This document shows, one piece after another, positions 1 to 64,000 of a stretch of DNA of 64,000 nt. Under the pieces are notes generated by a model. The model did no database searches. It was not told where the DNA came from and saw only the letters and a list, made by a program, of their open reading frames with translations. Position numbers and translations under genes: made by a program. This DNA comes from Gammaproteobacteria bacterium (GTDB lineage: Bacteria > Pseudomonadota > Gammaproteobacteria > JBCCGL01). The stretch covers positions 3,296,001 to 3,360,000 of the forward strand of contig OZ255836.1 in assembly GCA_965277715.1 (NCBI GenBank). Reading direction: 5' to 3'. Each line of letters starts with the position of its first letter. The stretch's first letter is position 1.

Positions 1-182
1 CCCGTTGGGCCATGCACGGTGGCCAGTAATGCCAAGGCAGCAATCGCCAAAAAACACAAACGCTGCACCATGCACAAGGGGCAGGGGTCGAGAAACTCGA
101 CATATTGCAGGTAGTAACCGTAACCCAGCAACGCCGCACAGGCGAGGAACTGGCCGAGAAACAAGCCTCTGACAATTGACAT
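1..182 (-). CDS. dsbB: Disulfide bond formation protein DsbB (5' part; runs off window start)
   Basis: Manual translation from ATG at 182: MSIVRGLFLGQFLACAALLGYGYYLQYVEFLDPCPLCMVQR, carrying the DsbB PCPLCxxQR motif. Confidence 0.9.
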   Translation of the reverse strand, partial: MSIVRGLFLGQFLACAALLGYGYYLQYVEFLDPCPLCMVQRLCFLAIAALALLATVHGPT

Positions 183-276
183 GCTTTGCGCTCTCAAACT
201 TAATTGGCGTAAGTATACCTGCACTATTCCATTACACGGATACGTCTGTATCGTGCTAAACAGTCGGCTCTATGGT

Positions 277-1083
277 TTATTCAGAATCAGGATCAATGCC
301 CGCTTTTTTCAGCAGGGCGCGTAACCGCGCTTTTTCCTGGAGCGCAGCTTCTTTCTGCCTGCGTTCGTCGTTCATCGCCTTAACCGCTTCGCTTAGTGAA
401 CGCTGCCGGGACTTTTCCTCCCGAAGAATATTCTGCCGGGCCTGGTAAAGGTGGTAATCCTGCTCTTTCTCTGAAAATCGTTTCAATATGGCCATCGCCT
501 GCCTCATTTCTTCGGTATCAAGTTCTGTGGGAAGGGCTTCCCACTTGTCTGCATCTCTGAAAAAATACATCCATTGGTCTTTTGCTTCAAGGTTGTGGTG
601 CCGTCGCCACTTTTCCAGTTCCAGTACATGGATAGCGCAGTGGGGTGAAAGCACACGCTGCTGTTCAAGATCCGCCATTTGAAAGCGGTGGTGATAACAG
701 TCACTGTCCCTGAATAGATTTTCACCCAATAGCCAGATGGATATCGAGGGTTGCAGCTTGTGATAGTCCTGCCCACTTTGAATCTGTGCACCGTAAATAT
801 CACTCCAACAGTAAAGCATTCGCTCCGGTAGATAGGGGAATATATTTAATTGTAGCTCCACTTGGTAGGTGTTATTAGCCGCATCACGGGCTTTTATATC
901 GACTATGGTGAGTTTGTCTGAAAGGTATTCTTTTTCGTTGTAAGGATTGAGGATTTCAACGTCTGTGATGGGATTCTCAGGCGTGAGGACACCATTGAGA
1001 AAGTGAATCAGCAGTGGGGTATTTTCCGGTGCGCCCAGTATAGCTTTAAAGACACAATCAATTTTTGGATCAATGGGTTGCAT
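277..1083 (-). CDS. Rpn family recombination-promoting nuclease/putative transposase (PD-(D/E)XK), copy 1
   Basis: DPKIDCVFKAIL N-terminus, IVDIKARD...VELQ nuclease motif, charged coiled-coil C-terminus. Confidence 0.85.
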   Translation of the reverse strand: MQPIDPKIDCVFKAILGAPENTPLLIHFLNGVLTPENPITDVEILNPYNEKEYLSDKLTIVDIKARDAANNTYQVELQLNIFPYLPERMLYCWSDIYGAQIQSGQDYHKLQPSISIWLLGENLFRDSDCYHHRFQMADLEQQRVLSPHCAIHVLELEKWRRHHNLEAKDQWMYFFRDADKWEALPTELDTEEMRQAMAILKRFSEKEQDYHLYQARQNILREEKSRQRSLSEAVKAMNDERRQKEAALQEKARLRALLKKAGIDPDSE

Positions 1084-1159
1084 GGTGTGTTTGTTGGCAG
1101 CACTGAGTGGCTATAACTAACGCCAGTCTACCACTTTCGTTGGTGTAAGCCATCATCGA

Positions 1160-1500
1160 GGATAAAGCATTGCTTGTACGACGCTGTTGGTCTTTGAGCA
1201 TCGCCATCAGGTGGTCAACACGCACCAGGTCGGTGTCGACATCACCCAGAAAGTGCAGGTATTCCATTTCCAGTAGCGTGTCTGTGCCATCGGCACCGAT
1301 GATGCTCAGCGTTTCATCCGTGACGGCAAATTGGTAGTCTGTGTAACGCCCTGAGAACACCGCTGTGTCATCGCCTGCGCCGCCCACCATAGGTCATCAC
1401 CGGCTTCGCCGTAGAGGACATCATCGCCTTCACCGCCGAGCAGGGCGTCATCACCGCGCACGCAGCAGGCTGTCGTCACCGCCACCCCCAGATCAGTTAT
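1160..1500 (-). pseudogene. Frameshifted RTX/hemolysin-type Ca-binding repeat gene remnant
   Basis: Nonapeptide repeats GGEGDDVLY, GEAGDDL, GGAGDDTAV and the FSGRYTDY..GTDTLLEMEYLHF tail are split across different frames; boundaries approximate. Confidence 0.7.
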
Positions 1501-1635
1501 CGCTTTCTTCCTCTTGGCCAGCTTGCTTTTACTGGCTAAAACGGGGATCAAGCTTACCTTAATTATTATTTATCGTTCAATGTATCAAGAGCAACTTCAT
1601 ATTTTGCTTGCTGAGCTAATCTGTCACTCAATAAC

Positions 1636-2463
1636 CTATTCAAGGTCAGGATCAATGCCCGCCTTTTTCAACAAAGCGTATAGCCGCTCTTTTTCTTGAA
1701 GTGCGGCTTCTTTCTGCCTGCGTTCCTCCTCTTTCTGCCTGCGTTCGTCGTTCATCGCCTTAACCGCCTCACTTAGTGAACGCTGCCGGGATTTTTCCTC
1801 CCGAAGAATATTCTGTCGGGCCTGGTAAAGGTGGTAATCCTGCTCTTTCTCTGAAAATCGTTTCAATATGGCCATCGCCTGCCTCATTTCTTCGGTATCA
1901 AGTTCTGTGGGAAGTACTTCCCACTTGTCTGCATCCTTAAAAAAATACATCCATTGGTCTTTCGCTTCAAGGTTGTGGTGCCGTCGCCACTTTTCCAGTT
2001 CCAGTACATGGATAGCGCAGTGGGGTGAAAGCACACGCTGCTGTTCAAGATCCGCCATTTGAAAGTGGTGGTGATAACAATCACTGTCCTTGAATAGATT
2101 TTCACCCAATAGCCAGATGGATATCGAGGGTTGCAGCTTGTGATAGTCCTGCCCACTTTGAATCTGCGCACCGTAAATATCACTCCAACAGTAAAGCATC
2201 CGTTCCGGTAGATAGGGGAATATATTTAATTGTAGCTCCACCTGGTAGGTGTTATTGGCCACATCACGGGCTTTTATATCGACTATGGTGAGTTTGTCTG
2301 AAAGGTATTCCTTTTCGTTGTAGGGGTTGAGAATTTCAACGTCTGTGATTGGACTCTCAGGGGTGAGTACACCATTGAGAAAGTGAATCAGCAGTGGGGT
2401 ATTTTCCGGTGCGCCCAGGATGGCTTTAAAGACACAATCAATTTTTGGGTCAATGAGAGGCAT
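1636..2463 (-). CDS. Rpn family recombination-promoting nuclease/putative transposase, copy 2
   Basis: Near-identical to 277-1083, with one extra 7-residue (EEERRQK) unit in the C-terminal coil. Confidence 0.85.
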   Translation of the reverse strand: MPLIDPKIDCVFKAILGAPENTPLLIHFLNGVLTPESPITDVEILNPYNEKEYLSDKLTIVDIKARDVANNTYQVELQLNIFPYLPERMLYCWSDIYGAQIQSGQDYHKLQPSISIWLLGENLFKDSDCYHHHFQMADLEQQRVLSPHCAIHVLELEKWRRHHNLEAKDQWMYFFKDADKWEVLPTELDTEEMRQAMAILKRFSEKEQDYHLYQARQNILREEKSRQRSLSEAVKAMNDERRQKEEERRQKEAALQEKERLYALLKKAGIDPDLE

Positions 2464-2660
2464 GGTGTATCTGTTGACGACACTACGTGGCTATGACAAA
2501 CGCCAGTCTACCACCTTCGCCAGTGTAAGCCATCACGGGAAGCCTGCCAGACTGAGGACGGCTCAACTGCGAAAAAGCCAAGTTGGCATTTATTCTATGT
2601 AATCGCAATCTGAACCACTATTGCATAGAATAAACGCCTGAAAAAAACGGGAATATCACA

Positions 2661-4946
2661 ATGTTTACACGTTACGCTGAATCACTGCTGCGCTATCGGT
2701 GGTTAATTATCCTGGCGACACTGGGCATCGCTATGGTGCTGGGCTACGGCGGTAAAAACCTGGTATTTACCAATGATTACCGGGTGTTTTTCAGCGAGGG
2801 CAACCCGCAGCTCGATGCGTTTGAAAATATTCAGGACACCTACACCAAAAGCGATAATGTGCTGATTATGCTGGAGCCAAAGGACGGCAATGTGTTCACC
2901 CCGCAAACCCTCGCCGCACTGGTCGATTTAACCGAACAGAGCTGGCAGATTCCCTACTCGACGCGGGTCGACTCGGTGAGCAATTTTCAATATACCTACG
3001 CCGATGAGGACAGCCTCACGGTCGAAAATCTGGTGGCTGAACCCACTCAGCTCAACCCGCAGGCACTGCAGGCGATTCGCGATATCGCCTTGGCTGAACC
3101 ACGTCTTGTCAACAAGCTGGTGTCACCCAGTGGTCATGTCACAGGGGTTAATATTACCGTGCAAATCCCCGGTATCGATGAAATTAGCGAGCTGCCGGAA
3201 GTCGTGCATTTCACCCGGGACTTAATTGGGAAAATGCAGGCCAAGTACCCGGATATCGGTTTTTACGATACCGGCGTGGTGATGATGAACCAGGCGTTTC
3301 CCGAGGCCACTCAGCTCGATTTTAAAACCCTGTACCCGATTATGTTTCTCCTGTTTATCGTCGGTCTATGGTTTTTTCTGCGCAGTATCACCGCGACATT
3401 TATCACGCTGTTGATCATCGTTTTATCGGTGATGATGGCCATGGGCAGCGCCGGTTGGCTGGGCATAAAGCTCACCCCGCCCTCTGCCAGCGCACCCATT
3501 GTAATCCTGACCTTAGCGGTGGCTGACTGCGTACATATGCTCATCACCCTGCTCCAGAATATGCGTGCCGGGAAAGCGAAGCGGGCGGCGATTATCGAAA
3601 GCCTGCGGATCAATTTTCACCCGGTGTTACTGACCTCGGTAACCACCACAATTGGTTTTCTCAGCATGAATTTTTCTGATGCCCCGCCCTTTCGCGATTT
3701 GGGCAATATCGTTGCGATGGGGGTGTTGTACGCCCTGCTGCTGTCAGTGATATTCCTGCCCGCCCTGGTGTCGGTGCTGCCGTTGCGTGTGAAAGTCGAT
3801 ACGCGTGAAACGGTGCGGGTTATGGACCGTGTCGCCGATTTTGTGATTGCCAAACGGCGGCCACTGTTTTGGTTGATGGGTGGGTTAATCGTCAGCTTTT
3901 CTGTATTAATTCCTAAAAATGAACTCAACGATGTGTTTGTCGAGTATTTTGCCACCTCGGTGCCGTTTCGCGCAAAAACCGACCACATTACCGAAAACCT
4001 TTCGGGTTTGTATTTTATTGATTACTCCCTCGACGCCAAACAATCCGGCGGCATCGGTAATCCAGCCTTTTTACAGCAGCTGGAAAAATTCGAGCGCTGG
4101 CTGCAACAGCAACCGGAAGTCGTGCACGTAGACAGCTTTGCTGAAGTCATGCGCCGCTTAAATAAAAACATGCACGGCGATAAAGCCGATTTTTACCGCC
4201 TACCTGAAGCGCGCAACCTGGCGGCGCAGTATTTACTGCTCTACGAAATATCCCTGCCCTATGGCCTGGATTTAAATAACCAGATCAATGTCGATAAATC
4301 GGCGACCCGTTTACAGGTGACGTTAAAAACCCTCTCAACAGTCGATACACTCGAATTTGAGCAGCGCGTGCTCAACTGGATGCGGGATAATACGCCGGAT
4401 ATTGCCACTTACGGCGCCAGCCCCACGCTGATGTTTTCGCATATCGGTATGCGCAATATTATCAGTATGCTGACAGGCACCAGCATCGCGCTGGTGCTTA
4501 TCTCTGCACTGCTGATTTTTGCCCTGCGCTCGCTTAAATTTGGCCTGCTGAGCCTGGTGCCAAATCTTGCTCCGGCGGGGGTTGCGTTTGGCCTGTGGGC
4601 GGTAACTGTCGGCCAGGTTGGGCTGGCGCTGTCTGTGATTGTCGCCATGACGCTGGGTATCGTGGTCGACGATACCATTCATTTTCTCAGTAAATATTTG
4701 CGCGCCCGACGGGAAAAGGGCCTGGATGCCGAGGCGGCAGTACGCTACGCTTTTTCGACCGTTGGCGTGGCGCTCGTGGTGACCACCCTGGTGTTGGCTG
4801 CCGGATTTATGGTGCTCGCCCAATCGACGTTTGAACTGAACGCGAGTATGGGCTTATTGACCGCCATTACCATCTGCCTGGCCATTGTCGTCGACTTTTT
4901 GTTTCTACCGCCTTTATTGCTGTTAGTTGAGGAAAAATCCAAATGA
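2661..4946 (+). CDS. MMPL/RND family transporter
   Basis: Two repeats of TM + large periplasmic loop + 5 TM; TLAVADCVH and GIVVDDTIH motifs. Confidence 0.9.
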   Translation: MFTRYAESLLRYRWLIILATLGIAMVLGYGGKNLVFTNDYRVFFSEGNPQLDAFENIQDTYTKSDNVLIMLEPKDGNVFTPQTLAALVDLTEQSWQIPYSTRVDSVSNFQYTYADEDSLTVENLVAEPTQLNPQALQAIRDIALAEPRLVNKLVSPSGHVTGVNITVQIPGIDEISELPEVVHFTRDLIGKMQAKYPDIGFYDTGVVMMNQAFPEATQLDFKTLYPIMFLLFIVGLWFFLRSITATFITLLIIVLSVMMAMGSAGWLGIKLTPPSASAPIVILTLAVADCVHMLITLLQNMRAGKAKRAAIIESLRINFHPVLLTSVTTTIGFLSMNFSDAPPFRDLGNIVAMGVLYALLLSVIFLPALVSVLPLRVKVDTRETVRVMDRVADFVIAKRRPLFWLMGGLIVSFSVLIPKNELNDVFVEYFATSVPFRAKTDHITENLSGLYFIDYSLDAKQSGGIGNPAFLQQLEKFERWLQQQPEVVHVDSFAEVMRRLNKNMHGDKADFYRLPEARNLAAQYLLLYEISLPYGLDLNNQINVDKSATRLQVTLKTLSTVDTLEFEQRVLNWMRDNTPDIATYGASPTLMFSHIGMRNIISMLTGTSIALVLISALLIFALRSLKFGLLSLVPNLAPAGVAFGLWAVTVGQVGLALSVIVAMTLGIVVDDTIHFLSKYLRARREKGLDAEAAVRYAFSTVGVALVVTTLVLAAGFMVLAQSTFELNASMGLLTAITICLAIVVDFLFLPPLLLLVEEKSK

Positions 4947-5734
4947 ACATTAAAATAAGTCCAGTTTATTTACTGGCGATGGCGCTGTTGTGTCCGGCCG
5001 CTGGTGTGGCGCAAACCGCTGAAGAAAAGGGCCTGGCGATTGCCATCGAAGTGGATCGGCGCGATACTGGGTTTGGCGATAGCACGGCGGAAATGAATAT
5101 GCTGCTGCGCAACCGTAAAGGCGATACCTCAACCCGGCAGGTGCGGGTAAAAACCCTGGAAATAGCAGGTGATGGTGACAAGAGCATGTCGATCTTTGAT
5201 AAGCCCGGTGATGTAAAAGGCACGGCATTTTTAACCTGGTCACACAGCGTAAAGCCAGACGAACAATGGCTGTATCTGCCCGCACTCAAACGCGTTAAGC
5301 GCATTTCCTCAAAAAATAAATCCGGCCCGTTTATGGGGTCTGAATTTGCCTATGAGGATATCAGCTCGCAGGAGGTGGACAAATACACCTACAAATACCT
5401 GCGCGACGAAGACCTGGACGGTGTGCCCACATTGCTCATTGAGCAATACCCCAGCTATAAAAATTCGGGCTATACCCGCCAGCTTGTCTGGATAGAGCAG
5501 GCGCGCTATATCCCTTTGAAGACTGAATTTTACGACCGTAAAAATACCCTGTTAAAAACCCTGGTATTCGGTGATTACCAGCAATACCTGGGGAAATTCT
5601 GGCGGTCACACACTATGCAGATGAGCAATCATCAAAATGGCAAATCCACCCTGCTGAGTTGGGAGAATTACCAGTTCAACACCGGGTTGCGCGACAAGGA
5701 TTTCAACAAAAATGTACTCAAGCGTGCCAAGTAG
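4943..5734 (+). CDS. Outer-membrane lipoprotein-sorting (LolA-like, DUF1329-type) periplasmic protein
   Basis: Signal peptide; DEQWLYLPALKRVKRIS and FMGSEFAYED motifs; coupled to MMPL gene. Confidence 0.85.
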   Translation: MNIKISPVYLLAMALLCPAAGVAQTAEEKGLAIAIEVDRRDTGFGDSTAEMNMLLRNRKGDTSTRQVRVKTLEIAGDGDKSMSIFDKPGDVKGTAFLTWSHSVKPDEQWLYLPALKRVKRISSKNKSGPFMGSEFAYEDISSQEVDKYTYKYLRDEDLDGVPTLLIEQYPSYKNSGYTRQLVWIEQARYIPLKTEFYDRKNTLLKTLVFGDYQQYLGKFWRSHTMQMSNHQNGKSTLLSWENYQFNTGLRDKDFNKNVLKRAK

Positions 5735-6944
5735 CATTGCCAGGGTTTTATCCGCTGGTTTATTTGGTGCGGGGCTTATTGTCTTTCCCGCTTTTGTTGG
5801 TGCCGACTTTACTGAGAACCTGTCTGGTATGTTTGCGCTCGAATCGCGTCATTTTTTTGAGGCGCCCACGACTAATCGGCAACACAATGCCAACCTTTCC
5901 GGGTATGGGGAGTTTGAGTACTACCACGCGCTGGATGATGGCAAAAATAATTTTGTTATAACGCCTTTTTTTCGCCTGGATGAAAATGACAGCGAGAGAA
6001 CTCACGGTGATTTTCGTGAACTCGCCTGGCTCCATTATGCCGATAGCTTTGAACTGCGGGTGGGTATCAGCAAGGTCTTTTGGGGCGTTGCCGAATCGCG
6101 CCATCTGGTCGATATTATCAATCAGACAGACAGCATCGAAAATACCGATGGCGAGGATAAGCTTGGTCAGCCAATGGTGAATATCAGCTATCTGAGTGAC
6201 ACGGTGGGCACGTTTGATTTTTTTTTATTGCCGTATTTTCGCCAGCGCACTTTTGCGGGGATCAATGGCAGACCAGCACTGCCATTGCCTGTCGATACAG
6301 ATAACCCGGTGTATGAATCAGCGGATGAGGAAAAACATATCGACTTCGCTGTTCGCTGGAGCCACAGCATTGATATCTGGGATATTGGCCTCGCCTACTT
6401 TGACGGCACCGCACGGGAACCCCGCCTGGTTGCGGTTGCAGGACGGGTGAATAATGCGGCGGTATTGGTGCCGCATTACGACCAGATTGGGCAAATCAGC
6501 CTCGATGCGCAAGCGACCACCGAGGACTGGTTATGGAAAATTGAGGCCATTTACGTTGACACCCGCAGCCAGGCCAACTACGGGGCATCCGTCACTGGTT
6601 TTGAGTACACCTTTGTCGGTGTTTTTGATACGGCGGCTGATGTGGGTGTGATCGGTGAATACCTTTACGACCAGCGCGATGATACCCAAGTTTTTCAAAA
6701 TGACCTGCTGTTAGGTGTGCGCTGGGTGCTCAATGACGAAGCTTCCACCGAGCTATTGTTTGGGATTATTCAAGATCTGGAGGGGGGTGCGCGTAGCGTC
6801 AGCCTGGAGGCGGGTCGGCGCATTAGCGAACACGTCAAATTTTCTGCAGAATTGCGTTTAATCAATGATGCCGCAGAGGATGCCGTGCTGCGATTTGCTG
6901 AAAATGACAACTTGTTACAGCTTGAGCTGGGCTATTATTTTTAA
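5712..6944 (+). CDS. Putative outer-membrane beta-barrel protein
   Basis: Signal-like N-terminus, C-terminal ...LELGYYF beta signal, typical third gene of MMPL/LolA-like operons. Confidence 0.7.
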   Translation: MYSSVPSSIARVLSAGLFGAGLIVFPAFVGADFTENLSGMFALESRHFFEAPTTNRQHNANLSGYGEFEYYHALDDGKNNFVITPFFRLDENDSERTHGDFRELAWLHYADSFELRVGISKVFWGVAESRHLVDIINQTDSIENTDGEDKLGQPMVNISYLSDTVGTFDFFLLPYFRQRTFAGINGRPALPLPVDTDNPVYESADEEKHIDFAVRWSHSIDIWDIGLAYFDGTAREPRLVAVAGRVNNAAVLVPHYDQIGQISLDAQATTEDWLWKIEAIYVDTRSQANYGASVTGFEYTFVGVFDTAADVGVIGEYLYDQRDDTQVFQNDLLLGVRWVLNDEASTELLFGIIQDLEGGARSVSLEAGRRISEHVKFSAELRLINDAAEDAVLRFAENDNLLQLELGYYF

Positions 6945-7001
6945 TTTTATATTCGTGCCCAACTGGCCACTACTCACTATTTGTTTTGATTTATAAATAA
7001 T

Positions 7002-7610
7002 TTATTCGACATGCGTCAGCGCAAACAGCACCCCCTTCTCCACCCACACATCGACACGCAACCCCTGCACGGTGATATCGACGGGCTGCTCCCCTTCCTC
7101 AAGTGTGGGAATCTCACTGAATAGCGCCGGGTCGTAGCGGGTCTGGTACAGTGATTGGATTTCCCCACTCGATACATCCCGGACGCGCAGTTGTGCAGAT
7201 GTTACCCCCTGAATTGAGCAGTAGCGGCCACCCAATAATTGTTTGCCCGCACCCGCCAGTAAACCAGGCTCAGCGAGTGAGAAGTCGAGGAGTTGAAAAA
7301 ATGACCGGATACCGTTGATACTACCTGCCTGTACCTCCAGCGGTTTCATGTTTAAATGGTTGCTGGCGACTTCATCGGCAAGCGCATGATTGATATTGTT
7401 CAGGGACAAACGGCTGGCCAGAAAGTAACCGCACAATGCCGAGATCAATATCATCGCCGCTACACTGGCAATTGAAAAGCGCCTACCCACCGGGTGTTTG
7501 TTTTGCCGGGCAGATGCTGCTTGGCGCGCCAGTAACTGGTGCAGGCGGTCATCGCTTAACTGCACATTGTCCAGTTCAGACTTTATTGCCTCTTTCAGCT
7601 TTTTATTCAT
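7002..7610 (-). CDS. Putative transmembrane anti-sigma factor
   Basis: Short cytoplasmic N-terminus, one TM helix, periplasmic LLGGRYCSIQG segment; overlaps sigma gene stop. Confidence 0.7.
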   Translation of the reverse strand: MNKKLKEAIKSELDNVQLSDDRLHQLLARQAASARQNKHPVGRRFSIASVAAMILISALCGYFLASRLSLNNINHALADEVASNHLNMKPLEVQAGSINGIRSFFQLLDFSLAEPGLLAGAGKQLLGGRYCSIQGVTSAQLRVRDVSSGEIQSLYQTRYDPALFSEIPTLEEGEQPVDITVQGLRVDVWVEKGVLFALTHVE

Positions 7611-8113
7611 GCGCTGATCTCCCCAGCGGGCTGCTGGTAGGTTTGCCCATCAATGTCATTTTGTATTTTCTTGCGTATACGGTGAATTCTGGATAAAACA
7701 GTCCCACGTGGTATCGCCATAAAACGGGAAATTTCTGATGCACTGTACCCTTCAATCGCCCACAGGTAGAGTGTTTCTCTTTCTATCGGGTGTAGCGTGG
7801 CCATAATCTGATCGACCAGGCAGGTATCTATTACGATATTTTCCAGCGATCGGGTGTCAATATCCAATTGGCTGTGCTCATCCTGGTAACTCTCATGGTT
7901 GCGATAATGCGATTTTCTGACCCCATCGATATACCCGTTGCGTATTATTTGGCGGATGTAGTGCTTGTTACTATTGATCTCAGTATGCGTTGCGATGCCG
8001 CGCTTGAGAAATTTTTCCAGGGAGTCCTGCAATAAATCGTAAGCCTGATCTTCATCGCGCAGCAATGTATAACAATAACGGTACAACTGATTGAACTCGC
8101 TGGCGCTAAACAC
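7607..8113 (-). CDS. ECF RNA polymerase sigma factor
   Basis: Region 2 (LYRYC..AYDLLQD) and region 4 (EGYSASEIS..IPRGTVLSRIHR); likely GTG start at 8113 coupled to upstream stop. Confidence 0.9.
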   Translation of the reverse strand: MFSASEFNQLYRYCYTLLRDEDQAYDLLQDSLEKFLKRGIATHTEINSNKHYIRQIIRNGYIDGVRKSHYRNHESYQDEHSQLDIDTRSLENIVIDTCLVDQIMATLHPIERETLYLWAIEGYSASEISRFMAIPRGTVLSRIHRIRKKIQNDIDGQTYQQPAGEISA

Positions 8114-8897
8114 CGTCGGTAACCTGGTTGAATCCAGTAATGATGCCGTCATCAATAAACCGGGAGATGCATTTGTCCAGCTCGACATGATCATTACTGT
8201 GGCGGGCGAATAAATTGCTTAAAGCCATGCCGCCGTTGATATCAAATAATACGTCGAACAGGTCGGTAGTGAGCCTTTGCACACAAATGCGGTGTTCCTT
8301 TCTATAGACAATAAAACCGGCAGGCGCTTCGAGTGCAGGCACGTCGTGTGTGCCGATAGTTTGTGTGTTTGCTGTATAAATGGCATCCAGTGGGTACGGT
8401 GAGCGAATAAAATGTAAAGAGTAACTGCAATAAAAAATAATATCGCTACACAAGGGTTTTTGTATCAGCGAGGCCAATGTTTGATAATCGAAAAAACTAT
8501 CATCTTCGGCAAAATACGCATTGTGTCGGCACCACTCCAATACCGCTAAATCCGCCAGGTATTTAAAATCCTGTAAGTCAGTTTGTTGTTGTATCAAAAC
8601 ATCGATAAACGAGGGAAAGGCTTCCCCATAGCGATTTAAGTCACTGCACGATGATGCCTGCCGGGCAAAATAAGCCGATGCCATTTGCTGGAAATAATTT
8701 TCACCGACAATTTTTTTTATCACCGGGTAAATTTGCCGCAACGCCTCAATGTGAGCGCCGCGAATATTGTTTCTGTAAATTGCCATCTGGCGCACAGCAC
8801 TGAGCGCATGGGTGGGCGATAGGCAATCGGTAAAATCGCTGCCCTCACCCGTCGAAAAAAATGCATCGAGTAGCGATGATTGTAGTGTGGTCAACAT
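8106..8897 (-). CDS. DUF2063 (BufC/HvfC-like) MNIO partner protein
   Basis: IYRNN..L...YPV..KIVGE.YF..A..Y, DLNRYGEAF and YLADLAVLEW motifs. Confidence 0.85.
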   Translation of the reverse strand: MLTTLQSSLLDAFFSTGEGSDFTDCLSPTHALSAVRQMAIYRNNIRGAHIEALRQIYPVIKKIVGENYFQQMASAYFARQASSCSDLNRYGEAFPSFIDVLIQQQTDLQDFKYLADLAVLEWCRHNAYFAEDDSFFDYQTLASLIQKPLCSDIIFYCSYSLHFIRSPYPLDAIYTANTQTIGTHDVPALEAPAGFIVYRKEHRICVQRLTTDLFDVLFDINGGMALSNLFARHSNDHVELDKCISRFIDDGIITGFNQVTDGV

Positions 8898-8906
8898 AAT
8901 GTCTGA

Positions 8907-9746
8907 TCAACTATCCAGCACTGCCCTGGCTTTATCCACTTCAGCCAGCAGTGTCGCCAATGGTGGTATATCGTTATCCCATTCAATCAGCGTCGGCACG
9001 TTGGGCGCGCGCTGCATGAGCCGTTGGTAGAGTTGCCAAACGGCAGGCGCGACGGGGTTATTGTGCGCATCCAGCAGAAAATCCTCTTTTTCCTGAAAAC
9101 CGGCCAAATGCACTTCCCCAACCCGCGCAAGGGGTAGCTCATCGATAAATTTTTCACCATCGATACCGTGGTTGACCTGGTTGACGTAGATATTGTTCAC
9201 ATCGACCAGGAGCGCACAGTCGGCGCGCTCTGCCACCTCGAAAAAAAAGTCACGCTCATCGATCACACTGGCGGTGTAGTGTAAGTAGGCGGATACATTT
9301 TCCACCAGAATCTGTTGACCGAAAAAATCCTGCACCTGGCTGATTCTGTCGGCATAGTGCTGTAGGCACTGCTGTGTGTACGGCAGCGGTATTAAATCGT
9401 GGGTGTAACGGCCCTGTGCCGATGTGAAGCACAGATGGTCAGACACCCAATGGGCGTTTACCCGTTGTGCCAGGGCGGCGATTTTACCCAGATACCCGGT
9501 ATCCAGCGGGTCACTGCCGCCGAGTGACATACCCACACAATGCAAGGTGAGTGGGTATTGCCCGGCCACTTCGTCAAGCATGGCGCAATCCAGACCACCC
9601 GCCGCCAGGTGGTTATCCGCGAGTAACTCCAGCCAGGGCACGGTTGGTGGCTCGGTTAAAATCTCGCGCATATGCACTGCGCGCAGGCCGATACCCACAC
9701 CGGATATCGACCTGTTTACAGGCAGCGTCTGTGCTGCGATGGCCAC
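8907..9746 (-). CDS. DUF692 multinuclear non-heme iron oxidative enzyme (MNIO, BufB-like)
   Basis: GIGLR, HCVGMSLG, WVSDHLC, LVENVSAY, DVNNIYVN, EVHLAG, LIEWD motifs. Confidence 0.95.
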   Translation of the reverse strand: MAIAAQTLPVNRSISGVGIGLRAVHMREILTEPPTVPWLELLADNHLAAGGLDCAMLDEVAGQYPLTLHCVGMSLGGSDPLDTGYLGKIAALAQRVNAHWVSDHLCFTSAQGRYTHDLIPLPYTQQCLQHYADRISQVQDFFGQQILVENVSAYLHYTASVIDERDFFFEVAERADCALLVDVNNIYVNQVNHGIDGEKFIDELPLARVGEVHLAGFQEKEDFLLDAHNNPVAPAVWQLYQRLMQRAPNVPTLIEWDNDIPPLATLLAEVDKARAVLDS

Positions 9747-10036
9747 TAACTGGCGGCGGGTTTAACCGCTGCGACGATACCGCCGGAAATTTTAGTGCAA
9801 GTGCCTTCGGGCACATAAACCCATTCATTGGCTGAATTGCTTACCGTCGCCTGGCCCGCGCAGCCATGCTTGCCATCCAGTGCACCGCAGTCGTTCAGCC
9901 CCGCTTTGGCGATACCGGCACATTTCTCCCAGTTTTTGGGTGCACCGGGCACCGCGTGTGCATTGCTGGCGATAGCGACAGTGCCAAGGGCAACGATGCC
10001 CGCAAGAGTTGATTGTATTGTTTCACGCTTGTTCAT
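9746..10036 (-). CDS. DUF2282 bufferin-type (BufA1-like) RiPP precursor
   Basis: Signal peptide plus EKCAGIAKAGLNDC...HGCAGQAT...EWVYVPEGTCTKI with four Cys; immediately upstream of DUF692. Confidence 0.9.
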   Translation of the reverse strand: MNKRETIQSTLAGIVALGTVAIASNAHAVPGAPKNWEKCAGIAKAGLNDCGALDGKHGCAGQATVSNSANEWVYVPEGTCTKISGGIVAAVKPAAS

Positions 10037-10095
10037 TGTCTATTCCTCTTGGATACAGTGTGTGATTTTTAACAGTGTTTGTGGCCACATACTCC

Positions 10096-10123
10096 TAGAC
10101 GTATGAGAGGAAGGTTTGATTGC
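10096..10123 (-). promoter_or_regulatory. Putative ECF sigma promoter of the bufferin operon
   Basis: Minus strand GCAATC-N16-CGTCTA, 60 bp upstream of the precursor ATG. Confidence 0.5.
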
Positions 10124-10152
10124 AGAGAGGAGCGAATTAAGTGAAATCGAGT

Positions 10153-10167
10153 CTGCGGAATTTAGGA
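10153..10167. repeat. Solo end fragment of the TTA-flanked MITE family
   Basis: CTGCGGAATTTAGGA followed by TTA, identical to right end of 14958-15080. Confidence 0.6.
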
Positions 10168-10298
10168 TTAAGTATTTTTGCGGGAAAATGCCCGCACTTG
10201 CCCTTTGCTGTGTGGGCTGATAGCAATGAACAAATCTATCTCAGCCGGAACCTCTGTAAATACTATAGGGGCCTTATATGTCAATTGTATTGAACTAT

Positions 10299-11099
10299 TT
10301 ACAACCCAAAAACCAATAACAATACTCCACCGAGTGCAATACGGTAAACAACAAACGGCAACATACCGATTTGCTGTATCCACTTGAGAAAAAAGTGGAT
10401 ACAAATAAATGCACAGGCGCCGGATACCAGCGTCCCTAAACCCAGTGAAACCCAGTCCACCGTCTGTGTTGTTATCAACAGGTCTTTACTGACCAGCCCG
10501 GCAGACAACAAAATAACCGGAATAGACAATAAAAAAGAAAACCGCGCCGCCACTTCGCGCTCAAAGCCGAGCATTAACGCCGCTGTCATAGTGATACCGG
10601 AGCGCGATGTACCCGGAATCAATGCCAGAACCTGGGCAACACCGATCAATAAATAGTGTCGCCAACTCATCTGCGCCTCACTGTAACGGCGCCTGGCAAA
10701 CGCATCGGCGGCCCATAACAACAGCCCAAATAAAATGGTCGCCCAGGCAATCACCAGCGGTGAGCGCAGGTCGCTCTCGATATACCCTTTGAGCAATAAA
10801 CCGGCAAGACACACCGGCACCGTGGCCAGTGCGATACCCCAGGCGAGCTTTGCCTCAGCGTCGACACCCCGACCGAGCAATGAATAAAACCAGGCCACTA
10901 ACATCGTCGAAATCTGCTGGCGAAAATACACCATCACGGCGATCAAGGTGCCGAGGTGTACCGCCACATCAAATTCAAGCCCCTGATCCGGCCAGCCAAC
11001 CAATGGTGGTATAAGGATGAGGTGCGCCGAGCTGGAAATGGGTAAAAATTCCGTCAGGCCCTGAACAATCGCCAGGATAATGATTTGAATAGTGTCCAT
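10299..11099 (-). CDS. uppP: Undecaprenyl-diphosphate phosphatase
   Basis: QGLTEFLPISSSAH and PGTSRSG motifs. Confidence 0.97.
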   Translation of the reverse strand: MDTIQIIILAIVQGLTEFLPISSSAHLILIPPLVGWPDQGLEFDVAVHLGTLIAVMVYFRQQISTMLVAWFYSLLGRGVDAEAKLAWGIALATVPVCLAGLLLKGYIESDLRSPLVIAWATILFGLLLWAADAFARRRYSEAQMSWRHYLLIGVAQVLALIPGTSRSGITMTAALMLGFEREVAARFSFLLSIPVILLSAGLVSKDLLITTQTVDWVSLGLGTLVSGACAFICIHFFLKWIQQIGMLPFVVYRIALGGVLLLVFGL

Positions 11100-11149
11100 T
11101 GTGTATCTGTTGGCCTGGTTAATTGACTGGGGGATTGATTGCGGATTGA

Positions 11150-12331
11150 TTACAGGCGGTGGGTTCGGTCGTTGAGCGCAAAACCACGCAATGGCCCGTT
11201 CAATATAGCGGGCATATTTTTTGAAAACCCGATAACATTAAATGCCTCACCCATTTGTCCCGGTAGGGTGAGTTGTTGCACTTGCCTCGACAAAATTAAA
11301 CGCCGCACATCATCCGCCTGGGCCATTGCCGCCTCAACCAACACAGCTAAATCACAGTTAAACAGAAACTGCTGCTGGCTGATAAACCCCTCCAGTGACA
11401 TACCTGCTTGCGTGCCCGCTTCGGCAACTGCGGTGAAGTCGACATGGGCGGTAATATCCTGCAGACCGGGATAGAGATAGGGGTCATCGTGGGCGCGGTG
11501 CTGGTAATAGCACCGCAAAGTGCCCGCTGCCCGCATGGGATGATAATAGCTGTCTCTTGGGTAGCCGTAGTCGATCAACAGTAAAACAGTGGATTCTGCC
11601 GCCTGCGCAAAGCCACTGAACCAGGCGGGAAGTAATGGGTTAATTTCGGCGCTGAAGCCTTCTGGCCAACTATCGCTGCCATGTGTATGGATATTCGCCA
11701 CGGCGGCGGCCAGCGGGGCATCGGCGCTGGCAAATGACTCGACAAGCTTACCCGCTGCGCAGCTCACCCGTACCTGTTCAACCTTACCCGCCCGCCAGCG
11801 AAAACGCTCAATCGGCATGGCATCCAGTATTTCATTGCCAAGGGCAACGCCGCGAAAGTGCGTTGGCCAGGCGTCCAGCCAGCTAACGCGCTCAAGCAAA
11901 TGGGGCGCTTTTGCCGCAAGGGTTTGCCGTTGTAGTTGGCGCAGATCAGGGCTTAATTCGAGGATTAAGTAGCGGGTTGGCAGGCAGTCGAGGGTGTCCA
12001 GTCGCAGTAGCATACCGGCGGCCAGTGCGCCGGTTCCGGCGCCAAATTCCAGCACATCGCCACCGCCCAGCGCCATTAATACCTCCTGTGCCTGGTGTGC
12101 CAGGCACTGCGCAAACAGAGGGGATAGCTCCGGTGCGGTGACAAAGTCACCGCCCTCACCAAATTTGCGCAGGCCACTGACGTAGTAGCCCAGGCCCGGT
12201 GCATATAAAGCCTCCTGCATATACGCCATAAACGACAAACTGCCATCGCGGGCAATTATTTCGCATAGCTGCGCCACCAGGCGCTCACTGCGCAATAACA
12301 ACCGCTTATCTGGTACTGGTAACCCGCTCAC
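11150..12331 (-). CDS. SAM-dependent methyltransferase, MidA/NDUFAF7 (DUF185) family
   Basis: GDFVTAPE, EFGAGTG, NEILDA, IDYG, QDITAHVDF motifs. Confidence 0.9.
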   Translation of the reverse strand: MSGLPVPDKRLLLRSERLVAQLCEIIARDGSLSFMAYMQEALYAPGLGYYVSGLRKFGEGGDFVTAPELSPLFAQCLAHQAQEVLMALGGGDVLEFGAGTGALAAGMLLRLDTLDCLPTRYLILELSPDLRQLQRQTLAAKAPHLLERVSWLDAWPTHFRGVALGNEILDAMPIERFRWRAGKVEQVRVSCAAGKLVESFASADAPLAAAVANIHTHGSDSWPEGFSAEINPLLPAWFSGFAQAAESTVLLLIDYGYPRDSYYHPMRAAGTLRCYYQHRAHDDPYLYPGLQDITAHVDFTAVAEAGTQAGMSLEGFISQQQFLFNCDLAVLVEAAMAQADDVRRLILSRQVQQLTLPGQMGEAFNVIGFSKNMPAILNGPLRGFALNDRTHRL

Positions 12332-12337
12332 TTTACA

Positions 12338-13120
12338 ATGCTCGCTCGCTCGCTGTGGTATTGGTTAATGAACAAATCTGCGCTACCCGCACATTTTCTA
12401 CAGGGCAAAACGGTATTAATCACCGGCGCGGCAAAACGTATCGGTGCGCACATCGCCCGCTGTGCACACCGTGCCGGGGCAAACATTGCCCTGCACTACC
12501 GTCACTCGCATGGCCACGCCAACCAATTGGCCCGCGAGCTGGAAGCCGGGCGTGATGATTCGGTGGAATTGATTCAGGCGGATCTACTCGATAAGGCATC
12601 GCCACAGCGTATTGTCGAGCAGGCCGTGGCGCGCTGGAAAACCCTGGATGTGCTGGTCAATAACGCCTCGGCATTCTACCCCACTCCGCTGGGCAGTATC
12701 GACGAAAAGTGCTGGGATGAACTGCTTGGCAGCAACCTTAAAGCCCCCTTGTTTATTAGCCAGGCAGCGGCGCCCTGGCTGCGCCAGACACACGGCTGCA
12801 TTATTAATATGGTCGACATCCACGCGCAGCGGGCACTTGATGACCACCTGGTTTACTGCGCCGCCAAAGCGGGTTTGGTGATGCTGACACAATCGCTGGC
12901 CAAAGCGCTGGCACCGCAGGTGCGGGTTAATGCCCTGGCACCCGGCGCTATTTTACCGCCAGGTGAACGCACAGAAATGCCCACCGAAACCAGCGCTGCA
13001 ATTCCCCTGCAACGCGTGGGCACGCTTGACGACATTGCCAATACGGTGCTTTTTTTAGCTCAACCATCAAGCTATTTAACCGGGCAGGTTATTGCGGTGG
13101 ATGGTGGTAAGTCATTGTAA
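12338..13120 (+). CDS. Pteridine reductase (SDR family)
   Basis: TGAAKRIG, NNAS, YCAAK motifs; beside folK/folB; true start may be ATG 12368. Confidence 0.9.
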   Translation: MLARSLWYWLMNKSALPAHFLQGKTVLITGAAKRIGAHIARCAHRAGANIALHYRHSHGHANQLARELEAGRDDSVELIQADLLDKASPQRIVEQAVARWKTLDVLVNNASAFYPTPLGSIDEKCWDELLGSNLKAPLFISQAAAPWLRQTHGCIINMVDIHAQRALDDHLVYCAAKAGLVMLTQSLAKALAPQVRVNALAPGAILPPGERTEMPTETSAAIPLQRVGTLDDIANTVLFLAQPSSYLTGQVIAVDGGKSL

Positions 13121-13141
13121 TTTTGAAGCGCACAGAAGCGA

Positions 13142-13750
13142 TCAGAATGAAAGTGGTATCTGCCTGATACTGCCGACCTCTTGTGGGTTTTTCCGGCAAA
13201 ACTGCTGCCACAACGTACCGATAGGCTGCGCACACTGCGGGTGGATCACATCGGCGGCAATATCGGCCAGCGGCGCCAGTACAAACGCATATTCGATGAT
13301 CTCGCTGCGCGGGAGTTGCAGCCCTGCCTGGTCACATACCACATCGGCGTACAGCAATATATCAATATCCAGCGTGCGCGCTGCAAAGCGTTGCTGCTGG
13401 CGCTGTCTGCCGTGTTGTTTTTCTATATTGTGTAAAACAGGCCGTATCGCCTGTAGCGTGCTTGCAGTGGAAACGTGTGCCGCCAGATTGAGAAAATCCT
13501 CACCGTCAAAGCCGACCGCCGGGGTTTGGTAGACAGGTGATAGAACCAACCCACCGAACGCATCGCGCAGCGCCTGCACGCAGCCGCGCAGATTATTTGG
13601 CGCATCGATATTACTGCCCAGGCTGAGGTAAACATCTTGCCTGTTGCTGGGACTCCTCCGACTTTGGATTGATTGGCACATGAAATAATCTATAGGTATA
13701 GAGAGTAACGTATTAAAAAATAGCCCATTAACCAAAAACCAACGGTACAC
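13142..13750 (-). CDS. folK: 2-amino-4-hydroxy-6-hydroxymethyldihydropteridine pyrophosphokinase
   Basis: YLSLGSN, RTLDIDILLY, FVLAPLADIA motifs; real start probably downstream of 13750. Confidence 0.93.
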   Translation of the reverse strand: MYRWFLVNGLFFNTLLSIPIDYFMCQSIQSRRSPSNRQDVYLSLGSNIDAPNNLRGCVQALRDAFGGLVLSPVYQTPAVGFDGEDFLNLAAHVSTASTLQAIRPVLHNIEKQHGRQRQQQRFAARTLDIDILLYADVVCDQAGLQLPRSEIIEYAFVLAPLADIAADVIHPQCAQPIGTLWQQFCRKNPQEVGSIRQIPLSF

Positions 13751-13826
13751 AAGGTGATAGTCGAGCCCGGTTGAGTGTCACTTACAGTGCGCTATATAAA
13801 GAAGTTAATCCAGGGGGCGTTCTAGA

Positions 13827-14183
13827 TTAAACACGTACACCGCGTTCAATAATAATACCGACATCTTTGGCACCACGTACCGCGCCTGGCTTATGCAGCG
13901 TCAACCTGACCCAGGGCAGTGAAAACTCATCGAGCACCAGCGCGGCAACCTGCTCTGCCATCGTTTCAACTAAAAAGAACTCACTACTGCCAATAAAATC
14001 GATCAATCGCTTGGCGACATCTTTGTAACTCGGTGTGTACTCAATACTGTCGGTCTCTGCGGCTTTGCGGATATCCGTACCCATTTCCAGATCAACACTG
14101 ACCGTTTGCCGGGTTGTTCGCTCCCAATCGTAAATGCCGATGATCGTCTCAACCCGCAGATCGTGTATGAAAATAACATCCAT
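13827..14183 (-). CDS. folB: Dihydroneopterin aldolase
   Basis: IGIYDWER..Q, LVETMAE, KPGAV motifs. Confidence 0.97.
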   Translation of the reverse strand: MDVIFIHDLRVETIIGIYDWERTTRQTVSVDLEMGTDIRKAAETDSIEYTPSYKDVAKRLIDFIGSSEFFLVETMAEQVAALVLDEFSLPWVRLTLHKPGAVRGAKDVGIIIERGVRV

Positions 14184-14353
14184 AAACCGCTAATACTCGC
14201 TATAAAACCTGAATATAATGGAATTTTCACACATTGCGCGACAAAATAGGGAATAAATGATCATCGGTGCAATAAATTGCAATGGGCCTTGCACAGAGCG
14301 CCTTCATCGCCTAAAATTCCGCGCTTTTGCAAATGCAGCACCCGGAGAGGGCT

Positions 14354-14590
14354 ATGTCCAGAGTTTGTCAGGTAACCGGCAAAAAGCCGATGAGCGGAAA
14401 CAACGTATCACACGCTCACAACAAAACCCGTCGGCGGTTTCTGCCCAATTTGCACACACACCGGTTTTGGGTGGAAAGTGAAAACCGCTTTATAAAACTG
14501 CGTGTATCCAGTAACGGTATGCGCACCATCGACAAAAATGGTATCGACGCAGTACTCGCCGACATCCGTAAACGCGGCGAAAGCCTGTAA
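14354..14590 (+). CDS. rpmB: 50S ribosomal protein L28
   Basis: [32 protein letters not shown]; GGAG upstream of ATG 14354. Confidence 0.98.
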
Positions 14591-14600
14591 GGGGAACCCC

Positions 14601-14756
14601 ATGAGAGACAAAATCAAAATGGTATCCAGTGCGGGCACTGGTCACTTCTACACCACCACCAAAAACAAACGCACCATGAGCGAAAAGCTCGAAATGAAAA
14701 AGTTTGATCCCAAAGTGCGCCAACATGTAATGTACAAAGAAGCCAAAATCAAATAA
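14601..14756 (+). CDS. rpmG: 50S ribosomal protein L33
   Basis: [24 protein letters not shown]. Confidence 0.98.
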
Positions 14757-14957
14757 CCAAACAACTTTAGATTAGCAAGAAGGCGCAAATCTATACTACC
14801 AGTAGTCAGCATCAGCCTGTTTTCCACAGAAACAGTTGGCGCACACCTCTATTCGTTAATAAGACACTCTTACGGCCTGTACCGCACTCATCTGCTGAAA
14901 CCGCCGTAACCCCTCATGTAATAACAACCCGGATAACCTTTTGCCAGCACACTATTA

Positions 14958-15080
14958 TCCTAAATTCCGCAGTTGAATCTACTGCGACCACCTAGTGCAC
15001 AGAATCTAAAGCGCTTTTACCAGCATTTCAGCTTCAGCACCTTAGACGCCCTCGCTACAATTCAACTGCGGAATTTAGGA
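14958..15080. mobile_element. 123-bp MITE with 21-bp terminal inverted repeats and TTA target duplication
   Basis: TCCTAAATTCCGCAGTTGAAT ... ATTCAACTGCGGAATTTAGGA; TTA at 14955-57 and 15081-83; partial copies at 10153, 31672, 33963. Confidence 0.85.
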
Positions 15081-15146
15081 TTATGGATATAAGTGGTAAG
15101 GTATCACAGTGATAACTACTGTCTGTTTGCACTCACTAAAGACCCC

Positions 15147-15848
15147 ATGACAACTGCACACTCTCCTATCCCTACCGCACTCGACACAGTACACCGCAAT
15201 ATAATTGACTGCGAAACCCGCTTTAAACGGACAGCGGGCAGTGTACGCCTGATTGCTGTCAGCAAAACCAAACCTGCTGCCCATATTCAGGCTGCTATCG
15301 CGTGTGGGCAACGCGATTTTGGTGAAAATTACCTGGATGAAGCACTGGAAAAAATTGCCCAACTCAGCGGTAGCGACTGCTGCTGGCACTTTATCGGCAG
15401 TATTCAATCCAACAAAACCCGCCATGTGGCGGCACATTTTGATTGGGCACACTGTATTGATCGCGAAAAAATTGCCCGGCGTTTATCACAGCAACGCCCG
15501 GTACACCTGCCACCCCTCAATGTGTGCATTCAGGTCAATATCGACGCCGAAGCCAGTAAGTCCGGCGTCTCTGCCGATGAGGCGCTATTACTGGCTGATA
15601 AAATCAGCCCGTTACCCAATATTCGTCTGCGTGGTTTGATGGCGATTCCCAGCCTCGCGCAAAACCTGGATGAGCAACGCAAGCCATTCGCCCGTATGCG
15701 GGCATTGTTTGAAACAATACAGCACACCCATGCACAGATGGACACACTGTCGATGGGCATGAGTGGCGACCTCGCTGCGGCGATTGCAGAAGGTGCCACG
15801 ATGGTGCGCATTGGCACCGCTATTTTTGGCGCCCGCCCGGTAAAATAA
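15147..15848 (+). CDS. yggS: Pyridoxal phosphate homeostasis protein YggS
   Basis: AVSKTKP, FGENY, WHFIGSIQSNK, SMGMSGD, VRIGTAIFG. Confidence 0.96.
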   Translation: MTTAHSPIPTALDTVHRNIIDCETRFKRTAGSVRLIAVSKTKPAAHIQAAIACGQRDFGENYLDEALEKIAQLSGSDCCWHFIGSIQSNKTRHVAAHFDWAHCIDREKIARRLSQQRPVHLPPLNVCIQVNIDAEASKSGVSADEALLLADKISPLPNIRLRGLMAIPSLAQNLDEQRKPFARMRALFETIQHTHAQMDTLSMGMSGDLAAAIAEGATMVRIGTAIFGARPVK

Positions 15849-15885
15849 GGCACATCCTGCATTTATTTCGCTACACTTTGGCATT

Positions 15886-16725
15886 ATGAATAATACAGAT
15901 ATATACCCGCGACTGGCGTTTATTGGCGCCGGCAATATGGCGAGAAGCCTGATTGGTGGACTTATCGACCAGGGCTACCCCAGCAGTGCGATTACCGCCA
16001 GCGACATCAGTACCACCGCCCGTGAGGCGATACAGGCAGATTTTGGTATCCATGCTACGCAAGACAGCCCGGCCGCCACGCTGGCCGCTGATATAGTGGT
16101 GTTGGCCGTCAAGCCACAGGGTATGCGCGAGGTGTGTCAGGCACTGCGCAATTCAGTGCAGTCGGCAGCACCGCTGATCGTCTCGATTGCAGCCGGTATT
16201 CGCGCCTCAGATATGGATCGCTGGTTGGGCGGGGGCGTCGCCATTGTTCGCTGTATGCCCAATACACCCGCATTGGTGCAATGCGGCGCCAGTGGTTTAT
16301 ACGCCAATCCCGCCAGTGATGCCGTGCAGCGTGAACACGCACAGCGCATTCTCAGTGCCGTTAGCCGGGTGGTATGGGTAGACGAAGAAGACAAAATCGA
16401 TGCGGTAACCGCCGTTTCCGGGAGCGGCCCTGCGTATTTCTTTTTGGTGATTGAGGCCATGCAGGCCGCCGCTGAAAAACTTGGATTAAGTGCAGAGCAA
16501 GCCAATACATTGGTACTGGAGACCGCTTTCGGGGCCAGCAAAATGGCACGTGAGAGCGATTTTGATGCGGCCACTTTGCGAGCCAATGTGACGTCAAAGG
16601 GGGGTACCACAGCGGCGGCGATAGCCGTATTTGAAGACAAGGCATTGCGCCAGATGTTCTCCGAGGCCATGCACGCGGCGGCGGCACGCTCTATCGAACT
16701 CGGCAAACAATTGGGGGAAGACTAA
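15886..16725 (+). CDS. proC: Pyrroline-5-carboxylate reductase
   Basis: FIGAGNMA, LAVKPQ, RCMPNTP, SGSGPAY, VTSKGGTT. Confidence 0.97.
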   Translation: MNNTDIYPRLAFIGAGNMARSLIGGLIDQGYPSSAITASDISTTAREAIQADFGIHATQDSPAATLAADIVVLAVKPQGMREVCQALRNSVQSAAPLIVSIAAGIRASDMDRWLGGGVAIVRCMPNTPALVQCGASGLYANPASDAVQREHAQRILSAVSRVVWVDEEDKIDAVTAVSGSGPAYFFLVIEAMQAAAEKLGLSAEQANTLVLETAFGASKMARESDFDAATLRANVTSKGGTTAAAIAVFEDKALRQMFSEAMHAAAARSIELGKQLGED

Positions 16726-17316
16726 GTGAACCCAGGCACTGACGCGCTGAGCTACCTGCTCAATATACTGATTGACCTTTATGTCATGGTCGTTGCACTG
16801 CGCTTTTTAATGCAGGCAGTGCGCGCTGACTACTACAACCCGCTGGCACAATTTATTGTGCGCGCCAGCAACCCACCGCTGATTCCACTGCGCCGTGTGG
16901 TACCGGGGTTTGCCGGGCAGGACATCGCGGCACTGTTGCTCTGTTTTGCACTGTTGGCTGTGAAGCTGCTTTTATTCAAGCTGTTAGGTTTGGGGGTTAG
17001 TGCGGCAGGGTATGCCTTGAATGCGTCGGCCATCAGCGCGGTTGCGCTGTTTTACTTCGCCGCTGTCGACTTGCTGGCGTTGTTTTTTAATATCTTCTTT
17101 TTTGCGTTGATTGCCCAAGCGGTGATTAGCTGGATAAACCCAGGCGCCTACAACCCCATCAGTGGCCTGCTGCACAGCATTACCGCGCCGTTACTGCGGC
17201 CTGTGCAGCGGTATATCAAGCCGGTCGGTGGTCTGGATCTCTCGCCTCTGGTCGCTATCATCGGCCTGCAAGTGGCCAAAATTCTGGTGATTCAACCGCT
17301 GTTGAGTGTTTTTTGA
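16726..17316 (+). CDS. yggT: YggT family membrane protein
   Basis: RADYYNP, PLRRVVP, GGLDLSP; yggS-proC-yggT synteny. Confidence 0.92.
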   Translation: MNPGTDALSYLLNILIDLYVMVVALRFLMQAVRADYYNPLAQFIVRASNPPLIPLRRVVPGFAGQDIAALLLCFALLAVKLLLFKLLGLGVSAAGYALNASAISAVALFYFAAVDLLALFFNIFFFALIAQAVISWINPGAYNPISGLLHSITAPLLRPVQRYIKPVGGLDLSPLVAIIGLQVAKILVIQPLLSVF

Positions 17317-17347
17317 TTGGGGTTTAATCAGCGGTGAAATAACCTGC

Positions 17348-18085
17348 CTACTTCATTTCAAACCCACGGTCACGCAAAAAACCCCGCATATATGGCCGGG
17401 ATTCCCTGCCCAGCAAGCCAGACATTTGCTCGCTCCAGCACATGGATTTTTTGCCCCCTGTGCGAGTGCGGTAGTATTCGCGCACGTGTTCATCGTATGC
17501 GCGGATGGTCTCTGCGTCACCCACTTCGCAATAGGTATCTGTTTTCATCACAACCGATACCGGCAGACGGGGCTTTACCTCTGGGTCTTGCGCCGGATAA
17601 CCGAGGCACAAGCCAAACACGGGGTAGACACCATGGGGCAGCGCCAATAATTCCGATGCCCGCTGTGGGTCGTTGCGGATACCACCGATATAACAAATAC
17701 CCAGGCCCATCGATTCAGCGGCCACCACGACATTTTGTGCCATCAGTGCCACATCGACGGTGGCGATAATAAACTGCTCGGTAAACCCCTCGGTGGCTTG
17801 TGCACCGTGCATTTCACAGCAATTCGATGAGCGGTGCAGGTCTGCACAAAACACCAGAAACTCCGCCGCCGTGGCGATGTAAGCCTGGTTCCCCGATAAG
17901 GCGACAAACTGTTTGCGCACGTCCGGGTTGCGCACTCTGATAACGGTAGTACCCTGTAGGAAGCTGGATGTTGCCGCGCCCTGCCCGGCGCGAATCAGCT
18001 CATCCAGGGTGGTGTCGTCGATGGCCTCTTCGGTAAATTTTCGAATGGATCGGTGCGATTGTAATAACGCGATAGTCGGGTTCAT
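17348..18085 (-). CDS. nfsA: Oxygen-insensitive NADPH nitroreductase (NfsA-like)
   Basis: HRSIRKF, AATSSFLQ, CYIGGIRN, KPRLP. Confidence 0.88.
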   Translation of the reverse strand: MNPTIALLQSHRSIRKFTEEAIDDTTLDELIRAGQGAATSSFLQGTTVIRVRNPDVRKQFVALSGNQAYIATAAEFLVFCADLHRSSNCCEMHGAQATEGFTEQFIIATVDVALMAQNVVVAAESMGLGICYIGGIRNDPQRASELLALPHGVYPVFGLCLGYPAQDPEVKPRLPVSVVMKTDTYCEVGDAETIRAYDEHVREYYRTRTGGKKSMCWSEQMSGLLGRESRPYMRGFLRDRGFEMK

Positions 18086-18125
18086 AAATAACTCAAAAGA
18101 TGCAGTGATAATTATTGAATCTAAA

Positions 18126-18836
18126 TTAATTCAGGTTGAAATAACCGGCAATCAAGCCGATTGCGCCGCCAAAGACACCCCCCCAGACAACCAGCCATCC
18201 AAGGTGTTTTTTTATCATTTCCTGGACAATTTCTTTCACCAGTTGTGGGGTTAGCTCATCCAGACGTTTTTCGATAACATGAGCAATTTTCCGGCGAATA
18301 CTGTCATCACTGCTGGAGTGCATAATACCCTCATGCAGCATGGCGTTAAATTCTTCGGTTTTGGCAATTTCCAGCAGGGATTGTTTCATTTTTTCTGAGA
18401 ACGGCTGCTTTAACGGCTGTAGCGCTTCGGTGCCGCCCAGCATCGACAGCATGCCGCCAAATGATGACGCCTGGATCACACTCACCAGGCCATCAAATGC
18501 CGGTGATAAATCGGTTTTTTCAATAATCGGGGCCAAATCCAACGCACTGTCTTGTGTATTGGTTGCCGACAAAAACCGCTGAATGTTCTCTGCGGTAAAA
18601 AACTGTTCCATCATCAGTTTGCGGATACCCCCCTTAAACTCCTCAAAACGTGCGGGAATAACACCAGAACCGTATAACCCCGGTATTTTCTCGAACAACA
18701 TATGCACCGCCAGCCAGTTGGTCAGCGCACCGGAGAGTGCAAACAACCCCACTGAAAAAGCCAATGGTTGTGCATAAAAGTAAGCCCCCACGACCAGTAG
18801 CGCCGCCAGGAGATTGGTTACCAGACTTTTGTTCAC
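18126..18836 (-). CDS. DUF445 family protein
   Basis: GALTNWLAVHMLF and HLGWLVVWGGVFG motifs. Confidence 0.88.
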   Translation of the reverse strand: MNKSLVTNLLAALLVVGAYFYAQPLAFSVGLFALSGALTNWLAVHMLFEKIPGLYGSGVIPARFEEFKGGIRKLMMEQFFTAENIQRFLSATNTQDSALDLAPIIEKTDLSPAFDGLVSVIQASSFGGMLSMLGGTEALQPLKQPFSEKMKQSLLEIAKTEEFNAMLHEGIMHSSSDDSIRRKIAHVIEKRLDELTPQLVKEIVQEMIKKHLGWLVVWGGVFGGAIGLIAGYFNLN

Positions 18837-18883
18837 TGTTTTTACCTGAAATTTTTGTCGGGATGGTCTTAGATTAATAGCGT

Positions 18884-19221
18884 CATCTTTTTATATATTC
18901 AAGCGGCGTCGGGGTGTTAATGCGCGCTGTCTGGTCGTCTCTGATATCGCGTGTAATAAGGTGGTCAATATTGTTTTCCAGTGCAGTTTAATATTTTTAC
19001 CAGTGATGTAAGCCTGATAATACACTTTATTGCCTTATTTCGATCAAAATGTTTATTCAGGATATAAAATAAACCGGCAATAACAACAGGTGATGTATAA
19101 GCAAGGATTACCTTGTTCTGTATCAGTAAAATAGTTCGATCGCAGGCGCAAAATTTGGCTCTCGCTCGGTAAGCAAATCAAGAATAACATCTGTGTCGAG
19201 AAAGATTTTTTCCTTTTTCAC
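18884..19221 (-). pseudogene. PIN-domain toxin pseudogene
   Basis: GTG 19221: VKKEKIFLDTDVILDLLTEREP.. then frameshift and internal deletion; C-terminal DHLITRD remnant. Confidence 0.75.
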
Positions 19222-19459
19222 TGGTGTTTTTTTCCAGGTAATCAATGTGTGCATTCTTTTCTGAATCTAAATCCACATCGTTTAATAAACCCGCAAGCTC
19301 ACCAATGACGCCGGTAACTTTGGGTGCACCGGTGACGGCGTCATTTGTCATTTTCCCGAAGTAATTTTCTACCAATTCAGACACTGAGATGTGCTGGGAT
19401 TGTGCGAACAATTTGGCTGACTGGATGATGTTTTCATCCATTTGATGTCTATGGCGCAT
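19178..19459 (-). pseudogene. DUF6364-like antitoxin with frameshifted 3' end
   Basis: DENIIQSAKLFAQSQHISVSELVENYF; one extra A in the A7 run would give LEKKHQ* overlapping the PIN GTG start. Confidence 0.7.
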
Positions 19460-19503
19460 TTTGGTTTCTTCAATGATCTGCTAACTGATATTATCCGCTA
19501 AAC

Positions 19504-19640
19504 GAGGTGTCCTAAAACTATTGCGTTCGGTGATGCGGTGTTGGAAATCGACAAAAAATGCGCATTTGTTCCATGTAAGCGGCGTTTTTTACCCATTTTC
19601 GCCTTGTCTCACCTCCGCTCGTGACGTTTTTAGGCACGCT
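19504..19640. repeat. Degenerate palindromic miniature element
   Basis: Imperfect inverted ends GTGTCCTAAAA / TTTTAGGCAC and inner GGTGATGCGG / CCTTGTCTCACC arms. Confidence 0.5.
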
Positions 19641-19695
19641 TTAATGTAGGCAATGCTTCGATAAAAAGAAAAAAACCAACACCCTGCGCGCACTT

Positions 19696-20412
19696 ATGAG
19701 CAATACAAGCCATTCCCATCACGTCCTTATCGTCGAAGACGACGCCGTGACGCGCACACGGATAACAGCTTACTTTGAAGCGGAGGGGTATCGCGTTAGC
19801 GAATCGGAAGATGGCAATGGTATCCACCGGCTATTGGCTGAATCCAATATTGATGTGGTGCTGATGGATATTAACCTGCCGGGCAACGATGGCCTGCAAC
19901 TGGCCAAAACGCTGAGTGAAAAAACCGATGTCGGGATTATTCTGGTGAGTGCACGCGACGATGAAATTGACCGTATCGTCGGTCTGGAGATTGGCGCTGA
20001 CGACTATGTGACGAAACCGTTTAACCCGCGTGAGCTGTTGGCGAGGGTGAAAAACCTGATTCGCCGTAGCCAGTCTGACTGGCACAAACACAACAAACAG
20101 CGCAGCAAATCATTTTCCGGCTGGACACTGGATTTATCGCGCCGCTGCCTCGATTCTGATGCACAGACCAATATCCCTCTCACCCGTGGTGAATTTGAGT
20201 TATTGATCGCGTTTCTCGACCATCCGGGTGAAACCTTACACCGCGAACGGTTGATGGAGAAAATTACCCATCGGGTGTGGACACCCAATGAGCGCACCAT
20301 CGATGTATTGGTGCGCCGACTGCGCAGTAAGCTTGAATCTAACCCGCACGAGCCAGGTATTATTCTCACTGTACACGGTGAGGGGTATTTGTTTGCCAGT
20401 GAGGTGTTGTAA
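19696..20412 (+). CDS. OmpR-family response regulator (TorR/ArcA-like), no adjacent kinase
   Basis: VEDD, MDINLPG, GADDYVTKPFNPREL, winged-helix RTIDVLVRRLRSK. Confidence 0.92.
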   Translation: MSNTSHSHHVLIVEDDAVTRTRITAYFEAEGYRVSESEDGNGIHRLLAESNIDVVLMDINLPGNDGLQLAKTLSEKTDVGIILVSARDDEIDRIVGLEIGADDYVTKPFNPRELLARVKNLIRRSQSDWHKHNKQRSKSFSGWTLDLSRRCLDSDAQTNIPLTRGEFELLIAFLDHPGETLHRERLMEKITHRVWTPNERTIDVLVRRLRSKLESNPHEPGIILTVHGEGYLFASEVL

Positions 20413-20421
20413 TAAGAGGGG

Positions 20422-20688
20422 CTAATCCAAGGTGTGCTGGTTTAGTTTTTTGCGCAAAGTGCCCCGGCTGATACCCAAATACTCTGCGGCGCGGGTTTGG
20501 TTTCCGCCGGTTTTGCGCAGCACGACATCGAGTAGGGTTTGCTCAACTTCTCCCACCACCATTTTATACAGCTCGCCTGGCTTCTGCCCACCCAGCATTT
20601 CAAAATAACGTTGTAGTTCGGTTTCCACGCACACTTTAAGCGGGGTTTTCACACTGGTCATATTGGCAGTAAGGTCTTTATGCGGCAC
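20422..20688 (-). CDS. fis: DNA-binding protein Fis
   Basis: GNQTRAAEYLGISRGTLRKKL; downstream of dusB. Confidence 0.92.
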   Translation of the reverse strand: MPHKDLTANMTSVKTPLKVCVETELQRYFEMLGGQKPGELYKMVVGEVEQTLLDVVLRKTGGNQTRAAEYLGISRGTLRKKLNQHTLD

Positions 20689-21691
20689 TGCTTAGCACCT
20701 GTTCTTTATGCCAGTATTGTTGATCCCAGCATTGGTCTTCAAAATAGCGCTGTACCATGGCGAGTTGCTCCGTGCAGGAATCGGTATGGTTCACCGCATC
20801 GCGAAAGCGTGCACTACCGGGCCGGGATTTGCAGTACCAACCGATGTGTTTGCGCGCCACCCGGGCGCCGGTGCGTTCACCGTAAAATGCGTACAGGTTA
20901 CGCAAATGAGAGAGGAGTACATCGCGGACTTCATCGGTGTTTGGTGGTGCACGTTTTTTACCCGTTTTCAGGTAGTGTTCAATCTCGCGAAAGATCCACG
21001 GGTTGCCCTGTGCGGCACGGCCAATCATCACGGCATCCGCCGCTGTGTAATCGAGCACATATTTGGCGTCTTCAGGGGTACGGATATCGCCATTGGCTAT
21101 CACCGGGATGGCTATCGCCGCTTTAATCGCCGCGATGGTGTCATACTCAGCGTCTCCTTTGTATTTGTCAGCGCGGGTCCGCCCGTGAACGGCCAGTGCC
21201 TGGATGCCTGCGTCCTCTGCAATTTTTGCGATGACCACACCGTTGCGGCGGCTGCGATCCGGGCCGGTGCGGATTTTTAAGGTAACGGGCACCGACACAG
21301 CATCGACCACTGTACTGAGGATACGGGCCACCAGATCCTCGTCGCTGAGCAGCGCTGAACCCGCCAGTGCATTGCATACCCGCTTGGCTGGGCAGCCCAT
21401 ATTGATGTCGATAATTTGCGCGCCGTTGTCAACATTATGGCGGGCCGCATTGGCCAGCATATCTGGATCAGCCCCGGCAATCTGCACGATGCGCGGCGCC
21501 ACTTCACCGGTGTGATCCATCCGCCGCCGGGTCTGCTCAGAACCCCAGAGCAGTGCATTGGCAACCACCATTTCCGAGACGGCCATCCCCGCGCCCAAGG
21601 TTTTGGATAAGTGCCGGAATGGGCGATCGGTAACACCCGCCATCGGTGCCAGTACCAGGTTGTTGGGAAGTTTGTAAGAGCCTATTTGCAC
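20678..21691 (-). CDS. dusB: tRNA-dihydrouridine synthase B
   Basis: LAPMAGVTD, DINMGCP, VHGRTR, ANGDI, MIGRAAQGNPW. Confidence 0.96.
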   Translation of the reverse strand: MQIGSYKLPNNLVLAPMAGVTDRPFRHLSKTLGAGMAVSEMVVANALLWGSEQTRRRMDHTGEVAPRIVQIAGADPDMLANAARHNVDNGAQIIDINMGCPAKRVCNALAGSALLSDEDLVARILSTVVDAVSVPVTLKIRTGPDRSRRNGVVIAKIAEDAGIQALAVHGRTRADKYKGDAEYDTIAAIKAAIAIPVIANGDIRTPEDAKYVLDYTAADAVMIGRAAQGNPWIFREIEHYLKTGKKRAPPNTDEVRDVLLSHLRNLYAFYGERTGARVARKHIGWYCKSRPGSARFRDAVNHTDSCTEQLAMVQRYFEDQCWDQQYWHKEQVLSSAA

Positions 21692-21907
21692 AGTGATTAA
21701 TTATAGTTATTTTAATGGAAGAGGATCATACCGAGTTTGCCGGTAGACGAAAAGACCTGTGTGGCATGCTTTTAGGTATTGGTGGCACGTTAAAGAAGCG
21801 AAAATCCGCACTGAAAAATCCGCCTGCGCGGTAGAGTTATCGGGCACTTATTGTTAATCAGGGCTAACGACCTACCACCGGTTCAGGCAATATCTGGTGC
21901 GCGTCTC

Positions 21908-22816
21908 TCATAAAAATGCCAGCTCAAATGTCAATGCATCGTTACCTGGATCATGCACCTCAAGGGTGATTGTCACGGGCGACCCCGGCGACATTAAGCC
22001 GCTGGCACTGGATGCATCGAGATAATTTTCTGGTGTGAAGTTCCGTTGGGCAATGATTTCCCCGCGCACATTAGCCATGTGGATGGCCAGGGTTGGAAAG
22101 GGTTGTGCATAGTGCGCGTTATTAATCATCGCCAGGCTGATAATCAATGCGTCGTCGATATTCGGGTGTGAATAAACGCTGTGCCTCAATAATTCGATTG
22201 CATCGATGTTGCGCAGTGGATCGGGCTGGCAGCCGGTGTAGTGGCAAAACTGCTGGAGTACCGGGCGAATCTGTGGCTCGGTCATCAATGCAGCCCAATG
22301 GTTGTATACCCATTGCCCGCCGAGCGTCAGGAGCAAAATAACACACCCCAATGACCACCAGCCTGTACCCGATGCAGTGCGTGGTTTGGTCTGGTGCAGT
22401 AATTCGAGGGGGTCTTCCTCATCCCGCAGGGCGCTGTTATCGGGTTCGGGGTCGGGATCATTGGAGGCTGTGGGTTGCCCGCTGACTATGGGGTTAAGTG
22501 TGTCATCCCAGTCGTCGTCAAATGGTGAAATACCCCAAGGTGGTGGGTCGTCTTCAAAACCGGTAATACCTCCACGTCGGCGTGTGTCTGCCTGACCGGC
22601 GCCCGGTTTCGCTGGGGGGTAAGTTGTATTTGGCGATGAGTGGGTCGGGGTGGTTGACCGGATCTTTGTCGCTATAGGCGGTGGTTCGTGTAGCAGGCAA
22701 TCCCGCGCATTAAACACGGTGCGGCACACACCACAGCGGGCGCGGGCATCGAGTGTGTCGATCAGTTCCTGTTTGACTGCAAACAGGGTTTCACATTTAG
22801 GGCAACGGGTTTGCAT
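21908..22816 (-). CDS. Zinc-ribbon and DUF3426 domain protein
   Basis: TRCPKCETLF..RCGVCRTVF zinc finger, linker, TM, C-terminal domain; usual prmA neighbour. Confidence 0.88.
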   Translation of the reverse strand: MQTRCPKCETLFAVKQELIDTLDARARCGVCRTVFNARDCLLHEPPPIATKIRSTTPTHSSPNTTYPPAKPGAGQADTRRRGGITGFEDDPPPWGISPFDDDWDDTLNPIVSGQPTASNDPDPEPDNSALRDEEDPLELLHQTKPRTASGTGWWSLGCVILLLTLGGQWVYNHWAALMTEPQIRPVLQQFCHYTGCQPDPLRNIDAIELLRHSVYSHPNIDDALIISLAMINNAHYAQPFPTLAIHMANVRGEIIAQRNFTPENYLDASSASGLMSPGSPVTITLEVHDPGNDALTFELAFL

Positions 22817-22833
22817 AGGGTGGCGTGTTCAGG

Positions 22834-23799
22834 CTAACCGTCCGCAGGTAAATGTTGTGGCTGCTCGCGCCGTCTGGCGGACAGGCAGGCCCAGCACTCA
22901 TCGGCAGTGCATTGCATGGATTCAAACCAGGGCGTGTAGGCTGCCCATACAGCGTCGACCTGTTCAACCAACAAACCCGACAAGACAATACGCCCACCGC
23001 CTGCACACAGTGTCGCCAGGGTTTGGGCGAGGTCAATCAGTGGCCCGGCCAGAATATTGGCGATGACAATATCTGCCGCAGCGATACCCACTTGCGCTGC
23101 GTCTGTTTGAGCATTTTTTACCGGGGTTATACAGGTACACGACAACTGTGCCCCGACGCAGTTAACCCGTGCATTGTCAACGCTTGCCTGAACGGCCTGT
23201 GGGTCTATATCGGTCGCGTAAACGTGGCTGGCTCCCAGCAACAAGGCGGCGATACCGAGCACGCCGGAACCACAGCCATAATCGACAACGGTGGCATTGT
23301 GTACATCGTTAGCGTCCAGCCAGCGCAAGCACATGGCTGTAGTGGGGTGGGTGCCTGTACCAAAGGCGAGACCGGGGTCGAGTCGTAAGACCACAGCGGG
23401 GGGTGGCGGTGGTTCAAGTGCCAGTGGGCATATCCATAAACGCTGACCGAACTGCATAGGGACAAAATCATCCAGCCAGGCCCGCGACCAAAGGCGGTCG
23501 GGTAGATGTTCAACCTGAATAGCCTGCCGGTCGAACGCGTCTATTTTGCCTGATAAGTCGGTCAGTATGCGGGTGTAGTCGCTGCCTTGTGCGAACAACG
23601 CCGTTAGATTGAGGGTCTCCCACAAAATGATCTCACCCGGCCCTGGTTCCAGCACAGGGTTGTCTTCACCGTCCCGGTAGGTAATCGATAGTGCACCAAC
23701 GGCCTGCAGGGCAGACTCCCAGCACGGCAGTTGGTCTGGAGCCAGGTCGATACGCAGTTGCAACCAGTCTGTTTGCGGGCAGGCCTCTGGTTTGAGCAT
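22834..23799 (-). CDS. prmA: Ribosomal protein L11 methyltransferase
   Basis: LDPGLAFGTGTHPTT, DYGCGSGVL, ANILAGPL. Confidence 0.95.
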   Translation of the reverse strand: MLKPEACPQTDWLQLRIDLAPDQLPCWESALQAVGALSITYRDGEDNPVLEPGPGEIILWETLNLTALFAQGSDYTRILTDLSGKIDAFDRQAIQVEHLPDRLWSRAWLDDFVPMQFGQRLWICPLALEPPPPPAVVLRLDPGLAFGTGTHPTTAMCLRWLDANDVHNATVVDYGCGSGVLGIAALLLGASHVYATDIDPQAVQASVDNARVNCVGAQLSCTCITPVKNAQTDAAQVGIAAADIVIANILAGPLIDLAQTLATLCAGGGRIVLSGLLVEQVDAVWAAYTPWFESMQCTADECWACLSARRREQPQHLPADG

Positions 23800-23803
23800 A
23801 CCG

Positions 23804-25144
23804 TTATATTCCGAGTTTTTTCTCCAGGTAGTGAATATCCATACCTCCCTGGCGAAACCCCTGATCACTAAAGATGCGTTGTTGCAGAGGGATATTGGTT
23901 TTTATTCCGTCGATGAATATTTCACTGAGCGCGCCATTCATGCGCGCCGATGCTGAATTACGCGTATTGCCCCAGACGATGAGTTTGCCGATCATCGAGT
24001 CGTAATTCGGTGGTACTTTGTAGCCGTTGTAGATGTGTGAATCGACCCGCACACCCAGGCCACCGGGCACATGGTATTGGCTGATGGTGCCTGGTGAAGG
24101 CATAAAGGTCTCGGGGTCTTCGGCGTTGATGCGGCACTCGAAGGCGTGGCCTTTGATTTTGACATCCTCCTGTTTGTAATACAGCGGCTCACCTGCGGCG
24201 ATATGCAGTTGCTGGCGAATAATATCGATGCCGGTAATCATTTCCGTAACCGGGTGCTCTACCTGCACGCGGGTATTCATTTCGATAAAGTAGAATTCGT
24301 CATTCTCGTACAAAAATTCAAACGTACCCGCCCCCCGATAGCCAATGCGTCGGCACGCTTCGGCGCAGCGCTCACCAATTCTATTGCGCACTTCCGGTGT
24401 AATTCCCGGTGCCGGTGCCTCTTCGACCACTTTCTGGTGACGGCGCTGCATCGAACAGTCGCGCTCCCCCAGGTGGATGGCGTTGCCATGTTCATCGGCG
24501 AGCACCTGAAATTCGACATGGCGCGGTGTGCCGAGGAATTTTTCCATGTACACAACGTCGTTATTAAACGCTGCGGCCGCCTCCGCTTTGGTTAAGGCAA
24601 TCGACTCGATCAGGTCTTCGGCGCGTTCGACCACACGCATACCGCGCCCGCCGCCACCGCCAGCGGCTTTAACAATTACCGGGTAGCCAATGGTTTCGGC
24701 TATGTCCAGGTTGCGCTGGGCATTGTTATCCAGCGGGCCATCTGAACCGGGGACACAAGGCACGCCCGCCGCCCGCATCTCGCGAATCGCGGCGACTTTA
24801 TCGCCCATGATACGAATAGTTTCGGCGCGTGGGCCAATAAAGACAAAACCGCTGGATTCGACCCGTTCGGCAAAATCGGCGTTTTCAGAGAGAAAGCCGT
24901 AACCGGGGTGAATGGCGTCGGCGTTGGTAATTTCTGCCGCGCTGATCAGCGCGGGAATATTAAGGTAACTCTTGACTGAGGGCGCGGGGCCGATGCACAC
25001 CGTCTCATCAGCCAGGCGTACATGTTTTAGGTCACGGTCTGCACTGGAGTAGACCGCGACGGTTTTAATGCCCCGGTCACGACAACAGCGCATGATGCGC
25101 AAGGCGATTTCGCCACGGTTGGCGATCAGTACTTTTTTTAGCAT
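23804..25144 (-). CDS. accC: Acetyl-CoA carboxylase biotin carboxylase
   Basis: [28 protein letters not shown]. Confidence 0.98.
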
Positions 25145-25158
25145 AGTGATCCCGCCGT

Positions 25159-25629
25159 CTATTCGATCACGAACAGCGGTTCGCCAAACTCTACCGGCTG
25201 ACCGTCTTCAACCAATACAGCCCGCACGGTACCGGATGCCTCGGCCTCGATTTGATTGAGGATTTTCATCGCTTCAATAATGCACAGGTTAGTCCCTGCG
25301 CTCACCGTGTCACCGACATTGACAAAGGGTTCAGCTCCCGGCGATGAGGCGCGGTAAAAAGTACCCACCATCGGTGAGGTAAATGTATTCGCGGCGGGGG
25401 CGGCGGGTGCTGGCTCAGGCGTGGGGGGGGCAGTGTTGGCTAACGTCGGCATCGCTTGCATCGGCGCCTGGGGCAGCGCCTGGGGCATCATCATGGGCGC
25501 TGCCATTTGAGTCGCCAGAGGGCCACGGTTAATCCGCACCGACTCTTCGCCCTCCTGTATTTCAATTTCAGAAATATCTGAATTTTCAACGAGTTCGATC
25601 AGTTTTTTTATTTTACGAATATCCATCAA
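25159..25629 (-). CDS. accB: Biotin carboxyl carrier protein
   Basis: SPMVGTFY and IIEAMK biotinyl-lysine motif. Confidence 0.98.
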
Positions 25630-25673
25630 GGTTACCCAGACAATGAAATGGTTTGGCCTAAATTAATTTAGGT

Positions 25674-26105
25674 TTAATGGTTCAGCGCGACCTGCAAGGC
25701 AAATTGGTAGCCTTTGGCTCCCAAACCTGTAATCACGCCAACGGCTATGTCAGAAAAATACGAGTGGTGTCGAAATGCATCACGGGAGTAAACATTGGAC
25801 AAATGCACCTCAATAAAGGGAATCGATACGGCTAGCAAGGCGTCGCGCAAGGCCACACTGGTGTGGGTAAACGCGGCGGGGTTGATGATAATAAAGTCGA
25901 CCGATTCGTCGCGTGCTGTGTGAATACGCCCGATCAAATCAGCTTCTGCGTTGCTTTGAAAGTGCGCCAGAGACGCCCCGGCATCACCTGCCTGTTCGAC
26001 CAGGCGTTGGTTGATGGCGGCCAGCGTATCGTTGCCGTAGTGGCCCGGTTCACGGGTGCCGAGTAAATTCAGATTGGGGCCGTGCAGTGTAAGTATTTTC
26101 CGCAT
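25674..26105 (-). CDS. aroQ: Type II 3-dehydroquinate dehydratase
   Basis: [31 protein letters not shown]. Confidence 0.98.
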
Positions 26106-26332
26106 TGCTTATTGTATTGTGTCGGCACAGGAAGTGAAACGGATAGTCTGCCGGAATTCACAAAAATTGTCCACTTAGTGGTGGTTGCAGGGTATTTACC
26201 GGGAAATCACAACATTTCACGTATTTTACTCACTCCCCATAGTGATTGAGAACGCCCCCTGTCAGGCGCTCGTAGCGAGGTAAAAGCCCCTTTCAGTGGG
26301 AGAGAGGCTTTTGGTCGGTACTCACAATAAAC

Positions 26333-26801
26333 CTACTGGCTCAACGATAGCCAAAACGCATTGCCTTTTTCAAGGTTGGATGACAAATCACCCAGCCACT
26401 GGGTGTTGACGCGTTGGCTGTAGTTCAAGTACAGCTTGTCATCGATGATACGCCAGGCGGATGGGTCGACATCGGCCAGTGCATTGTGCGCAGCGGCAAA
26501 GGCACAATGCCCACCAAACTGGGGTGCATACTTTTCCGGGTTGTTTTCAAACAGCGTTTTATTTTCGGCGCTGGAGAATGCCCATTTGGCCCCGTTGTAT
26601 TCAGCCAGAAATTTATCTGAACCCTGTACCGGCCTGCCTTCGGTAAAGTAGGCGACGGTATCGTAGCCATGAATGGCCAAACCGTCTCCACCTTTGGTAT
26701 TAAAAACCGTCTCCACCTTTGGTATTAACCGGTGTTGCTGCGCTGGCAGCACCGCCAATAAACAGCAGCGAGAGAAGGGCGTAAATAAGAGGGTGTTTCA
26801 T
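26333..26801 (-). pseudogene. Secreted YHS-domain protein interrupted by a 25-bp tandem duplication
   Basis: GYDTVAYF..PEKYAPQFGGHCAF motif; GGAG + ATG 26801 encodes a signal peptide that is in frame only if one repeat unit is removed. Confidence 0.85.
26679..26728. repeat. Perfect 2x25-bp tandem repeat
   Basis: AAACCGTCTCCACCTTTGGTATTAA at 26679-26703 and 26704-26728. Confidence 0.95.
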
Positions 26802-26878
26802 GGTGTAGTCTCCAGTGTCGGCGTAACAAACACAGACAACCCACAATAACATTTGTTCACTACAGTACGCCCAGACTC

Positions 26879-28054
26879 TTAGGCAAAGCTCAGTGCCGCC
26901 TCCAGTTCTGCCAGCAGGTCGTCGATATCCTCCACGCCCACCGACAAACGCACGAGTGAATCATCGATGCCGAGCTGCGCACGCACATCGGCGGGCAGTG
27001 AGGCATGGGTCATAATCGCCGGGTGCTCGATCAGGCTCTCGACACCGCCCAGGCTTTCGGCGAGGGCAAACAGTTCGCAGTGTTCCAAAAATGTACGCGA
27101 CTCCTTGAGGCCACCGTGCAATACCGCCGTCACCATACCGCCAAAGCCGTGCATCTGCCGTTTGGCCAGAGCGTGTTGTGGGTGCGATGCCAGGCCGGGG
27201 TAGTAAACCCGGTCAACCTTGGGGTGGGCTTCGAGAAATTCAGCGACTCTTTGGGCGTTTTCACAGTGCGCCCGCATGCGTAACGCCAGTGTTTTCACCC
27301 CACGCATCGCCAGGAATGCATCAAAAGGCCCAGTGACGCCGCCGACAGCAAATTGGAAAAATTTAATCTTTTCGATCAATTCCGGGTCGTCGCGCACCAC
27401 TACTGCCCCCCCCACCATGTCTGAGTGGCCATTAATGTATTTGGTCACCGAGTGCATCACCAGATCAAAACCAAAATCCAGTGGGTTTTGCAGGCAGGGC
27501 GTGGCAAACGTGTTATCGCATACGGTAATCAGGCCGTGTTTCCTGGCGACATCGGCGATGGCCTGCAGGTCGATAATTTTCAGCAGGGGGTTGCTGGGGG
27601 TTTCGACCCACACCATTTTGGTATTGGGCTGGATTGCCGCTTCCAGATTATCGATATTCGATAAGTCGGCAAAGCTGGTTTGCAGCCCTGTAGTGCGTGC
27701 CCGCACTTTGTGAAACAGGCGATGGGTACCGCCGTAAAGATCGTCCAGGGCGATCACGTGCGAGTCGCGATCCAACAGATCGAGAATAGCGCTACCAGCC
27801 GCCAGGCCCGAGGCGAAAGCAACCCCCGCCGCCCCGTTTTCCAGGCTGGCGATGCAGGCTTCAAACGCACTGCGTGTCGGGTTAGTGCCACGGCTATAGT
27901 CGTAGCCTTTATCCACGCCAGGGCTCTCCTGAACATAGGTTGAGGTGGCGTAAATTGGCGTCATAATCGCCCCGGTAGTGGGGTCAGGTGATTGCCCTGC
28001 GTGGATGGCGCGCGTGGCGAAGCCGTGTTTTTTTGATTCGTTCATACGGGGCAT
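26879..28054 (-). CDS. Cystathionine gamma-synthase/gamma-lyase family PLP enzyme
   Basis: YSRGTNPTR, VETPSNP, DNTFATP, HSVTKYINGHSD, AESLGGVESL. Confidence 0.93.
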   Translation of the reverse strand: MPRMNESKKHGFATRAIHAGQSPDPTTGAIMTPIYATSTYVQESPGVDKGYDYSRGTNPTRSAFEACIASLENGAAGVAFASGLAAGSAILDLLDRDSHVIALDDLYGGTHRLFHKVRARTTGLQTSFADLSNIDNLEAAIQPNTKMVWVETPSNPLLKIIDLQAIADVARKHGLITVCDNTFATPCLQNPLDFGFDLVMHSVTKYINGHSDMVGGAVVVRDDPELIEKIKFFQFAVGGVTGPFDAFLAMRGVKTLALRMRAHCENAQRVAEFLEAHPKVDRVYYPGLASHPQHALAKRQMHGFGGMVTAVLHGGLKESRTFLEHCELFALAESLGGVESLIEHPAIMTHASLPADVRAQLGIDDSLVRLSVGVEDIDDLLAELEAALSFA

Positions 28055-28236
28055 TACCTTGAAGATTGAGTGTAAAAATAGAATGGCAGTCAGTTTTCAG
28101 ATTAAACACTCTTTTCCTGGAACTCAATAGTAAACTGCCTTGTTTGATACGGTTGTTTATCTGAGAACAGATCAAAATTATTCTCTCCCCCTCTACTGCC
28201 AAACGGTAGAATCGGCTTTTTTTAAGAGCGTCTTCT

Positions 28237-29466
28237 GTGGCCTCCTGGTGTGTTGAATATCTTTCCTTCGTGCGTAACAACCAGCGCTTTCTCAGCTTTG
28301 GTCTGTTGTTGTGTTTTACCTCCAGCGCGGGACAAACGTTTTTTATCGGCATTTTTGGCCCGGATATTCGCGCCGAGTTCTCACTCAGCCACACTGAGTG
28401 GGGCACGCTCTACTTAATCGGTACACTGGCCAGCGCCCTACTGCTGCCGTGGAGTGGGCAGTTGATCGACCGCCTTGCGCTGCGTTGGTTTGTGTGCATC
28501 GCGCTGTTCGGTCTGGTGTTGGCCTGTGTGTCGATCAGCCTGGTCAATTCGGTGTGGTTGGTGGCGCTGGCGGTGTTTTTATTGCGGCAGTTTGGCCAGG
28601 GGTTAACCAGCCTTGGCGGGAGTACATCGATGGCGCGCTATTTCGGTGCGCACCGGGGCAAGGCGATAGCGCTCTCTTCAGTCGGGTTTTCGCTGGGCGA
28701 GTCGATATTGCCGGTTGCGGCGGTGTTGGCTATTTCGCTGTGGGGGTGGCGCAATACCTATCAAATGGCGGCAGGTGGTGTGCTGCTGTTGATCCCGCTG
28801 GCGCTGTGGCTGTTGCGCGGCCATGGCCAACGCCACGCAGCGCATCTCGCCACACTGCAAACCGAACAGGATACAACGGCGACAGCAGGGGGGTATACGC
28901 GCAAACAAGTCCTCAGTGAGAAACGCTTTTACCTTATGCTACCGGCTATTCTCGCCCCGTCGCTGATTATTACTGCCTTGTTTTTTCATCACTTGACCCT
29001 GGCCGAAGACAAACAATGGTCGGCGCAATGGGTGACGGGGAATTACTGGGTTTATGCGCTGGCGACAGTGGCCACCTCACTTGTTGCGGGGCCAGTGATT
29101 GACCGTATTACCGCCGTGCGCATTATGCCGCTTTACTTGTTGCCGCTGGTGGTGTCGATGTTGATTATCGGCCCTGCCGTCTCTCCACTTTGGTTGTTTC
29201 CCTATTTGTTACTGGCGGGGGTTAATTCAGGGTTTTACTTCACGGGGTTAACCGCTATGTGGGCGGAGCTTTACGGCGCCCGGTTTTTGGGGGCTATCAA
29301 GTCGCTGATGACGGCGCTGGGTGTGTTGGCGTCCGCGCTTGGCCCGGTCAGTGTGGGGTTGATGCTGGATGCCGGTTTGAGCATGGAAACGGTGTGTTTA
29401 TGGTTTGCCGTCGCCTGCCTGGTATCGACATTGCTTTTGATCCGGGCGTTGCCTGCACAGAAATAA
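28237..29466 (+). CDS. MFS transporter
   Basis: About 12 hydrophobic segments; GQLIDR and GPVIDR loop motifs. Confidence 0.9.
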   Translation: MASWCVEYLSFVRNNQRFLSFGLLLCFTSSAGQTFFIGIFGPDIRAEFSLSHTEWGTLYLIGTLASALLLPWSGQLIDRLALRWFVCIALFGLVLACVSISLVNSVWLVALAVFLLRQFGQGLTSLGGSTSMARYFGAHRGKAIALSSVGFSLGESILPVAAVLAISLWGWRNTYQMAAGGVLLLIPLALWLLRGHGQRHAAHLATLQTEQDTTATAGGYTRKQVLSEKRFYLMLPAILAPSLIITALFFHHLTLAEDKQWSAQWVTGNYWVYALATVATSLVAGPVIDRITAVRIMPLYLLPLVVSMLIIGPAVSPLWLFPYLLLAGVNSGFYFTGLTAMWAELYGARFLGAIKSLMTALGVLASALGPVSVGLMLDAGLSMETVCLWFAVACLVSTLLLIRALPAQK

Positions 29467-29728
29467 AAACCAGGTGGCCGCCACACTAAAACAGCAAATC
29501 ACCAAACGCAATTATCTGATCAAAATAGTCTGCATCAACCACGCTTTGTTTCACACCATTGACATGGATCAACACCGGCCTGATGCTGAAACCTCTTGGC
29601 AACGACAGGCCCGCCTAAATTGAATTATGGCGATTTGTTTACCTACGCGTTGGCTAAAAGCCGCTCGTGGTTTCATCTGTTTTCCCCGGCCTGTTTTTAT
29701 CAACCAGACTCGATCAGCTCTTGATGGG

Positions 29729-30451
29729 CTAAGATACCAGCAAGCTAATAGCCGCACAGGCCAGCACGACAGAAACGCCGTGTTGAAAGGAGTGAATGGA
29801 TATTTTCTGCAATAAATACCGCCCCACTAACGCAGCACTGACAGCGCTGATAATCAGGGCGGGTATGACGTAAATATGCTGCTCGCCGATTAGCCCGTCT
29901 TTGCTGTAAGCGGTAAGCTTTGCAATATTGGTGAGTACAGAGGTCGCCGCCATAATACCGACAAAGGCTTCTTTATCGAGTGACATGCCACGAAACAGGA
30001 TGGCTTTGATAATATTACCGCTGCCCAGAAGACCCGATAAAAAACCGTACAGACAAGCACCTGCAAATAATCCAGGCCTCTGTTTTTTTAACGCTAACTG
30101 CCACCCGCTGAAATTAACCAATAAATAGCACAGCAGCATAATGCCGAGCATTTTTTTGAGTAGTTCCGCTGGTACGGTGTCGACCAGCCCGGCGCCGATG
30201 TAGGCAAATGGCAGGCTGCCAATGGTCACCCAGGCGGCGACCCGCCAATCGATATCACCGCGAAATAATAAGGTTTTTGTTATCCCTGCAACCAGGAACA
30301 TGAGGGTGGCGAGCGCGATGGCTTCCTTAATCGGCAATACCAATGCGCCGAGGGACAGCAACAGGAGTGCTGTACCCAGACCAAACACGGCTGATACCAG
30401 TGAACTGGCAAATGCAAGCAGAACGAATGCGATGTATTCGATTCCGCCCAT
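29729..30451 (-). CDS. TauE/SafE sulfite-exporter family membrane protein
   Basis: SAVFGLGTA and GFLSGLLGSG repeats, about 8 TM. Confidence 0.82.
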   Translation of the reverse strand: MGGIEYIAFVLLAFASSLVSAVFGLGTALLLLSLGALVLPIKEAIALATLMFLVAGITKTLLFRGDIDWRVAAWVTIGSLPFAYIGAGLVDTVPAELLKKMLGIMLLCYLLVNFSGWQLALKKQRPGLFAGACLYGFLSGLLGSGNIIKAILFRGMSLDKEAFVGIMAATSVLTNIAKLTAYSKDGLIGEQHIYVIPALIISAVSAALVGRYLLQKISIHSFQHGVSVVLACAAISLLVS

Positions 30452-30537
30452 TTTAATGTGCGTATAAAAAAATTAACCTACAAGCATGTAGGTAAAGGGC
30501 GTGAGCACGGGGCGGGAGCTTTAACACCTCGTAGGGC

Positions 30538-31596
30538 TTATTGGTTTTTTTGTTGATCCTGGTCCTGATCCTGATCCTGATCCTGATCCTGATCCAGGGT
30601 ATTATCCTGTTCATGGCTTTGGCTTTGATCCTGCTGTTTGCGCTGGTGGCCTGAGTCCTGATCCTGGTATCGGTCCTGATCCAGTTCATCACTCTGATTC
30701 TGTTGTTGCGCCTGTTGTTGGTACTCACCTTGATCCTGGTCTTGATCCCGCTCTTGCTCTCTCACTTGTTTTTGCCCAGGGTCTTCCTGTTCCCCGTGTT
30801 TGTGCGCTGTCTCCGCTGCTTGCTTTGTCGTGGGTTTGGGGTGTGAATAGCGAATAATATCGATGATTTGTTTTTCCTGGGGATCGACAATCACTATGCC
30901 AGGGCTATAACGCGCCTGGAGGTTGTAGAGTTGGAAATCGCCGGGTTTTTTCCCGCGCTCAGAGAAATAATCATCCAGGCGCTGCTTGAGTGCCCCATTT
31001 TTTTCGCCGAGCTGATCCAGTGTGACCTGATAGCCGGTGATCTTTTCCAGGTTGTCTTTCAGTGGGCGGTAGCGGTGGCTGCGCTCGTGCAGTTCGGGTA
31101 AACCATTGAGCACACTGGTGATGTAACTGCCATAGTTTTCACTGGGAACAGGCACGAGAAAAATCTGTGCCGGGCGGTCTGTCCCAAAGGTGCTTATAGC
31201 CTGTACCGGCTTACCCGCTTCACGCATCTTTTTATCACCCTGTTTAAGTCCGTCATAGGTGACAGGGACAAACTGCCCCTCAAAGAAGGCCAGTGCCTGG
31301 ATGCTTTGTTGATGTGCCGCCCATACACCGTAGCTCAGCGCCAGTGCCTGCATTAACACAATCACAGACATATCGAATTTAAGGTTGGGTTTACCGGGCT
31401 TGTAAAGCACCAGTGTCAGCATTGGCCCCAATACCAGGTCGACGGCTGCGATAATACGCAGACCCTGCCAGCCGCCGTTTATAAAAAATAAATCACCCGG
31501 AAACCAGCGGAATACCAGAAACCAGGCCAATACCAAAAATATAAGAAAACTGATGCCCAGGTGAATGGCGAAAGCCTTGAATTTGGTAATAATCAT
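30538..31596 (-). CDS. TfpZ/FimB-like type IV pilin accessory protein with Gln/Asp-rich tail
   Basis: AFAIHLGIS..GGWQGLRIIAAVDLVLGPMLTLV..PGK..LKFD..QALALSYG signature; low-complexity C-terminus. Confidence 0.75.
   Translation of the reverse strand: MIITKFKAFAIHLGISFLIFLVLAWFLVFRWFPGDLFFINGGWQGLRIIAAVDLVLGPMLTLVLYKPGKPNLKFDMSVIVLMQALALSYGVWAAHQQSIQALAFFEGQFVPVTYDGLKQGDKKMREAGKPVQAISTFGTDRPAQIFLVPVPSENYGSYITSVLNGLPELHERSHRYRPLKDNLEKITGYQVTLDQLGEKNGALKQRLDDYFSERGKKPGDFQLYNLQARYSPGIVIVDPQEKQIIDIIRYSHPKPTTKQAAETAHKHGEQEDPGQKQVREQERDQDQDQGEYQQQAQQQNQSDELDQDRYQDQDSGHQRKQQDQSQSHEQDNTLDQDQDQDQDQDQDQQKNQ
30554..30596 (-). repeat. (CAGGAT)n hexanucleotide microsatellite encoding QD repeats
   Basis: About 7 near-perfect TGATCC units on the + strand. 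Confidence 0.85.
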
Positions 31597-31671
31597 TGTC
31601 TTAGTCGTTGATTAAGGCGTTGTATTGAGGTGTTTGAGCGGGTTATATAATAATGGCCTTTTATCCTGACG

Positions 31672-31692
31672 ATTCAACTGCGGAATTTAGGT
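31672..31692. repeat. Solo right end of the TTA-flanked MITE family
   Basis: ATTCAACTGCGGAATTTAGGT followed by TTA. Confidence 0.75.
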
Positions 31693-31751
31693 TTATTTTT
31701 CAAGTAGCGTGGTATTGCCCATGACGGTTCGGGCTATTACTGCCTTAGCCC

Positions 31752-32657
31752 TTACTGTCTGAGCAATCGTTCCAGCAAGGCTTTTTGTGCATGCAACCGG
31801 TTCCCCGCTTCTTCCCATACAACGCTTTGTGGCCCGTCGATAACCTCGGCGGCGACTTCTTCACCCCGGTGTGCCGGCAGGCAGTGCATAAACAGGGCGT
31901 CTGGCTTGCCGAGCGCCAGTAATTCACGGGTTACCTGAAAACCGGCAAAGGCGGCGTTGCGCGTGGGTGATTCATTCTCCTGGCCCATGCTGGCCCATAC
32001 GTCCGTGGTGATAAGATCTGCACCTTCGCAGGCGGCGCGTGGATCATCGGTCAGTGTGGTGTTGCTGGCACATTGCTGCAGTATCTGTGGGTCAGGTTGG
32101 TATTCTTTGGGGCAGGCTACCCGCAGTTGAAAGTCGAGCAGGTGGGCGGTTTGCATATAGGAGTGGCACATATTGTGGCCATCGCCGATCCAGGCGACGG
32201 TTTTACCGGCGATGTCACCACGCCGCTCAAACCAGGTTTGCATATCGGCGAGTAGCTGGCAGGGGTGCAGGCGGTCAGACAGGCCGTTGATCACCGGCAC
32301 ACTGGATGCCCCGGCAAAGGCCTGAACAATATCGTGACCGGCGGTGCGGATCATTACACCGTCAACCATCTGTGATAGCACTTTTGCGGTGTCCTGAATC
32401 GGCTCACCACGGCCAAGCTGGGTATCGTGTGGCGATAAAAATAACGCGTGACCGCCAAGCTGAGCCATACCTGTCTCAAATGATACGCGGGTGCGGGTAG
32501 AGGATTTTTCAAAAATCATCGCCAGTATTTTGCCCTGCAATGATAAGTGCGGTGTGCCGCTGCGTTGTAGGGTTTTTAACTCGCTGGCCCGCGCCAGTAG
32601 GCCGCGAAATTCATCTGCGCTGAGGTCCAGCTCGCTTAGGTAGTGTCGAAGGGTCAC
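31752..32657 (-). CDS. argF: Ornithine carbamoyltransferase
   Basis: [29 protein letters not shown]. Confidence 0.97.
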
Positions 32658-32671
32658 TGTCGGGTGGCGTG

Positions 32672-33844
32672 TTATTCAGATAAAAAGCCACGCACCAGCG
32701 CGGCAATACGCGACACGATTTCATCGGCCTGTGCGTCACTGATAATATAGGCAGGCAGCAGGCGGATGACCGAGCCTTGGGTAACATTGATTAACAAACC
32801 AACCTCAAGTGCGCGTTTAACCAGTGCGGAACAGTCGCGGTCGAGCTGAATGCCAAACATTAAACCCCGACCACGGATATCGACAACGCCCTGCTGCCCT
32901 GCCAGTGCGCTTTTAAACCCATTGAGCATCTGCTCACCGAGTGTTGCCGTGCGGGCTAATAAACCGTCTGCGTCGATGGTGTCGATAACCGCCGAACCGA
33001 CGTGGCAGGCCAGCGGGTTGCCCCCAAATGTGGAGCCGTGATTGCCGGGCTGAATGAGTTCTGCCGCCTTGCCGTGTGCCAGGCAGGCGCCAATCGGAAA
33101 GCCGTTGCCGAGTGCTTTGGCGACACTGATAACGTCGGGCTGGCTGTTGCTGTGTTGAAAGGCAAACCACTCGCCGGTACGGCCCATACCCGACTGTATC
33201 TCGTCGAGCAGTAACAAGTAGTTGTTGGCATCACAGAGGCTGCGTACCTTGTCGATGTAGTCATCATCGGGCACTACAATGCCGCCTTCACCCAGAATTG
33301 GTTCAAGCATTACCGCCACCACGTGTGGGTTGTTCTCGGCAACGGCGCGCAGTGAGTCGATGTCGTTGTAAGGGATGCGCACAAAGCCCTGCACCAGGGG
33401 TTCAAATCCCGCCTGTACTTTGCGGTTGCCGGTGGCGGATAGGGTCGCCATTGTACGGCCGTGAAAGCTGTGTTCCATCACCACAATGCAGGGCGTTTCT
33501 ATTCCCCGGCTGCGCGCATGCAGCCGGGCAATTTTGATCATTGCCTCGTTGGCTTCTGCGCCTGAGTTACCGAAAAAGACTTTGTCCATGCCACTGATGG
33601 CACAGAGCCTGTCACCCAGGGCTGATTGGCTGGCGATATGGTAAATGTTGGAGGTGTGAATTAATTTGCCGGCCTGCGCGTTAATCGCCGCTATAACAGC
33701 GGGGTGCGCATGGCCGAGGGCGTTAACGGCGATGCCGCCCAGTGCATCCAGGTATTCGTTACCGTCGGTATCCCAGAGGCGTGCGCCCTCGCCACGATCC
33801 ATTGTGACAGGCAGTCTGTTATACGCGTTGATAAGTGATGACAT
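32672..33844 (-). CDS. argD: Acetylornithine aminotransferase
   Basis: [36 protein letters not shown]; upstream of argF. Confidence 0.95.
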
Positions 33845-33962
33845 GGGTATTCCATAAACTAAAAGCGGCAGCCGTTATAGCTGCCGCAAAAGTAGAAATT
33901 ATAATGATCTGTTTTCAAAATGCGAGCGTGTTACCGGGTCTTGTAACAAAAAATGCGGTTTA

Positions 33963-34040
33963 ACCTAAATTCCGCAGTTGAATCTACTGCGAGCACCTAA
34001 TGCACAGAATCCAAAGCGCTTTTACCAGCATTTCAGCTTC
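33963..34040. mobile_element. Truncated copy (left about 78 bp) of the TTA-flanked MITE
   Basis: ACCTAAATTCCGCAGTTGAATCTACTGCGAGCACC...CATTTCAGCTTC aligns with 14958-15035; preceded by TTA. Confidence 0.85.
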
Positions 34041-34056
34041 CTGAGCATATCTGAAA

Positions 34057-34917
34057 CTACCCCAGAAACCGCATTAGTATTATGCCAATGACGACAATAC
34101 CAGCGGCGAGCAAGCGTTGTCGGCCAAACGGTTCTTTCAGTATCAGTGTGCCGATAAGGGTGGCGAAGATAACGCTGGTTTCACGCAGTGACGAAACGAT
34201 GGCCATCGCCCCCAGGCTCATGGCGAAAATAACCAACCCATAGGCAATTGTGTTGGCGATACCGCCCATAACAATTTGTTTTGGGTTGTCCCGCATATAC
34301 GCACACCATTCGCGCCGTTGTGTGAAATATAAAAAACTGACAACAGGTATCGATTCGAGGGCGAATAGCCAAAAAATATAGCTCATGGGGGTTGTCGTGG
34401 CACGCACACCGAGACCATCGACAAGGGTGTACAGCGCTATGCATACGGAGGTGATGAGCCCCCAACGTAGCGCGGGCCGCGAGAGCCGTGCATGTTCTTT
34501 TGTTGGAAATGCCAGGTTTATGAGGCTGGGGCTCATAATGCCGAGGCTGATCACACCCACGCCAATCATACCGCCAATGGATAGATATTCGCCGGCGAAT
34601 ATGGCGGCTGCAATCGTAACCAGTACTGGTGCCAGCCCGCGAAACAGTGGGTAAACCTGAGAGAGATCACCGCTTTGATAGGCGCGTGCCAATGAGAAGT
34701 AATACAGCGTGTGAATGAAGACTGAGGCGATAAGCATTGGCCAACTGGCGGCAGTCGGCAGGTCGGTAAACGGCAGAAGTGCAACACACAGTAAACTGCT
34801 CACCAACTGATAGGCGGCGATATTAAATAAGGGGTTGGCACTGGATTTCGCCATGGCGTTCCAGGCGGCGTGCAGTAGCGCAGCACTGAGCGCCAGTGTC
34901 ACAATAAGGGGGGTCAT
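34057..34917 (-). CDS. DMT/EamA family transporter
   Basis: HAAWN, GDLSQVYP..RG, SSLRETSVIF. Confidence 0.9.
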   Translation of the reverse strand: MTPLIVTLALSAALLHAAWNAMAKSSANPLFNIAAYQLVSSLLCVALLPFTDLPTAASWPMLIASVFIHTLYYFSLARAYQSGDLSQVYPLFRGLAPVLVTIAAAIFAGEYLSIGGMIGVGVISLGIMSPSLINLAFPTKEHARLSRPALRWGLITSVCIALYTLVDGLGVRATTTPMSYIFWLFALESIPVVSFLYFTQRREWCAYMRDNPKQIVMGGIANTIAYGLVIFAMSLGAMAIVSSLRETSVIFATLIGTLILKEPFGRQRLLAAGIVVIGIILMRFLG

Positions 34918-35061
34918 GGTATTTTATCGGCGTGTGTTTTTAGCCCATTCTAATGCGGCACCTCTTGTATAAACAACCCACAGTATGTACAACACACATT
35001 CGTGTTTATTTGTGTGTCAGTTAGTAATGGAGCTTAGGACGGATGCGGTGATATGGAGGGT

Positions 35062-36498
35062 TTATAAGGCGTTTGAGCGCAGTACCATCATTTTCTCTAT
35101 TTGCATGTCGTCAAATGTATAGGGGATGCCACCAACACCCAGCCCGGAGTGTTTTAGCCCGGCGAAGGGCATCCAGTCGACACGGTAGGCGGTGTGTTCG
35201 TTGACCATTACCGCCGAGGCGTCGAGCTGGGTGTAGCAGTGCATGGCGGTGTCAATGCTGCGGGTGAGTACTGAGGCCTGGAATGCTACGTCGAGGCTGT
35301 TGGCGCTGGCGATGGCCTGGTCGATGTTGTCGTAGGGGTAGACGCACATCACCGGGCCGAAGATTTCCTGGCAGCTCACTTTGCTATTGGCCGAGGGCTC
35401 GTATAAAACGGTGCTGTGGTAGCTGGTCGCTGAGTTAAGTTCGCCACCGATGATGCATTCGGCTCCCTGGTCGATGGCTTCCTGCACCCACTGATGCACC
35501 CGGTCGACTTCACGTGGCCGGATTAATGGGCCGATGGCGGTGGTATCGAGTGTCGGGTCGCCGATGGGCATGTGTGTGGTGGCCTCGGCGAGGGCGGCGG
35601 CGACATCACGGGCAATGCTGTGGTGGGCAAATACGCGCTGTACGGATACGCAAACCTGTCCCGCGTGGTAAAAACCCCCTTTGGCGATCAGCGGCAGGGT
35701 GTCCTGTAAATCGGCATCTTCGGCGATGATAACCGGTGCGACACCACCGTGTTCCAGCGCGCAGCGTGTACCGGCAGCCAATTTTGAGCGCAACATCCAA
35801 CCCACCTGGGCGCTGCCTATAAAGGAAAAAAAGGCGATGCGCGGGTCGGTGACCAGTTGTGAGGTAACCCCGAGATCGGCGCTCATCACCGCCTGGCAAT
35901 GGGTTTCTGGTAGCCCGGCTTCACGCAGAATCTGTACAAAGCGAAAGCACGAGAGCGGGGTGTCTGCGGCGGGCTTTACAATTACCGGGCAGCCCGTGGC
36001 AATTGCCGGTGCCACCTGGTGCACAATCAGGTTAAGTGGGTGGTTGAAGGCGCTTACCGCCATCACCACGCCAATGGGTTCACGGCGGGTAAACGCCAGC
36101 CGTTTGGCCGAGGCGGCATTCAGGTTCATCGGTATTTCACGGCCACTCCCGGTGCGTAGACAATCCGCTGCATTGCGGACACCATCGATAGCACGGGTGA
36201 CCTCGACGCGTGAATCCAACAGTGGCTTGCCGCCCTCGCTCGCCGCCTCCAGTGCCAGTTGGTCGAATCGCTGGTGCATGATCGTCGCGGTTTTTTCGAG
36301 AATGGTGATGCGTTGTTCAGGCGTCAACCAACGCTTTTTGTCACGGAAAACCGCATAGGCTGTCTGTAGTGCCTGTTCCGCCCCTTTGGCGTCGATTTCA
36401 GGGACAGCACCAATATCGGATAAGTCCCACGGTGAGGAAACGCGCCGTTCGCCGACAGAAACGGCACCAGGTACCATTAAATCAAATACTATACTCAT
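35062..36498 (-). CDS. Aldehyde dehydrogenase family protein
   Basis: AFNHP, VKPA, LEHGG, GQVCVS, EIFGPV. Confidence 0.93.
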   Translation of the reverse strand: MSIVFDLMVPGAVSVGERRVSSPWDLSDIGAVPEIDAKGAEQALQTAYAVFRDKKRWLTPEQRITILEKTATIMHQRFDQLALEAASEGGKPLLDSRVEVTRAIDGVRNAADCLRTGSGREIPMNLNAASAKRLAFTRREPIGVVMAVSAFNHPLNLIVHQVAPAIATGCPVIVKPAADTPLSCFRFVQILREAGLPETHCQAVMSADLGVTSQLVTDPRIAFFSFIGSAQVGWMLRSKLAAGTRCALEHGGVAPVIIAEDADLQDTLPLIAKGGFYHAGQVCVSVQRVFAHHSIARDVAAALAEATTHMPIGDPTLDTTAIGPLIRPREVDRVHQWVQEAIDQGAECIIGGELNSATSYHSTVLYEPSANSKVSCQEIFGPVMCVYPYDNIDQAIASANSLDVAFQASVLTRSIDTAMHCYTQLDASAVMVNEHTAYRVDWMPFAGLKHSGLGVGGIPYTFDDMQIEKMMVLRSNAL

Positions 36499-36568
36499 AA
36501 AATAATCCGCAATGGAGCAGTCCTGAATCCGACAGGCTTCTAGACAGCCTGGGCCGGGACGGCGTTAT

Positions 36569-38203
36569 TTATATCGGGCAAACCAGGTGGCCGAGTTTAT
36601 CGGTCAGTTTCATATTTTCGGAATAATCAACCGGGCAATCGATCAAGACTACTGTGTTATCGGCGATGGCCTGTTTCAGGGTGGGTAGCAGGTCGTTGGC
36701 GCGCTCTATACGGTAACCTTTGGCGCCGAAACTCTCGGCGTATTTAACCAGATCCGGGTTGTTGAAATCGATTTGCGTGTCGCGGCCAAAGCGCCTGTCC
36801 TGGTGCCATTTTATCAGGCCGTACTTGCTGTCGTTCCAGACCAGAATGACGATGGCAACACCAATGCGCAGCGCGGTTTCGATTTCCTGTGAGTTCATTA
36901 AAAAGCCCGCATCACCGGTCACGGTTAAGGCGGTACGGTCTGGGTGGGCGAGCTTGGCGGCAATGGCGCCGGGCAGGCCAATACCCATGGAGGCGAAGCC
37001 ATTGGAGATAATGCAGGTATTGGGGCGCTCTGCCTGGTACATGCGCGCCATCCACATTTTGTGCGCACCCACATCGGAGACGACAATATCATCGGCTGCC
37101 AGCGCTTCGCGCAGATCGAGGATAATGCGCTGCGGTAACATGGGGAATGCATCGTTATCGGCTTGGGCATTGAGCTCTTCGACAATCGTTTCACGTAGGT
37201 TTTGCGCCTGTGATCCGGGCTTTGGTGTCGCGGTCGCGGCAATGCCGCCAAGTGCGGCATTGATATCACCGATAACGCCACACGCCAGAATATAGTGTTC
37301 GTCAACTTCCGCCGGGCTCATGTCGACGTGAATGATTTTGGCGTGTTTGGATTTATTCCACAGGTGCGGGTGGTACTCGATCATATCGTAGCCGACACAA
37401 ATCACCACATCGGCGCGATCAAAGCCACAGGCGACATAATCGTGTGCCTGCAGGCCGACCGTACCCAGGGATAAATCGTGGGAAAAGGGTATGCTGCCCT
37501 TGGCCATAAATGTGGTGGCAACAGGGATATTCAGTGTCTCGGCAAAGCTGACCAGTGCCTGGTTGGCATTGGCGCGCACCACGCCATTACCCGCCATGAC
37601 TAATGGGTATTTGGCATTAGAGATAATCTCTGCCGCCTGGGTGATTTTCTCCTGCGGTGGCACGGGGGGTTTGGGGCTTTGCACTTTGAGGGGGTGTTTA
37701 CCCTCGACCGGCATGGCGGCGACGTTTTCTGGAAAATCGATAAAGCTGCCACCGGGTTTTTCTGCCTCAGCCGCTTTAAAGGCTTTGCGCACGATTTCAG
37801 CGACAATCTCCGGCTCGCGGATTTGTACGCTGTACTTTGAAATGGGGGCAAACAGGTTAACCAGATCGAGTACCTGGTGGCTTTCTTTGTGCAGGCGGGT
37901 TGTGGAGCCTTGACCGGCAATGCCGATAATGGGTGCGCGGTCCATATTGGCATCGGCAAAGCCGGTGACCAGATTGGTTGCACCTGGCCCCAGTGTGGCG
38001 AGGCAAACGCCCGCCTTCCCGGTTAAACGCCCGTAGACATCGGCCATAAAGGCGGCGCCCTGTTCGTGCCGTGTAGTGATGAATTTAATATTACTGCCGA
38101 TCATGGAGTCCATGACATCGAGGTTTTCTTCACCGGGGATACCAAAGATATATTCCACCCCTTCATTTTCCAGACAGCGGACAAACAGATCACTTGCTTT
38201 CAT
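36569..38203 (-). CDS. Acetolactate synthase large subunit-like ThDP enzyme
   Basis: FGIPGEEN, RHEQGAAFMA, GPGATN, GDAGFLM..WND ThDP motif; no small subunit adjacent. Confidence 0.9.
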   Translation of the reverse strand: MKASDLFVRCLENEGVEYIFGIPGEENLDVMDSMIGSNIKFITTRHEQGAAFMADVYGRLTGKAGVCLATLGPGATNLVTGFADANMDRAPIIGIAGQGSTTRLHKESHQVLDLVNLFAPISKYSVQIREPEIVAEIVRKAFKAAEAEKPGGSFIDFPENVAAMPVEGKHPLKVQSPKPPVPPQEKITQAAEIISNAKYPLVMAGNGVVRANANQALVSFAETLNIPVATTFMAKGSIPFSHDLSLGTVGLQAHDYVACGFDRADVVICVGYDMIEYHPHLWNKSKHAKIIHVDMSPAEVDEHYILACGVIGDINAALGGIAATATPKPGSQAQNLRETIVEELNAQADNDAFPMLPQRIILDLREALAADDIVVSDVGAHKMWMARMYQAERPNTCIISNGFASMGIGLPGAIAAKLAHPDRTALTVTGDAGFLMNSQEIETALRIGVAIVILVWNDSKYGLIKWHQDRRFGRDTQIDFNNPDLVKYAESFGAKGYRIERANDLLPTLKQAIADNTVVLIDCPVDYSENMKLTDKLGHLVCPI

Positions 38204-38283
38204 ATTTTTTTCTCTGGGTATTATTAATATTTTAAATTCTGTACTAAGAGTTTATAGGGCCAAAAAAAGTTCATGCGGGCAGG

Positions 38284-39435
38284 CTAACGCACCAATAAAT
38301 CCAGTGGTTGACGGCTCAATAATTCACAGCCGCTATCGGTAACGCGCACGCTGTGGCCCAAGGTCATGGCGTTACCGGAATGGCTGTTGACAAAAATCAT
38401 ATGCAGGAAGAACACCATATCAGCTTGCGCGATAACCGGGTTACCGGTGTAAAACATTGGCCAGTCCATCCAGGTTGGGGTAAAGGTGGTGCCCATGCTG
38501 TAACCACAGGCGTTCATACGGTGTTCGCGCAGGTTATTGGCATCGGCCACGCGTGCGTGCGCATCGAATACATTGCCGATAGGGTCACCGGGTTTGAGTG
38601 AGGCAGTACAGGCGTGCATAGCCTCGACGGCGACCTTGTGCATATGCTGATGTTCCTGATTGGCCGCGCCGATAATGACGGTGCGCATCATTGCTGCGTG
38701 GTAATGCCGGTAGGCACCTGCCCATTCCAGTGTGAGTTGGTCTTGCGCGTCGAGTGTGCGTCTGCCGCTCTTGTAACGGCACAGCAGTGCATCCGGCCCG
38801 GAGCCGATGATGTATTCATTGCCCGAGTAATCACCACCGCCGGAAAAGACAGCACTGTGCATATCGGCGAGAATCCGGCCCTCATCGGCACCGGCACCGC
38901 TGATTGCCAGTGCGGCATCGAGTGCGTCATCGGCCAGCTCGGCGGCGCGCCGTGTGTAGGCAATTTCGCTGGGGGACTTTATCAGGCGTAATTCACTGAC
39001 CAGCATCGAGGCGTCTTCCAGCGTGCAAAAGCCATTGAGCGCTGCGTCAACTTTTTTGCCGTTGGCGGCGGTTAGCCCATAGGCCTCGTACTCGATACCG
39101 AGCTTTTGCCCTTTGCAGGCGAAATCTGTCAGCATATCGCGCAGTTGGGCGGCGGGGTTGTGCCCGGCTTTATCAACCCAAACACGAATATCCTGAATAT
39201 CTGAGGTGTGTTGTGCCTGGCGTAAATCCGGGGCGCGTGTCAGCAAGGCAAAGCGGCCGTCTGCACCCAGGTAGAGGCATTGAAAAAAACAGTAACCGAA
39301 CGTGTCATAACCGGTTAAGTAGTACATGCTTTCCTGGCGGAATATTAATAGCCCATCAAGCCCGGCCTGCTGGAGTTTTTTGCACGTATTGTCGCGGCGG
39401 GATTGTAGTTCTTCTTCGCTAAAATGGATGGCCAT
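38284..39435 (-). CDS. M24 (Xaa-Pro peptidase/creatinase) family hydrolase
   Basis: YYLTGYD, RLIKSPSEI, YHAAMMRT; resembles ectoine hydrolase-type members. Confidence 0.85.
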   Translation of the reverse strand: MAIHFSEEELQSRRDNTCKKLQQAGLDGLLIFRQESMYYLTGYDTFGYCFFQCLYLGADGRFALLTRAPDLRQAQHTSDIQDIRVWVDKAGHNPAAQLRDMLTDFACKGQKLGIEYEAYGLTAANGKKVDAALNGFCTLEDASMLVSELRLIKSPSEIAYTRRAAELADDALDAALAISGAGADEGRILADMHSAVFSGGGDYSGNEYIIGSGPDALLCRYKSGRRTLDAQDQLTLEWAGAYRHYHAAMMRTVIIGAANQEHQHMHKVAVEAMHACTASLKPGDPIGNVFDAHARVADANNLREHRMNACGYSMGTTFTPTWMDWPMFYTGNPVIAQADMVFFLHMIFVNSHSGNAMTLGHSVRVTDSGCELLSRQPLDLLVR

Positions 39436-39558
39436 AGTGTCCTCATACTTTTGGAGGTGGATTGAGGCATCAATTCGGCTGAATTGAATGTGGTCGGGAT
39501 GGTATCACGCTCAAACACCCTCAACCCCCTCTTTGTGAAAGAGGGGGTGTTCACTTTC

Positions 39559-40431
39559 TTATGGTATTGGCAAAACCTTTCCAGCGTGCGTTGTATCGAT
39601 TCGCTCGCGCAAAAAACTGGCAAATCTGGGTAGGCCATTACGTGTGAGTCCATAGTATTTGTAAGTGATTATCGCGCCAACCCTGGGCGGGTTTTCACGT
39701 TGTTTATCTGTAAATCCGCTGCCGATACGAAAGTGTTTGCCGGTGGCAGTCTGCACAAGCAGCGCCCCCAATCGACCGGTATGTTTACCTTTACCCGGCA
39801 GGTGGGCAATCACCCTGGCCTCGGCATCCCGGTAGCGTTTTAGTTTAAACAATGCATCGCTGCGGCCTGTGTGATAGTGGGCATTCTGGTGGTGAAGCAT
39901 CAAGCCTTCACCGCCGTTGTCTACCAGTGTATCCAGTACCGCCATTAACGCCTTGTGACTGTCTACCCGAAACTGCTTTACTGCACGTAAATGCGGGTTA
40001 TTGGCCACCTCGACGATATGATTAATTTTTTTAATGCGATCAGAAAAATTCCCCACAGCCCCCGGCAGTTCAAATACATAATAATTAACGAACCGCCATT
40101 CATCTTCGATAGGTGCACGTTTTTTAACGGTGCTGACAGTGCGCTCGAAACTGTTTCTGTCGATCCATAATTCGCCATCGAGTGGTGTGTTGGGGAAATT
40201 CCGGGTAAACCAATCCGGTGGGTAAAAGCGGTTGCCCTGTCTGGATACCAGGAATGTCCCGTTCCAATAGGCACGCACCCCGTCGAGTTTTTCGCTCACC
40301 CAGTAATCCTGTGCATTGACACCGGGGTGAAATTTTTTAGCGTGTATCAGTTCTGGGGCCGTGTTGGCCAGTGCTGTACCCAACAGCAGGGCATTGAATA
40401 GCACAGCGATGAGGCAATCAATCCTTTTCAT
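39559..40431 (-). CDS. Minimal ATP-dependent DNA ligase with signal peptide (Lig E type)
   Basis: SEKLDGVRA motif I, LDGELW, GEGLML, KLK, OB-fold IGSGFTD..PRFASF; hydrophobic N-terminus. Confidence 0.92.
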   Translation of the reverse strand: MKRIDCLIAVLFNALLLGTALANTAPELIHAKKFHPGVNAQDYWVSEKLDGVRAYWNGTFLVSRQGNRFYPPDWFTRNFPNTPLDGELWIDRNSFERTVSTVKKRAPIEDEWRFVNYYVFELPGAVGNFSDRIKKINHIVEVANNPHLRAVKQFRVDSHKALMAVLDTLVDNGGEGLMLHHQNAHYHTGRSDALFKLKRYRDAEARVIAHLPGKGKHTGRLGALLVQTATGKHFRIGSGFTDKQRENPPRVGAIITYKYYGLTRNGLPRFASFLRERIDTTHAGKVLPIP

Positions 40432-40553
40432 AGTGCGTCCTTTGGTTCGGTTGCGTTGTGATAGACACACCATAATGCCATAGAACAATGAAAAATCCGA
40501 ATTGTTGGCTACACTCAAGAGACACTTTGTTCCGGTTGGCAAGGGGAAAGCCT

Positions 40554-41090
40554 GTGAAAGGTATTGTGTTTACATTACTTAATGAAATGGTCGAAGAACA
40601 GTTTGGGCTTGAAGCGTGGGATCAATTAATTACCCAGTCGGGATCAGACGGTCTGTATATATCAACTGAGACGTATACCGATGAAGAACTGATGCGTTTG
40701 GTGGCGACAGCCAGTGAGATGACGGGTATCGCCGTAAATGACCTTGTCCGGGCATTTGGCGCGTATATGTTTCCTCATTTTTACGCGAAATACCCGGTTT
40801 TTTTTAAACCCGATATGACGTTAAAATCTTTTCTATTAACCGTCGATAGGGTTATTCATGTCGAAGTGCGAAAACTGTACCCGGACGCTGGGCTGCCCAA
40901 TTTTGACTATAAGGATGAGAACGATAACGAGTTGACGATGATCTACAGCTCACCGAGGAAGCTGTGTGCGTTGGCGGAAGGGTTGATTGCCGGAGCGGCC
41001 AAGCACTTTGGCACGCAATACACAATGGAACACACGGTTTGTATGCACAAGGGTGATGATTGTTGCCATTTGAAAATGACTCTGGGGTAA
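40554..41090 (+). CDS. H-NOX heme NO-binding protein, copy 1
   Basis: MKGIVF..W, IHVEVRKLYP proximal His, YSSPR (YxSxR) motif; GTG start. Confidence 0.92.
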   Translation: MKGIVFTLLNEMVEEQFGLEAWDQLITQSGSDGLYISTETYTDEELMRLVATASEMTGIAVNDLVRAFGAYMFPHFYAKYPVFFKPDMTLKSFLLTVDRVIHVEVRKLYPDAGLPNFDYKDENDNELTMIYSSPRKLCALAEGLIAGAAKHFGTQYTMEHTVCMHKGDDCCHLKMTLG

Positions 41091-41097
41091 GTGAACG

Positions 41098-42057
41098 GTG
41101 GAAATTGCTACACTACAGCGCGCTTATGAGCGGGAGAAGGCCAAGAGGGTGCAAGCGGAATCATTGTTGGAGGATAAGTCGCGTGAGCTGTTCCTTTCTT
41201 ACGAGGCGTTACAAAAATCCCACAATGAAATAAAGCAGGCTCACGAGGAATTAATACTCAAGCAGAAGCAGTTGGTTCAATCTGAAAAGATGGCCTCGCT
41301 GGGTATTATTTCAGCGGGTGTCGCCCACGAGATAAACAACCCGATTGGGTTTGTGCTGAGTAATATTGTTACGCTTGGCGAAAATGTTGCTGTATTTACT
41401 ACGCTTTGCGAAAAGCTTGGTGTGCTTATTGACAAATGCAATGCCGGAGAGACAGTGGCTGAGGCGATTAATGCGCTGGCTGCATTTTCCGAACAGGAGG
41501 ATTTGGCATTTCTTATTGAGGATGGCCAAACACTGATCGATGAAACCACAGAGGGTATTGTGCGTGTGCGCGATATTGTTGCCGGGTTAAAATCTTTTGC
41601 GCGTGTTGATACTGGGGAAAAAGAAAGTGCGAATATTAACGAATGCATCGAGTCCACGTTAAAAATACTGGGTAATCAGACAAAATATACCTGCACGGTG
41701 GAAAAACAATTAGGTGATATTCCTGTTATTCACTGTTTTCCCGGTAAGCTTAATCAGGTGTTTATGAATCTTATTGTTAATGCGGTGCACGCTGTCGGTG
41801 ATGGCGGGGTGATTCGCATTGCGTCGGTATGGGAAAATAATCAGGTGGTTATTAGGATTGCTGATAATGGTAAGGGGATTCCGGCTGAAAATATCCCCAA
41901 TCTGTTTACGCCGTTTTTTACCACTAAACCGGTTGGGGAGGGGACGGGGCTTGGGCTGTCGATATCAATGGGGATTGTTGAAGAGCATGGTGGTGCTATT
42001 GATGTTAACAGTGAGGTGGGTAAAGGTACGGTATTTACTGTAAGGCTGCCTGGTTGA
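41098..42057 (+). CDS. Soluble histidine kinase associated with H-NOX, copy 1
   Basis: AHEINNP H-box, NQVFMNLIVNA, DNGKG, FTPFFTTK, GTGLGL. Confidence 0.95.
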   Translation: MEIATLQRAYEREKAKRVQAESLLEDKSRELFLSYEALQKSHNEIKQAHEELILKQKQLVQSEKMASLGIISAGVAHEINNPIGFVLSNIVTLGENVAVFTTLCEKLGVLIDKCNAGETVAEAINALAAFSEQEDLAFLIEDGQTLIDETTEGIVRVRDIVAGLKSFARVDTGEKESANINECIESTLKILGNQTKYTCTVEKQLGDIPVIHCFPGKLNQVFMNLIVNAVHAVGDGGVIRIASVWENNQVVIRIADNGKGIPAENIPNLFTPFFTTKPVGEGTGLGLSISMGIVEEHGGAIDVNSEVGKGTVFTVRLPG

Positions 42058-42269
42058 TTATTTAGGGGGGCTTTCAATTATGATGTTTCACCACTGCTGT
42101 CCCGTTAACTTTCATAGCAACACCATTTGATTAATATCAGGCATACCATCTTGTATTGGATCACCACGGAGTAATGTCATGAAGTTATGCCTTGGCGTCA
42201 GGCTTTGGCAGCGTTGCAGTAATCTTCCAAAGCGTGCCTCGTATAATTCGCATGGCTTGCTCTCATTTT

Positions 42270-42653
42270 ACCCACTGATAAACCTTCACTTAATCGCTGT
42301 ACAGCGAGTGTGTTGACAGCTTGTTGGCAGGACTGATCTGCACTCATTGTTTGGTATAAAAACAGCGATAAGGTGTCTAGAGGAGGATAGCGACGCGCTC
42401 GAAAATCCGGTTGTAATTCTTCCAGCTTCGTAAGTAACTGAGAGGATGTCAGCAAGTGATAAAAACTCAATGCATCCGAGGATTGAGTTCGGCTTTTGAT
42501 GCGACGTTGAAGAATGTTGACTTTTACATTACTCTGCATGATGGCTGGTTCCTGTGGGATAAAGGGTATTTGTGTTGGCAACAAATAACCTACCATAGAA
42601 CCAGCTTTTTTTGTAATTACTTCAAATACTTACAGCTTAATGAAGTGCCATTC
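42270..42653 (-). mobile_element. IS4-family left end with truncated transposase, copy 1
   Basis: TIR GAATGGCACTTCATTAAG ending at 42653; RARRYPPLDTLSLFL.Q.MSADQSCQQAV N-terminal IS4 motif; inner limit approximate. Confidence 0.75.
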
Positions 42654-42672
42654 TGCCTTGACCCCTTTTTTC

Positions 42673-43439
42673 TCCACACACACAATTTTATCATGCAGAC
42701 AATCCGCTTTGGTAACGGCATTAAAACAAGCAAGGCCATCCGATATCACTGTTGTACCCGGTTCAATATGCTGCTTCGCCCACGCTTCAATCGCGTCACT
42801 ACGAAATCCCTCAACAACATTTAATTTTATGCGTATAGGTTGGCTGTTGGCTGTCGTTTCAACCGCCGCTACAAATGCTGTTTTCCCTTTTGCACCGCGT
42901 CCTCTCTTGCAACCTGAATGCTCACCCCCTAAATAAGCATCATCGAGTTCAACTAATCCTGATAACGGTTTTGATTCATCACGTTCATACATCACTTGCA
43001 TGATCTTGTGCTTTATATGCCAAGCGGCTTTATAGGAAATACCTAGATGCCTGTGTAACGCCATTGCAGACAGGCCTTTTTTATCTTGGGCAATCAAATA
43101 CAGTGCTTGAAACCAACAGGTTAACGGGCGTTTTGTGGCTTGAAAAATCGTACCGGCTGTAATCGATGTTTGGTGGTGGCAGCGATAGCACTGTTGGAGC
43201 TTACGTGTGGTTAATTGACACCCTTTATTATGTCCACAATTGGAACAGATAAACCCTTGGGGTCAGCGCCAATTGTAGCGTGCTGTAAAACACTGTTCCT
43301 CTGTGCCATAGGACTCAATGAAACGACTTAAGCTAAGGCCCATTTGAAACTGTACCGTATTGCGAGACATCATAAAAACCAATTAATTCAATAGCTTGTA
43401 TTTTATCATAGAGTAAGCTTAGCTTGGGTGGTAACTAGG
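42673..43439 (-). mobile_element. IS1595-family transposase pseudogene (internal stop, 3' truncated)
   Basis: MSRNTVQFQ..zinc finger, VELDDAYLGG, KRGRGAKGKTAF, VISDGL; in-frame TGA at 43263-65; left end near 43439. Confidence 0.88.
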
Positions 43440-43513
43440 AAATATTATGATCGATAATTTGGAAATTTATACGATTAGAAAATGGCACGCTACATTTTCA
43501 TCTTTTAAATAGT

Positions 43514-43532
43514 AAATAACTAGCCTGACCCC
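43514..43532 (+). repeat. Solo copy of the Y1-element terminal repeat
   Basis: AAATAACTAGCCTGACCCC, exact reverse complement of 50856-50874. Confidence 0.9.
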
Positions 43533-43539
43533 TTTTTCC

Positions 43540-44162
43540 ATCACCCTGGCCTCGGCATCCCGGTGGCGTTTTAGCTTAAACAATGCATCGCTACGGCCTG
43601 TGTGATAGTGGGCATTCTGGTGGTGAAGCATCAAGCCTTCACCGCCGTTGTCTACCAGTGTATCCAGTATCGCCATTAACGCCTTGTGACTGTCTACCCG
43701 AAACTGCTTTACTGCACGTAAATGCGGGTTATTGGCCACCTCGACGATATGATTAATTTTTTTAATGCGATCAGAAAAATTCCCCACAGCCCCCGGCAGT
43801 TCAAATACATAATAATTAACGAACCGCCATTCATCTTCGATAGGTGCACGTTTTTTAACGGTGCTGACAGTGCGCTCGAAACTGTTTCTGTCGATCCATA
43901 ATTCGCCGTCGAGTGGTGTGTTGGGGAAATTCCGGGTAAACCAATCCGGTGGGTAAAAGCGGTTGCCCTGTCTGGATACCAGGAATGTCCCGTTCCAATA
44001 GGCACGCACCCCGTCGAGTTTTTCGCTCACCCAGTAATCCTGTGCATTGACACCGGGGTGAAATTTTTTAGCGTGTATCAGTTCTGGGGCCGTGTTGGCC
44101 AGTGCTGTACCCAACAGCAGGGCATTGAATAGCACAGCGATGAGGCAATCAATCCTTTTCAT
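43540..44162 (-). pseudogene. 3'-truncated copy of the ATP-dependent DNA ligase (OB domain lost)
   Basis: Near-identical up to DAEARV, then reads into the repeat (MEKGVRLVIY). Confidence 0.9.
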
Positions 44163-44284
44163 GGTGCGTCCTTTGGTTCGGTTGCGTTGTGATAGGCACA
44201 CCATAATGCCATAGAACAATGAAAAATCCGAATTGTTGGCTACACTCAAGAGACACTTTGTTCCGGTTGGTAAGGGGAAAGCCT

Positions 44285-44821
44285 GTGAAAGGTATTGTGT
44301 TTACATTACTTAATGAAATGGTCGAAGAACAGTTTGGGCTTGAAGCGTGGGATCAATTAATTACCCAGTCGGGATCAGACGGTCTGTATATATCAACTGA
44401 GACGTATACCGATGAAGAACTGATGCGTTTGGTGGCGACAGCCAGTGAGATGACGGGTATCGCCGTAAATGACCTTGTCCGGGCATTTGGCACGTATATG
44501 TTTCCTCATTTTTACGCGAAATACCCGGTTTTTTTTAAACCCGATATGACGTTAAAATCTTTTCTATTAACCGTCGATAGGGTTATTCATGTCGAAGTGC
44601 GAAAACTGTACCCGGACGCTGGGCTGCCCAATTTTGACTATAAGGATGAGAACGATAACGAGTTGACGATGATCTACAGCTCACCGAGGAAGCTGTGTGC
44701 GTTGGCGGAAGGGTTGATTGCCGGAGCGGCCAAGCACTTTGGCACGCAATACACAATGGAACACACGGTTTGTATGCACAAGGGTGATGATTGTTGCCAT
44801 TTGAAAATGACTCTGGGGTAA
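44285..44821 (+). CDS. H-NOX protein, copy 2
   Basis: One substitution (FGAY to FGTY) relative to copy 1. Confidence 0.92.
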   Translation: MKGIVFTLLNEMVEEQFGLEAWDQLITQSGSDGLYISTETYTDEELMRLVATASEMTGIAVNDLVRAFGTYMFPHFYAKYPVFFKPDMTLKSFLLTVDRVIHVEVRKLYPDAGLPNFDYKDENDNELTMIYSSPRKLCALAEGLIAGAAKHFGTQYTMEHTVCMHKGDDCCHLKMTLG

Positions 44822-44828
44822 GTGAACG

Positions 44829-45788
44829 GTGGAAATTGCTACACTACAGCGCGCTTATGAGCGGGAGAAGGCCAAGAGGGTGCAAGCGGAATCATTGTTG
44901 GAGGATAAGTCGCGTGAGCTGTTCCTTTCTTACGAGGCGTTACAAAAATCCCACAATGAAATAAAGCAGGCTCACGAGGAATTAATACTCAAGCAGAAGC
45001 AGTTGGTTCAATCTGAAAAGATGGCCTCGCTGGGTATTATTTCAGCGGGTGTCGCCCACGAGATAAACAACCCGATTGGGTTTGTGCTGAGTAATATTGT
45101 TACGCTTGGCGAAAATGTTGCTGTATTTACTACGCTTTGCGAAAAGCTTGGTGTGCTTATTGACAAATGCAATGCCGGAGAGACAGTGGCTGAGGCGATT
45201 AATGCGCTGGCTGCATTTTCCGAACAGGAGGATTTGGCATTTCTTATTGAGGATGGCCAAACACTGATCGATGAAACCACAGAGGGTATTGTGCGTGTGC
45301 GCGATATTGTTGCCGGGTTAAAATCTTTTGCGCGTGTTGATACCGGGGAAAAAGAAAGTGCGAATATTAACGAATGCATCGAGTCCACGTTAAAAATACT
45401 GGGTAATCAGACAAAATATACCTGCACGGTGGAAAAACAATTAGGTGATATTCCTGTTATTCACTGTTTTCCCGGTAAGCTTAATCAGGTGTTTATGAAT
45501 CTTATTGTTAATGCAGTGCACGCTGTCGGTGATGGCGGGGTGATTCGCATTGCGTCGGTATGGGAAAATAATCAGGTGGTTATTAGGATTGCTGATAATG
45601 GTAAGGGGATTCCGGCTGAAAATATCCCCAATCTGTTTACGCCGTTTTTTACCACTAAACCGGTTGGGGAGGGGACGGGGCTTGGGCTGTCGATATCAAT
45701 GGGGATTGTTGAAGAGCATGGTGGTGCTATTGATGTTAACAGTGAGGTGGGTAAAGGTACGGTATTTACTGTAAGGCTGCCTGGTTGA
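44829..45788 (+). CDS. Histidine kinase, copy 2
   Basis: Protein identical to copy 1. Confidence 0.95.
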   Translation: MEIATLQRAYEREKAKRVQAESLLEDKSRELFLSYEALQKSHNEIKQAHEELILKQKQLVQSEKMASLGIISAGVAHEINNPIGFVLSNIVTLGENVAVFTTLCEKLGVLIDKCNAGETVAEAINALAAFSEQEDLAFLIEDGQTLIDETTEGIVRVRDIVAGLKSFARVDTGEKESANINECIESTLKILGNQTKYTCTVEKQLGDIPVIHCFPGKLNQVFMNLIVNAVHAVGDGGVIRIASVWENNQVVIRIADNGKGIPAENIPNLFTPFFTTKPVGEGTGLGLSISMGIVEEHGGAIDVNSEVGKGTVFTVRLPG

Positions 45789-46000
45789 TTATTTAGGGGG
45801 GCTTTCAATTATGATGTTTCACCACTGCTGTCCCGTTAACTTTCATAGTAACTTCATTTGATTAATATCAGGCATACCATCTTGTATTGGATCACCACGG
45901 AGTAATGCCATGAAGTTATGCCTTGGCGTCAGGCTTTGGCAGCGTTGCAGTAATCTCCCAAAGCGTGCCTCGTATAATTCGCATGGCTTGTTCTCATTTT

Positions 46001-46384
46001 ACCCACTGATAAACCTTCACTTAATCGCTGTACAGCGAGTGTGTTGACAGCTTGTTGGCAGGACTGATCTGCACTCATTGTTTGGTATAAAAACAGCGAT
46101 AAGGTGTCTAGAGGAGGATAGCGACGCGCTCGAAAATCCGGTTGTAATTCTTCCAGTTTCGTAAGTAACTGAGAGGATGTCAGCAAGTGATAAAAACTCA
46201 ATGCATCCGAGGATTGAGCTCGGCTTTTGATGCGACGTTGAAGAATGTTGACTTTTACATTACTCTGCATGATAGCTGGTTCCTGTGGGATAAAGGGTAT
46301 TTGTGTTGGCAATAAATAACCTACCATAGAACCAGCTTTTTTTGTAATTACTTCAAATACTTACAGCTTAAGGAAGTGCCATTC
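46001..46384 (-). mobile_element. IS4-family left end with truncated transposase, copy 2
   Basis: TIR GAATGGCACTTCCTTAAG ending at 46384. Confidence 0.75.
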
Positions 46385-46403
46385 AGGATTGACCCCTTTT
46401 TTC

Positions 46404-46471
46404 TTTGCCGTAAAAACGCTGTATATCCTCATTAACCCCTTGGTCTACATAGTCTGTGTAACGTTGACAGT
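46404..46471 (-). repeat. 68-bp internal fragment of the Y1 transposase gene
   Basis: Reverse complement of 51409-51476 with 2 mismatches. Confidence 0.92.
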
Positions 46472-46475
46472 TTCA

Positions 46476-46937
46476 TTACTTTGACTTGGCAACTAATACA
46501 CCAAGGCCAACAATTATTGCACCTACGATAACCCCTACCCAAAACTTGTCCACTTTTATTTTTTCTGAAATAACCTCTATTTTTTGATGTAGCAACTCAG
46601 GGGCGGAATTTATGTCTATTGCTTGGTGGTTGCCTACCCATCCGGGTAATTCTTCAGGGGTAATATCTATTAGTACTGGGATGATGTTTTTTTCTTGAAT
46701 TAGAGATGCCCCAAGTTCTTGCTGGACAGCAGCTGATTTTATTGAGCTTTTAGTTGCTAAAAAGAACACCCATTTAGCTTCATCTAAATGTTTGAATACT
46801 GCGTCAGTCCAGTTACTACCTGGCTTGATAGATATACCAGCTAAGAAAGTATCGATGCCAGCCATTGATGTCATGGTATGTAAATTTTTAGCTAGAGATT
46901 CATCTTTTACCGAATAACTAATAAATGCTGTTGCCAT
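46476..46937 (-). CDS. TIR-domain protein with C-terminal TM helix (cassette 3)
   Basis: AFISYS..D box 1, S.AVQQELG catalytic-Glu region, IIPV; C-terminal FWVGVIVGAIIVGLGVLV. Confidence 0.88.
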   Translation of the reverse strand: MATAFISYSVKDESLAKNLHTMTSMAGIDTFLAGISIKPGSNWTDAVFKHLDEAKWVFFLATKSSIKSAAVQQELGASLIQEKNIIPVLIDITPEELPGWVGNHQAIDINSAPELLHQKIEVISEKIKVDKFWVGVIVGAIIVGLGVLVAKSK

Positions 46938-46962
46938 GTGATGCCCTTATTTTGTTGAAGAA

Positions 46963-47010
46963 ATATAACGCTGCGTTCACCGGCTTGTCCGGTGCAACGC
47001 CTTGTTATAC
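46963..47010 (-). other. Integron attC site (48 bp)
   Basis: GTATAAC-AAGGC-GTTGCACCGG-ACAAG-CCGGTGAAC-GCAGC-GTTATAT: R''/R' boxes, paired L boxes with one unpaired base. Confidence 0.8.
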
Positions 47011-47012
47011 TA

Positions 47013-47519
47013 TTATCTGGTCATGGTCTCAGCAAGACAATGGATTACCTCTTTTCCATCCTCATAAGCCTGAACCACCTCTCTGTATGTGGTAATTGAA
47101 TTGATTTTCCCTTCATGAGCAAAGTCGTTTCGCCAAGTGATTAAATTCGCATATGAGTTTGCTAAGTCTCTCTTATTTGTAACCAAGTAGGATTTAGAGG
47201 CCTTACCGAGTTTTCTCTTAAACCTTTTTTGATACTTATCGCCAAACTTTGAGATATATTCATCACGGATGACGTTTATTTTTATTTTCCCATTTATCCT
47301 ATGAAAATATGCTTCTGTAAAGTTGCCCAGCACCTTGTGCTTTCTTTGTGAAAAATTAATAAATATTTCTTTTACTGCTTGTTCATATACAGTAACAGCA
47401 GCGACTGACACAAAGCCTACATATTTGGCTTGCAATAGCGAGTCAGTAATGGATGGCATTACTGTATCAAGGTGCGTAATGACATCATCAGCATGCTGAA
47501 AATGATCTACGTAACTCAT
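47013..47519 (-). CDS. HEPN-domain nuclease (cassette 2, gene 2)
   Basis: WRNDFAHEG (RxxxxH) and upstream YEQAVKE helix. Confidence 0.82.
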   Translation of the reverse strand: MSYVDHFQHADDVITHLDTVMPSITDSLLQAKYVGFVSVAAVTVYEQAVKEIFINFSQRKHKVLGNFTEAYFHRINGKIKINVIRDEYISKFGDKYQKRFKRKLGKASKSYLVTNKRDLANSYANLITWRNDFAHEGKINSITTYREVVQAYEDGKEVIHCLAETMTR

Positions 47520-48605
47520 TTAGCCACCAAATAAAACGCATTTAACACGTTTCGTTCTGCTACTAACTGTTTTAATATCTGTAGTATTCACGCTTGTATC
47601 TTCTAAAAATTTTTCATCAACAATAAGTTTATTAAATCTTTCTGAAAGACTGAATTTAGATAGTTTGGAGTGGTTTTCAATCATTACAGACATAACAGAA
47701 TCCAAAGCAGAAATGTTAATTGGACCTCTTAAATTGAATGGTTTTTCTCCTAACTCAGAAATTATTTGCTCCGTGACTTCAGGAAATATCTTTAGAAAAT
47801 TAACCACTTTTTTAGTATTACCGCCTTGATGCTTCTTCATTGCCTTATTGAGATATTCTTTCATCGGCTTTTCGTATCCACCTTGTGAGCCAACAAGAGA
47901 AAATATCCTTAACAAAAGTTCGACATCTTTTTGGTGTTTATCTAGATTTTTCCTACCCAGGATCAAACGCCAGTTTGGATCTCTATTAGCTTCTTTTAAT
48001 AGACTGCTAAATTTACCTCGGAACACGCAGTTGCGAATCTCTTGAGGTTTTAACGGAGTTCCGCCAGTATTCAACCTTTCAAATATATGATAAGCACTGG
48101 TGCTCTCTCCAATCGGATTGAGCTGCCTAATATTAATGGCTCGCAATACTGCTTGTTTCAACTTCCTTTGGTCTGACTCACCCAAGTCTTCAAATTTTTT
48201 ACCATTGTAAGGATTGCCATCGCCAAGCCCTGAGAGTCTAAAAACCTGCCGTTTACCATGTGTACTTTCTTTTCCAAAGTATCCTTCCATAAAAAAAACG
48301 ATACTTAAAATCCTCTGCTGTCCATCAATAACAGAATTCATACTATTCTCGTCAATGTAGAAAAATACAGGCGGTACAGGTAGTCCGGCTAAAAAGGAAT
48401 CTACTAAAAGAGATGATTGCTTTATTCCCCAGACAAACTCGCGTTGGTAGTCCGGAATTTCAATATCTCCATCTTTCCACATCTGAGCAATACCGGATAA
48501 TGTATAGTCTGATGGGTAGCTTGCAATATCGTATTGAACCGTAACCGCATCCTCATCTTCTTCCACTTCGGTAGCTACGTCATCTTCCGCGAATTTTAAA
48601 TTCAT
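47520..48605 (-). CDS. DUF262 (GmrS/ParB-like) protein (cassette 2, gene 1)
   Basis: PDYQREFVW, VIDGQQR, IFERLNTGG..L.PQEIRN. Confidence 0.9.
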   Translation of the reverse strand: MNLKFAEDDVATEVEEDEDAVTVQYDIASYPSDYTLSGIAQMWKDGDIEIPDYQREFVWGIKQSSLLVDSFLAGLPVPPVFFYIDENSMNSVIDGQQRILSIVFFMEGYFGKESTHGKRQVFRLSGLGDGNPYNGKKFEDLGESDQRKLKQAVLRAINIRQLNPIGESTSAYHIFERLNTGGTPLKPQEIRNCVFRGKFSSLLKEANRDPNWRLILGRKNLDKHQKDVELLLRIFSLVGSQGGYEKPMKEYLNKAMKKHQGGNTKKVVNFLKIFPEVTEQIISELGEKPFNLRGPINISALDSVMSVMIENHSKLSKFSLSERFNKLIVDEKFLEDTSVNTTDIKTVSSRTKRVKCVLFGG

Positions 48606-48645
48606 ATATATAACTTATTAAAAAAATTTCTTAATCGAACCGTAA

Positions 48646-48707
48646 GCATAACGCCTACCATCAGCGGCGCGCACCTTTGGCGCGTCCGCTGGATGGTTTT
48701 GTTAGGG
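48646..48707 (-). other. Integron attC site (62 bp)
   Basis: CCCTAAC-AAAAC-CATCCAGCGGACGCGC..GCGCGCCGCTGATG-GTAGGC-GTTATGC with two unpaired bases. Confidence 0.88.
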
Positions 48708-50065
48708 CCTGATTTCAACTGCAAGAACACCACCATCAACTCGAGACGTGACTTGGCCGACATTTGGATTAGCATGGCTTATTGCTAGCGACTCTACCAA
48801 TTTGCTGCCTTTCATCTTGTTGACTTGAACGGAGTATCTTTCTTTCGGTTGATGTAATCCAGGTGGTGTGGCTAGGTTAAAAGAAAACGAAAGTTCTCCT
48901 GGGATGCCATTTTTTGAAACTTGGACAGGGCTAGTGTTTGTGTTTGGTAGGACTCTTTTCTTATTAGCGTTATATTGTAATTTAGCCAGCCTCTGCCCTT
49001 ACAACCTAACCAGGTTTTAAACGGGCCCCGGATGGCGCCACAACCACCAACCTTACCTCTCGCTAATACACAACGATTTCCGCTTGGTACCGTACCTTCA
49101 AAAGCAGAATGGCAGCTTTCGCCGGTTACTGAGACATCTGCTCTGATCAATGTTCCAGGGCCACTAATACACCATTCGCGGTCTACCCTATAGCTATCAT
49201 CACATATGCTACTTCCAGTATTTGCAAAAGGCTGTACTGGCTCTGCTACCTCTCTAAATGCTGTGTGCTCTACATGAGTAGAACCTGAAAGCTCATAGCG
49301 AAAAGGGGGTTCAAGAACAGTCAAACCAATTGGGCTTGAGCTAGCTGTGGCTGTATTTTCATGGCAACCGAGAACCCCCCATAACCACAAAGAACGGCTT
49401 ATTTCTTCAAGATTATCTACTTTAACGCTAACAATAACGTCGTTTTGATCTGCGGATTCCACTACAGATTTCGATATCTCAACAGATATTGCTGAGTCAA
49501 GGCGTTCAATAATTCTTGCCTCTATACCATTGACCAAAACCTTTAGGTTTTCTCCTTGGCGTAAAAAATTACCTTTTAGTGTTAATTTAGGAATGTCTTG
49601 GCCCACTTGTAATGTTGGAGGAAAGGAAGCAACAACTCTCGGCTTAGAATCTCTGCAAGGTAACGAATAACTTGTGTTGTATGCCAATATGTCCGCATCG
49701 ACTATAGTTGTTCTTGCTTCTTCACCAGCTTTCGCAATTATTTTCTGAGTTGCGACTTTCATGGTTCGAGTTAACTCTTGAGCATCTTCTACTAGCCTTA
49801 ATTCTGCCCCTTCGAGTTTATCTACAGTGTATTCCAGTTTGTGACCTAGCATTCTGTCAATGTCAGCTAGTACATTTTGCGCATTAGCCTGTAATGAGTT
49901 TCCTATGCTTTGAATGTCTTCGGTTCCTTCGTACATTGCTTCTCGAAATGACTCTATAAATCCTTCCAAAGTACTTTTTATAGCTAGAATAGTCAGAGGT
50001 TCCGCGGATACGGTATTTGAAGCCATTAATGTAATAGCGCAGATAAATAGACGTAATTTTTTCAT
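48702..50065 (-). pseudogene. Secreted Cys-rich hypothetical protein (cassette 1), frameshifted near 48940
   Basis: Signal peptide; ORF stops at 48872, but a second frame stays open from about 48940 to the TAA inside the attC R'' box. Confidence 0.7.
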
Positions 50066-50095
50066 TTGATCATTTCTACTTTGGTTTTTTTATTA

Positions 50096-50112
50096 CCCTA
50101 ACAGTATTTTAC
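50096..50112 (-). other. attI-like recombination site
   Basis: Minus strand GTAAAA-TACT-GTTAGGG, same spacing as attI1 (CTAAAA-CAAA-GTTRRRY); GTTAGGG is complementary to the CCCTAAC of the first attC. Confidence 0.6.
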
Positions 50113-50339
50113 AAAGGCCAAAGACCTCTGTAACATTATTATGAGGTGACCTCTTAATTCTTCCCAAGTATTGAGAAATTTTTGTAAGTGGCTGATTCAT
50201 ATCACTATATTTTTCTCATTTTGATACTAAAAACAATACAGAAGTCTTTGATATTTAGTATTATTGTTTTTTAGCTACAGTTAGAGTAGCAGAAAATTTC
50301 AGGGGCAGCCAATTTTAATTAATTTTTTTAATTCTTAAC

Positions 50340-50505
50340 CTTGAAAGCGATGGTATCGACTACGCTATTGCTGGTGACTATGCTGTAGCGTTACACGGGG
50401 TTATCCGTGGCACGATTTCGGCAGGCGTTGGCAAACCATGATCAGAATATCGAGGACATAAAGACCTTACGTTTGCTGAAAGAAGACGATGAAAACAAAA
50501 AGAAC
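50340..50505 (+). pseudogene. Nucleotidyltransferase gene remnant
   Basis: LESDGIDYAIAGDYAVALHGVIRGT followed by a deletion and EDIKTLR tail. Confidence 0.6.
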
Positions 50506-50514
50506 AAAAAGGGG

Positions 50515-50850
50515 TCAATCGTATTTAATATTTTTCAAACGGTTGCAAACCTGCTCAAACACGCCCTTCAAGCCGCCGTCTGACAGCCCACTCTTTACAT
50601 AATCAATTGCAGGAGAAAGGCTACTAACACGACTATATCCAAACATATCAACCAGCGTTTTTAACGGCATATCCCCCAATTGCTGACAACAATATATCGC
50701 TACTTTACGAGGCAGATTCGCCCGTTGTCTCCCCCGCTGTCGCGTAAGTACATCACTCGCGTTAACGCCAAACACCGCTGCCACTGCATCGACTATAGCT
50801 GCACCCTTTGGCTTGTTCGTCACAATATGGGACAAGTCCCCCGATATGTG
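50515..50850 (-). pseudogene. C-terminal (DnaA-C-like HTH) fragment of a second, diverged Y1 transposase
   Basis: ANLPRKVAIYCCQQLGDMPLK resembles ANIPRKLAMYYCQRFGDMSLK of 50901-51869; stop TGA lies in the TGACCCC motif. Confidence 0.8.
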
Positions 50851-50855
50851 GAAAA

Positions 50856-51882
50856 GGGGTCAGGCTAGTTATTTATCATAGATTATGTCAATATCACCCC
50901 ATGCCAAGACCTCACCGCATAGAATATGAAAACGCCTTCTACCATATAATAAACCGTGGTCGGGAGCGTAAGACGGTTTTTCATAGCGAAGCTTACTACC
51001 AAGCGTTTCTCGCCACATTGACCGAAGCCGCAGAGCGTTTTCACGCCGTGATTCACGCTTATTGCCTAATGGGCAATCACTACCACCTACTGCTGGAAAC
51101 ACCTGATGCTAACCTCAGTCGCATTATGCAGCATATCGATGGTGTCTATACACAGCGTTATAACCGCCTTAAAAAAACGGATGGTTCTCAGTTTAGAGGG
51201 CGATTTAAAGCCATCAATGTCGATGAAGATGCGTATCTATTACCCCTGTCTCGCTATATACATAGAAACCCCATTGAGACTAAACGACCTCTGGTTCAAT
51301 CGCTAAAGAACTATTCCTGGTCTAGTTACCCGGCTTACATAGGAAAAGCATTGAGCCCTACTTGGTTGTGTCGTGATCGTGTTTATGCCTGTTTACCGGT
51401 GAAAAACGACTGTCAACGTTACACAGACTATGTAGACCAAGGGGTTGATGAGGATATACAGCGCTTTTACGGCAAAAATAACCTATCGACGGTGTTAGGT
51501 GACAAGGTGTTCCGCTCACAGTTGGCCGAGTACAAAGAAAGCCAGAGTGGCGTTGATGTGCGGCCCCAATTGCGGGAAAAGGTAGCCAGCAGTGTGATAG
51601 TAAAAACGGTGGCAAATTGTTGCCGAGTGAGTGAAGGCAGTGTTTCGGGTAGTCAAGGTAAGGGGGGTAGCGCGAACATTCCCCGCAAATTGGCCATGTA
51701 CTACTGCCAGCGGTTTGGTGATATGTCGTTAAAGGCGATTACTCAACATTTTGGGTTAAGTCACCCTGGTGGTGTGTCGAGTGCAATAGCTCACGTCAAG
51801 AAGGCGCTGGACAAGGGAGAACTTAAAGAGGTGATGCATCAAATTGAAAATCAGTTGAATAGTAAATAACTTGCCTGACCCC
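50856..51882 (+). mobile_element. Y1/HUH transposase element bounded by 19-bp inverted repeats
   Basis: GGGGTCAGGCTAGTTATTT (50856-74) and AAATAACTTGCCTGACCCC (51864-82), 1 mismatch. Confidence 0.85.
50901..51869 (+). CDS. RAYT-like Y1 (HUH) transposase with C-terminal HTH
   Basis: MPRPHR..YHIINRG, YCLMGNHYHLL (HUH), SRYIHRNP (catalytic Tyr), YSWSSY. Confidence 0.92.
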   Translation: MPRPHRIEYENAFYHIINRGRERKTVFHSEAYYQAFLATLTEAAERFHAVIHAYCLMGNHYHLLLETPDANLSRIMQHIDGVYTQRYNRLKKTDGSQFRGRFKAINVDEDAYLLPLSRYIHRNPIETKRPLVQSLKNYSWSSYPAYIGKALSPTWLCRDRVYACLPVKNDCQRYTDYVDQGVDEDIQRFYGKNNLSTVLGDKVFRSQLAEYKESQSGVDVRPQLREKVASSVIVKTVANCCRVSEGSVSGSQGKGGSANIPRKLAMYYCQRFGDMSLKAITQHFGLSHPGGVSSAIAHVKKALDKGELKEVMHQIENQLNSK

Positions 51883-51994
51883 TTTCTTAGCGGGTCAATA
51901 TATGACCCCTTTCTTTCGGACACCCTGCAATTACAACTCGTCAGCTAACAAGCCTATTTTAGCGGGCGCTTCAAACAAAATATTAATATCAAAA

Positions 51995-53596
51995 TTACAG
52001 ACCATCAATGCACCACACTGACTTTGCCTGATCGGCAAGCCATGTCTGATGATTCTCCAGGTTCGCTATATTCCAGCCGTCGTACTCAGCTATTTTCTGG
52101 TTAATCACAAACGGGCTTTTCGCAAGCATTGCTTTCTTTTGTATAAAAGATTCTTGGGCCATATTATCGCTCTTCGATAAAATCGCCATATTGCCCAGTC
52201 GGTCAATTGCGTCGTTATAATTCTCTTCGCCAAATGCTTCCTGCCAATCATCATTGGGTCGATAGGGCAACACATGCTCTAGTGTTAAGCTGACAGGAGA
52301 TTGGTAACCCTCGGATAATTTCTCTTCTATCCGGCATAATAAAAACACGATTTTTTTACTGCTTTGACGGCTCGGCATAGTTTTTTGCTTAAAAGCATTT
52401 TTAAATTCTTTATCCGATGGATAAATCGATTTAAGAAATTGCTTCACTTCATCAAAAGAAATTTCAGGCAATATGAAAATTTTATTCGCCAGTTTATTAT
52501 AAATGCTCTCTTGTTCACCCGCCGATTTATTGCAAATAATATTATACCGAACAGAAATAACCGTAATCCAACGCAGCAACTTGATGAAATCTTTTACTGA
52601 ATAATTACGATAAGCGACCATAAGCACACTCAATGGTGTTTTAATATTGAAAGTATTTAATAACTCTAGATAAGGTTTGGCCTCAGTGTATTGGCCACCT
52701 TCATATTCAAGCCAAAATCCATCCTGGTGGTTTTGTAAAGCTGCGTAAACTGGTGCATTCTTCTTAATCTCATAGATGTAAGGCATGACTTTATCAAAAG
52801 CATTAATTTTCTTTTTCACAATTCGATATAGATCTTTTTTATACGGCAAAGAATCACTAATACCTATATGGCTTCTCAAAAAATTAGTGAAATCTGTGGC
52901 ACCTAATTGACCCAAAATATCACCCCAATGCCGTTCAAATATTCCAAAATTATTTTCTGTCATTTGAGAACCCGTTGACAGAGTGGATAAAAAATAGTTT
53001 TTTAGCAAATCAGGCGCTGATAAATGCATACCACGTGCATTCAAAGTTTCAAAGACAAGGTAAGCATTTAAGTCATCTTTAACTGTAATTGTAGTGAACA
53101 TTAAACCATCAGTGATATTATTAATTAGCTTCGCCACTTCCTCGCCACTTTTAAAAGCACGCATCTTCTTTTGAAAAAAATCGAACGTTTTATTAAGCTT
53201 TCTATTAGTCCTTGTGATGCCTCTTTTTCTGGGCACACCATACTGATCTAACATATCGATAAAATGCGGGTTATTGTGGCGGTTCAACTCTAATTTTGAA
53301 GAGGTTTGTAATGTTACCGTATCGAGTAAACCGAGATAGGTTTGGTGATAAGTAACCATTCTCTTGTCATTGCGCTCGCTATCTTCACCTTGCTCGATCA
53401 TTTTTTTAAACACGTCGAGTGCCGACAGAATCAACAGCAAAATAGTCGTCAGCCTTTGTTGCCCATCAATGATTTCAAAACGTTTGTTGTCGTCAGATTG
53501 AAAAACCAAATAACCCATAAAATGCTGAATCTGTGCTTCCAGCATTTGCTCAACATCCTGCCAAAACTCTTCCAGTTGAGGTTCTTCCCAAGAGTA
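51995..53596 (-). pseudogene. 5'-truncated duplicate of the DUF262/DUF1524 gene
   Basis: Aligns with 53998-55599 (offset 2003); lacks the N-terminal ..PPFQRD; cut beside GGGGTCA at 53602. Confidence 0.88.
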
Positions 53597-53601
53597 GCAA
53601 A

Positions 53602-53692
53602 GGGGTCAGGCTTATTATTCACCATACAACGACTAATACGGATAAAAACAGTGATTTCCAGCAAGAAGTATAGGAAATAACTGCATTGACCC
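53602..53692. mobile_element. About 91-bp non-coding mini-element with Y1-element ends
   Basis: GGGGTCAGGCTTATTATT ... AAATAACTGCATTGACCC. Confidence 0.7.
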
Positions 53693-53900
53693 GAATGGCA
53701 CTTCCTTAAGACGTAAGCAACTGATAGTAAAGAGTTTATTTATTATTTCTAAGAAAAAAAATGATATTTTGAAAGTTGCCGCCAATGATAACCGGGATAG
53801 TTTTACAAATATTGCTTTCAAGAACCATATGCCAAGTTATCTGAACCAAGCATGTAGTACCAATACTTTCAAATACTTACAGCTTAAGGAAGTGCCATTC
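53693..53900. mobile_element. 208-bp IS4-derived MITE
   Basis: Perfect 18-bp TIRs GAATGGCACTTCCTTAAG / CTTAAGGAAGTGCCATTC; right part matches the IS4 end at about 46350-46384. Confidence 0.85.
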
Positions 53901-53997
53901 TTGCCTGCCCCCTTTCTTTCGGACACCCTGCAATTACAACTCGTCAGCTAACAAGCCTATTTTAGCGGGCGCTTCAAACAAAATATTAATATCGAAA

Positions 53998-55695
53998 TTA
54001 CAGACCATCAATGCACCACACTGACTTTGCCTGATCGGCAAGCCATGTCTGATGATTCTCCAGGTTCGCTATATTCCAGTCGTCGTACTCAGCTATTTTC
54101 TGGTTAATCACAAACGGGCTTTTCGCAAGCATTGCTTTCTTTTGTATAAAAGATTCTTGGGCCATATTATCGCTCTTCGATAAAATCGCCATATTGCCCA
54201 GTCGGTCAATTGCGTCGCTATAATTCTCTTCGCCAAATGCTTCCTGCCAATCATCATTGGGTAGATAGGGCAACACATGCTCTAGTGTTAAGCTGACAGG
54301 AGATTGGTAACCCTCGGATAATTTCTCTTCTATCCGGCATAATAAAAACACGATTTTTTTACTACTTTGACGGCTCGGCATAGTTTTTTGCTTAAAAGCA
54401 TTTTTAAATTCTTTATCCGATGGATAAATCGATTTAAGAAATTGCTTCACTTCATCAAAAGAAATTTTAGGCAATATGAAAATTTTATTCGCCAGTTTAT
54501 TATAAATGCTCTCTTGTTCACCCGCCGATTTATTGCAAATAATATTATACCGAACAGAAATAACCGTAATCCAACGCAGCAACTTGATGAAATCTTTTAC
54601 TGAATAATTATGATAAGCGACCATAAGCACACTCAATGGTGTTTTAATATTGAAAGTATTTAATAACTCTAGATAAGGTTTGGCCTCAGTGTATTGGCCG
54701 CATTCATATTCAAGCCAAAATCTATCCTGGTGGTTTTGTAAAGCTGCGTAAACTGGTGCATTCTTCTTAATCTCATAGATGTAAGGCATGACTTTATCAA
54801 AAGCATTAATTTTCTTTTTCACAATTCGATATAGATCTTTTTTATACGGCAAAGAATCACTAGTACCTATATGGCTTCTCAAAAAATTAGTGAAATCTGT
54901 GGCACCTAATTGACCCAAAATATCACCCCAATGCCGTTCAAATATTTCAAAATCATTTTCTGTCATTTGAGAACCCGTTGACAGAGTGGATAAAAAATAG
55001 TTTTTTAGCAAATCAGGCGCTGATAAATGCATACCACGTGCATTCAAAGTTTCAAAGACAAGGTAAGCATTTAAGTCATCTTTAACTGTAATTGTAGTGA
55101 ACATTAAACCATCAGTGATATTATTAATTAGCTTCGCCACTTCCTCGCCACTTTTAAAAGCACGCATCTTCTTTTGAAAAAAATCGAACGTTTTATTAAG
55201 CTTTCTATTAGTCCTTGTGATGCCTCTTTTTCTGGGCACACGATACTGATATAACATATCGGCAAAATGCGGGTTATTGTGGCGGTTCAACTCTAATTTT
55301 GAAGAGGTTTGTAATGTTACCGTATCAAGTAAACCGAGATAGGTTTGGTGATAAGTAACCATTCTCTTTTCATTGCGCTCGCTATCTTCACCTTGCTTGA
55401 TCATTTTTTTAAACACGTCGAGTGCCGACAGAATCAACAGCAAAATAGTCGTCAGCCTTTGTTGCCCATCAATGATTTCAAAACGTTTGTTGTCGTCAGA
55501 TTGAAAAACCAAATAACCCATAAAATGCTGAATCTGTGCTTCCAGCATTTGCTCAACATCCTGCCAAAACTCTTCCAGTTGAGGTTCTTCCCAAGAGTAA
55601 TCTCGTTGAAAAGGCGGCACTCGATAACTTTTACCGTTGCTCATCACCTCGGCAAATGTTTTATTTTCTGGTTCTAAATAAATTTTTTTGAACAT
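53998..55695 (-). CDS. GmrSD-like type IV restriction endonuclease (DUF262 + DUF1524 HNH)
   Basis: PPFQRDYSW, IIDGQQRLTT, VFETLNARG; TLEHVLP..LGNMAIL...N. Confidence 0.9.
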   Translation of the reverse strand: MFKKIYLEPENKTFAEVMSNGKSYRVPPFQRDYSWEEPQLEEFWQDVEQMLEAQIQHFMGYLVFQSDDNKRFEIIDGQQRLTTILLLILSALDVFKKMIKQGEDSERNEKRMVTYHQTYLGLLDTVTLQTSSKLELNRHNNPHFADMLYQYRVPRKRGITRTNRKLNKTFDFFQKKMRAFKSGEEVAKLINNITDGLMFTTITVKDDLNAYLVFETLNARGMHLSAPDLLKNYFLSTLSTGSQMTENDFEIFERHWGDILGQLGATDFTNFLRSHIGTSDSLPYKKDLYRIVKKKINAFDKVMPYIYEIKKNAPVYAALQNHQDRFWLEYECGQYTEAKPYLELLNTFNIKTPLSVLMVAYHNYSVKDFIKLLRWITVISVRYNIICNKSAGEQESIYNKLANKIFILPKISFDEVKQFLKSIYPSDKEFKNAFKQKTMPSRQSSKKIVFLLCRIEEKLSEGYQSPVSLTLEHVLPYLPNDDWQEAFGEENYSDAIDRLGNMAILSKSDNMAQESFIQKKAMLAKSPFVINQKIAEYDDWNIANLENHQTWLADQAKSVWCIDGL

Positions 55696-55915
55696 AACTT
55701 CAGATTATATGCAAGATGCAGAAAGAAAAACAGTTGATCAATATAGCCACTGCACGCCTATCGTATAAGCTGATTATCAGGCATAGAATGCCATGCATCC
55801 GCTAGAGCCTGCTGATGTTTCACGCTAAGCTATTGAATTTATTGGTTTTTATGCAAATTATTATTTTAGAAATTTTATTATAAATCAACAAGTTACGACC
55901 AAACGCCAACAAGCC

Positions 55916-56578
55916 TTAGCGTTTATGCGCCAAAGTAAAGCCATCACCTATCGGCACAAGGCAAGCGTTCACGCGGGCATCTTCGAATACTTTCTGGTTG
56001 AAAGCACGAATCGCAATCGTATCTGGCTCCTGATTACTTTCATCTACGACCGAACCACCCCACAATGTATTATCGATGCCTATCGCGCCACCAGGACGTA
56101 GCAACGCCAAACAACACTCGTAGTAATCGGCATAGCGTTCTTTGTCTGCATCGATAAAAGCAAAATCAAATTTCCCGGCTTGTCCATCTGCAAGCAATGC
56201 ATCAAGGGTTTCGAGGGCCGGTGCAATCTTGAGATCGATTTTGTGCGCAACACCCGCCTCGGCCCAGTAACGCTCGCCGACTGTCGTCCACTCGTGGCTG
56301 ATATCACACGCGATCAATCGCCCCTCATCGGGCAGTGCTCTTGCCATGCAAAGCGCGCTGTAACCGGTAAAAGTGCCCACTTCAATAATTTTCTTCACAC
56401 CCAACAAAGGCATCAATACAGACATAAACTGCCCTTGTTCGGGTGAGATTTGCATATTAAAACCGGCTACTTCAATCGTCTCCTTTTGAAGCCGTTCCCA
56501 AAGAGGATCCGATGGGACTGAGACGGATAGCATGTAGTCATAAAGTTGATCTGAAATATCAATGGTTCGAGTAGACAA
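55916..56578 (-). CDS. Class I SAM-dependent O-methyltransferase (caffeoyl-CoA OMT-like)
   Basis: MQISPEQGQF, EVGTFTGYS, FIDADK, DNTLWGG; probable TTG start after GAGG. Confidence 0.92.
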   Translation of the reverse strand: MSTRTIDISDQLYDYMLSVSVPSDPLWERLQKETIEVAGFNMQISPEQGQFMSVLMPLLGVKKIIEVGTFTGYSALCMARALPDEGRLIACDISHEWTTVGERYWAEAGVAHKIDLKIAPALETLDALLADGQAGKFDFAFIDADKERYADYYECCLALLRPGGAIGIDNTLWGGSVVDESNQEPDTIAIRAFNQKVFEDARVNACLVPIGDGFTLAHKR

Positions 56579-56692
56579 AGCAATTTCCTCAGCGAAAACA
56601 AAAAGACACGATGGGGGTATTATTGTGATGATTGCAATCACTTAAACGCCATACTATGTACACCACTGTACGCATAAAACTATAGTGGTGAC

Positions 56693-56937
56693 ATACAAAA
56701 ATCATACAATTACGACGCTGAAAAAAACCCACCAACCTCAACATAAATAGTGATTTACTAAATAAAACCAAAGCACTCAGTATTAATCTCTCTGCAATAT
56801 TGGAGCAGACACTTAGAGAAAAACTTGCCGAGAAAAAAACGGACCAATGGCAAAAGAAAAATAAAAACGCTATTCGCGCTTACAATCGCTTTGTTGAAGA
56901 GAACGGGCTCTTTGCTGATGATTACAAGTCATTTTAA
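56693..56937 (+). pseudogene. ccdA: CcdA-like antitoxin pseudogene
   Basis: KKPTNLNINSDLL..INLS..WQKENKNAIRAYNRFVEENGLFADDYKSF*; ATA start and frameshift in A7 run. Confidence 0.8.
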
Positions 56938-57104
56938 TGACTCAATTTTCTCTTTATACAAATCCGAATAAAAACACTAAAAAAGCCTACCCATACATTA
57001 TGGACATTCAAAATAGTTTAAAAAGAAGGACAGGCATTATCATAGAATACAAAAACAATCTAAAAATGAAAAATAATATTTTATGGGGGTCAAGAAACAT
57101 TTGA
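56937..57104 (+). pseudogene. ccdB: Truncated CcdB-like toxin
   Basis: MTQFSLYTNPN..KKAYPYIMDIQNSL, then similarity is lost; 55 aa. Confidence 0.75.
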
Positions 57105-57203
57105 TTTTAGGTCAAGTATCATTTCATATGCTTAATGGTTTTTGCGGATGCTCTGTTACCCCAATTTTTTCTTCTGGAAGAGAGCGGGGTTTAGGCCAGA
57201 TTG

Positions 57204-57328
57204 GTAGGGTGCAATAACCAATTCTTCAATTGATAGACCATCAGTTTTATTTGAAAAAAGGGATAGTGATCGGGTTTGTGTGGTTTTTAAGAATTGTGGC
57301 GCAATGCCCGTTGGTTATTGCGCCCTAC
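57204..57328. repeat. Inverted GTAG-type REP doublet (REPIN-like)
   Basis: GTAGGGTGCAATAACCAA ... TTGGTTATTGCGCCCTAC. Confidence 0.75.
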
Positions 57329-57462
57329 GGTTTAAAGAATCCATATATGCGCTTGGTTCTTTCTTATTGTATTTACATCATCTTAAATGATGCAAAATAA
57401 ATATTGCACATAGGAAGCCTTGTACTACTGTTAATAACATTATTCTAAATATTGTTAAAAAA

Positions 57463-58059
57463 ATGATAACAACACTCGCCGACTGTACCACTATTCAATC
57501 CGGGCATCCATTTCGTGGGGCTATTGCTGAAAAGCCAGGCAGTGGTATCCGGGCTATTCAAATTAAGGATGCCTCTGGCGACGGTGGTATTCAGTGGTCG
57601 CAGTTGGTCGAGACGGAAGCCGTCACGCAAAAGCCACCTGTGGGTCTGCAAAAAAACGATATATTGTTCGCCGCCCGCAATAGCCGCCACTATGCGGTGC
57701 TGGTCGATCAATCTGGCGCGCTTACGCTTTGCTCACCGCACTTTTATGTGCTGACGATCAAGTGCCCTCAGTTGCTGCCCGCGTTTCTCGTTTGGCAGCT
57801 CAACCAACCTGAGTTGCAGCGTTATTTTAAGCAGCAGGCCGAAGGCAGCACAACGAAAAGTATCAGTTGCCCCAATTTGGGCAAAGCCCGCATTAGCTTG
57901 CCCCCGTTGGCTATCCAGCAAAAAATTGTGCAGTTGCACGCTAATCTGCAACAGCAAAAGCGTGTCTATCAGCAACTGATTCTCAACACCGACAAATTCA
58001 TGCATAGTATCGGTTCGGCCATCCTCGGTCAGGATCATCCCTCTTCGGAAAATGTATGA
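57463..58059 (+). CDS. Single-TRD type I R-M specificity-like protein
   Basis: IQSGHPFR, LQKNDILFAAR, LPPLAIQQKIV; directly upstream of hsdM. Confidence 0.8.
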   Translation: MITTLADCTTIQSGHPFRGAIAEKPGSGIRAIQIKDASGDGGIQWSQLVETEAVTQKPPVGLQKNDILFAARNSRHYAVLVDQSGALTLCSPHFYVLTIKCPQLLPAFLVWQLNQPELQRYFKQQAEGSTTKSISCPNLGKARISLPPLAIQQKIVQLHANLQQQKRVYQQLILNTDKFMHSIGSAILGQDHPSSENV

Positions 58060-59591
58060 ATAGCAGTATTAACCAAGACAGTATTAACAGCGCCCTGTGG
58101 AGTGTGTGTGATGTATTCCGTGGCACTGTCAGCCCGGATACGTATAAAGATTTCATCCTCACTATGTTGTTTTTAAAGTACGTCTCTGACGTGTGGCAGG
58201 ATCACTACGATACCTTCCAGGCAACCTATAGTGATGCTGATCTGATCACCGAAATGCTAAAAAATGAACGCTTTGTGCTGCCTGAGACGGCCAATTTTTA
58301 CTATTTGTATGCACATCGCCACACGCCGGGCAATGGCGAGCGTATCGATACTGCGCTGTATACGCTGGAGGAAGCCAACGGTAGCAAGCTTAACGATGGC
58401 AATAAATCGGTCTTTCAGGATATCAGTTTCAACACTGACCGCCTCGGCGAGGTGAAGCAAAAAAATACCATGCTGCGCGAGATGCTGGAGATCTTCGCCA
58501 AACCCACGCTCAACCTGCGCCCTAGCCGCGTGGGCAATATCGACGTGATCGGCAACGCCTATGAGTACCTGATTAAGCAATTTGCCTCCACCAGCGGTAA
58601 AAGCGCGGGGGAGTTTTACACTCCGCCGGAGGTCTCCGACCTGATGGCCGAGCTGCTCGACCCACAAGTGGGGGATCGCATCTGTGACCCGGCGTGTGGC
58701 TCGGCCTCACTGCTGATGAAATGCGGGCGCAAGATCCGCGAGCGCCACGACAGCAGGCACTATGAGCTGTACGGTCAGGAAGCGATTGGCGCTACCTGGT
58801 CACTGGCGAAGATGAATATGTTTCTACACGGTGAAGACAACCACCGCATCGAGTGGGGGGATACCATCCGCAACCCGAAATTGCTGGATGCCGAAGGCGG
58901 GCTGATGCGATTTGATATTGTCACCGCCAACCCACCGTTTAGCCTGGATAGGTGGGGTTATGACGATGTGGGCAAAGACCCCTACGAACGCTTTGCCCGT
59001 GGTATGCCGCCGAAAACCAAGGGCGACTACGCTTTTATACTGCATATGCTGAAAACCCTGGGGATGCCGTCCCCCGATAAACACCCGGCGCGGATGGGCG
59101 TAGTGGTGCCGCACGGCGTGTTGTTTCGTGGCAGTAGCGAGGCAAAGATTCGTAGCCAGTTGATCGATGAAAACTTGCTCGATTGTGTGATTGGCCTACC
59201 CGAAAAGCTGTTTTTTGGCACCGGCATCCCGGCGGCTATTTTACTGTTTAAACGCGAAAAGTTGGACAGCAGCGTGCTCTTTATTGATGCCAGCCACGCC
59301 TTTAAATCGATCAAAAACCAGAATCAGTTATTACCCGAACATATCGATAAAATTATTAACACCTACCGTGCGCGTAAAAGCGTGGATAAATACGCCTACC
59401 TGGCAAGCCCTGCAGAGATTCAGGAAAACGACTACAACCTGAATATACCGCGCTATGTGGATACCTTTGAGGAGGAGGAAGAGATTGATTTAATGGCGGT
59501 GCGTAAGGAACAGCAAAGCTTGCAGGTAGAGCTAAATAGGCTTGAAGAGGAGATGGCGGGGTATTTGAAGGAGTTAGGGTATGGGGATTAA
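58056..59591 (+). CDS. hsdM: Type I R-M methyltransferase subunit
   Basis: GEFYTPPEV, DPACGS, ANPPF, HGVLFRG, NLNIPRY. Confidence 0.96.
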   Translation: MNSSINQDSINSALWSVCDVFRGTVSPDTYKDFILTMLFLKYVSDVWQDHYDTFQATYSDADLITEMLKNERFVLPETANFYYLYAHRHTPGNGERIDTALYTLEEANGSKLNDGNKSVFQDISFNTDRLGEVKQKNTMLREMLEIFAKPTLNLRPSRVGNIDVIGNAYEYLIKQFASTSGKSAGEFYTPPEVSDLMAELLDPQVGDRICDPACGSASLLMKCGRKIRERHDSRHYELYGQEAIGATWSLAKMNMFLHGEDNHRIEWGDTIRNPKLLDAEGGLMRFDIVTANPPFSLDRWGYDDVGKDPYERFARGMPPKTKGDYAFILHMLKTLGMPSPDKHPARMGVVVPHGVLFRGSSEAKIRSQLIDENLLDCVIGLPEKLFFGTGIPAAILLFKREKLDSSVLFIDASHAFKSIKNQNQLLPEHIDKIINTYRARKSVDKYAYLASPAEIQENDYNLNIPRYVDTFEEEEEIDLMAVRKEQQSLQVELNRLEEEMAGYLKELGYGD

Positions 59592-60810
59592 CAGGGTGAG
59601 ACCAAGAAACACTTGTAAGAGAAATGTATTGGGGGAGTGGAAAATCACGAATATAGGAAAAATAACAGAAACAGTTACAAGTGGCTCGCGTGATTGGGCA
59701 AAATACTATTCATCTCAAGGCAGTAAATTCATACGAATGACCAACTTAAATAGAAATGGTATTAAGTTATTGCTACATGATTTAAAGTATGTTGACGTTC
59801 AGGGCAATTCATCTGACGGAAAACGCACATCCTTAAAAGCAGGTGATGTTCTTATATCAATTACTGCGGAATTAGGAAAAATTGGCTATGTGCCAGACTC
59901 ATTGGGAGAGGCGTATATCAATCAACATATTGCATTGCTAAGATTTCAAAAAAGTAAAGCTATATCGCGCTATATTGCTTATTTATTATCATCTAAACGA
60001 GTCAACTATTTAATTAATACATTGAATGACTCTGGTGTTAAAGCCGGTTTAAATTTAACCACTATTAAAAGTATTAATATTTATTTGCCTCCTGTAATAG
60101 AACAACAAAAAATCGCAAAAATACTCACCACCTGGGACCAGGCAATTACTACCACTGAGCATTTGATCGCCAATAGTCAAAAACAGAAAAAAGCGTTGAT
60201 GCGGCAGTTATTATTAGGGGGAAGGCGCTTTCCCAATTCTAAAGAAAAATGGCAAAAACATAAACTCAAGAAAATTGCAGATATAAAAAAAGGGAAATCA
60301 CTTAGTAGAAAAAGAATTGAAGTTGGCATATATGCTGTAATAGCAGGTGGAAAAACTAGTCCATATGCTCATTCACAGTATACAGATGAAAATGTAATCA
60401 CTATTAGCGCCAGTGGCGCGTATGCAGGGTATGTTGCATACCATAATTACAAAATATGGGCTTCAGATTGCTCAGTAGCAAAAGCAAAAGAAGGCTCTTG
60501 TACAAAATTTATTTATTATTTTCTAAAAATGATACAAAAAAACATATACTTTATGCAAAGCAGAGGTGTTCAACCACACGTTTACCCAAAGGATTTGCAT
60601 GCAATTGAATTGAAAGTACCAAGCTTAAAAGAACAACAAAAAATCGCATCAGTGCTAACCTGCACTGACAAAAAAATCGAAACGCTGCAACAGAAGCTAG
60701 ATTACTTAAAACAACAAAAACAATCCCTAATGCAACAATTGCTCACTGGTAAACGCCGGGTGCAAATTGACCCTTCTGGCAGCTATCAGCAACAGGTTGC
60801 CTGCGACTAA
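59581..60810 (+). CDS. hsdS: Type I R-M specificity subunit
   Basis: Two TRDs with PPVIEQQKIA and PSLKEQQKIA spacers, LMQQLLTG. Confidence 0.94.
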   Translation: MGINRVRPRNTCKRNVLGEWKITNIGKITETVTSGSRDWAKYYSSQGSKFIRMTNLNRNGIKLLLHDLKYVDVQGNSSDGKRTSLKAGDVLISITAELGKIGYVPDSLGEAYINQHIALLRFQKSKAISRYIAYLLSSKRVNYLINTLNDSGVKAGLNLTTIKSINIYLPPVIEQQKIAKILTTWDQAITTTEHLIANSQKQKKALMRQLLLGGRRFPNSKEKWQKHKLKKIADIKKGKSLSRKRIEVGIYAVIAGGKTSPYAHSQYTDENVITISASGAYAGYVAYHNYKIWASDCSVAKAKEGSCTKFIYYFLKMIQKNIYFMQSRGVQPHVYPKDLHAIELKVPSLKEQQKIASVLTCTDKKIETLQQKLDYLKQQKQSLMQQLLTGKRRVQIDPSGSYQQQVACD

Positions 60811-63800
60811 TGCATACGCCTCTACTGCCCAGGTTTGAAGAGGAATACAGCGCCAAGCTCCCGGCGCTGATGCTGTTGCAAACGCTGGGCTGGGCGTATC
60901 TCTCGCCTCGGCAGGCACTGGCGGCACGCCAGGGTAAAACCCGCCAGGTGGTGCTGCGCGATAGTTTGCGCACGCAATTGCAGCAGCGGCGCTTTTTGTA
61001 CGCCGGTCAGCTTTATCCGTTTTCTACCGATACCATCGAAAAGGCCATTGATACGCTGTGCGCGCCCGCGCTCAATGAGGGCTTGCCCCACGCCAACGAA
61101 AAACTGACCAACCATTTGCTGTACGGCATGGCGGTGCGCGAGTTTGTCGATGGGCGAAAGCTGAGCCCGACGTTGGCGGTTATCGATTGGGAGGAACCTG
61201 AAAATAATCAGTTTTATATAACCGAGGAGTTTACCGTGCAACGCCACCACGGGGTGGAAACGCGGCGGCCGGATATCGTTTGTTTTGTCAATGGTTTGCC
61301 GCTGGCGGTGATCGAGGCAAAGCGGCCAGACGGCTATAGCCAACGCCAGGCGACGGTTGACGAGGGTATTTCACAGCAATTGCGCAATCAACGCCCGGAT
61401 GAAATTCCGGCGCTGTTTGCCTACGCGCAATTATTGCTGTCGATCAACGGTGTTGATGGCCGCTACGCCACGCTGGGCACGGCGAAAAAATTCTGGGCGC
61501 CGTGGCAAGAGCAAACCTTGAGTGAGGCGCAACTACACACGTTAAAAAACACCCCGCTAACAGCCGAGGCGAAAACGGCGCTACTGGCGGAGCGCCCGGC
61601 AGCGGCGCAGGATTGGTATACCCAGCTCACGCAGGGCGGGGCGCTGAAGGTCAGCGGGCAGGATCGTTTGTTGATCGGTGTGTTGTCACCGCAGCGTTTG
61701 CTGGAAATGGTGCGCTTTTACACGCTGTTTGATCAACACAAGGGCAAGATGGTGGCGCGCTACCCGCAGGTGCAGGCGGTTAAGGCGGTATTGGCGCAGA
61801 TCGACACCCCCGCCACGCAGCAACGAACGGCCCGCCAGGGTGGGGTGATTTGGCATACCACTGGCTCTGGTAAATCTCTGACGATGGTGTTTTTGTGCAA
61901 GGCGTTAATTTTGCACGAGACCTTAAAGCAATGCCGGATTTTGCTGGTGACCGACCGCACCGATCTGGAAAAACAACTCAGCGAGACATTTAAGGCCACC
62001 GGCGAGCTGAGCGGCAAGCAGGCGAAGTACAACGCCATCGCACGCACGGGTAGGCAATTGGCCGAGGCGATTAGTCACGGCAATCAGCGCGTGATGTTTT
62101 CGATGATTCACAAGTTTGTGAGCGCGGCAAAAGCCAGGGATTGCTATAACGATACACGCGATTTGGTAGTGCTGGTCGATGAGGGCCATCGCTCACAGGG
62201 TGGCTTGAATTACTTGCATATGCGGCGCGTATTGCCAAACGCCGCTTTTATTGCCTATACCGGCACGCCGCTATTAAAAGACAGCGAGACCACGCACAGC
62301 TTTGGCCCCATTGTGCATGCCTACACCATGCGGCAGGCGGAGCAAGACGGCGCGGTAACGCCGCTGTTGTACGAAGAGCGCAAGCCAACCTTGTCGGTTA
62401 ATGAGCAGGCAATCGACAATCGATTCGAGGCGATGACGGCCAGGCTGACGCCGAGGCAAAAAGGCCAGTTAAAAAAACAATACGCCCGCAAGGGCTATGT
62501 GTATGGCGCGCAAGACCGTATCCAGTTGATCGCCTACGATATTGCCAATCATTTGGATGACCATATCGATCAGGGGCTAAAAGGCCAATTGGCGTGTGAC
62601 AGCAAGCTTTCGGCGGTGCGGTATAAGCAGGCGCTGGATGAATGCGGGTTGTTTGACTCGGCGATTGTGATGTCGGCACCGGATAGCCGCGAGGGAAATA
62701 TAGCCGTGGATGAATCTGCCATACCCGAGGTGACCCAGTGGTGGCGGAAGACCGTTGGCACGCAGCATGAAAAAGCCTATACCGACGGTGTTATCGAGCG
62801 CTTTGATAAGGACGATACTTTAAAGCTGGTGATTGTGGTCGATAAGCTATTAACGGGGTTCGATGAACCCAAAAACGCCGTGCTGTATATCGATAAGCCG
62901 TTAAAGGCGCACAATTTAATTCAGGCGATTGCCCGGGTTAACCGTTTGCACACAAAAAAGGAGTTTGGTTATTTAATCGACTATCGCGGTATTTTGGCAG
63001 AGCTGGATACCACCATCGCGAAATATCAGGATTTGGCCGATCAAACCCAGGGCGGGTTTTATATTGCGGATATTCAAGGCTTGTATCGGCGTATGCAGCT
63101 TGAGTATCGACGCTTGCCCGATTTGCACCAGGCGCTCTGGGCCATTTTTGCCGGGGTTAATAACACGGCCGATATTGAACAGTTGCGGGCGGTATTGGTG
63201 CCCAGGCTCGTCTCGCGCAATGGGCGCTCGGTGGATAGCCATCTGGAAGTGCGCGAGGCGTTTTACGCGGCGCTGGATGATTTTGCCCGGTGTTTAAAAG
63301 TGGCTTCGCAGTCGGCGGACTATTACACGGATAGTCGTTTTACTGAGCGGGATAGGCAGCACTACCACGAGACCCTTAAACAGTTCTCTTTTCTGCGCCG
63401 CTGCGTTAAGGCGGATGCCAACGAATCGGTGGATTACGATGCGTTCGATAACAAGTTTAAAAAACTGATGGATCAGCATGTGGTTGGGCTGGGCGTGGCG
63501 CAACCGGAGGGGGTGTACGAGGTGAATAAGCTGGGCCAGGGGCGGCTGGATCAAGGTGCGCCGACGAGTTGGCCCCCCGAAAAAACCCGCAATGAAACCG
63601 ATATTATTCGCACCCGTGTGACGCGCACCATCGAGCAGCAACTGCGCGATGACCCTTACGCGCAGGCGGTATTTTCTGAATTATTACTGCAAGTGATTAA
63701 AGATGCCGAGGCACTTTTTGAGTCCCCACTAAAGCAGTATTTATTATTCCGCACCTTTGAAGAAAACGTAACCCGGCGTGCGCTAGACGATATACCGGCA

Positions 63801-64000
63801 GTGTTGTCATCGAATAAACCGGCGCAGGCGTATTTTGGGGTGTTTAAATTGCATTATCAGCACCCAGACGATGAGGTTATCACCCGTTGGATTGCCTTGG
63901 CCGAGCAGATCGACGCAACGGTAAAAGAGGTGGTGGCAACGTTTTCGATCAACCCCGAAGTGATGGAGATGACTATCCGTCAGCAATTATTGGCGGTGCT
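60810..64000 (+). CDS. hsdR: Type I R-M restriction subunit (runs off window end)
   Basis: ATG overlaps hsdS stop; RPDIVCFVNGLPLAVIEAK, WHTTGSGKS, LVDEGHR, LLTGFD, IQAIARVNR. Confidence 0.95.
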   Translation, partial: MHTPLLPRFEEEYSAKLPALMLLQTLGWAYLSPRQALAARQGKTRQVVLRDSLRTQLQQRRFLYAGQLYPFSTDTIEKAIDTLCAPALNEGLPHANEKLTNHLLYGMAVREFVDGRKLSPTLAVIDWEEPENNQFYITEEFTVQRHHGVETRRPDIVCFVNGLPLAVIEAKRPDGYSQRQATVDEGISQQLRNQRPDEIPALFAYAQLLLSINGVDGRYATLGTAKKFWAPWQEQTLSEAQLHTLKNTPLTAEAKTALLAERPAAAQDWYTQLTQGGALKVSGQDRLLIGVLSPQRLLEMVRFYTLFDQHKGKMVARYPQVQAVKAVLAQIDTPATQQRTARQGGVIWHTTGSGKSLTMVFLCKALILHETLKQCRILLVTDRTDLEKQLSETFKATGELSGKQAKYNAIARTGRQLAEAISHGNQRVMFSMIHKFVSAAKARDCYNDTRDLVVLVDEGHRSQGGLNYLHMRRVLPNAAFIAYTGTPLLKDSETTHSFGPIVHAYTMRQAEQDGAVTPLLYEERKPTLSVNEQAIDNRFEAMTARLTPRQKGQLKKQYARKGYVYGAQDRIQLIAYDIANHLDDHIDQGLKGQLACDSKLSAVRYKQALDECGLFDSAIVMSAPDSREGNIAVDESAIPEVTQWWRKTVGTQHEKAYTDGVIERFDKDDTLKLVIVVDKLLTGFDEPKNAVLYIDKPLKAHNLIQAIARVNRLHTKKEFGYLIDYRGILAELDTTIAKYQDLADQTQGGFYIADIQGLYRRMQLEYRRLPDLHQALWAIFAGVNNTADIEQLRAVLVPRLVSRNGRSVDSHLEVREAFYAALDDFARCLKVASQSADYYTDSRFTERDRQHYHETLKQFSFLRRCVKADANESVDYDAFDNKFKKLMDQHVVGLGVAQPEGVYEVNKLGQGRLDQGAPTSWPPEKTRNETDIIRTRVTRTIEQQLRDDPYAQAVFSELLLQVIKDAEALFESPLKQYLLFRTFEENVTRRALDDIPAVLSSNKPAQAYFGVFKLHYQHPDDEVITRWIALAEQIDATVKEVVATFSINPEVMEMTIRQQLLAV

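Follow-up and report, generated by a model that had tools for sequence, protein, structure and literature searches.

The stretch between 42.6 and 54 kb of the window (the whole 64,000 nt analysed) holds a defence cassette, duplicated host genes and pieces of IS4- and IS1595-family elements, interspersed with copies and fragments of a Y1 element of the TIRtron type (Table 1). This region is, with little doubt, a nest of family members: besides one intact TIRtron it contains remnants from two further subfamilies, a mini element without a gene, and ends that stand alone or are reiterated.

Table 1 Features of the TIRtron nest and the genes adjoining it, in window coordinates
Feature	Position	Strand	Details
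IS4-family fragment	42268..42653	-	Left end and transposase N-terminus; tblastn to IS4 family transposases
Outer 20 nt of TIRtron repeat	42654..42673	+	TGCCTTGACCCCTTTTTTCT; between IS4 end and truncated IS1595 gene
Counterpart of 42654..42673	46385-46404		AGGATTGACCCC...
Counterpart of 42654..42673	53901-53918		TTGCCTGCCCCC...
IS1595-family remnant	42674..43439	-	Frameshifted; C-terminally truncated at repeat end
Third TIRtron copy	43440..43539	+	Final codons (...LNSK stop) plus right inverted repeat; terminal TGACCCCTTTTTCC borders on ligase copy 2
Duplication 1, copy 2	43540..46404	+	Truncated ligase, H-NOX protein, histidine kinase, IS4 fragment; by alignment
Inverted type 1 Y1 gene fragment, 68 nt	46404..46471	-	Matches 51409-51476, 97%; joined to repeat end 46390-46403
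Defence cassette	46476..50099	-	TIR-domain protein, RiboL-PSP HEPN, NsnA/PD-T4-2_A-like DUF262 protein, 397-aa secreted protein
Type 2 TIRtron remnant	50508..50850	-	DnaA_C tail of Y1 gene retained, 48% identical to type 1
Intact TIRtron, type 1	50852..51888	+	Paired inverted repeats; contigs of other copies diverge at 50850/50852 and 51885
Left inverted repeat, intact TIRtron	50853-50875		AAAGGGGTCAGGCTAGTTATTTA
TIRYT gene, 322 aa	50901..51869	+	Y1/HUH core N-terminal, DnaA-domain-IV-like helix-turn-helix C-terminal
Right inverted repeat, intact TIRtron	51863-51885		TAAATAACTTGCCTGACCCCTTT, then CTT tail
27-nt unit	51889..51915	+	Ends in second TGACCCCTTTCTT; directly after intact element's right end
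Duplication 2, copy 1	51903..53596	+	GmrSD/HEC-06 gene without first 49 codons; 98.8% identical to 53906-55599
Gene-less mini element	53599..53692	+	Left-end-like and right-end-like repeats 94 nt apart
Miniature element of two IS4-family ends	53693..53900	.	37-nt arms, 84% complementary
Intact GmrSD-type gene	53998..55695	-	PADLOC HEC-06, 1.5e-184; source copy of duplication 2
Exact motif starts	42659, 43526, 46390, 51876, 51903	+	TGACCCCTTT match
Exact motif starts	50508, 50853, 53599	-	TGACCCCTTT match; 7-mers at 50511, 50856, 53602

We are confident that the TIRtron is an element of about 1.03 kb encoding TIRYT, in which a Y1/HUH tyrosine nuclease is joined to a DnaA-domain-IV helix-turn-helix. 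Pfam assigns the protein to Y1_Tnp (5e-14) and Bac_DnaA_C (6e-7), a profile of its family matches DnaA structures through the C-terminus (E 9e-14), and all of 25 homologues share the HUH motif (H60-Y61-H62) and Y119. Scores against the NCBIfam models REP_Tyr_transpos (59.6; cut-off 80) and IS200 (26; cut-off 55) are both below threshold. The repeat reads GGGGTCAG, which fits GGGGWSAS; its GGGGTCA core lies 45 nt upstream of the TIRYT start codon, the modal spacing among relatives, and the stop codon falls within the right inverted repeat. Fold prediction gives no significant hairpin for the repeats, and the fold of the mini element is likewise not significantly stable.

A preliminary description of this DNA had proposed that TGACCCC followed by a T tract marks the end of the Y1 element, and that most breakpoints abut it. 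The window contains eight exact matches to TGACCCCTTT on both strands, against 0.07 expected, and none of 100 shuffles reached eight. All eight are confined to 42.6-53.7 kb; a search of both strands found no exact match in the first 42 kb, as had been reported. The motif positions given earlier, including the minus-strand 7-mers, were recovered, as were the two variants claimed at 53687 and 53906: the latter is TGCCCCCTTT, with one mismatch, and the former is TTGACCC at 53686-53692, interrupted by an IS4-type end. The motifs at 42659 and 46390 are not independent, each lying in one copy of the same duplication, and the bare 7-mer TGACCCC is only mildly enriched (14 versus 6.26 expected). That the motif is the Y1 element's end was borne out: TGACCCC with its pyrimidine tail very probably forms the outer extremity of the TIRtron's terminal inverted repeat, which is 23-27 bp long.

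The remnants share these ends. The stop TGA of the type 2 Y1 gene (50515-50517) is the TGA of TGACCCC, and the intact element's left inverted repeat truncates the gene at 50850; in four of four sequencing runs, other copies continue beyond this point with CATCGACTCC... Loose contig ends fall at 43440, 43536 and 43539 in the third copy. The right end of the mini element is broken by the IS4-type miniature element; run X3 contains an uninterrupted version (…TTGACCC+CTTTTCTCT). In the same run, the 27-nt unit that adjoins the intact element follows a different end; this unit is missing from the corresponding flank of the second GmrSD copy.

Judging from the sequencing runs in which this stretch occurs, the organism appears to be associated with sponges; its TIRtron family is very probably young and multi-copy. 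Five distinct full-length TIRYT proteins, 97-100% identical, are encoded on one 4.29-Mb contig, one of them identical to the window's own (which matches P0124 exactly), and a frameshifted derivative lacking 190 nt, whose joint occurs in four of four runs, matches protein P0121. Summed contig depth in bins covering the element is 5-12x that of unique bins, a ratio that is not a copy number. A Thiotrichaceae MAG carries three 1021-bp copies, 99.5-99.7% identical, with sharp ends and no target duplication, and one of its contigs (C40) holds the left end plus 1031 nt twice in tandem, with two right ends 40 nt apart. Since this MAG includes redundant contigs (L143 = L144, L145 = L146), instances of the same right flank with a different left flank may reflect strain variants. 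Contigs from other sponge metagenomes join TIRtron ends to different partners. In run X2, two contigs join 46400 to 50099/50100 across the defence cassette and another joins 51912 to 53596; contigs were placed at 85% likeness, and joints with short sides such as these (29 and 23 nt, respectively) belong to an unreliable class.

Alignment confirms that the neighbours named in the preliminary description are cut or copied at the motif: the IS1595 transposase (cut at 42672-42674), ligase copy 2 (beginning at 43540), the Y1 gene fragment, the second Y1 tail and the GmrSD duplicate. The 'nucleotidyltransferase remnant' also named there is putative, being read by eye from the translations. The second copy of duplication 1 (2.9 kb), 99.1% identical to 39809-42673, starts 5 nt past one repeat end and finishes at another, and the first copy of duplication 2 (1.7 kb) lies between two converging repeat ends, stopping 3 nt from the motif at 53599. 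Overall, five of nine repeat boundaries are no more than 6 nt away from an exact motif, compared with 0.98% of positions in the 39-57 kb region (binomial P ~1e-8); the three clearly independent novel junctions alone give P = 9e-7. Breakpoints therefore abut the ends of the Y1 element far more often than expected by chance. The partner sites, by comparison, appear arbitrary: 39808|39809, 55599|55600 and the interiors of the IS1595 and type 2 Y1 genes have no motif in common, and hence site-specific HUH cleavage of the targets is unsupported.

Divergence within the duplications is uneven. The IS4-family fragment, present in both copies of duplication 1 (the second at 45999-46384), holds 11 of the 25 mismatches between them, a divergence four times that of the remainder, and its inner break coincides with loose contig ends at 42268 and 45999. 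Three of the five nucleotides between the IS4 end and TGACCCC also differ between the copies. This pattern points to gene conversion among dispersed copies, which would be ordinary recombination. At the two ends of duplication 2, the repeats of the element copies differ by ~25% and the duplicated gene by 1.2%, so this duplication is not a simple one-step copy of an element and its flank.

We analysed 41 of 80 retrieved related loci from other genomes, mostly those for which all 3 kb preceding the gene were available. Their 273 kb contain 155 core motifs, where 33 would be expected. Core orientation is almost uniform, at 50 versus 1 within 350 nt upstream and 53 versus 0 downstream (103 versus 1 in total), and at 24 of the 41 loci an end carries at least two cores in the same orientation. 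Successive units are nested, with a common outer tail and an interior of 0-93 nt (unit lengths are 81, 81, 41 and 19 nt at L014, and 110, 41 and 34 nt at L017); some extend to the first codons of the gene. At the metagenome locus L111, an end, 26 nt and a second end are followed by the Y1 gene from about residue 95. The 27-nt and 2.9-kb copies in the window follow the same rule of a fixed outer boundary and varying length. The available text of the two TIRtron catalogues (PMC3733652, PMC6006769) holds no description of such nested arrays for TIRtrons.

In our judgement, there is about an even chance that these patterns reflect enzyme-initiated, end-anchored copying at TIRtron ends. The helix-turn-helix would keep TIRYT on the repeat, and the HUH/Tyr centre would cut a single strand beyond the T-rich tail, a few bases to the outside of the GGGGTCA core, a position that we infer, as we do the initiation of the rearrangements by the enzyme. 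The nick would leave a 3'-OH on the element end, which could be re-joined or prime synthesis elsewhere. Two routes are conceivable: strand transfer onto another cleaved end, or template switching after a replication fork has collapsed at the nick. In both, the resulting copies would be fixed at one boundary, the repeat end, and arbitrary at the other. Short copying events would produce the nested same-orientation arrays seen across the family; long events would produce the 2.9-kb and 1.7-kb duplications, truncated neighbours and indels in the window. The preliminary description envisaged a rearrangement system in which the enzyme joins its end to new sites. An end-driven process gains support from the arrays at the 41 loci, the tandem in the MAG and the alternative contig partners; cleavage of the partner sites by the enzyme itself is unsupported. 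Given that the region is a nest of several subfamilies, part of the pattern attributed to the ends is due to ordinary recombination between copies. The TIRtrons are a mobile element family that has side effects, not a dedicated system.

The main rival is passive recombination among copies, which we consider possible rather than probable. TIRtrons, their mini derivatives, IS4 and IS1595 would have inserted into one another and into genes of the island, and the dispersed copies would later have undergone host homologous recombination, gene conversion, unequal sister exchange and occasional precise excision, the enzyme having moved elements only. Recombination between IS copies is a textbook source of duplications and deletions, and the multi-copy nature of the family, the many end-to-end combinations adjacent in contigs, the different subfamilies flanking duplication 2, and the more diverged IS4-repeat junction of duplication 1, which is typical of gene conversion, all fit such scars. 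However, the junctions at 43535-43540 and 53596-53599 link a repeat end to a gene interior without homology, and because the intact gene copy lacks the matching element, an extra insertion, unequal exchange and precise excision would be required. Nor would passive events explain nested arrays with a fixed outer boundary in unrelated genomes, or their 103:1 orientation.

Two other readings concern the motif itself. It might have been only the preferred target of an IS4-family element that was itself responsible for the deletions and duplications. The transposase fragment genuinely belongs to the IS4 family, the ends of the miniature element match GAATGGCACTT.CTTAA of annotated IS4-family elements, and IS4-type ends lie within the repeat 5 nt before TGACCCC at 42653, 46384 and 53900, and immediately after TTGACCC at 53693; a related end is equally placed in the repeat of L111, an unrelated, GC-rich metagenome contig. 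Very probably, an IS4-family element has landed repeatedly within the TIRtron repeat, each time at the same position and in the same orientation. This accounts for three to four motif contexts and for the stranded part of the repeat, but not for the gene cuts at the repeat's outer end: no IS4 end lies near ligase copy 2 (43540), GmrSD (53596) or type 2 Y1 (50850). Relatives of this element give ordinary ~10-bp duplications at unrelated targets; the flanks of the miniature element show no target duplication. We regard IS4 as a most improbable cause. Slightly less improbable, although still unlikely, is that the oriented GGGGTCA units are boxes selected for the DnaA-like domain, with regulatory or replication-linked roles, and that nearby breakpoints result from protein-bound, fork-stalling DNA rather than cutting. 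DnaA domain IV proteins bind arrays of short boxes; the C-terminal domain of TIRYT is a clear DnaA-IV homologue, and the arrays are oriented relative to the gene. However, the units hold variable interiors of up to 93 nt, even including first codons, which fits copying rather than box selection, and the consensus GGGG[AT][CG]A[CG] is unlike DnaA boxes, according to the available text of Quentin et al. (PMC6006769).

Among known systems, IS200/IS605 elements (IS608, ISDra2) resemble the TIRtron in HUH/Tyr chemistry, precise ends, the lack of target-site duplication, and the idea of cleavage just outside a recognised end, with insertion 3' of a short specific sequence. Their TnpA, however, is ~150 aa and has no helix-turn-helix, and their ends are asymmetric subterminal hairpins rather than inverted repeats. 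The symmetric ends of the TIRtron would call for opposite-strand cutting or pairing of both ends, and since its repeats form no significant hairpin, the IS200/IS605 mode of recognition is not simply transferable. IS91/ISCR elements and Helitrons, rolling-circle HUH transposons known for capturing flanking DNA, would be comparable in having one fixed and one variable end and tandem or multiple termini, and in duplicating adjacent host DNA, but their enzymes are Y2 or Rep-helicase proteins acting on asymmetric ends; nothing observed for the TIRtron points to rolling-circle replication. The IS4-family element here recalls ISPpu9, an insertion sequence described in the available literature text as inserted into REPs, in occupying one position and orientation within a repeat (an unrelated contig adds one case to the three to four of the window). 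Its target, however, is a transposon end rather than a REP, and the specificity is putative, resting on few cases.

REPtrons, in which a RAYT/TnpA(REP) is associated with REP/BIME (REPIN) sequences, likewise place a related Y1/HUH enzyme between its own short repeats in inverted orientation, and TnpA(REP) cuts and rejoins REP DNA in vitro, according to the text available (PMC6006769). The TIRtron, by contrast, lacks GT[AG]G-tagged hairpins, its repeats are non-palindromic 23-27-mers, TIRYT is double the length and carries a DnaA-like domain, and gene and repeats move as a unit. The closest match is the class mentioned in the preliminary description as a RAYT-like catalogue with short GGGGWSA inverted repeats, which is real: in the available text, the TIRYT/TIRtron class with GGGGWSAS repeats was catalogued in 2013 (Di Nocera et al., PMC3733652), and TnpAY1 subclass 2.1 in 2018 (Quentin et al., PMC6006769), neither text reporting activity for any TIRYT. 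TIRtron/TIRYT equals TnpAY1 subclass 2.1.2 (PMC6006769) and RAYT group 1, the most IS-like RAYT group, with a duplication rate of 6.2% (Bertels et al. 2017, PMC5581495). Both the window's element and the catalogued ones combine a Y1/HUH core with a C-terminal Bac_DnaA_C-type helix-turn-helix, and have terminal inverted repeats with GGGGWSAS at a fixed distance from the gene and no REP hairpins. The element is thus of a known class, catalogued but never characterised, and here it is present in many copies. In contrast to the catalogued TIRtrons, the family here numbers at least five nearly identical copies of full length, accompanied by deletion derivatives, solo ends and a mini element, and its ends fall where kilobase-scale duplications and truncated host genes lie.

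The sequence TGACCCCTTT occurs eight times on the two strands of the whole window, against 0.07 occurrences expected, and none of 100 shuffles reached eight. The preliminary description had noted TGACCCC followed by a T-tract in this part of the window; that observation is real, and its positions were correct. All eight matches are confined to 42,659-53,608. The bare 7-mer TGACCCC is only about 2-fold enriched in the window (14 matches, 6.3 expected), and a search tolerating one mismatch also picks up TGCCCCCTTT at 53906 and two unrelated sites. The motif stands in two contexts. One reads TAAATAAC-TNGCC-TGACCCCTTT and is found at 43513 and 51863 and, on the minus strand, at 50875-50853 and 53621-53599. 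The other ends in CTTAAGGAAGTGCCATTC-NNNNN-TGACCCCTTT and is found at 42627, 46358 and 53874, and its 27-mer is also present in inverted orientation at 53693.

The first context belongs to a transposon with terminal inverted repeats. Inverted repeats of 23 nt enclose ORF 50901-51869: the left one, at 50853-75, reads AAAGGGGTCAGGCTAGTTATTTA, and the right one, at 51863-51885, is its complement except for one mismatch (22 of 23 positions complementary). The repeat core, GGGGTCAG, fits GGGGWSAS, a consensus common to many TIRtron repeats (Di Nocera et al. 2013, PMC3733652). It is 45 nt upstream of the ATG, as is most frequent in relatives, whose cores cluster between -45 and -51; at the other end of the gene, the right repeat and the stop codon overlap. 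Among 45 related loci, GGGTCA is part of the best exact inverted repeat around the gene in 22. The encoded protein has a Y1_Tnp core (52.9 bits; Pfam cut-off 23) and a Bac_DnaA_C tail (29.8 bits, slightly below the Pfam cut-off of 31.5). H60-Y61-H62 and Y119, in RYIHRNP, are unchanged across 25 aligned homologues. In the PDB, a family profile matched structures of DnaA domain IV (E 9e-14), through the C-terminal domain only; a search with the single window protein gave no match. The protein thus combines the Y1/HUH core and catalytic tyrosine of TIRYTs with their C-terminal helix-turn-helix, which is of Bac_DnaA_C, HTH_23 or HTH_28 type.

The term TIRYT denotes a RAYT-like gene flanked by inverted repeats, and TIRtron the whole unit (Di Nocera et al. 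2013, PMC3733652). These genes are included in TnpAY1 subclass 2.1, where the Bac_DnaA_C tail is present in subgroup 2.1.2, and no REPs were found near subclass 2.1 genes (Quentin et al. 2018, PMC6006769). The same set forms RAYT group 1, the most IS-like RAYT group, with a duplication rate of 6.2% (Bertels et al. 2017, PMC5581495). No assay, activity, mobility mechanism or role of TIRYTs is reported in the available text of PMC3733652 and PMC6006769. A scan of one genome per species returned 558 relatives, the best full-length one being 56% identical, and among 8,000 candidates examined >6,600 were relatives (TIRYT/RAYT group 1) at E <= 1e-30; the family is very large. We conclude that the window element belongs to a family that is catalogued but uncharacterised, TIRtron/TIRYT (TnpAY1 subclass 2.1.2). 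It differs from REPtrons, in which RAYTs accompany REPs or REPINs, that is, GT[AG]G-tagged palindromic high-copy hairpins: the window repeats are not palindromic, and the protein scores below the cut-off of the NCBIfam model REP_Tyr_transpos. Consistent with this, folding of the mini element and the ends gave no significant hairpin of REPIN-like type (z -1.0, -1.6 and +0.5, the ends accounting for -1.0 to -1.6). It also differs from IS200/IS605 elements, which have asymmetric subterminal hairpin ends and a small TnpA, whereas the window element has symmetric inverted repeats and a protein of 322 aa (NCBIfam transpos_IS200, 26.1 bits; cut-off 55).

TIRtron copies and derivatives in the window
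Feature	Position	Strand	Remarks
Third copy	43440-43539		last codons and right end
Y1 gene fragment	46404-46471		68 nt, inverted
Second-subfamily (type 2) tail	50508-50850	-	48% identical; stop codon is the TGA of the motif
Intact TIRtron	50852-51888		
27-nt unit	51889-51915		directly behind the intact element's right end; ends in second TGACCCCTTTCTT
Mini element	53599-53692		no gene

At 50850 the type 2 remnant is broken off by the intact element's left end. On its other side, a small nucleotidyltransferase-like remnant (50330-50507), read by eye, stops at the type 2 repeat; it consists of an N-terminal and a C-terminal piece of ~30 aa each, in two frames, with an internal deletion.

Near-identical copies, with other flanks seen in contigs, suggest that the transposon is active. 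The window protein is identical to the database protein P0124, whose 90% cluster includes five distinct full-length variants on one 4.29-Mb contig, 97-100% identical, one variant on a 1.8-kb contig and one 135-aa form. The last ends in KITYRRC, exactly the frame that follows a 190-nt internal deletion (51284-51473), and the joint of this deletion was found in all four runs compared. Summed contig depth in the bins of the element is 5-12 times that of unique bins, a ratio that is not a copy number. Contigs of other copies continue into other flanks, departing from the window sequence at 50850/50852, 51885 and 43536/43539, which places the element boundaries at the A/T-rich tails. Many relatives are carried on contigs as long as the element itself (1.0-1.1 kb). 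A Thiotrichaceae MAG (G001) has 19 exact repeat cores and three 1021-bp copies, 99.5-99.7% identical, with sharp ends, different flanks and no target duplication. Two of its contigs, C8 and C1, share a right flank and differ on the left, which may come from redundant strain contigs. Redundant contigs are indeed present in this MAG, and we therefore do not rely on flank comparisons in G001. Within the window Y1 gene, two independent breakpoints lie <=3 nt apart at 51474-51477: the right edge of the 190-nt deletion (51283|51474), and the terminus (matching 51476) of the inverted Y1 fragment, which at 46404 adjoins the repeat end. The site, CGGC|AAAAATAACC, resembles the inner AAATAAC of the TIRtron repeat.

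The second context of the motif is due to another element. A 132-aa ORF (42198-42596) is the N-terminus of an IS4-family transposase, with 40-46% identity to annotated ones (tblastn). Annotated relatives end in GAATGGCACTTACTTAA, and their ends share GAATGGCACTT.CTTAA with the window element, from which we identify the 27-mer as an IS4-type end. IS4-family elements combine a transposase with terminal repeats; of these the window has just the 132-aa fragment, together with a miniature element in which two such ends are combined (53693-53900). The IS4-type ends stand 5 nt before TGACCCC three times and right after TTGACCC once, always in the same orientation (42653, 46384, 53900 and 53693). A GC-rich, unrelated metagenome contig (L111, 3040-3060) has a related end at the corresponding position of a TIRtron repeat, and contigs of run X3 contain the right end of the mini element uninterrupted. 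Judged from these sequences, the TIRtron repeat appears to be a target of the IS4 element, with one fixed position and orientation of insertion; this would account for the small outer pieces left stranded at 42654, 46385 and 53901. One annotated relative has a ~10-bp target duplication at an unrelated site; for the window's miniature element a target duplication was considered and rejected, its flanks agreeing at just ~7 of 11 positions. IS4 insertion does not explain the junctions on the outer side of the stranded pieces.

Two duplications have boundaries at repeat ends. In duplication 1, a block of ligase, H-NOX, histidine kinase and IS4 fragment, 25 mismatches separate 39809-42673 from 43540-46404. 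The second copy begins mid-gene, within the ligase, 5 nt beyond the repeat end at 43526-43535, and a repeat end terminates both copies. At the IS4-repeat junctions of this duplication, which look gene-converted, three of five bases differ and divergence is four times that of the rest. Duplication 2, the GmrSD/HEC-06 block, covers 51903-53596 and 53906-55599 with 21 mismatches. Its truncated GmrSD copy starts directly behind an end; on the far side, 3 nt separate it from the mini element's converging left end. Three further sequences are cut at a repeat end: IS1595, the type 2 Y1 gene and the inverted Y1 fragment. Five of nine repeat boundaries lie <=6 nt from an exact motif (binomial P 1e-8); the independent novel junctions, three of three, give P 9e-7. 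The earlier claim that breakpoints abut the motif is thus upheld, and the 'rearrangement system' built on it was overstated. By eye, no motif common to the arbitrary partner sites of the junctions was seen. The repeat ends would be active, recombinogenic sites on this evidence, which is indirect, and better than a description made from the sequence alone could have known. A 27-nt sequence immediately preceding the IS1595 transposase start (43371-43397) recurs in inverted orientation (96%) upstream of GmrSD copy 2 (55827-55853). We considered a composite transposon based on this inverted repeat and rejected it, since the similarity ends at the transposase start codon, short of any element end.

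Relatives of the element carry arrays of ends. We analysed 41 of 80 loci, mostly ones whose upstream sequence spans the full 3 kb, and found 155 GGGGTCA/TGACCCC cores where 33 are expected. Within 350 nt of the gene their orientation is 50:1 upstream and 53:0 downstream. A core is present on at least one side in 33 of the 41 loci and on both sides in 22, and 24 loci have at least two cores of the same orientation at one end. Successive units have the outer tail in common and an element interior of differing length (81, 81, 41 and 19 nt at locus L014; 110, 41 and 34 nt at L017); at L022 one left-end unit includes the gene's first codons. On contig C40 of G001, a left end plus 1031 nt of Rhs core stands twice in tandem, followed by a toxin tip and immunity gene and then two right ends 40 nt apart. 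As compared here by sequence, the arrays are best described as partial duplications that recurred with the repeat end as their one fixed boundary, a pattern that slippage or unequal exchange alone hardly suffices to produce. The 27-nt unit of the window and the second copy of duplication 1 fit the same rule, each being a block that ends in an end and stands behind another end; the start of the truncated GmrSD copy, exactly behind an end, is in line with it. We found no description of nested end arrays for TIRtrons in the available literature text, and reiterated repeats may already be depicted in PMC3733652 (Figure 9 and Additional file 5). A metagenome scan with AACTNGCCTGACCCCTTT gave 53 loci, nearly all chance or coding matches (one conserved coding stretch 11 times), of which L083 and L111 alone were relevant.

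Bases just outside the repeats are often stuttered: in G001, CTAAG stands three or four times before the left end and CTTAGTC twice after the right end (L136-L138 and L142), and AACAAAAAG stands twice before the type 2 end in the window (50490-50517). At L142 (C40 37000-42000), positions 900-4050, TIRtron ends bracket an Rhs-core/C-terminal toxin/immunity cassette with no Y1 gene, which could be a cargo-carrying, non-autonomous TIRtron.

Parts of the 64-kb stretch occur in 8 runs (4 sponge metagenomes, 3 from one organism), and contigs of four runs were compared with it at 85% likeness. Two contigs of run X2 connect 46400, where the motif's T-tract ends, with 50099/50100 (short side 29 nt), skipping the TIR-domain/HEPN/NsnA-like cassette, which is without cover in this run; another joins 51912 to 53596 (short side 23 nt), skipping the truncated GmrSD copy. 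Sides of 29 and 23 nt are typical of k-mer contigs meeting a repeat and the joints were flagged unreliable, so we regard them as suggestive only. Contig cover is lacking in bins 46.8-49.8 kb and 54.0-54.6 kb of X2 and X3, which alone is no evidence of absence. In X3, one contig links 42677, where IS1595 is truncated, with position 51654 in the Y1 gene, on the opposite strand (side 47 nt), suggesting that the same IS1595 break has a different partner in another population. Further joints connect 43494 to 50546 and 53886 to 50506.

We propose that the helix-turn-helix would dock TIRYT on the repeat, and that the HUH/Tyr centre would nick just beyond the pyrimidine tail, a few bases outside the core. 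The resulting 3'-OH end could then be re-joined to another cleaved end, or could prime synthesis after fork collapse and template switching, and the resulting copies would have one fixed and one arbitrary boundary. Such enzyme-initiated, end-anchored copying at repeat ends is, in our judgement from the sequences, about evenly poised between true and false. It is weakened by partner sites that share no motif, by the different subfamilies of the elements flanking duplication 2, by the gene-converted look of the IS4-repeat junctions in duplication 1 and by repeats that form no significant hairpins. All four are covered by the main rival, passive nesting of elements and host recombination among many copies. 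However, passive nesting fails on the nested arrays and on the homology-free junctions, and we consider it possible but doubtful. Explanations by IS4 activity or by an array of binding sites are unlikely even when taken together.

A broader version of enzyme-initiated copying, in which TIRtrons are active HUH transposons whose TIRYT nicks outside symmetric ends, these ends being repeatedly re-joined or re-primed and adjacent DNA copied behind another end, we put forward tentatively, as a possibility drawn from the sequences. If true, TIRYT re-joining or re-priming would have built nested end arrays in thousands of genomes, with kilobase-scale duplication, truncation and shuffling of defence genes (GmrSD/HEC-06; the NsnA-HEPN-TIR cassette). 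The defence island itself was borne out by HEC-06/GmrSD, an NsnA/PD-T4-2_A-like DUF262 protein, HEPN, a TIR-domain protein and type I R-M. Elsewhere, the window has two adjacent Rpn-family (recombination-promoting nuclease/putative transposase) genes, 278-1155 and 1637-2535, 91% identical over 899 nt; a separate intergenic repeat family, unrelated to the TIRtron repeat, of 81 nt and 95% identity (14955-15035 and 33960-34040; also 15057-15084 and 31669-31696); and, in its housekeeping part, an MNIO-family bufferin maturase (BufB, 2.8e-103; 8910-9746).

If the enzyme starts end-anchored copies, this would be a previously unrecognised route of gene gain, loss and duplication in defence islands, and would link the 'domesticated' RAYT world to true transposition. 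The genome offers a natural case of recent activity, with near-identical copies, deletion derivatives, a mini element and population-dependent end partners, and the nested end arrays give a concrete prediction of where TIRYT cuts. Should the tentative broader reading hold, TIRtrons would be a bacterial counterpart of the flank-capturing Helitron/ISCR elements.

Follow-up and report, generated by a model that had tools for sequence, protein, structure and literature searches.

The locus analysed here raises the question of whether a gene for a Y1 transposase enclosed by true terminal inverted repeats (TIRs) forms a mobile element, and how such an element would move. The window is a stretch of 64,000 nucleotides (64 kb) of gammaproteobacterial DNA, to which all coordinates below refer. 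We are fairly confident that the feature designated element A is a TIRtron, that is, a one-gene, IS-like element which encodes a TIRYT product, is bounded by GGGGTCA-tipped true inverted repeats and probably is now, or was recently, mobile. The first-pass annotation of this DNA had presented the arrangement as an unrecognised departure from the Y1 rule. This proved not to be the case, as TIRYTs and TIRtrons with the motif GGGGWSAS have already been described (PMC3733652; PMC6006769). The element class, the motif and the repeat families are already in print, and as a discovery the locus is modest. New here are the near-identical intact copies, the junctions with cut genes, the duplication joints and an IS4-family element fixed in the right TIR.

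Element A and its protein

Element A occupies positions 50853–51885 (+ strand; 1,033 bp) and is bounded by TIRs of 23 nt that match at 22 of 23 positions. The outer tip of the left TIR (50853–50875, + strand), GGGGTCAG, fits the published GGGGWSAS motif, and 25 nt separate the end of this arm from the ATG at 50901, a distance that is typically 16–27 nt in relatives. The TIRYT gene (50901–51869, + strand) encodes 322 aa, and its stop codon TAA (51867–51869) lies inside the right TIR (51863–51885, − strand), as had been noted before. A repeat search returned the same two arms, 23 nt long and 96% complementary, both of which read GGGGTCAG. When the pair was scored by the scheme used for relatives, it reached 20.5, whereas 500 shuffles averaged 7.7 and did not exceed 14.0. 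The 19-bp repeat of the first-pass annotation is therefore real, but its length is 23 nt, 4 nt more than was given. Its view that the element has true TIRs instead of subterminal hairpins also holds, since hairpins of the IS200/IS605 type were not found at the ends of element A, which fold no better than shuffles (z of +0.93 and +0.52), and the arms contain no perfect palindrome or stem longer than 3 bp.

The 322-aa protein is a Y1/HUH domain (residues about 11–123) fused to a C-terminal helix-turn-helix (HTH) of the DnaA domain IV type (residues about 225–320). The HUH motif is formed by H60-Y61-H62, and the catalytic tyrosine is Y119 in YIHRNP. Pfam searches identified Y1_Tnp with an E-value of 4.1e-14, confirming the earlier assignment as a Y1 transposase, and Bac_DnaA_C with an E-value of 5.1e-7. 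The latter match scores 30.1 bits on this protein alone, which is under the Pfam cut-off of 31.5, and PF08299 is carried by 111 of 120 homologues among the matches listed. Homologues at E <= 1e-3 were numerous (7,143 of 8,000 scored candidates), and in an alignment of 20 of them Y61, H62, Y119, I120, H121, N123 and P124 were invariant and H60 nearly so. Among solved structures, a single-sequence search with the 322-aa protein gave no matches, while a search with the TIRYT family profile found only the DnaA domain (domain IV, E 2.4e-11), the Y1 domain being recovered only through fold comparison. The AlphaFold model of the protein, which is of moderate confidence (mean pLDDT 70, pTM 0.48), is closest to 4er8_A, a REP-associated tyrosine transposase (TM on target 0.61), followed by the ISDra2, IS608 and IS200 transposases. 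Its C-terminal part resembles the DnaA DNA-binding domain (3pvp_B, TM 0.78; 1j1v_A, TM 0.80).

The names TIRYT and TIRtron, together with the motif GGGGWSAS, were introduced by Di Nocera, De Gregorio & Rocco (2013, BMC Genomics 14:522; PMC3733652). Element A shares with their elements the RAYT-like Y1 gene, the true TIRs, the GGGGWSAS tip and the fixed short distance between TIR and gene, as well as TIRs that can extend into the 3' end of the gene, and TIR copies that recur elsewhere as singles, dimers or groups. The available sections of that paper deal with repeated TIR families, whereas here several near-identical whole-gene copies, nested and truncated copies, and junctions are present, and the species that those sections name do not include the host. 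Quentin et al. (2018; PMC6006769) tied TIRYTs to TnpA_REP subclass 2.1, which is present in 14.9% of the surveyed strains and for which Bac_DnaA_C/HTH tails and no REPs are described. The long Y1 protein of element A, with its Y---NP tyrosine motif followed by a serine motif (WSSY here), resembles those of subclasses 2.1.2 and 2.3, and its C-terminal Bac_DnaA_C-type HTH and the absence of REPs nearby are features of subclass 2.1.2 (PMC6006769). Subclass 2.3 has two conserved core insertions, a distal tail of its own and a median length of 325 aa, and reaches a per-genome copy number above five in Chromatiales and Alteromonadales (PMC6006769); as described there, it is matched by element A in length (322 aa), in the presence of at least five variants and in the taxa of the relatives. 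Roughly, subclasses 2.1.2 and 2.3 correspond to what Bertels et al. (2017) call RAYT Group 1, which is more IS-like than any other RAYT group (PMC5581495). Element A differs from the two subclasses in that the surveys found low intragenomic copy conservation (PMC6006769), whereas the copies here are 97–100% identical.

Two other systems are close enough to be compared. Like REPtrons (PMC3333891), element A has its gene between two copies, in inverted orientation, of a short repeat which is also present elsewhere, and the closest solved fold (4er8) is from this group. It differs from them by its non-palindromic arms, the absence of GTAG-tagged hairpins and the extra HTH domain, and REP_Tyr_transpos (NF047646), although the best NCBIfam model for the protein, scores 59.6 bits and does not reach its cut-off of 80. 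In addition, the gene is present in multiple copies (five intact variants), whereas REPtrons typically have one per genome, and its repeats are not dispersed through the window, in contrast to REP hairpins, which are highly repeated in intergenic DNA. With the IS200/IS605 elements IS608, ISDra2 and IS200, element A has in common the Y1/HUH catalytic domain and insertion without target duplication; it is set apart by having true TIRs where those elements have subterminal hairpins on the same strand, by a 200-aa C-terminal extension, by the absence of tnpB and by a transpos_IS200 (NF033573) score of 26.1 bits, where the cut-off is 55.

Relatives, derivatives and remnants

In order to compare the layout across genomes, 78 related loci were taken, from which 12 (gene partial or off the contig) and a further 5 (flanks too short) were left out, giving 61 tested relatives. 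A flanking inverted repeat scoring above all 100 shuffles was observed in 47 of them, with the same layout of a GGGGTCA-tipped TIR whose right arm overlaps the stop codon; a significant TIR was not found in the remaining 14. The GGGGTCA-type core is at the outer tip in 42 of the 47, and protein identity in the relatives is only 39–56%. A target-site duplication was not found at the flanks of element A in the window, nor in 39 relatives, where no combination of boundary offsets of 0–6 nt with lengths of 2–8 nt rose above the maximum of 200 partner permutations. The flanks of element A are T/C-rich, reading outward, and likewise in the 39 relatives, in agreement with the lack of a target duplication and the outward T-tracts recorded earlier. 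Plasmids are not an evident vehicle, because the DNA of element A has no match among them and, of 72,556 plasmid records searched with the protein, 25 gave a match, each to less than 80% of its length.

Within the window, AAAGGGGTCAGGC with at most two mismatches occurs nine times where 1.53 occurrences are expected, a number reached by none of 100 shuffles. All eight exact copies of AAAGGGGTCA are located at 42.6–53.9 kb. The exact heptamer GGGGTCA or its complement occurs 14 times, nine of them at 42.6–53.6 kb, including a chance match inside an IS1595 gene (43259). At least three repeat families, namely TIRtron, IS4-type and IS1595, are present in several copies across the region.

Immediately to the left of element A lies what remains of another, divergent TIRtron, element B (50508–50852, − strand), which has the end variant AAAGGGGTCAATC and is cut where the left TIR of element A starts. 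Only its last 106 codons (50515–50835) remain, with the stop TGA within the TGACCCC motif; the encoded fragment is 40% identical to the element A protein and matches Bac_DnaA_C at 1.5e-8 (35 bits, above the cut-off). To the right of element A, a head-to-head pair of end motifs (51892–51912, GGGTCA / TGACCC forming a hairpin, then TTT) is contained in a 27-bp insert that has 13-bp direct repeats of TGACCCCTTTCTT on either side (51876–51888 and 51903–51915). A short derivative is located at 53599–53692 (+ strand). Its left TIR is good (53599–53630; outer 13 nt exact, 82% identity over 33 nt), while its right end, at 53692, is essentially TGACCC only and is cut by an adjoining 208-bp IS4-type MITE (53693–53900). 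Of the mini-element of about 91 bp earlier proposed at 53602–53692, the left end is thus sound and the right boundary weak. Beyond the MITE follows the piece TTGCCTGCCCCCTTT (53901–53915, − strand), which is homologous to the right TIR of element A, positions 53900–53918 being 95% identical to 51870–51888.

The feature at 43398–43535 (+ strand) is a short derivative or a solo right end, with a complete right TIR at 43500–43535 (36 nt, 89% identical to element A's right end), in agreement with the solo end previously noted at 43514. Of a left TIR, the inner part can be recognised, but an IS1595 end has taken the place of the tip. At 46387–46471 (− strand), an end motif (46387–46399) is joined to a 73-nt internal piece of the TIRYT gene (46399–46471, 95% identical to 51409–51481), and a further end motif (42656–42668, − strand) lies beside an IS4-type terminus, with its outer edge adjoining a truncated IS1595 transposase gene. 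A full-length member is accompanied in the window by truncated ones, by short derivatives and by solo ends, and the earlier suggestion of a family with full-length and non-autonomous-like kin is thereby supported. The element B remnant, the gene fragment at 46399–46471 and the ends at 42656–42668 and 46387–46399 are additions to the earlier description.

Junctions and tandem duplications

Five TIRtron ends adjoin genes that are cut precisely there, and two of these five are the joints of tandem duplications, one of a GmrSD defence gene and one of a ligase/H-NOX/kinase block. In each duplication, the outer edge of the end motif is the exact point at which one gene copy is cut, while its duplicate is whole. 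In the 2,003-bp duplication, exactly the 27-bp micro-hairpin piece is missing from the other copy, and the second, 3,731-bp (3.7-kb) duplication is 99.2% identical.

The truncated genes and tandem duplications may have arisen by ordinary homologous recombination among the repeats of this island and not through the TIRYT enzyme, an explanation that we put at a little below an even chance. At least three multi-copy repeat families are available for it, deletions between dispersed repeats yield one-sided junctions without any special mechanism, and the IS4-type MITE lies between two differing right-TIR pieces (6 of 11 nt identical), which has the look of a recombinant. Recombination fits less well with the breakpoints, which coincide with the TIR edge instead of falling within the repeats, and with one gene copy being cut at the outer edge of the end motif and the other whole in both duplications; had a repeat within the gene crossed over unequally with one beyond it, the second copy too would have been interrupted. 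Unequal crossing-over of an element within the gene with one beyond it was rejected as a sufficient cause, the second gene copy being intact. Replicative transposition of element A in its simple form is also insufficient, the junction element (53599–53915) being a diverged derivative with 82% identity in the TIR region, compared with 98.6% between the duplicated segments.

One-ended HUH joining, as a nick-and-join, a replicative or a sister-chromatid process, could in principle have produced both the adjacent deletions and the tandem duplications of the GmrSD gene and the ligase/H-NOX/kinase block, with an IS4-family element that has in addition evolved to home to a single set position in the right TIR. 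We consider this combined scenario rather improbable. If it is true, the mode of TIRYT movement would for the first time be indicated at the sequence level, and TIRYTs would have a part in shaping defence islands. TIRYTs are very common, and the literature searched contained no demonstration that they move, or how; the term TIRtron was not found in the literature searched from 2018 on. With its near-identical copies, short derivatives and informative junctions, the host genome offers a good natural system for asking whether true TIRs can be used by a Y1 enzyme, what the DnaA-like domain reads and whether the rearrangements at the ends are caused by these elements.

The IS4-family element, which has 10 cluster members on the host contig, occupies the same position in the TIRtron right TIR at all four termini observed in this one window. 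Some insertion sequences home to REP sequences. The element resembles these in its fixed position, the target here being a TIRtron end and not a REP, and the comparison covers three or four junctions in one window. The 16 nt common to the sequences after the IS4-type termini (from 42654 and from 46385) were considered as part of the 3.7-kb duplication, a reading that is doubtful because three of the four bases just before them differ though the duplication is 99.2% identical. A 132-aa IS fragment matched no Pfam families and was identified through a search for longer relatives.

Proposed movement and mobility

For the movement of element A as a TIRtron, we envisage that the HTH domain would dock the TIRYT on the conserved TIR, and that, at each end, the Y1 domain would form a 5'-phosphotyrosine link in nicking a single strand at the GGGG tip or close to it, and would then rejoin the nicked end to target DNA. 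The absence of a target duplication would be expected of such a process, because Y1 nick-rejoin chemistry needs no staggered cut. The contact between HTH and TIR is a guess, because the TIR is unlike a DnaA box, the two motifs being different (PMC6006769). The short derivatives may have been mobilised, or left behind, by the same TIRYT enzyme.

Alternatively, the enzyme might act on single strands at replication forks in the manner of REPtrons or IS200/IS605 elements, recognising a tag with a small hairpin or the paired arms, in which case the appearance of a TIR would be merely that of two inverted REP-like units. This is a credible alternative, if on balance not a probable one. The nearest solved fold is that of a TnpA_REP bound to a REP hairpin, and seamless ends without a target-site duplication suit single-strand HUH chemistry. 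A perfect palindrome of at least 5 bp is present in the left arms of 21 of 42 relatives, and in 19 of these 21 it starts 2–5 nt into the GGGGTCAA...TTGAC core. The pair at 51892–51908 and the 94-nt derivative (53599–53692) can also fold through their ends (z of −5.48 and −1.62, respectively). The arms of element A itself, however, have no hairpin and are about 1 kb apart in the full element, and the added HTH domain, of a double-strand type, is conserved across the family.

The micro-hairpin noted at 51892 in the first-pass annotation is well supported, as it folds with −5.5 kcal/mol (51892–51908) and none of 200 shuffles folds as well. That this structure of 18–21 bp simply serves the transposase gene as its intrinsic terminator, instead of being a miniature element, we regard as unlikely. 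A scan flags it as terminator-like on the + strand, with a 6-bp stem containing four GC pairs and a T-rich tail, and it starts 23 nt past the stop codon; but both arms of the stem are the family end motif (GGGTCA / TGACCC then CTTT), precisely this insert is missing from the other copy of the 2,003-bp duplication, and TIR copies as dimers were reported by Di Nocera et al. (PMC3733652). The terminator and miniature-element readings do not exclude each other.

A cluster look-up identified five distinct intact 322-aa variants in the host genome, 97–100% identical to the element A protein, and the family therefore looks recently mobile. Copy number and junctions indicate mobility of the TIRtron only indirectly, and from these sequence features we infer that element A is probably autonomously mobile, now or recently. 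An empty site for a complete simple insertion was not found, only one-sided joints being seen. Such IS-like behaviour is not the family norm, because published surveys report low copy numbers and few near-identical duplicates: the genes of TnpA_REP subclass 2.1 and class 2 Y1 are mostly low-copy with diverged intragenomic copies (PMC6006769), and a near-identical duplicate was found for only 6.3% of RAYT Group 1 members (PMC5581495). It is very improbable that the gene is a domesticated, immobile RAYT-like gene whose inverted repeats are regulatory or structural and whose neighbouring motifs are a small, maintained REP-like family: RAYTs in general are single-copy-like and vertically inherited (PMC5581495), class 2 Y1 genes are low in both intragenomic copy number and copy conservation (PMC6006769) and the full-length architecture is rare on plasmids, but one genome holds the five intact variants, the repeat unit encloses the whole gene, copies are truncated at TIR edges (50852|50853 and 46399|46400) and the exact motif copies of the 64 kb all fall in one 11-kb IS-rich stretch instead of being dispersed intergenically. 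These five variants and one 135-aa fragment lie on the 4,294,796-bp contig that also carries the two GmrSD proteins of the window.

The full-length element and its transposase

The full-length TIRtron, here termed element A, occupies 50853..51885 (+) and measures 1,033 bp. It contains an ORF of 322 codons (ATG at 50901, TAA at 51867-51869) encoding a TIR-associated tyrosine transposase (TIRYT), and its terminal inverted repeat (TIR) has two 23-nt arms, 50853-50875 and 51863-51885, with 22 matching positions. With the same ungapped scoring as used for the relatives (loci from other genomes bearing homologous TIRYT genes), the arm pair scored 20.5, whereas 500 shuffles of the downstream zone averaged 7.7 and reached 14.0 at most. 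The first-pass annotation had described a Y1 gene bounded by TIRs with its stop codon inside the right one, and this is the arrangement found. The outer 13 nt, AAAGGGGTCAGGC, occur nine times in the window at two or fewer mismatches (1.53 expected), a count reached by none of 100 shuffles, and all eight exact copies of AAAGGGGTCA in the 64-kb window are within 42.6-53.9 kb.

Pfam searches with the 322-aa protein gave matches to Y1_Tnp (E 4.1e-14) and Bac_DnaA_C (5.1e-7, 30.1 bits, slightly below the cut-off of 31.5). The best NCBIfam model was the REP-associated tyrosine transposase (59.6 bits, cut-off 80), while the IS200 model gave 26.1 against a cut-off of 55. The catalytic residues were observed in an alignment with 19 homologues, where Y61, H62 and Y119-I-H-x-N-P are invariant, as is a W-S-S-Y motif, and H60 is nearly invariant. 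A single TIRYT sequence gave no match among solved structures, and a 20-sequence profile matched DnaA domain IV (E 2.4e-11). The AlphaFold model (mean pLDDT 70, pTM 0.48) has the REP-associated tyrosine transposase of E. coli (4er8_A) as its nearest structure, followed by the ISDra2, IS608 and IS200 transposases, and its C-terminal part resembles the DNA-binding domains of DnaA (3pvp_B, TM 0.78; 1j1v_A, 0.80). Based on the Pfam, alignment, profile and fold matches, the protein is thus a Y1/HUH enzyme with a fused DnaA-type helix-turn-helix.

Genes and elements of this kind were named TIRYTs and TIRtrons by Di Nocera et al., who report GGGGWSAS as common to many TIRtron TIRs, similar TIR-to-gene distances among TIRtrons, TIRs that may overlap the 3' end of the gene, and moderately abundant TIR families occurring as singles, dimers or groups (PMC3733652). 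As this class has already been described, element A is a new, unusually active-looking member of it. Quentin et al. assigned 20 of 26 TIRYTs to TnpA_REP subclass 2.1, whose members they describe as having Bac_DnaA_C or HTH tails without REPs nearby, and reported poor conservation of intragenomic copies in class 2 (PMC6006769). RAYT Group 1, to which subclass 2.1 corresponds, is the most IS-like RAYT group according to Bertels et al., with a near-identical duplicate in 6.3% of members and a plasmid location for 1.2% (PMC5581495). By exact look-up, the cluster of the element A protein comprises a 135-aa fragment and five distinct variants of 322 aa with 97-100% identity to that protein; all are encoded on the 4,294,796-bp contig that also encodes the two GmrSD proteins of the window. 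Unlike the published norm, the five near-identical variants, which represent several fresh copies, are IS-like. In a search of literature outside subscription journals, we found no experimental work on TIRYT mobility, nor the term TIRtron from 2018 on. The element is of interest as a natural model of a transposase that is common yet unstudied.

Terminal inverted repeats in related loci

A protein search scored 8,000 candidates, 7,143 of them at E <= 1e-3, and both Pfam domains were present in 111 of 120 homologues among the matches listed (our own count). One scan of genome contigs retained 78 loci with relatives 39-69% identical, none of them from the window's own genome. Leaving out 12 with a partial gene or a gene running off the contig end and 5 with too little flank, 61 loci were tested. 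In 47 of these, the zone ahead of the start codon and the zone around the stop share an inverted repeat that scored above all 100 shuffles; no such repeat was found in the other 14. The TIRs are conserved in the family, with GGGGTCA or a close variant as the outer tip in 42 of the 47 loci with a significant repeat. The left arm usually ends 16-27 nt ahead of the start codon, and the right arm extends from 20-30 nt inside the gene's 3' end to at most ~10 nt beyond it. In many relatives the TGA of TGACCCC serves as the stop codon, and the same holds (50515-50517) for element B, a truncated, divergent TIRtron remnant next to element A.

The ends are seamless: in the 39 loci with complete flanks, no target-site duplication was detected at any offset or length tried. 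In the same loci, purines predominate in the 8 nt beyond the tip when either side is read inward, with A at positions -1 and -2 in 24-32 of 39, so that the outward-reading T-tracts first remarked on at element A are a general property. A perfect palindrome of at least 5 bp is present in 21 of 42 left arms; in 19 of these it begins 2-5 nt inside the core (GTCAA...TTGAC). Half of the relatives accordingly have a small hairpin beside the GGGG tip, unlike element A, which has none and whose longest arm palindrome is 3 bp. Palindromes of 5-6 bp directly after the GGGG tip, not found in the window's element, give a tag-plus-hairpin layout recalling REPs (loci L005, L010, L016, L020, L026, L032, L038, L044, L045, L053, L061, L078 and others).

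The helix-turn-helix domain would dock on the TIR; since Quentin et al. describe the TIR as unlike the DnaA box (PMC6006769), the domain would then have changed specificity. The Y1 domain may nick one strand near the GGGG tip, and the nicked strand would be rejoined to target DNA via a covalent tyrosine link, a nick-and-rejoin reaction that would explain why target duplications are lacking. The substrate may be single-stranded, as it is for TnpA_REP and IS608.

Copies and derivatives in the defence island

The 42-56 kb region, with a GC content of 41% compared with 49% for the entire window, constitutes a defence and mobile-gene island. It encodes a TIR_2-domain protein (46476-46937), a HEPN RiboL-PSP protein (47013-47519), a GmrSD_N/DUF262 protein (47520-48605), a protein of 397 aa bearing a signal-like N-terminus (48872-50065) and two GmrSD genes (51995-53545, truncated; 53998-55695, whole), and the S and M subunits of a type I restriction-modification system follow from 57463 (57463-63998). 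Element B (50508-50852), in opposite orientation to element A, represents a second, divergent family: no more than the last 106 codons of its gene are left, its protein is 40% identical to that of element A with a Bac_DnaA_C match of 35 bits, and its end variant is AAAGGGGTCAATC.

One short derivative spans 53599-53692 and continues at 53901-53915; another spans 43398-43535. The former had been annotated as a 91-bp mini-element and has a sound left end (53599-53630) and a weak right end, into which the terminus of another element cuts; the solo end proposed in the latter holds up, with 89% identity across 36 nt (43500-43535). At 46387-46471, a 73-nt internal fragment of a TIRYT gene is joined to an end motif. 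A head-to-head pair of end motifs at 51892-51912, including the previously noted micro-hairpin (51892-51908), which folds at -5.5 kcal/mol (z -5.48), is inside a 27-bp insert with 13-bp direct repeats on either side, and the insert is missing from the other copy of a local duplication. An autonomous element with derivatives is a reasonable reading, and the short derivatives and solo ends may use or record the same nick-and-rejoin reaction. By eye, 12 of 42 relatives (e.g., L006, L010, L013, L019, L026, L058, L068, L077) were counted as having an extra GGGTC-type motif no more than 16 nt outside one TIR, recalling the motif pair beside the right TIR of element A; such motifs may reflect insertion next to existing ends, or footprints.

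Rearrangement joints and an IS4-type element at the TIRs

Two side observations are of interest: rearrangements have joints at the edges of TIRs, and an IS4-type element appears to home to the TIR. A tandem duplication with a spacing of 2,003 bp (51903-53598 and 53906-55601, 1,673 of 1,696 positions identical, 98.6%) carries a GmrSD-type restriction gene, of which copy 2 (565 aa) is complete and copy 1 is without its N-terminus, cut at 53598/53599, exactly where a TIRtron left end has its outer edge. A second one, with a spacing of 3,731 bp (39809-42653 and 43540-46384, 2,823 of 2,845 positions identical, 99.2%), contains a partial ATP-dependent DNA ligase, an H-NOX (HNOB) protein, a histidine kinase and a truncated IS4-type element, at whose terminus the shared segment stops. 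The second ligase copy is cut at ~43535/43540, the outer margin of a TIRtron right end, and the other copy is whole. Further genes are cut at end motifs at 50852/50853, where element B stops exactly at the start of the left TIR of element A, at 46399/46400 and at ~42671/42672 (IS1595). In total, five ends adjoin a gene cut there, and the missing gene part is not across the element. These one-sided joints could result from one-ended or replicative joining between sister chromosomes, although the element at the GmrSD-duplication junction is a diverged derivative and no fresh copy of element A. They could equally be what is left of homologous recombination among the many repeats, perhaps with precise excision afterwards, but if unequal crossing-over acted alone, the second gene would remain interrupted. 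Neither simple model accounts for all details of the joints.

The IS1595-family transposase pseudogene (42672-43397) has an in-frame stop and is truncated on its 3' side at a TIRtron end motif. Upstream of the intact GmrSD gene, the IS1595 end region recurs as a 27-nt copy (55827-55853). The full IS4-family transposase is P0130 (462 aa; NF033592, 216.5 bits), and its cluster has 10 members on the host contig. Transposase fragments are found at 42198-42596 and 45929-46327, termini at 42629-42653 and 46360-46384, and a 208-bp MITE at 53693-53900. The right terminus is exactly 5 nt ahead of TGACCCC or TGCCCCC at 42653, 46384 and 53900, and TGACCC directly precedes the left terminus of the MITE. 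This register of the termini suggests that the IS4-family element homes to the TIRtron right TIR at a single fixed position. The flanks of the MITE agree at only 6 of 11 positions and therefore derive from two different TIRs.
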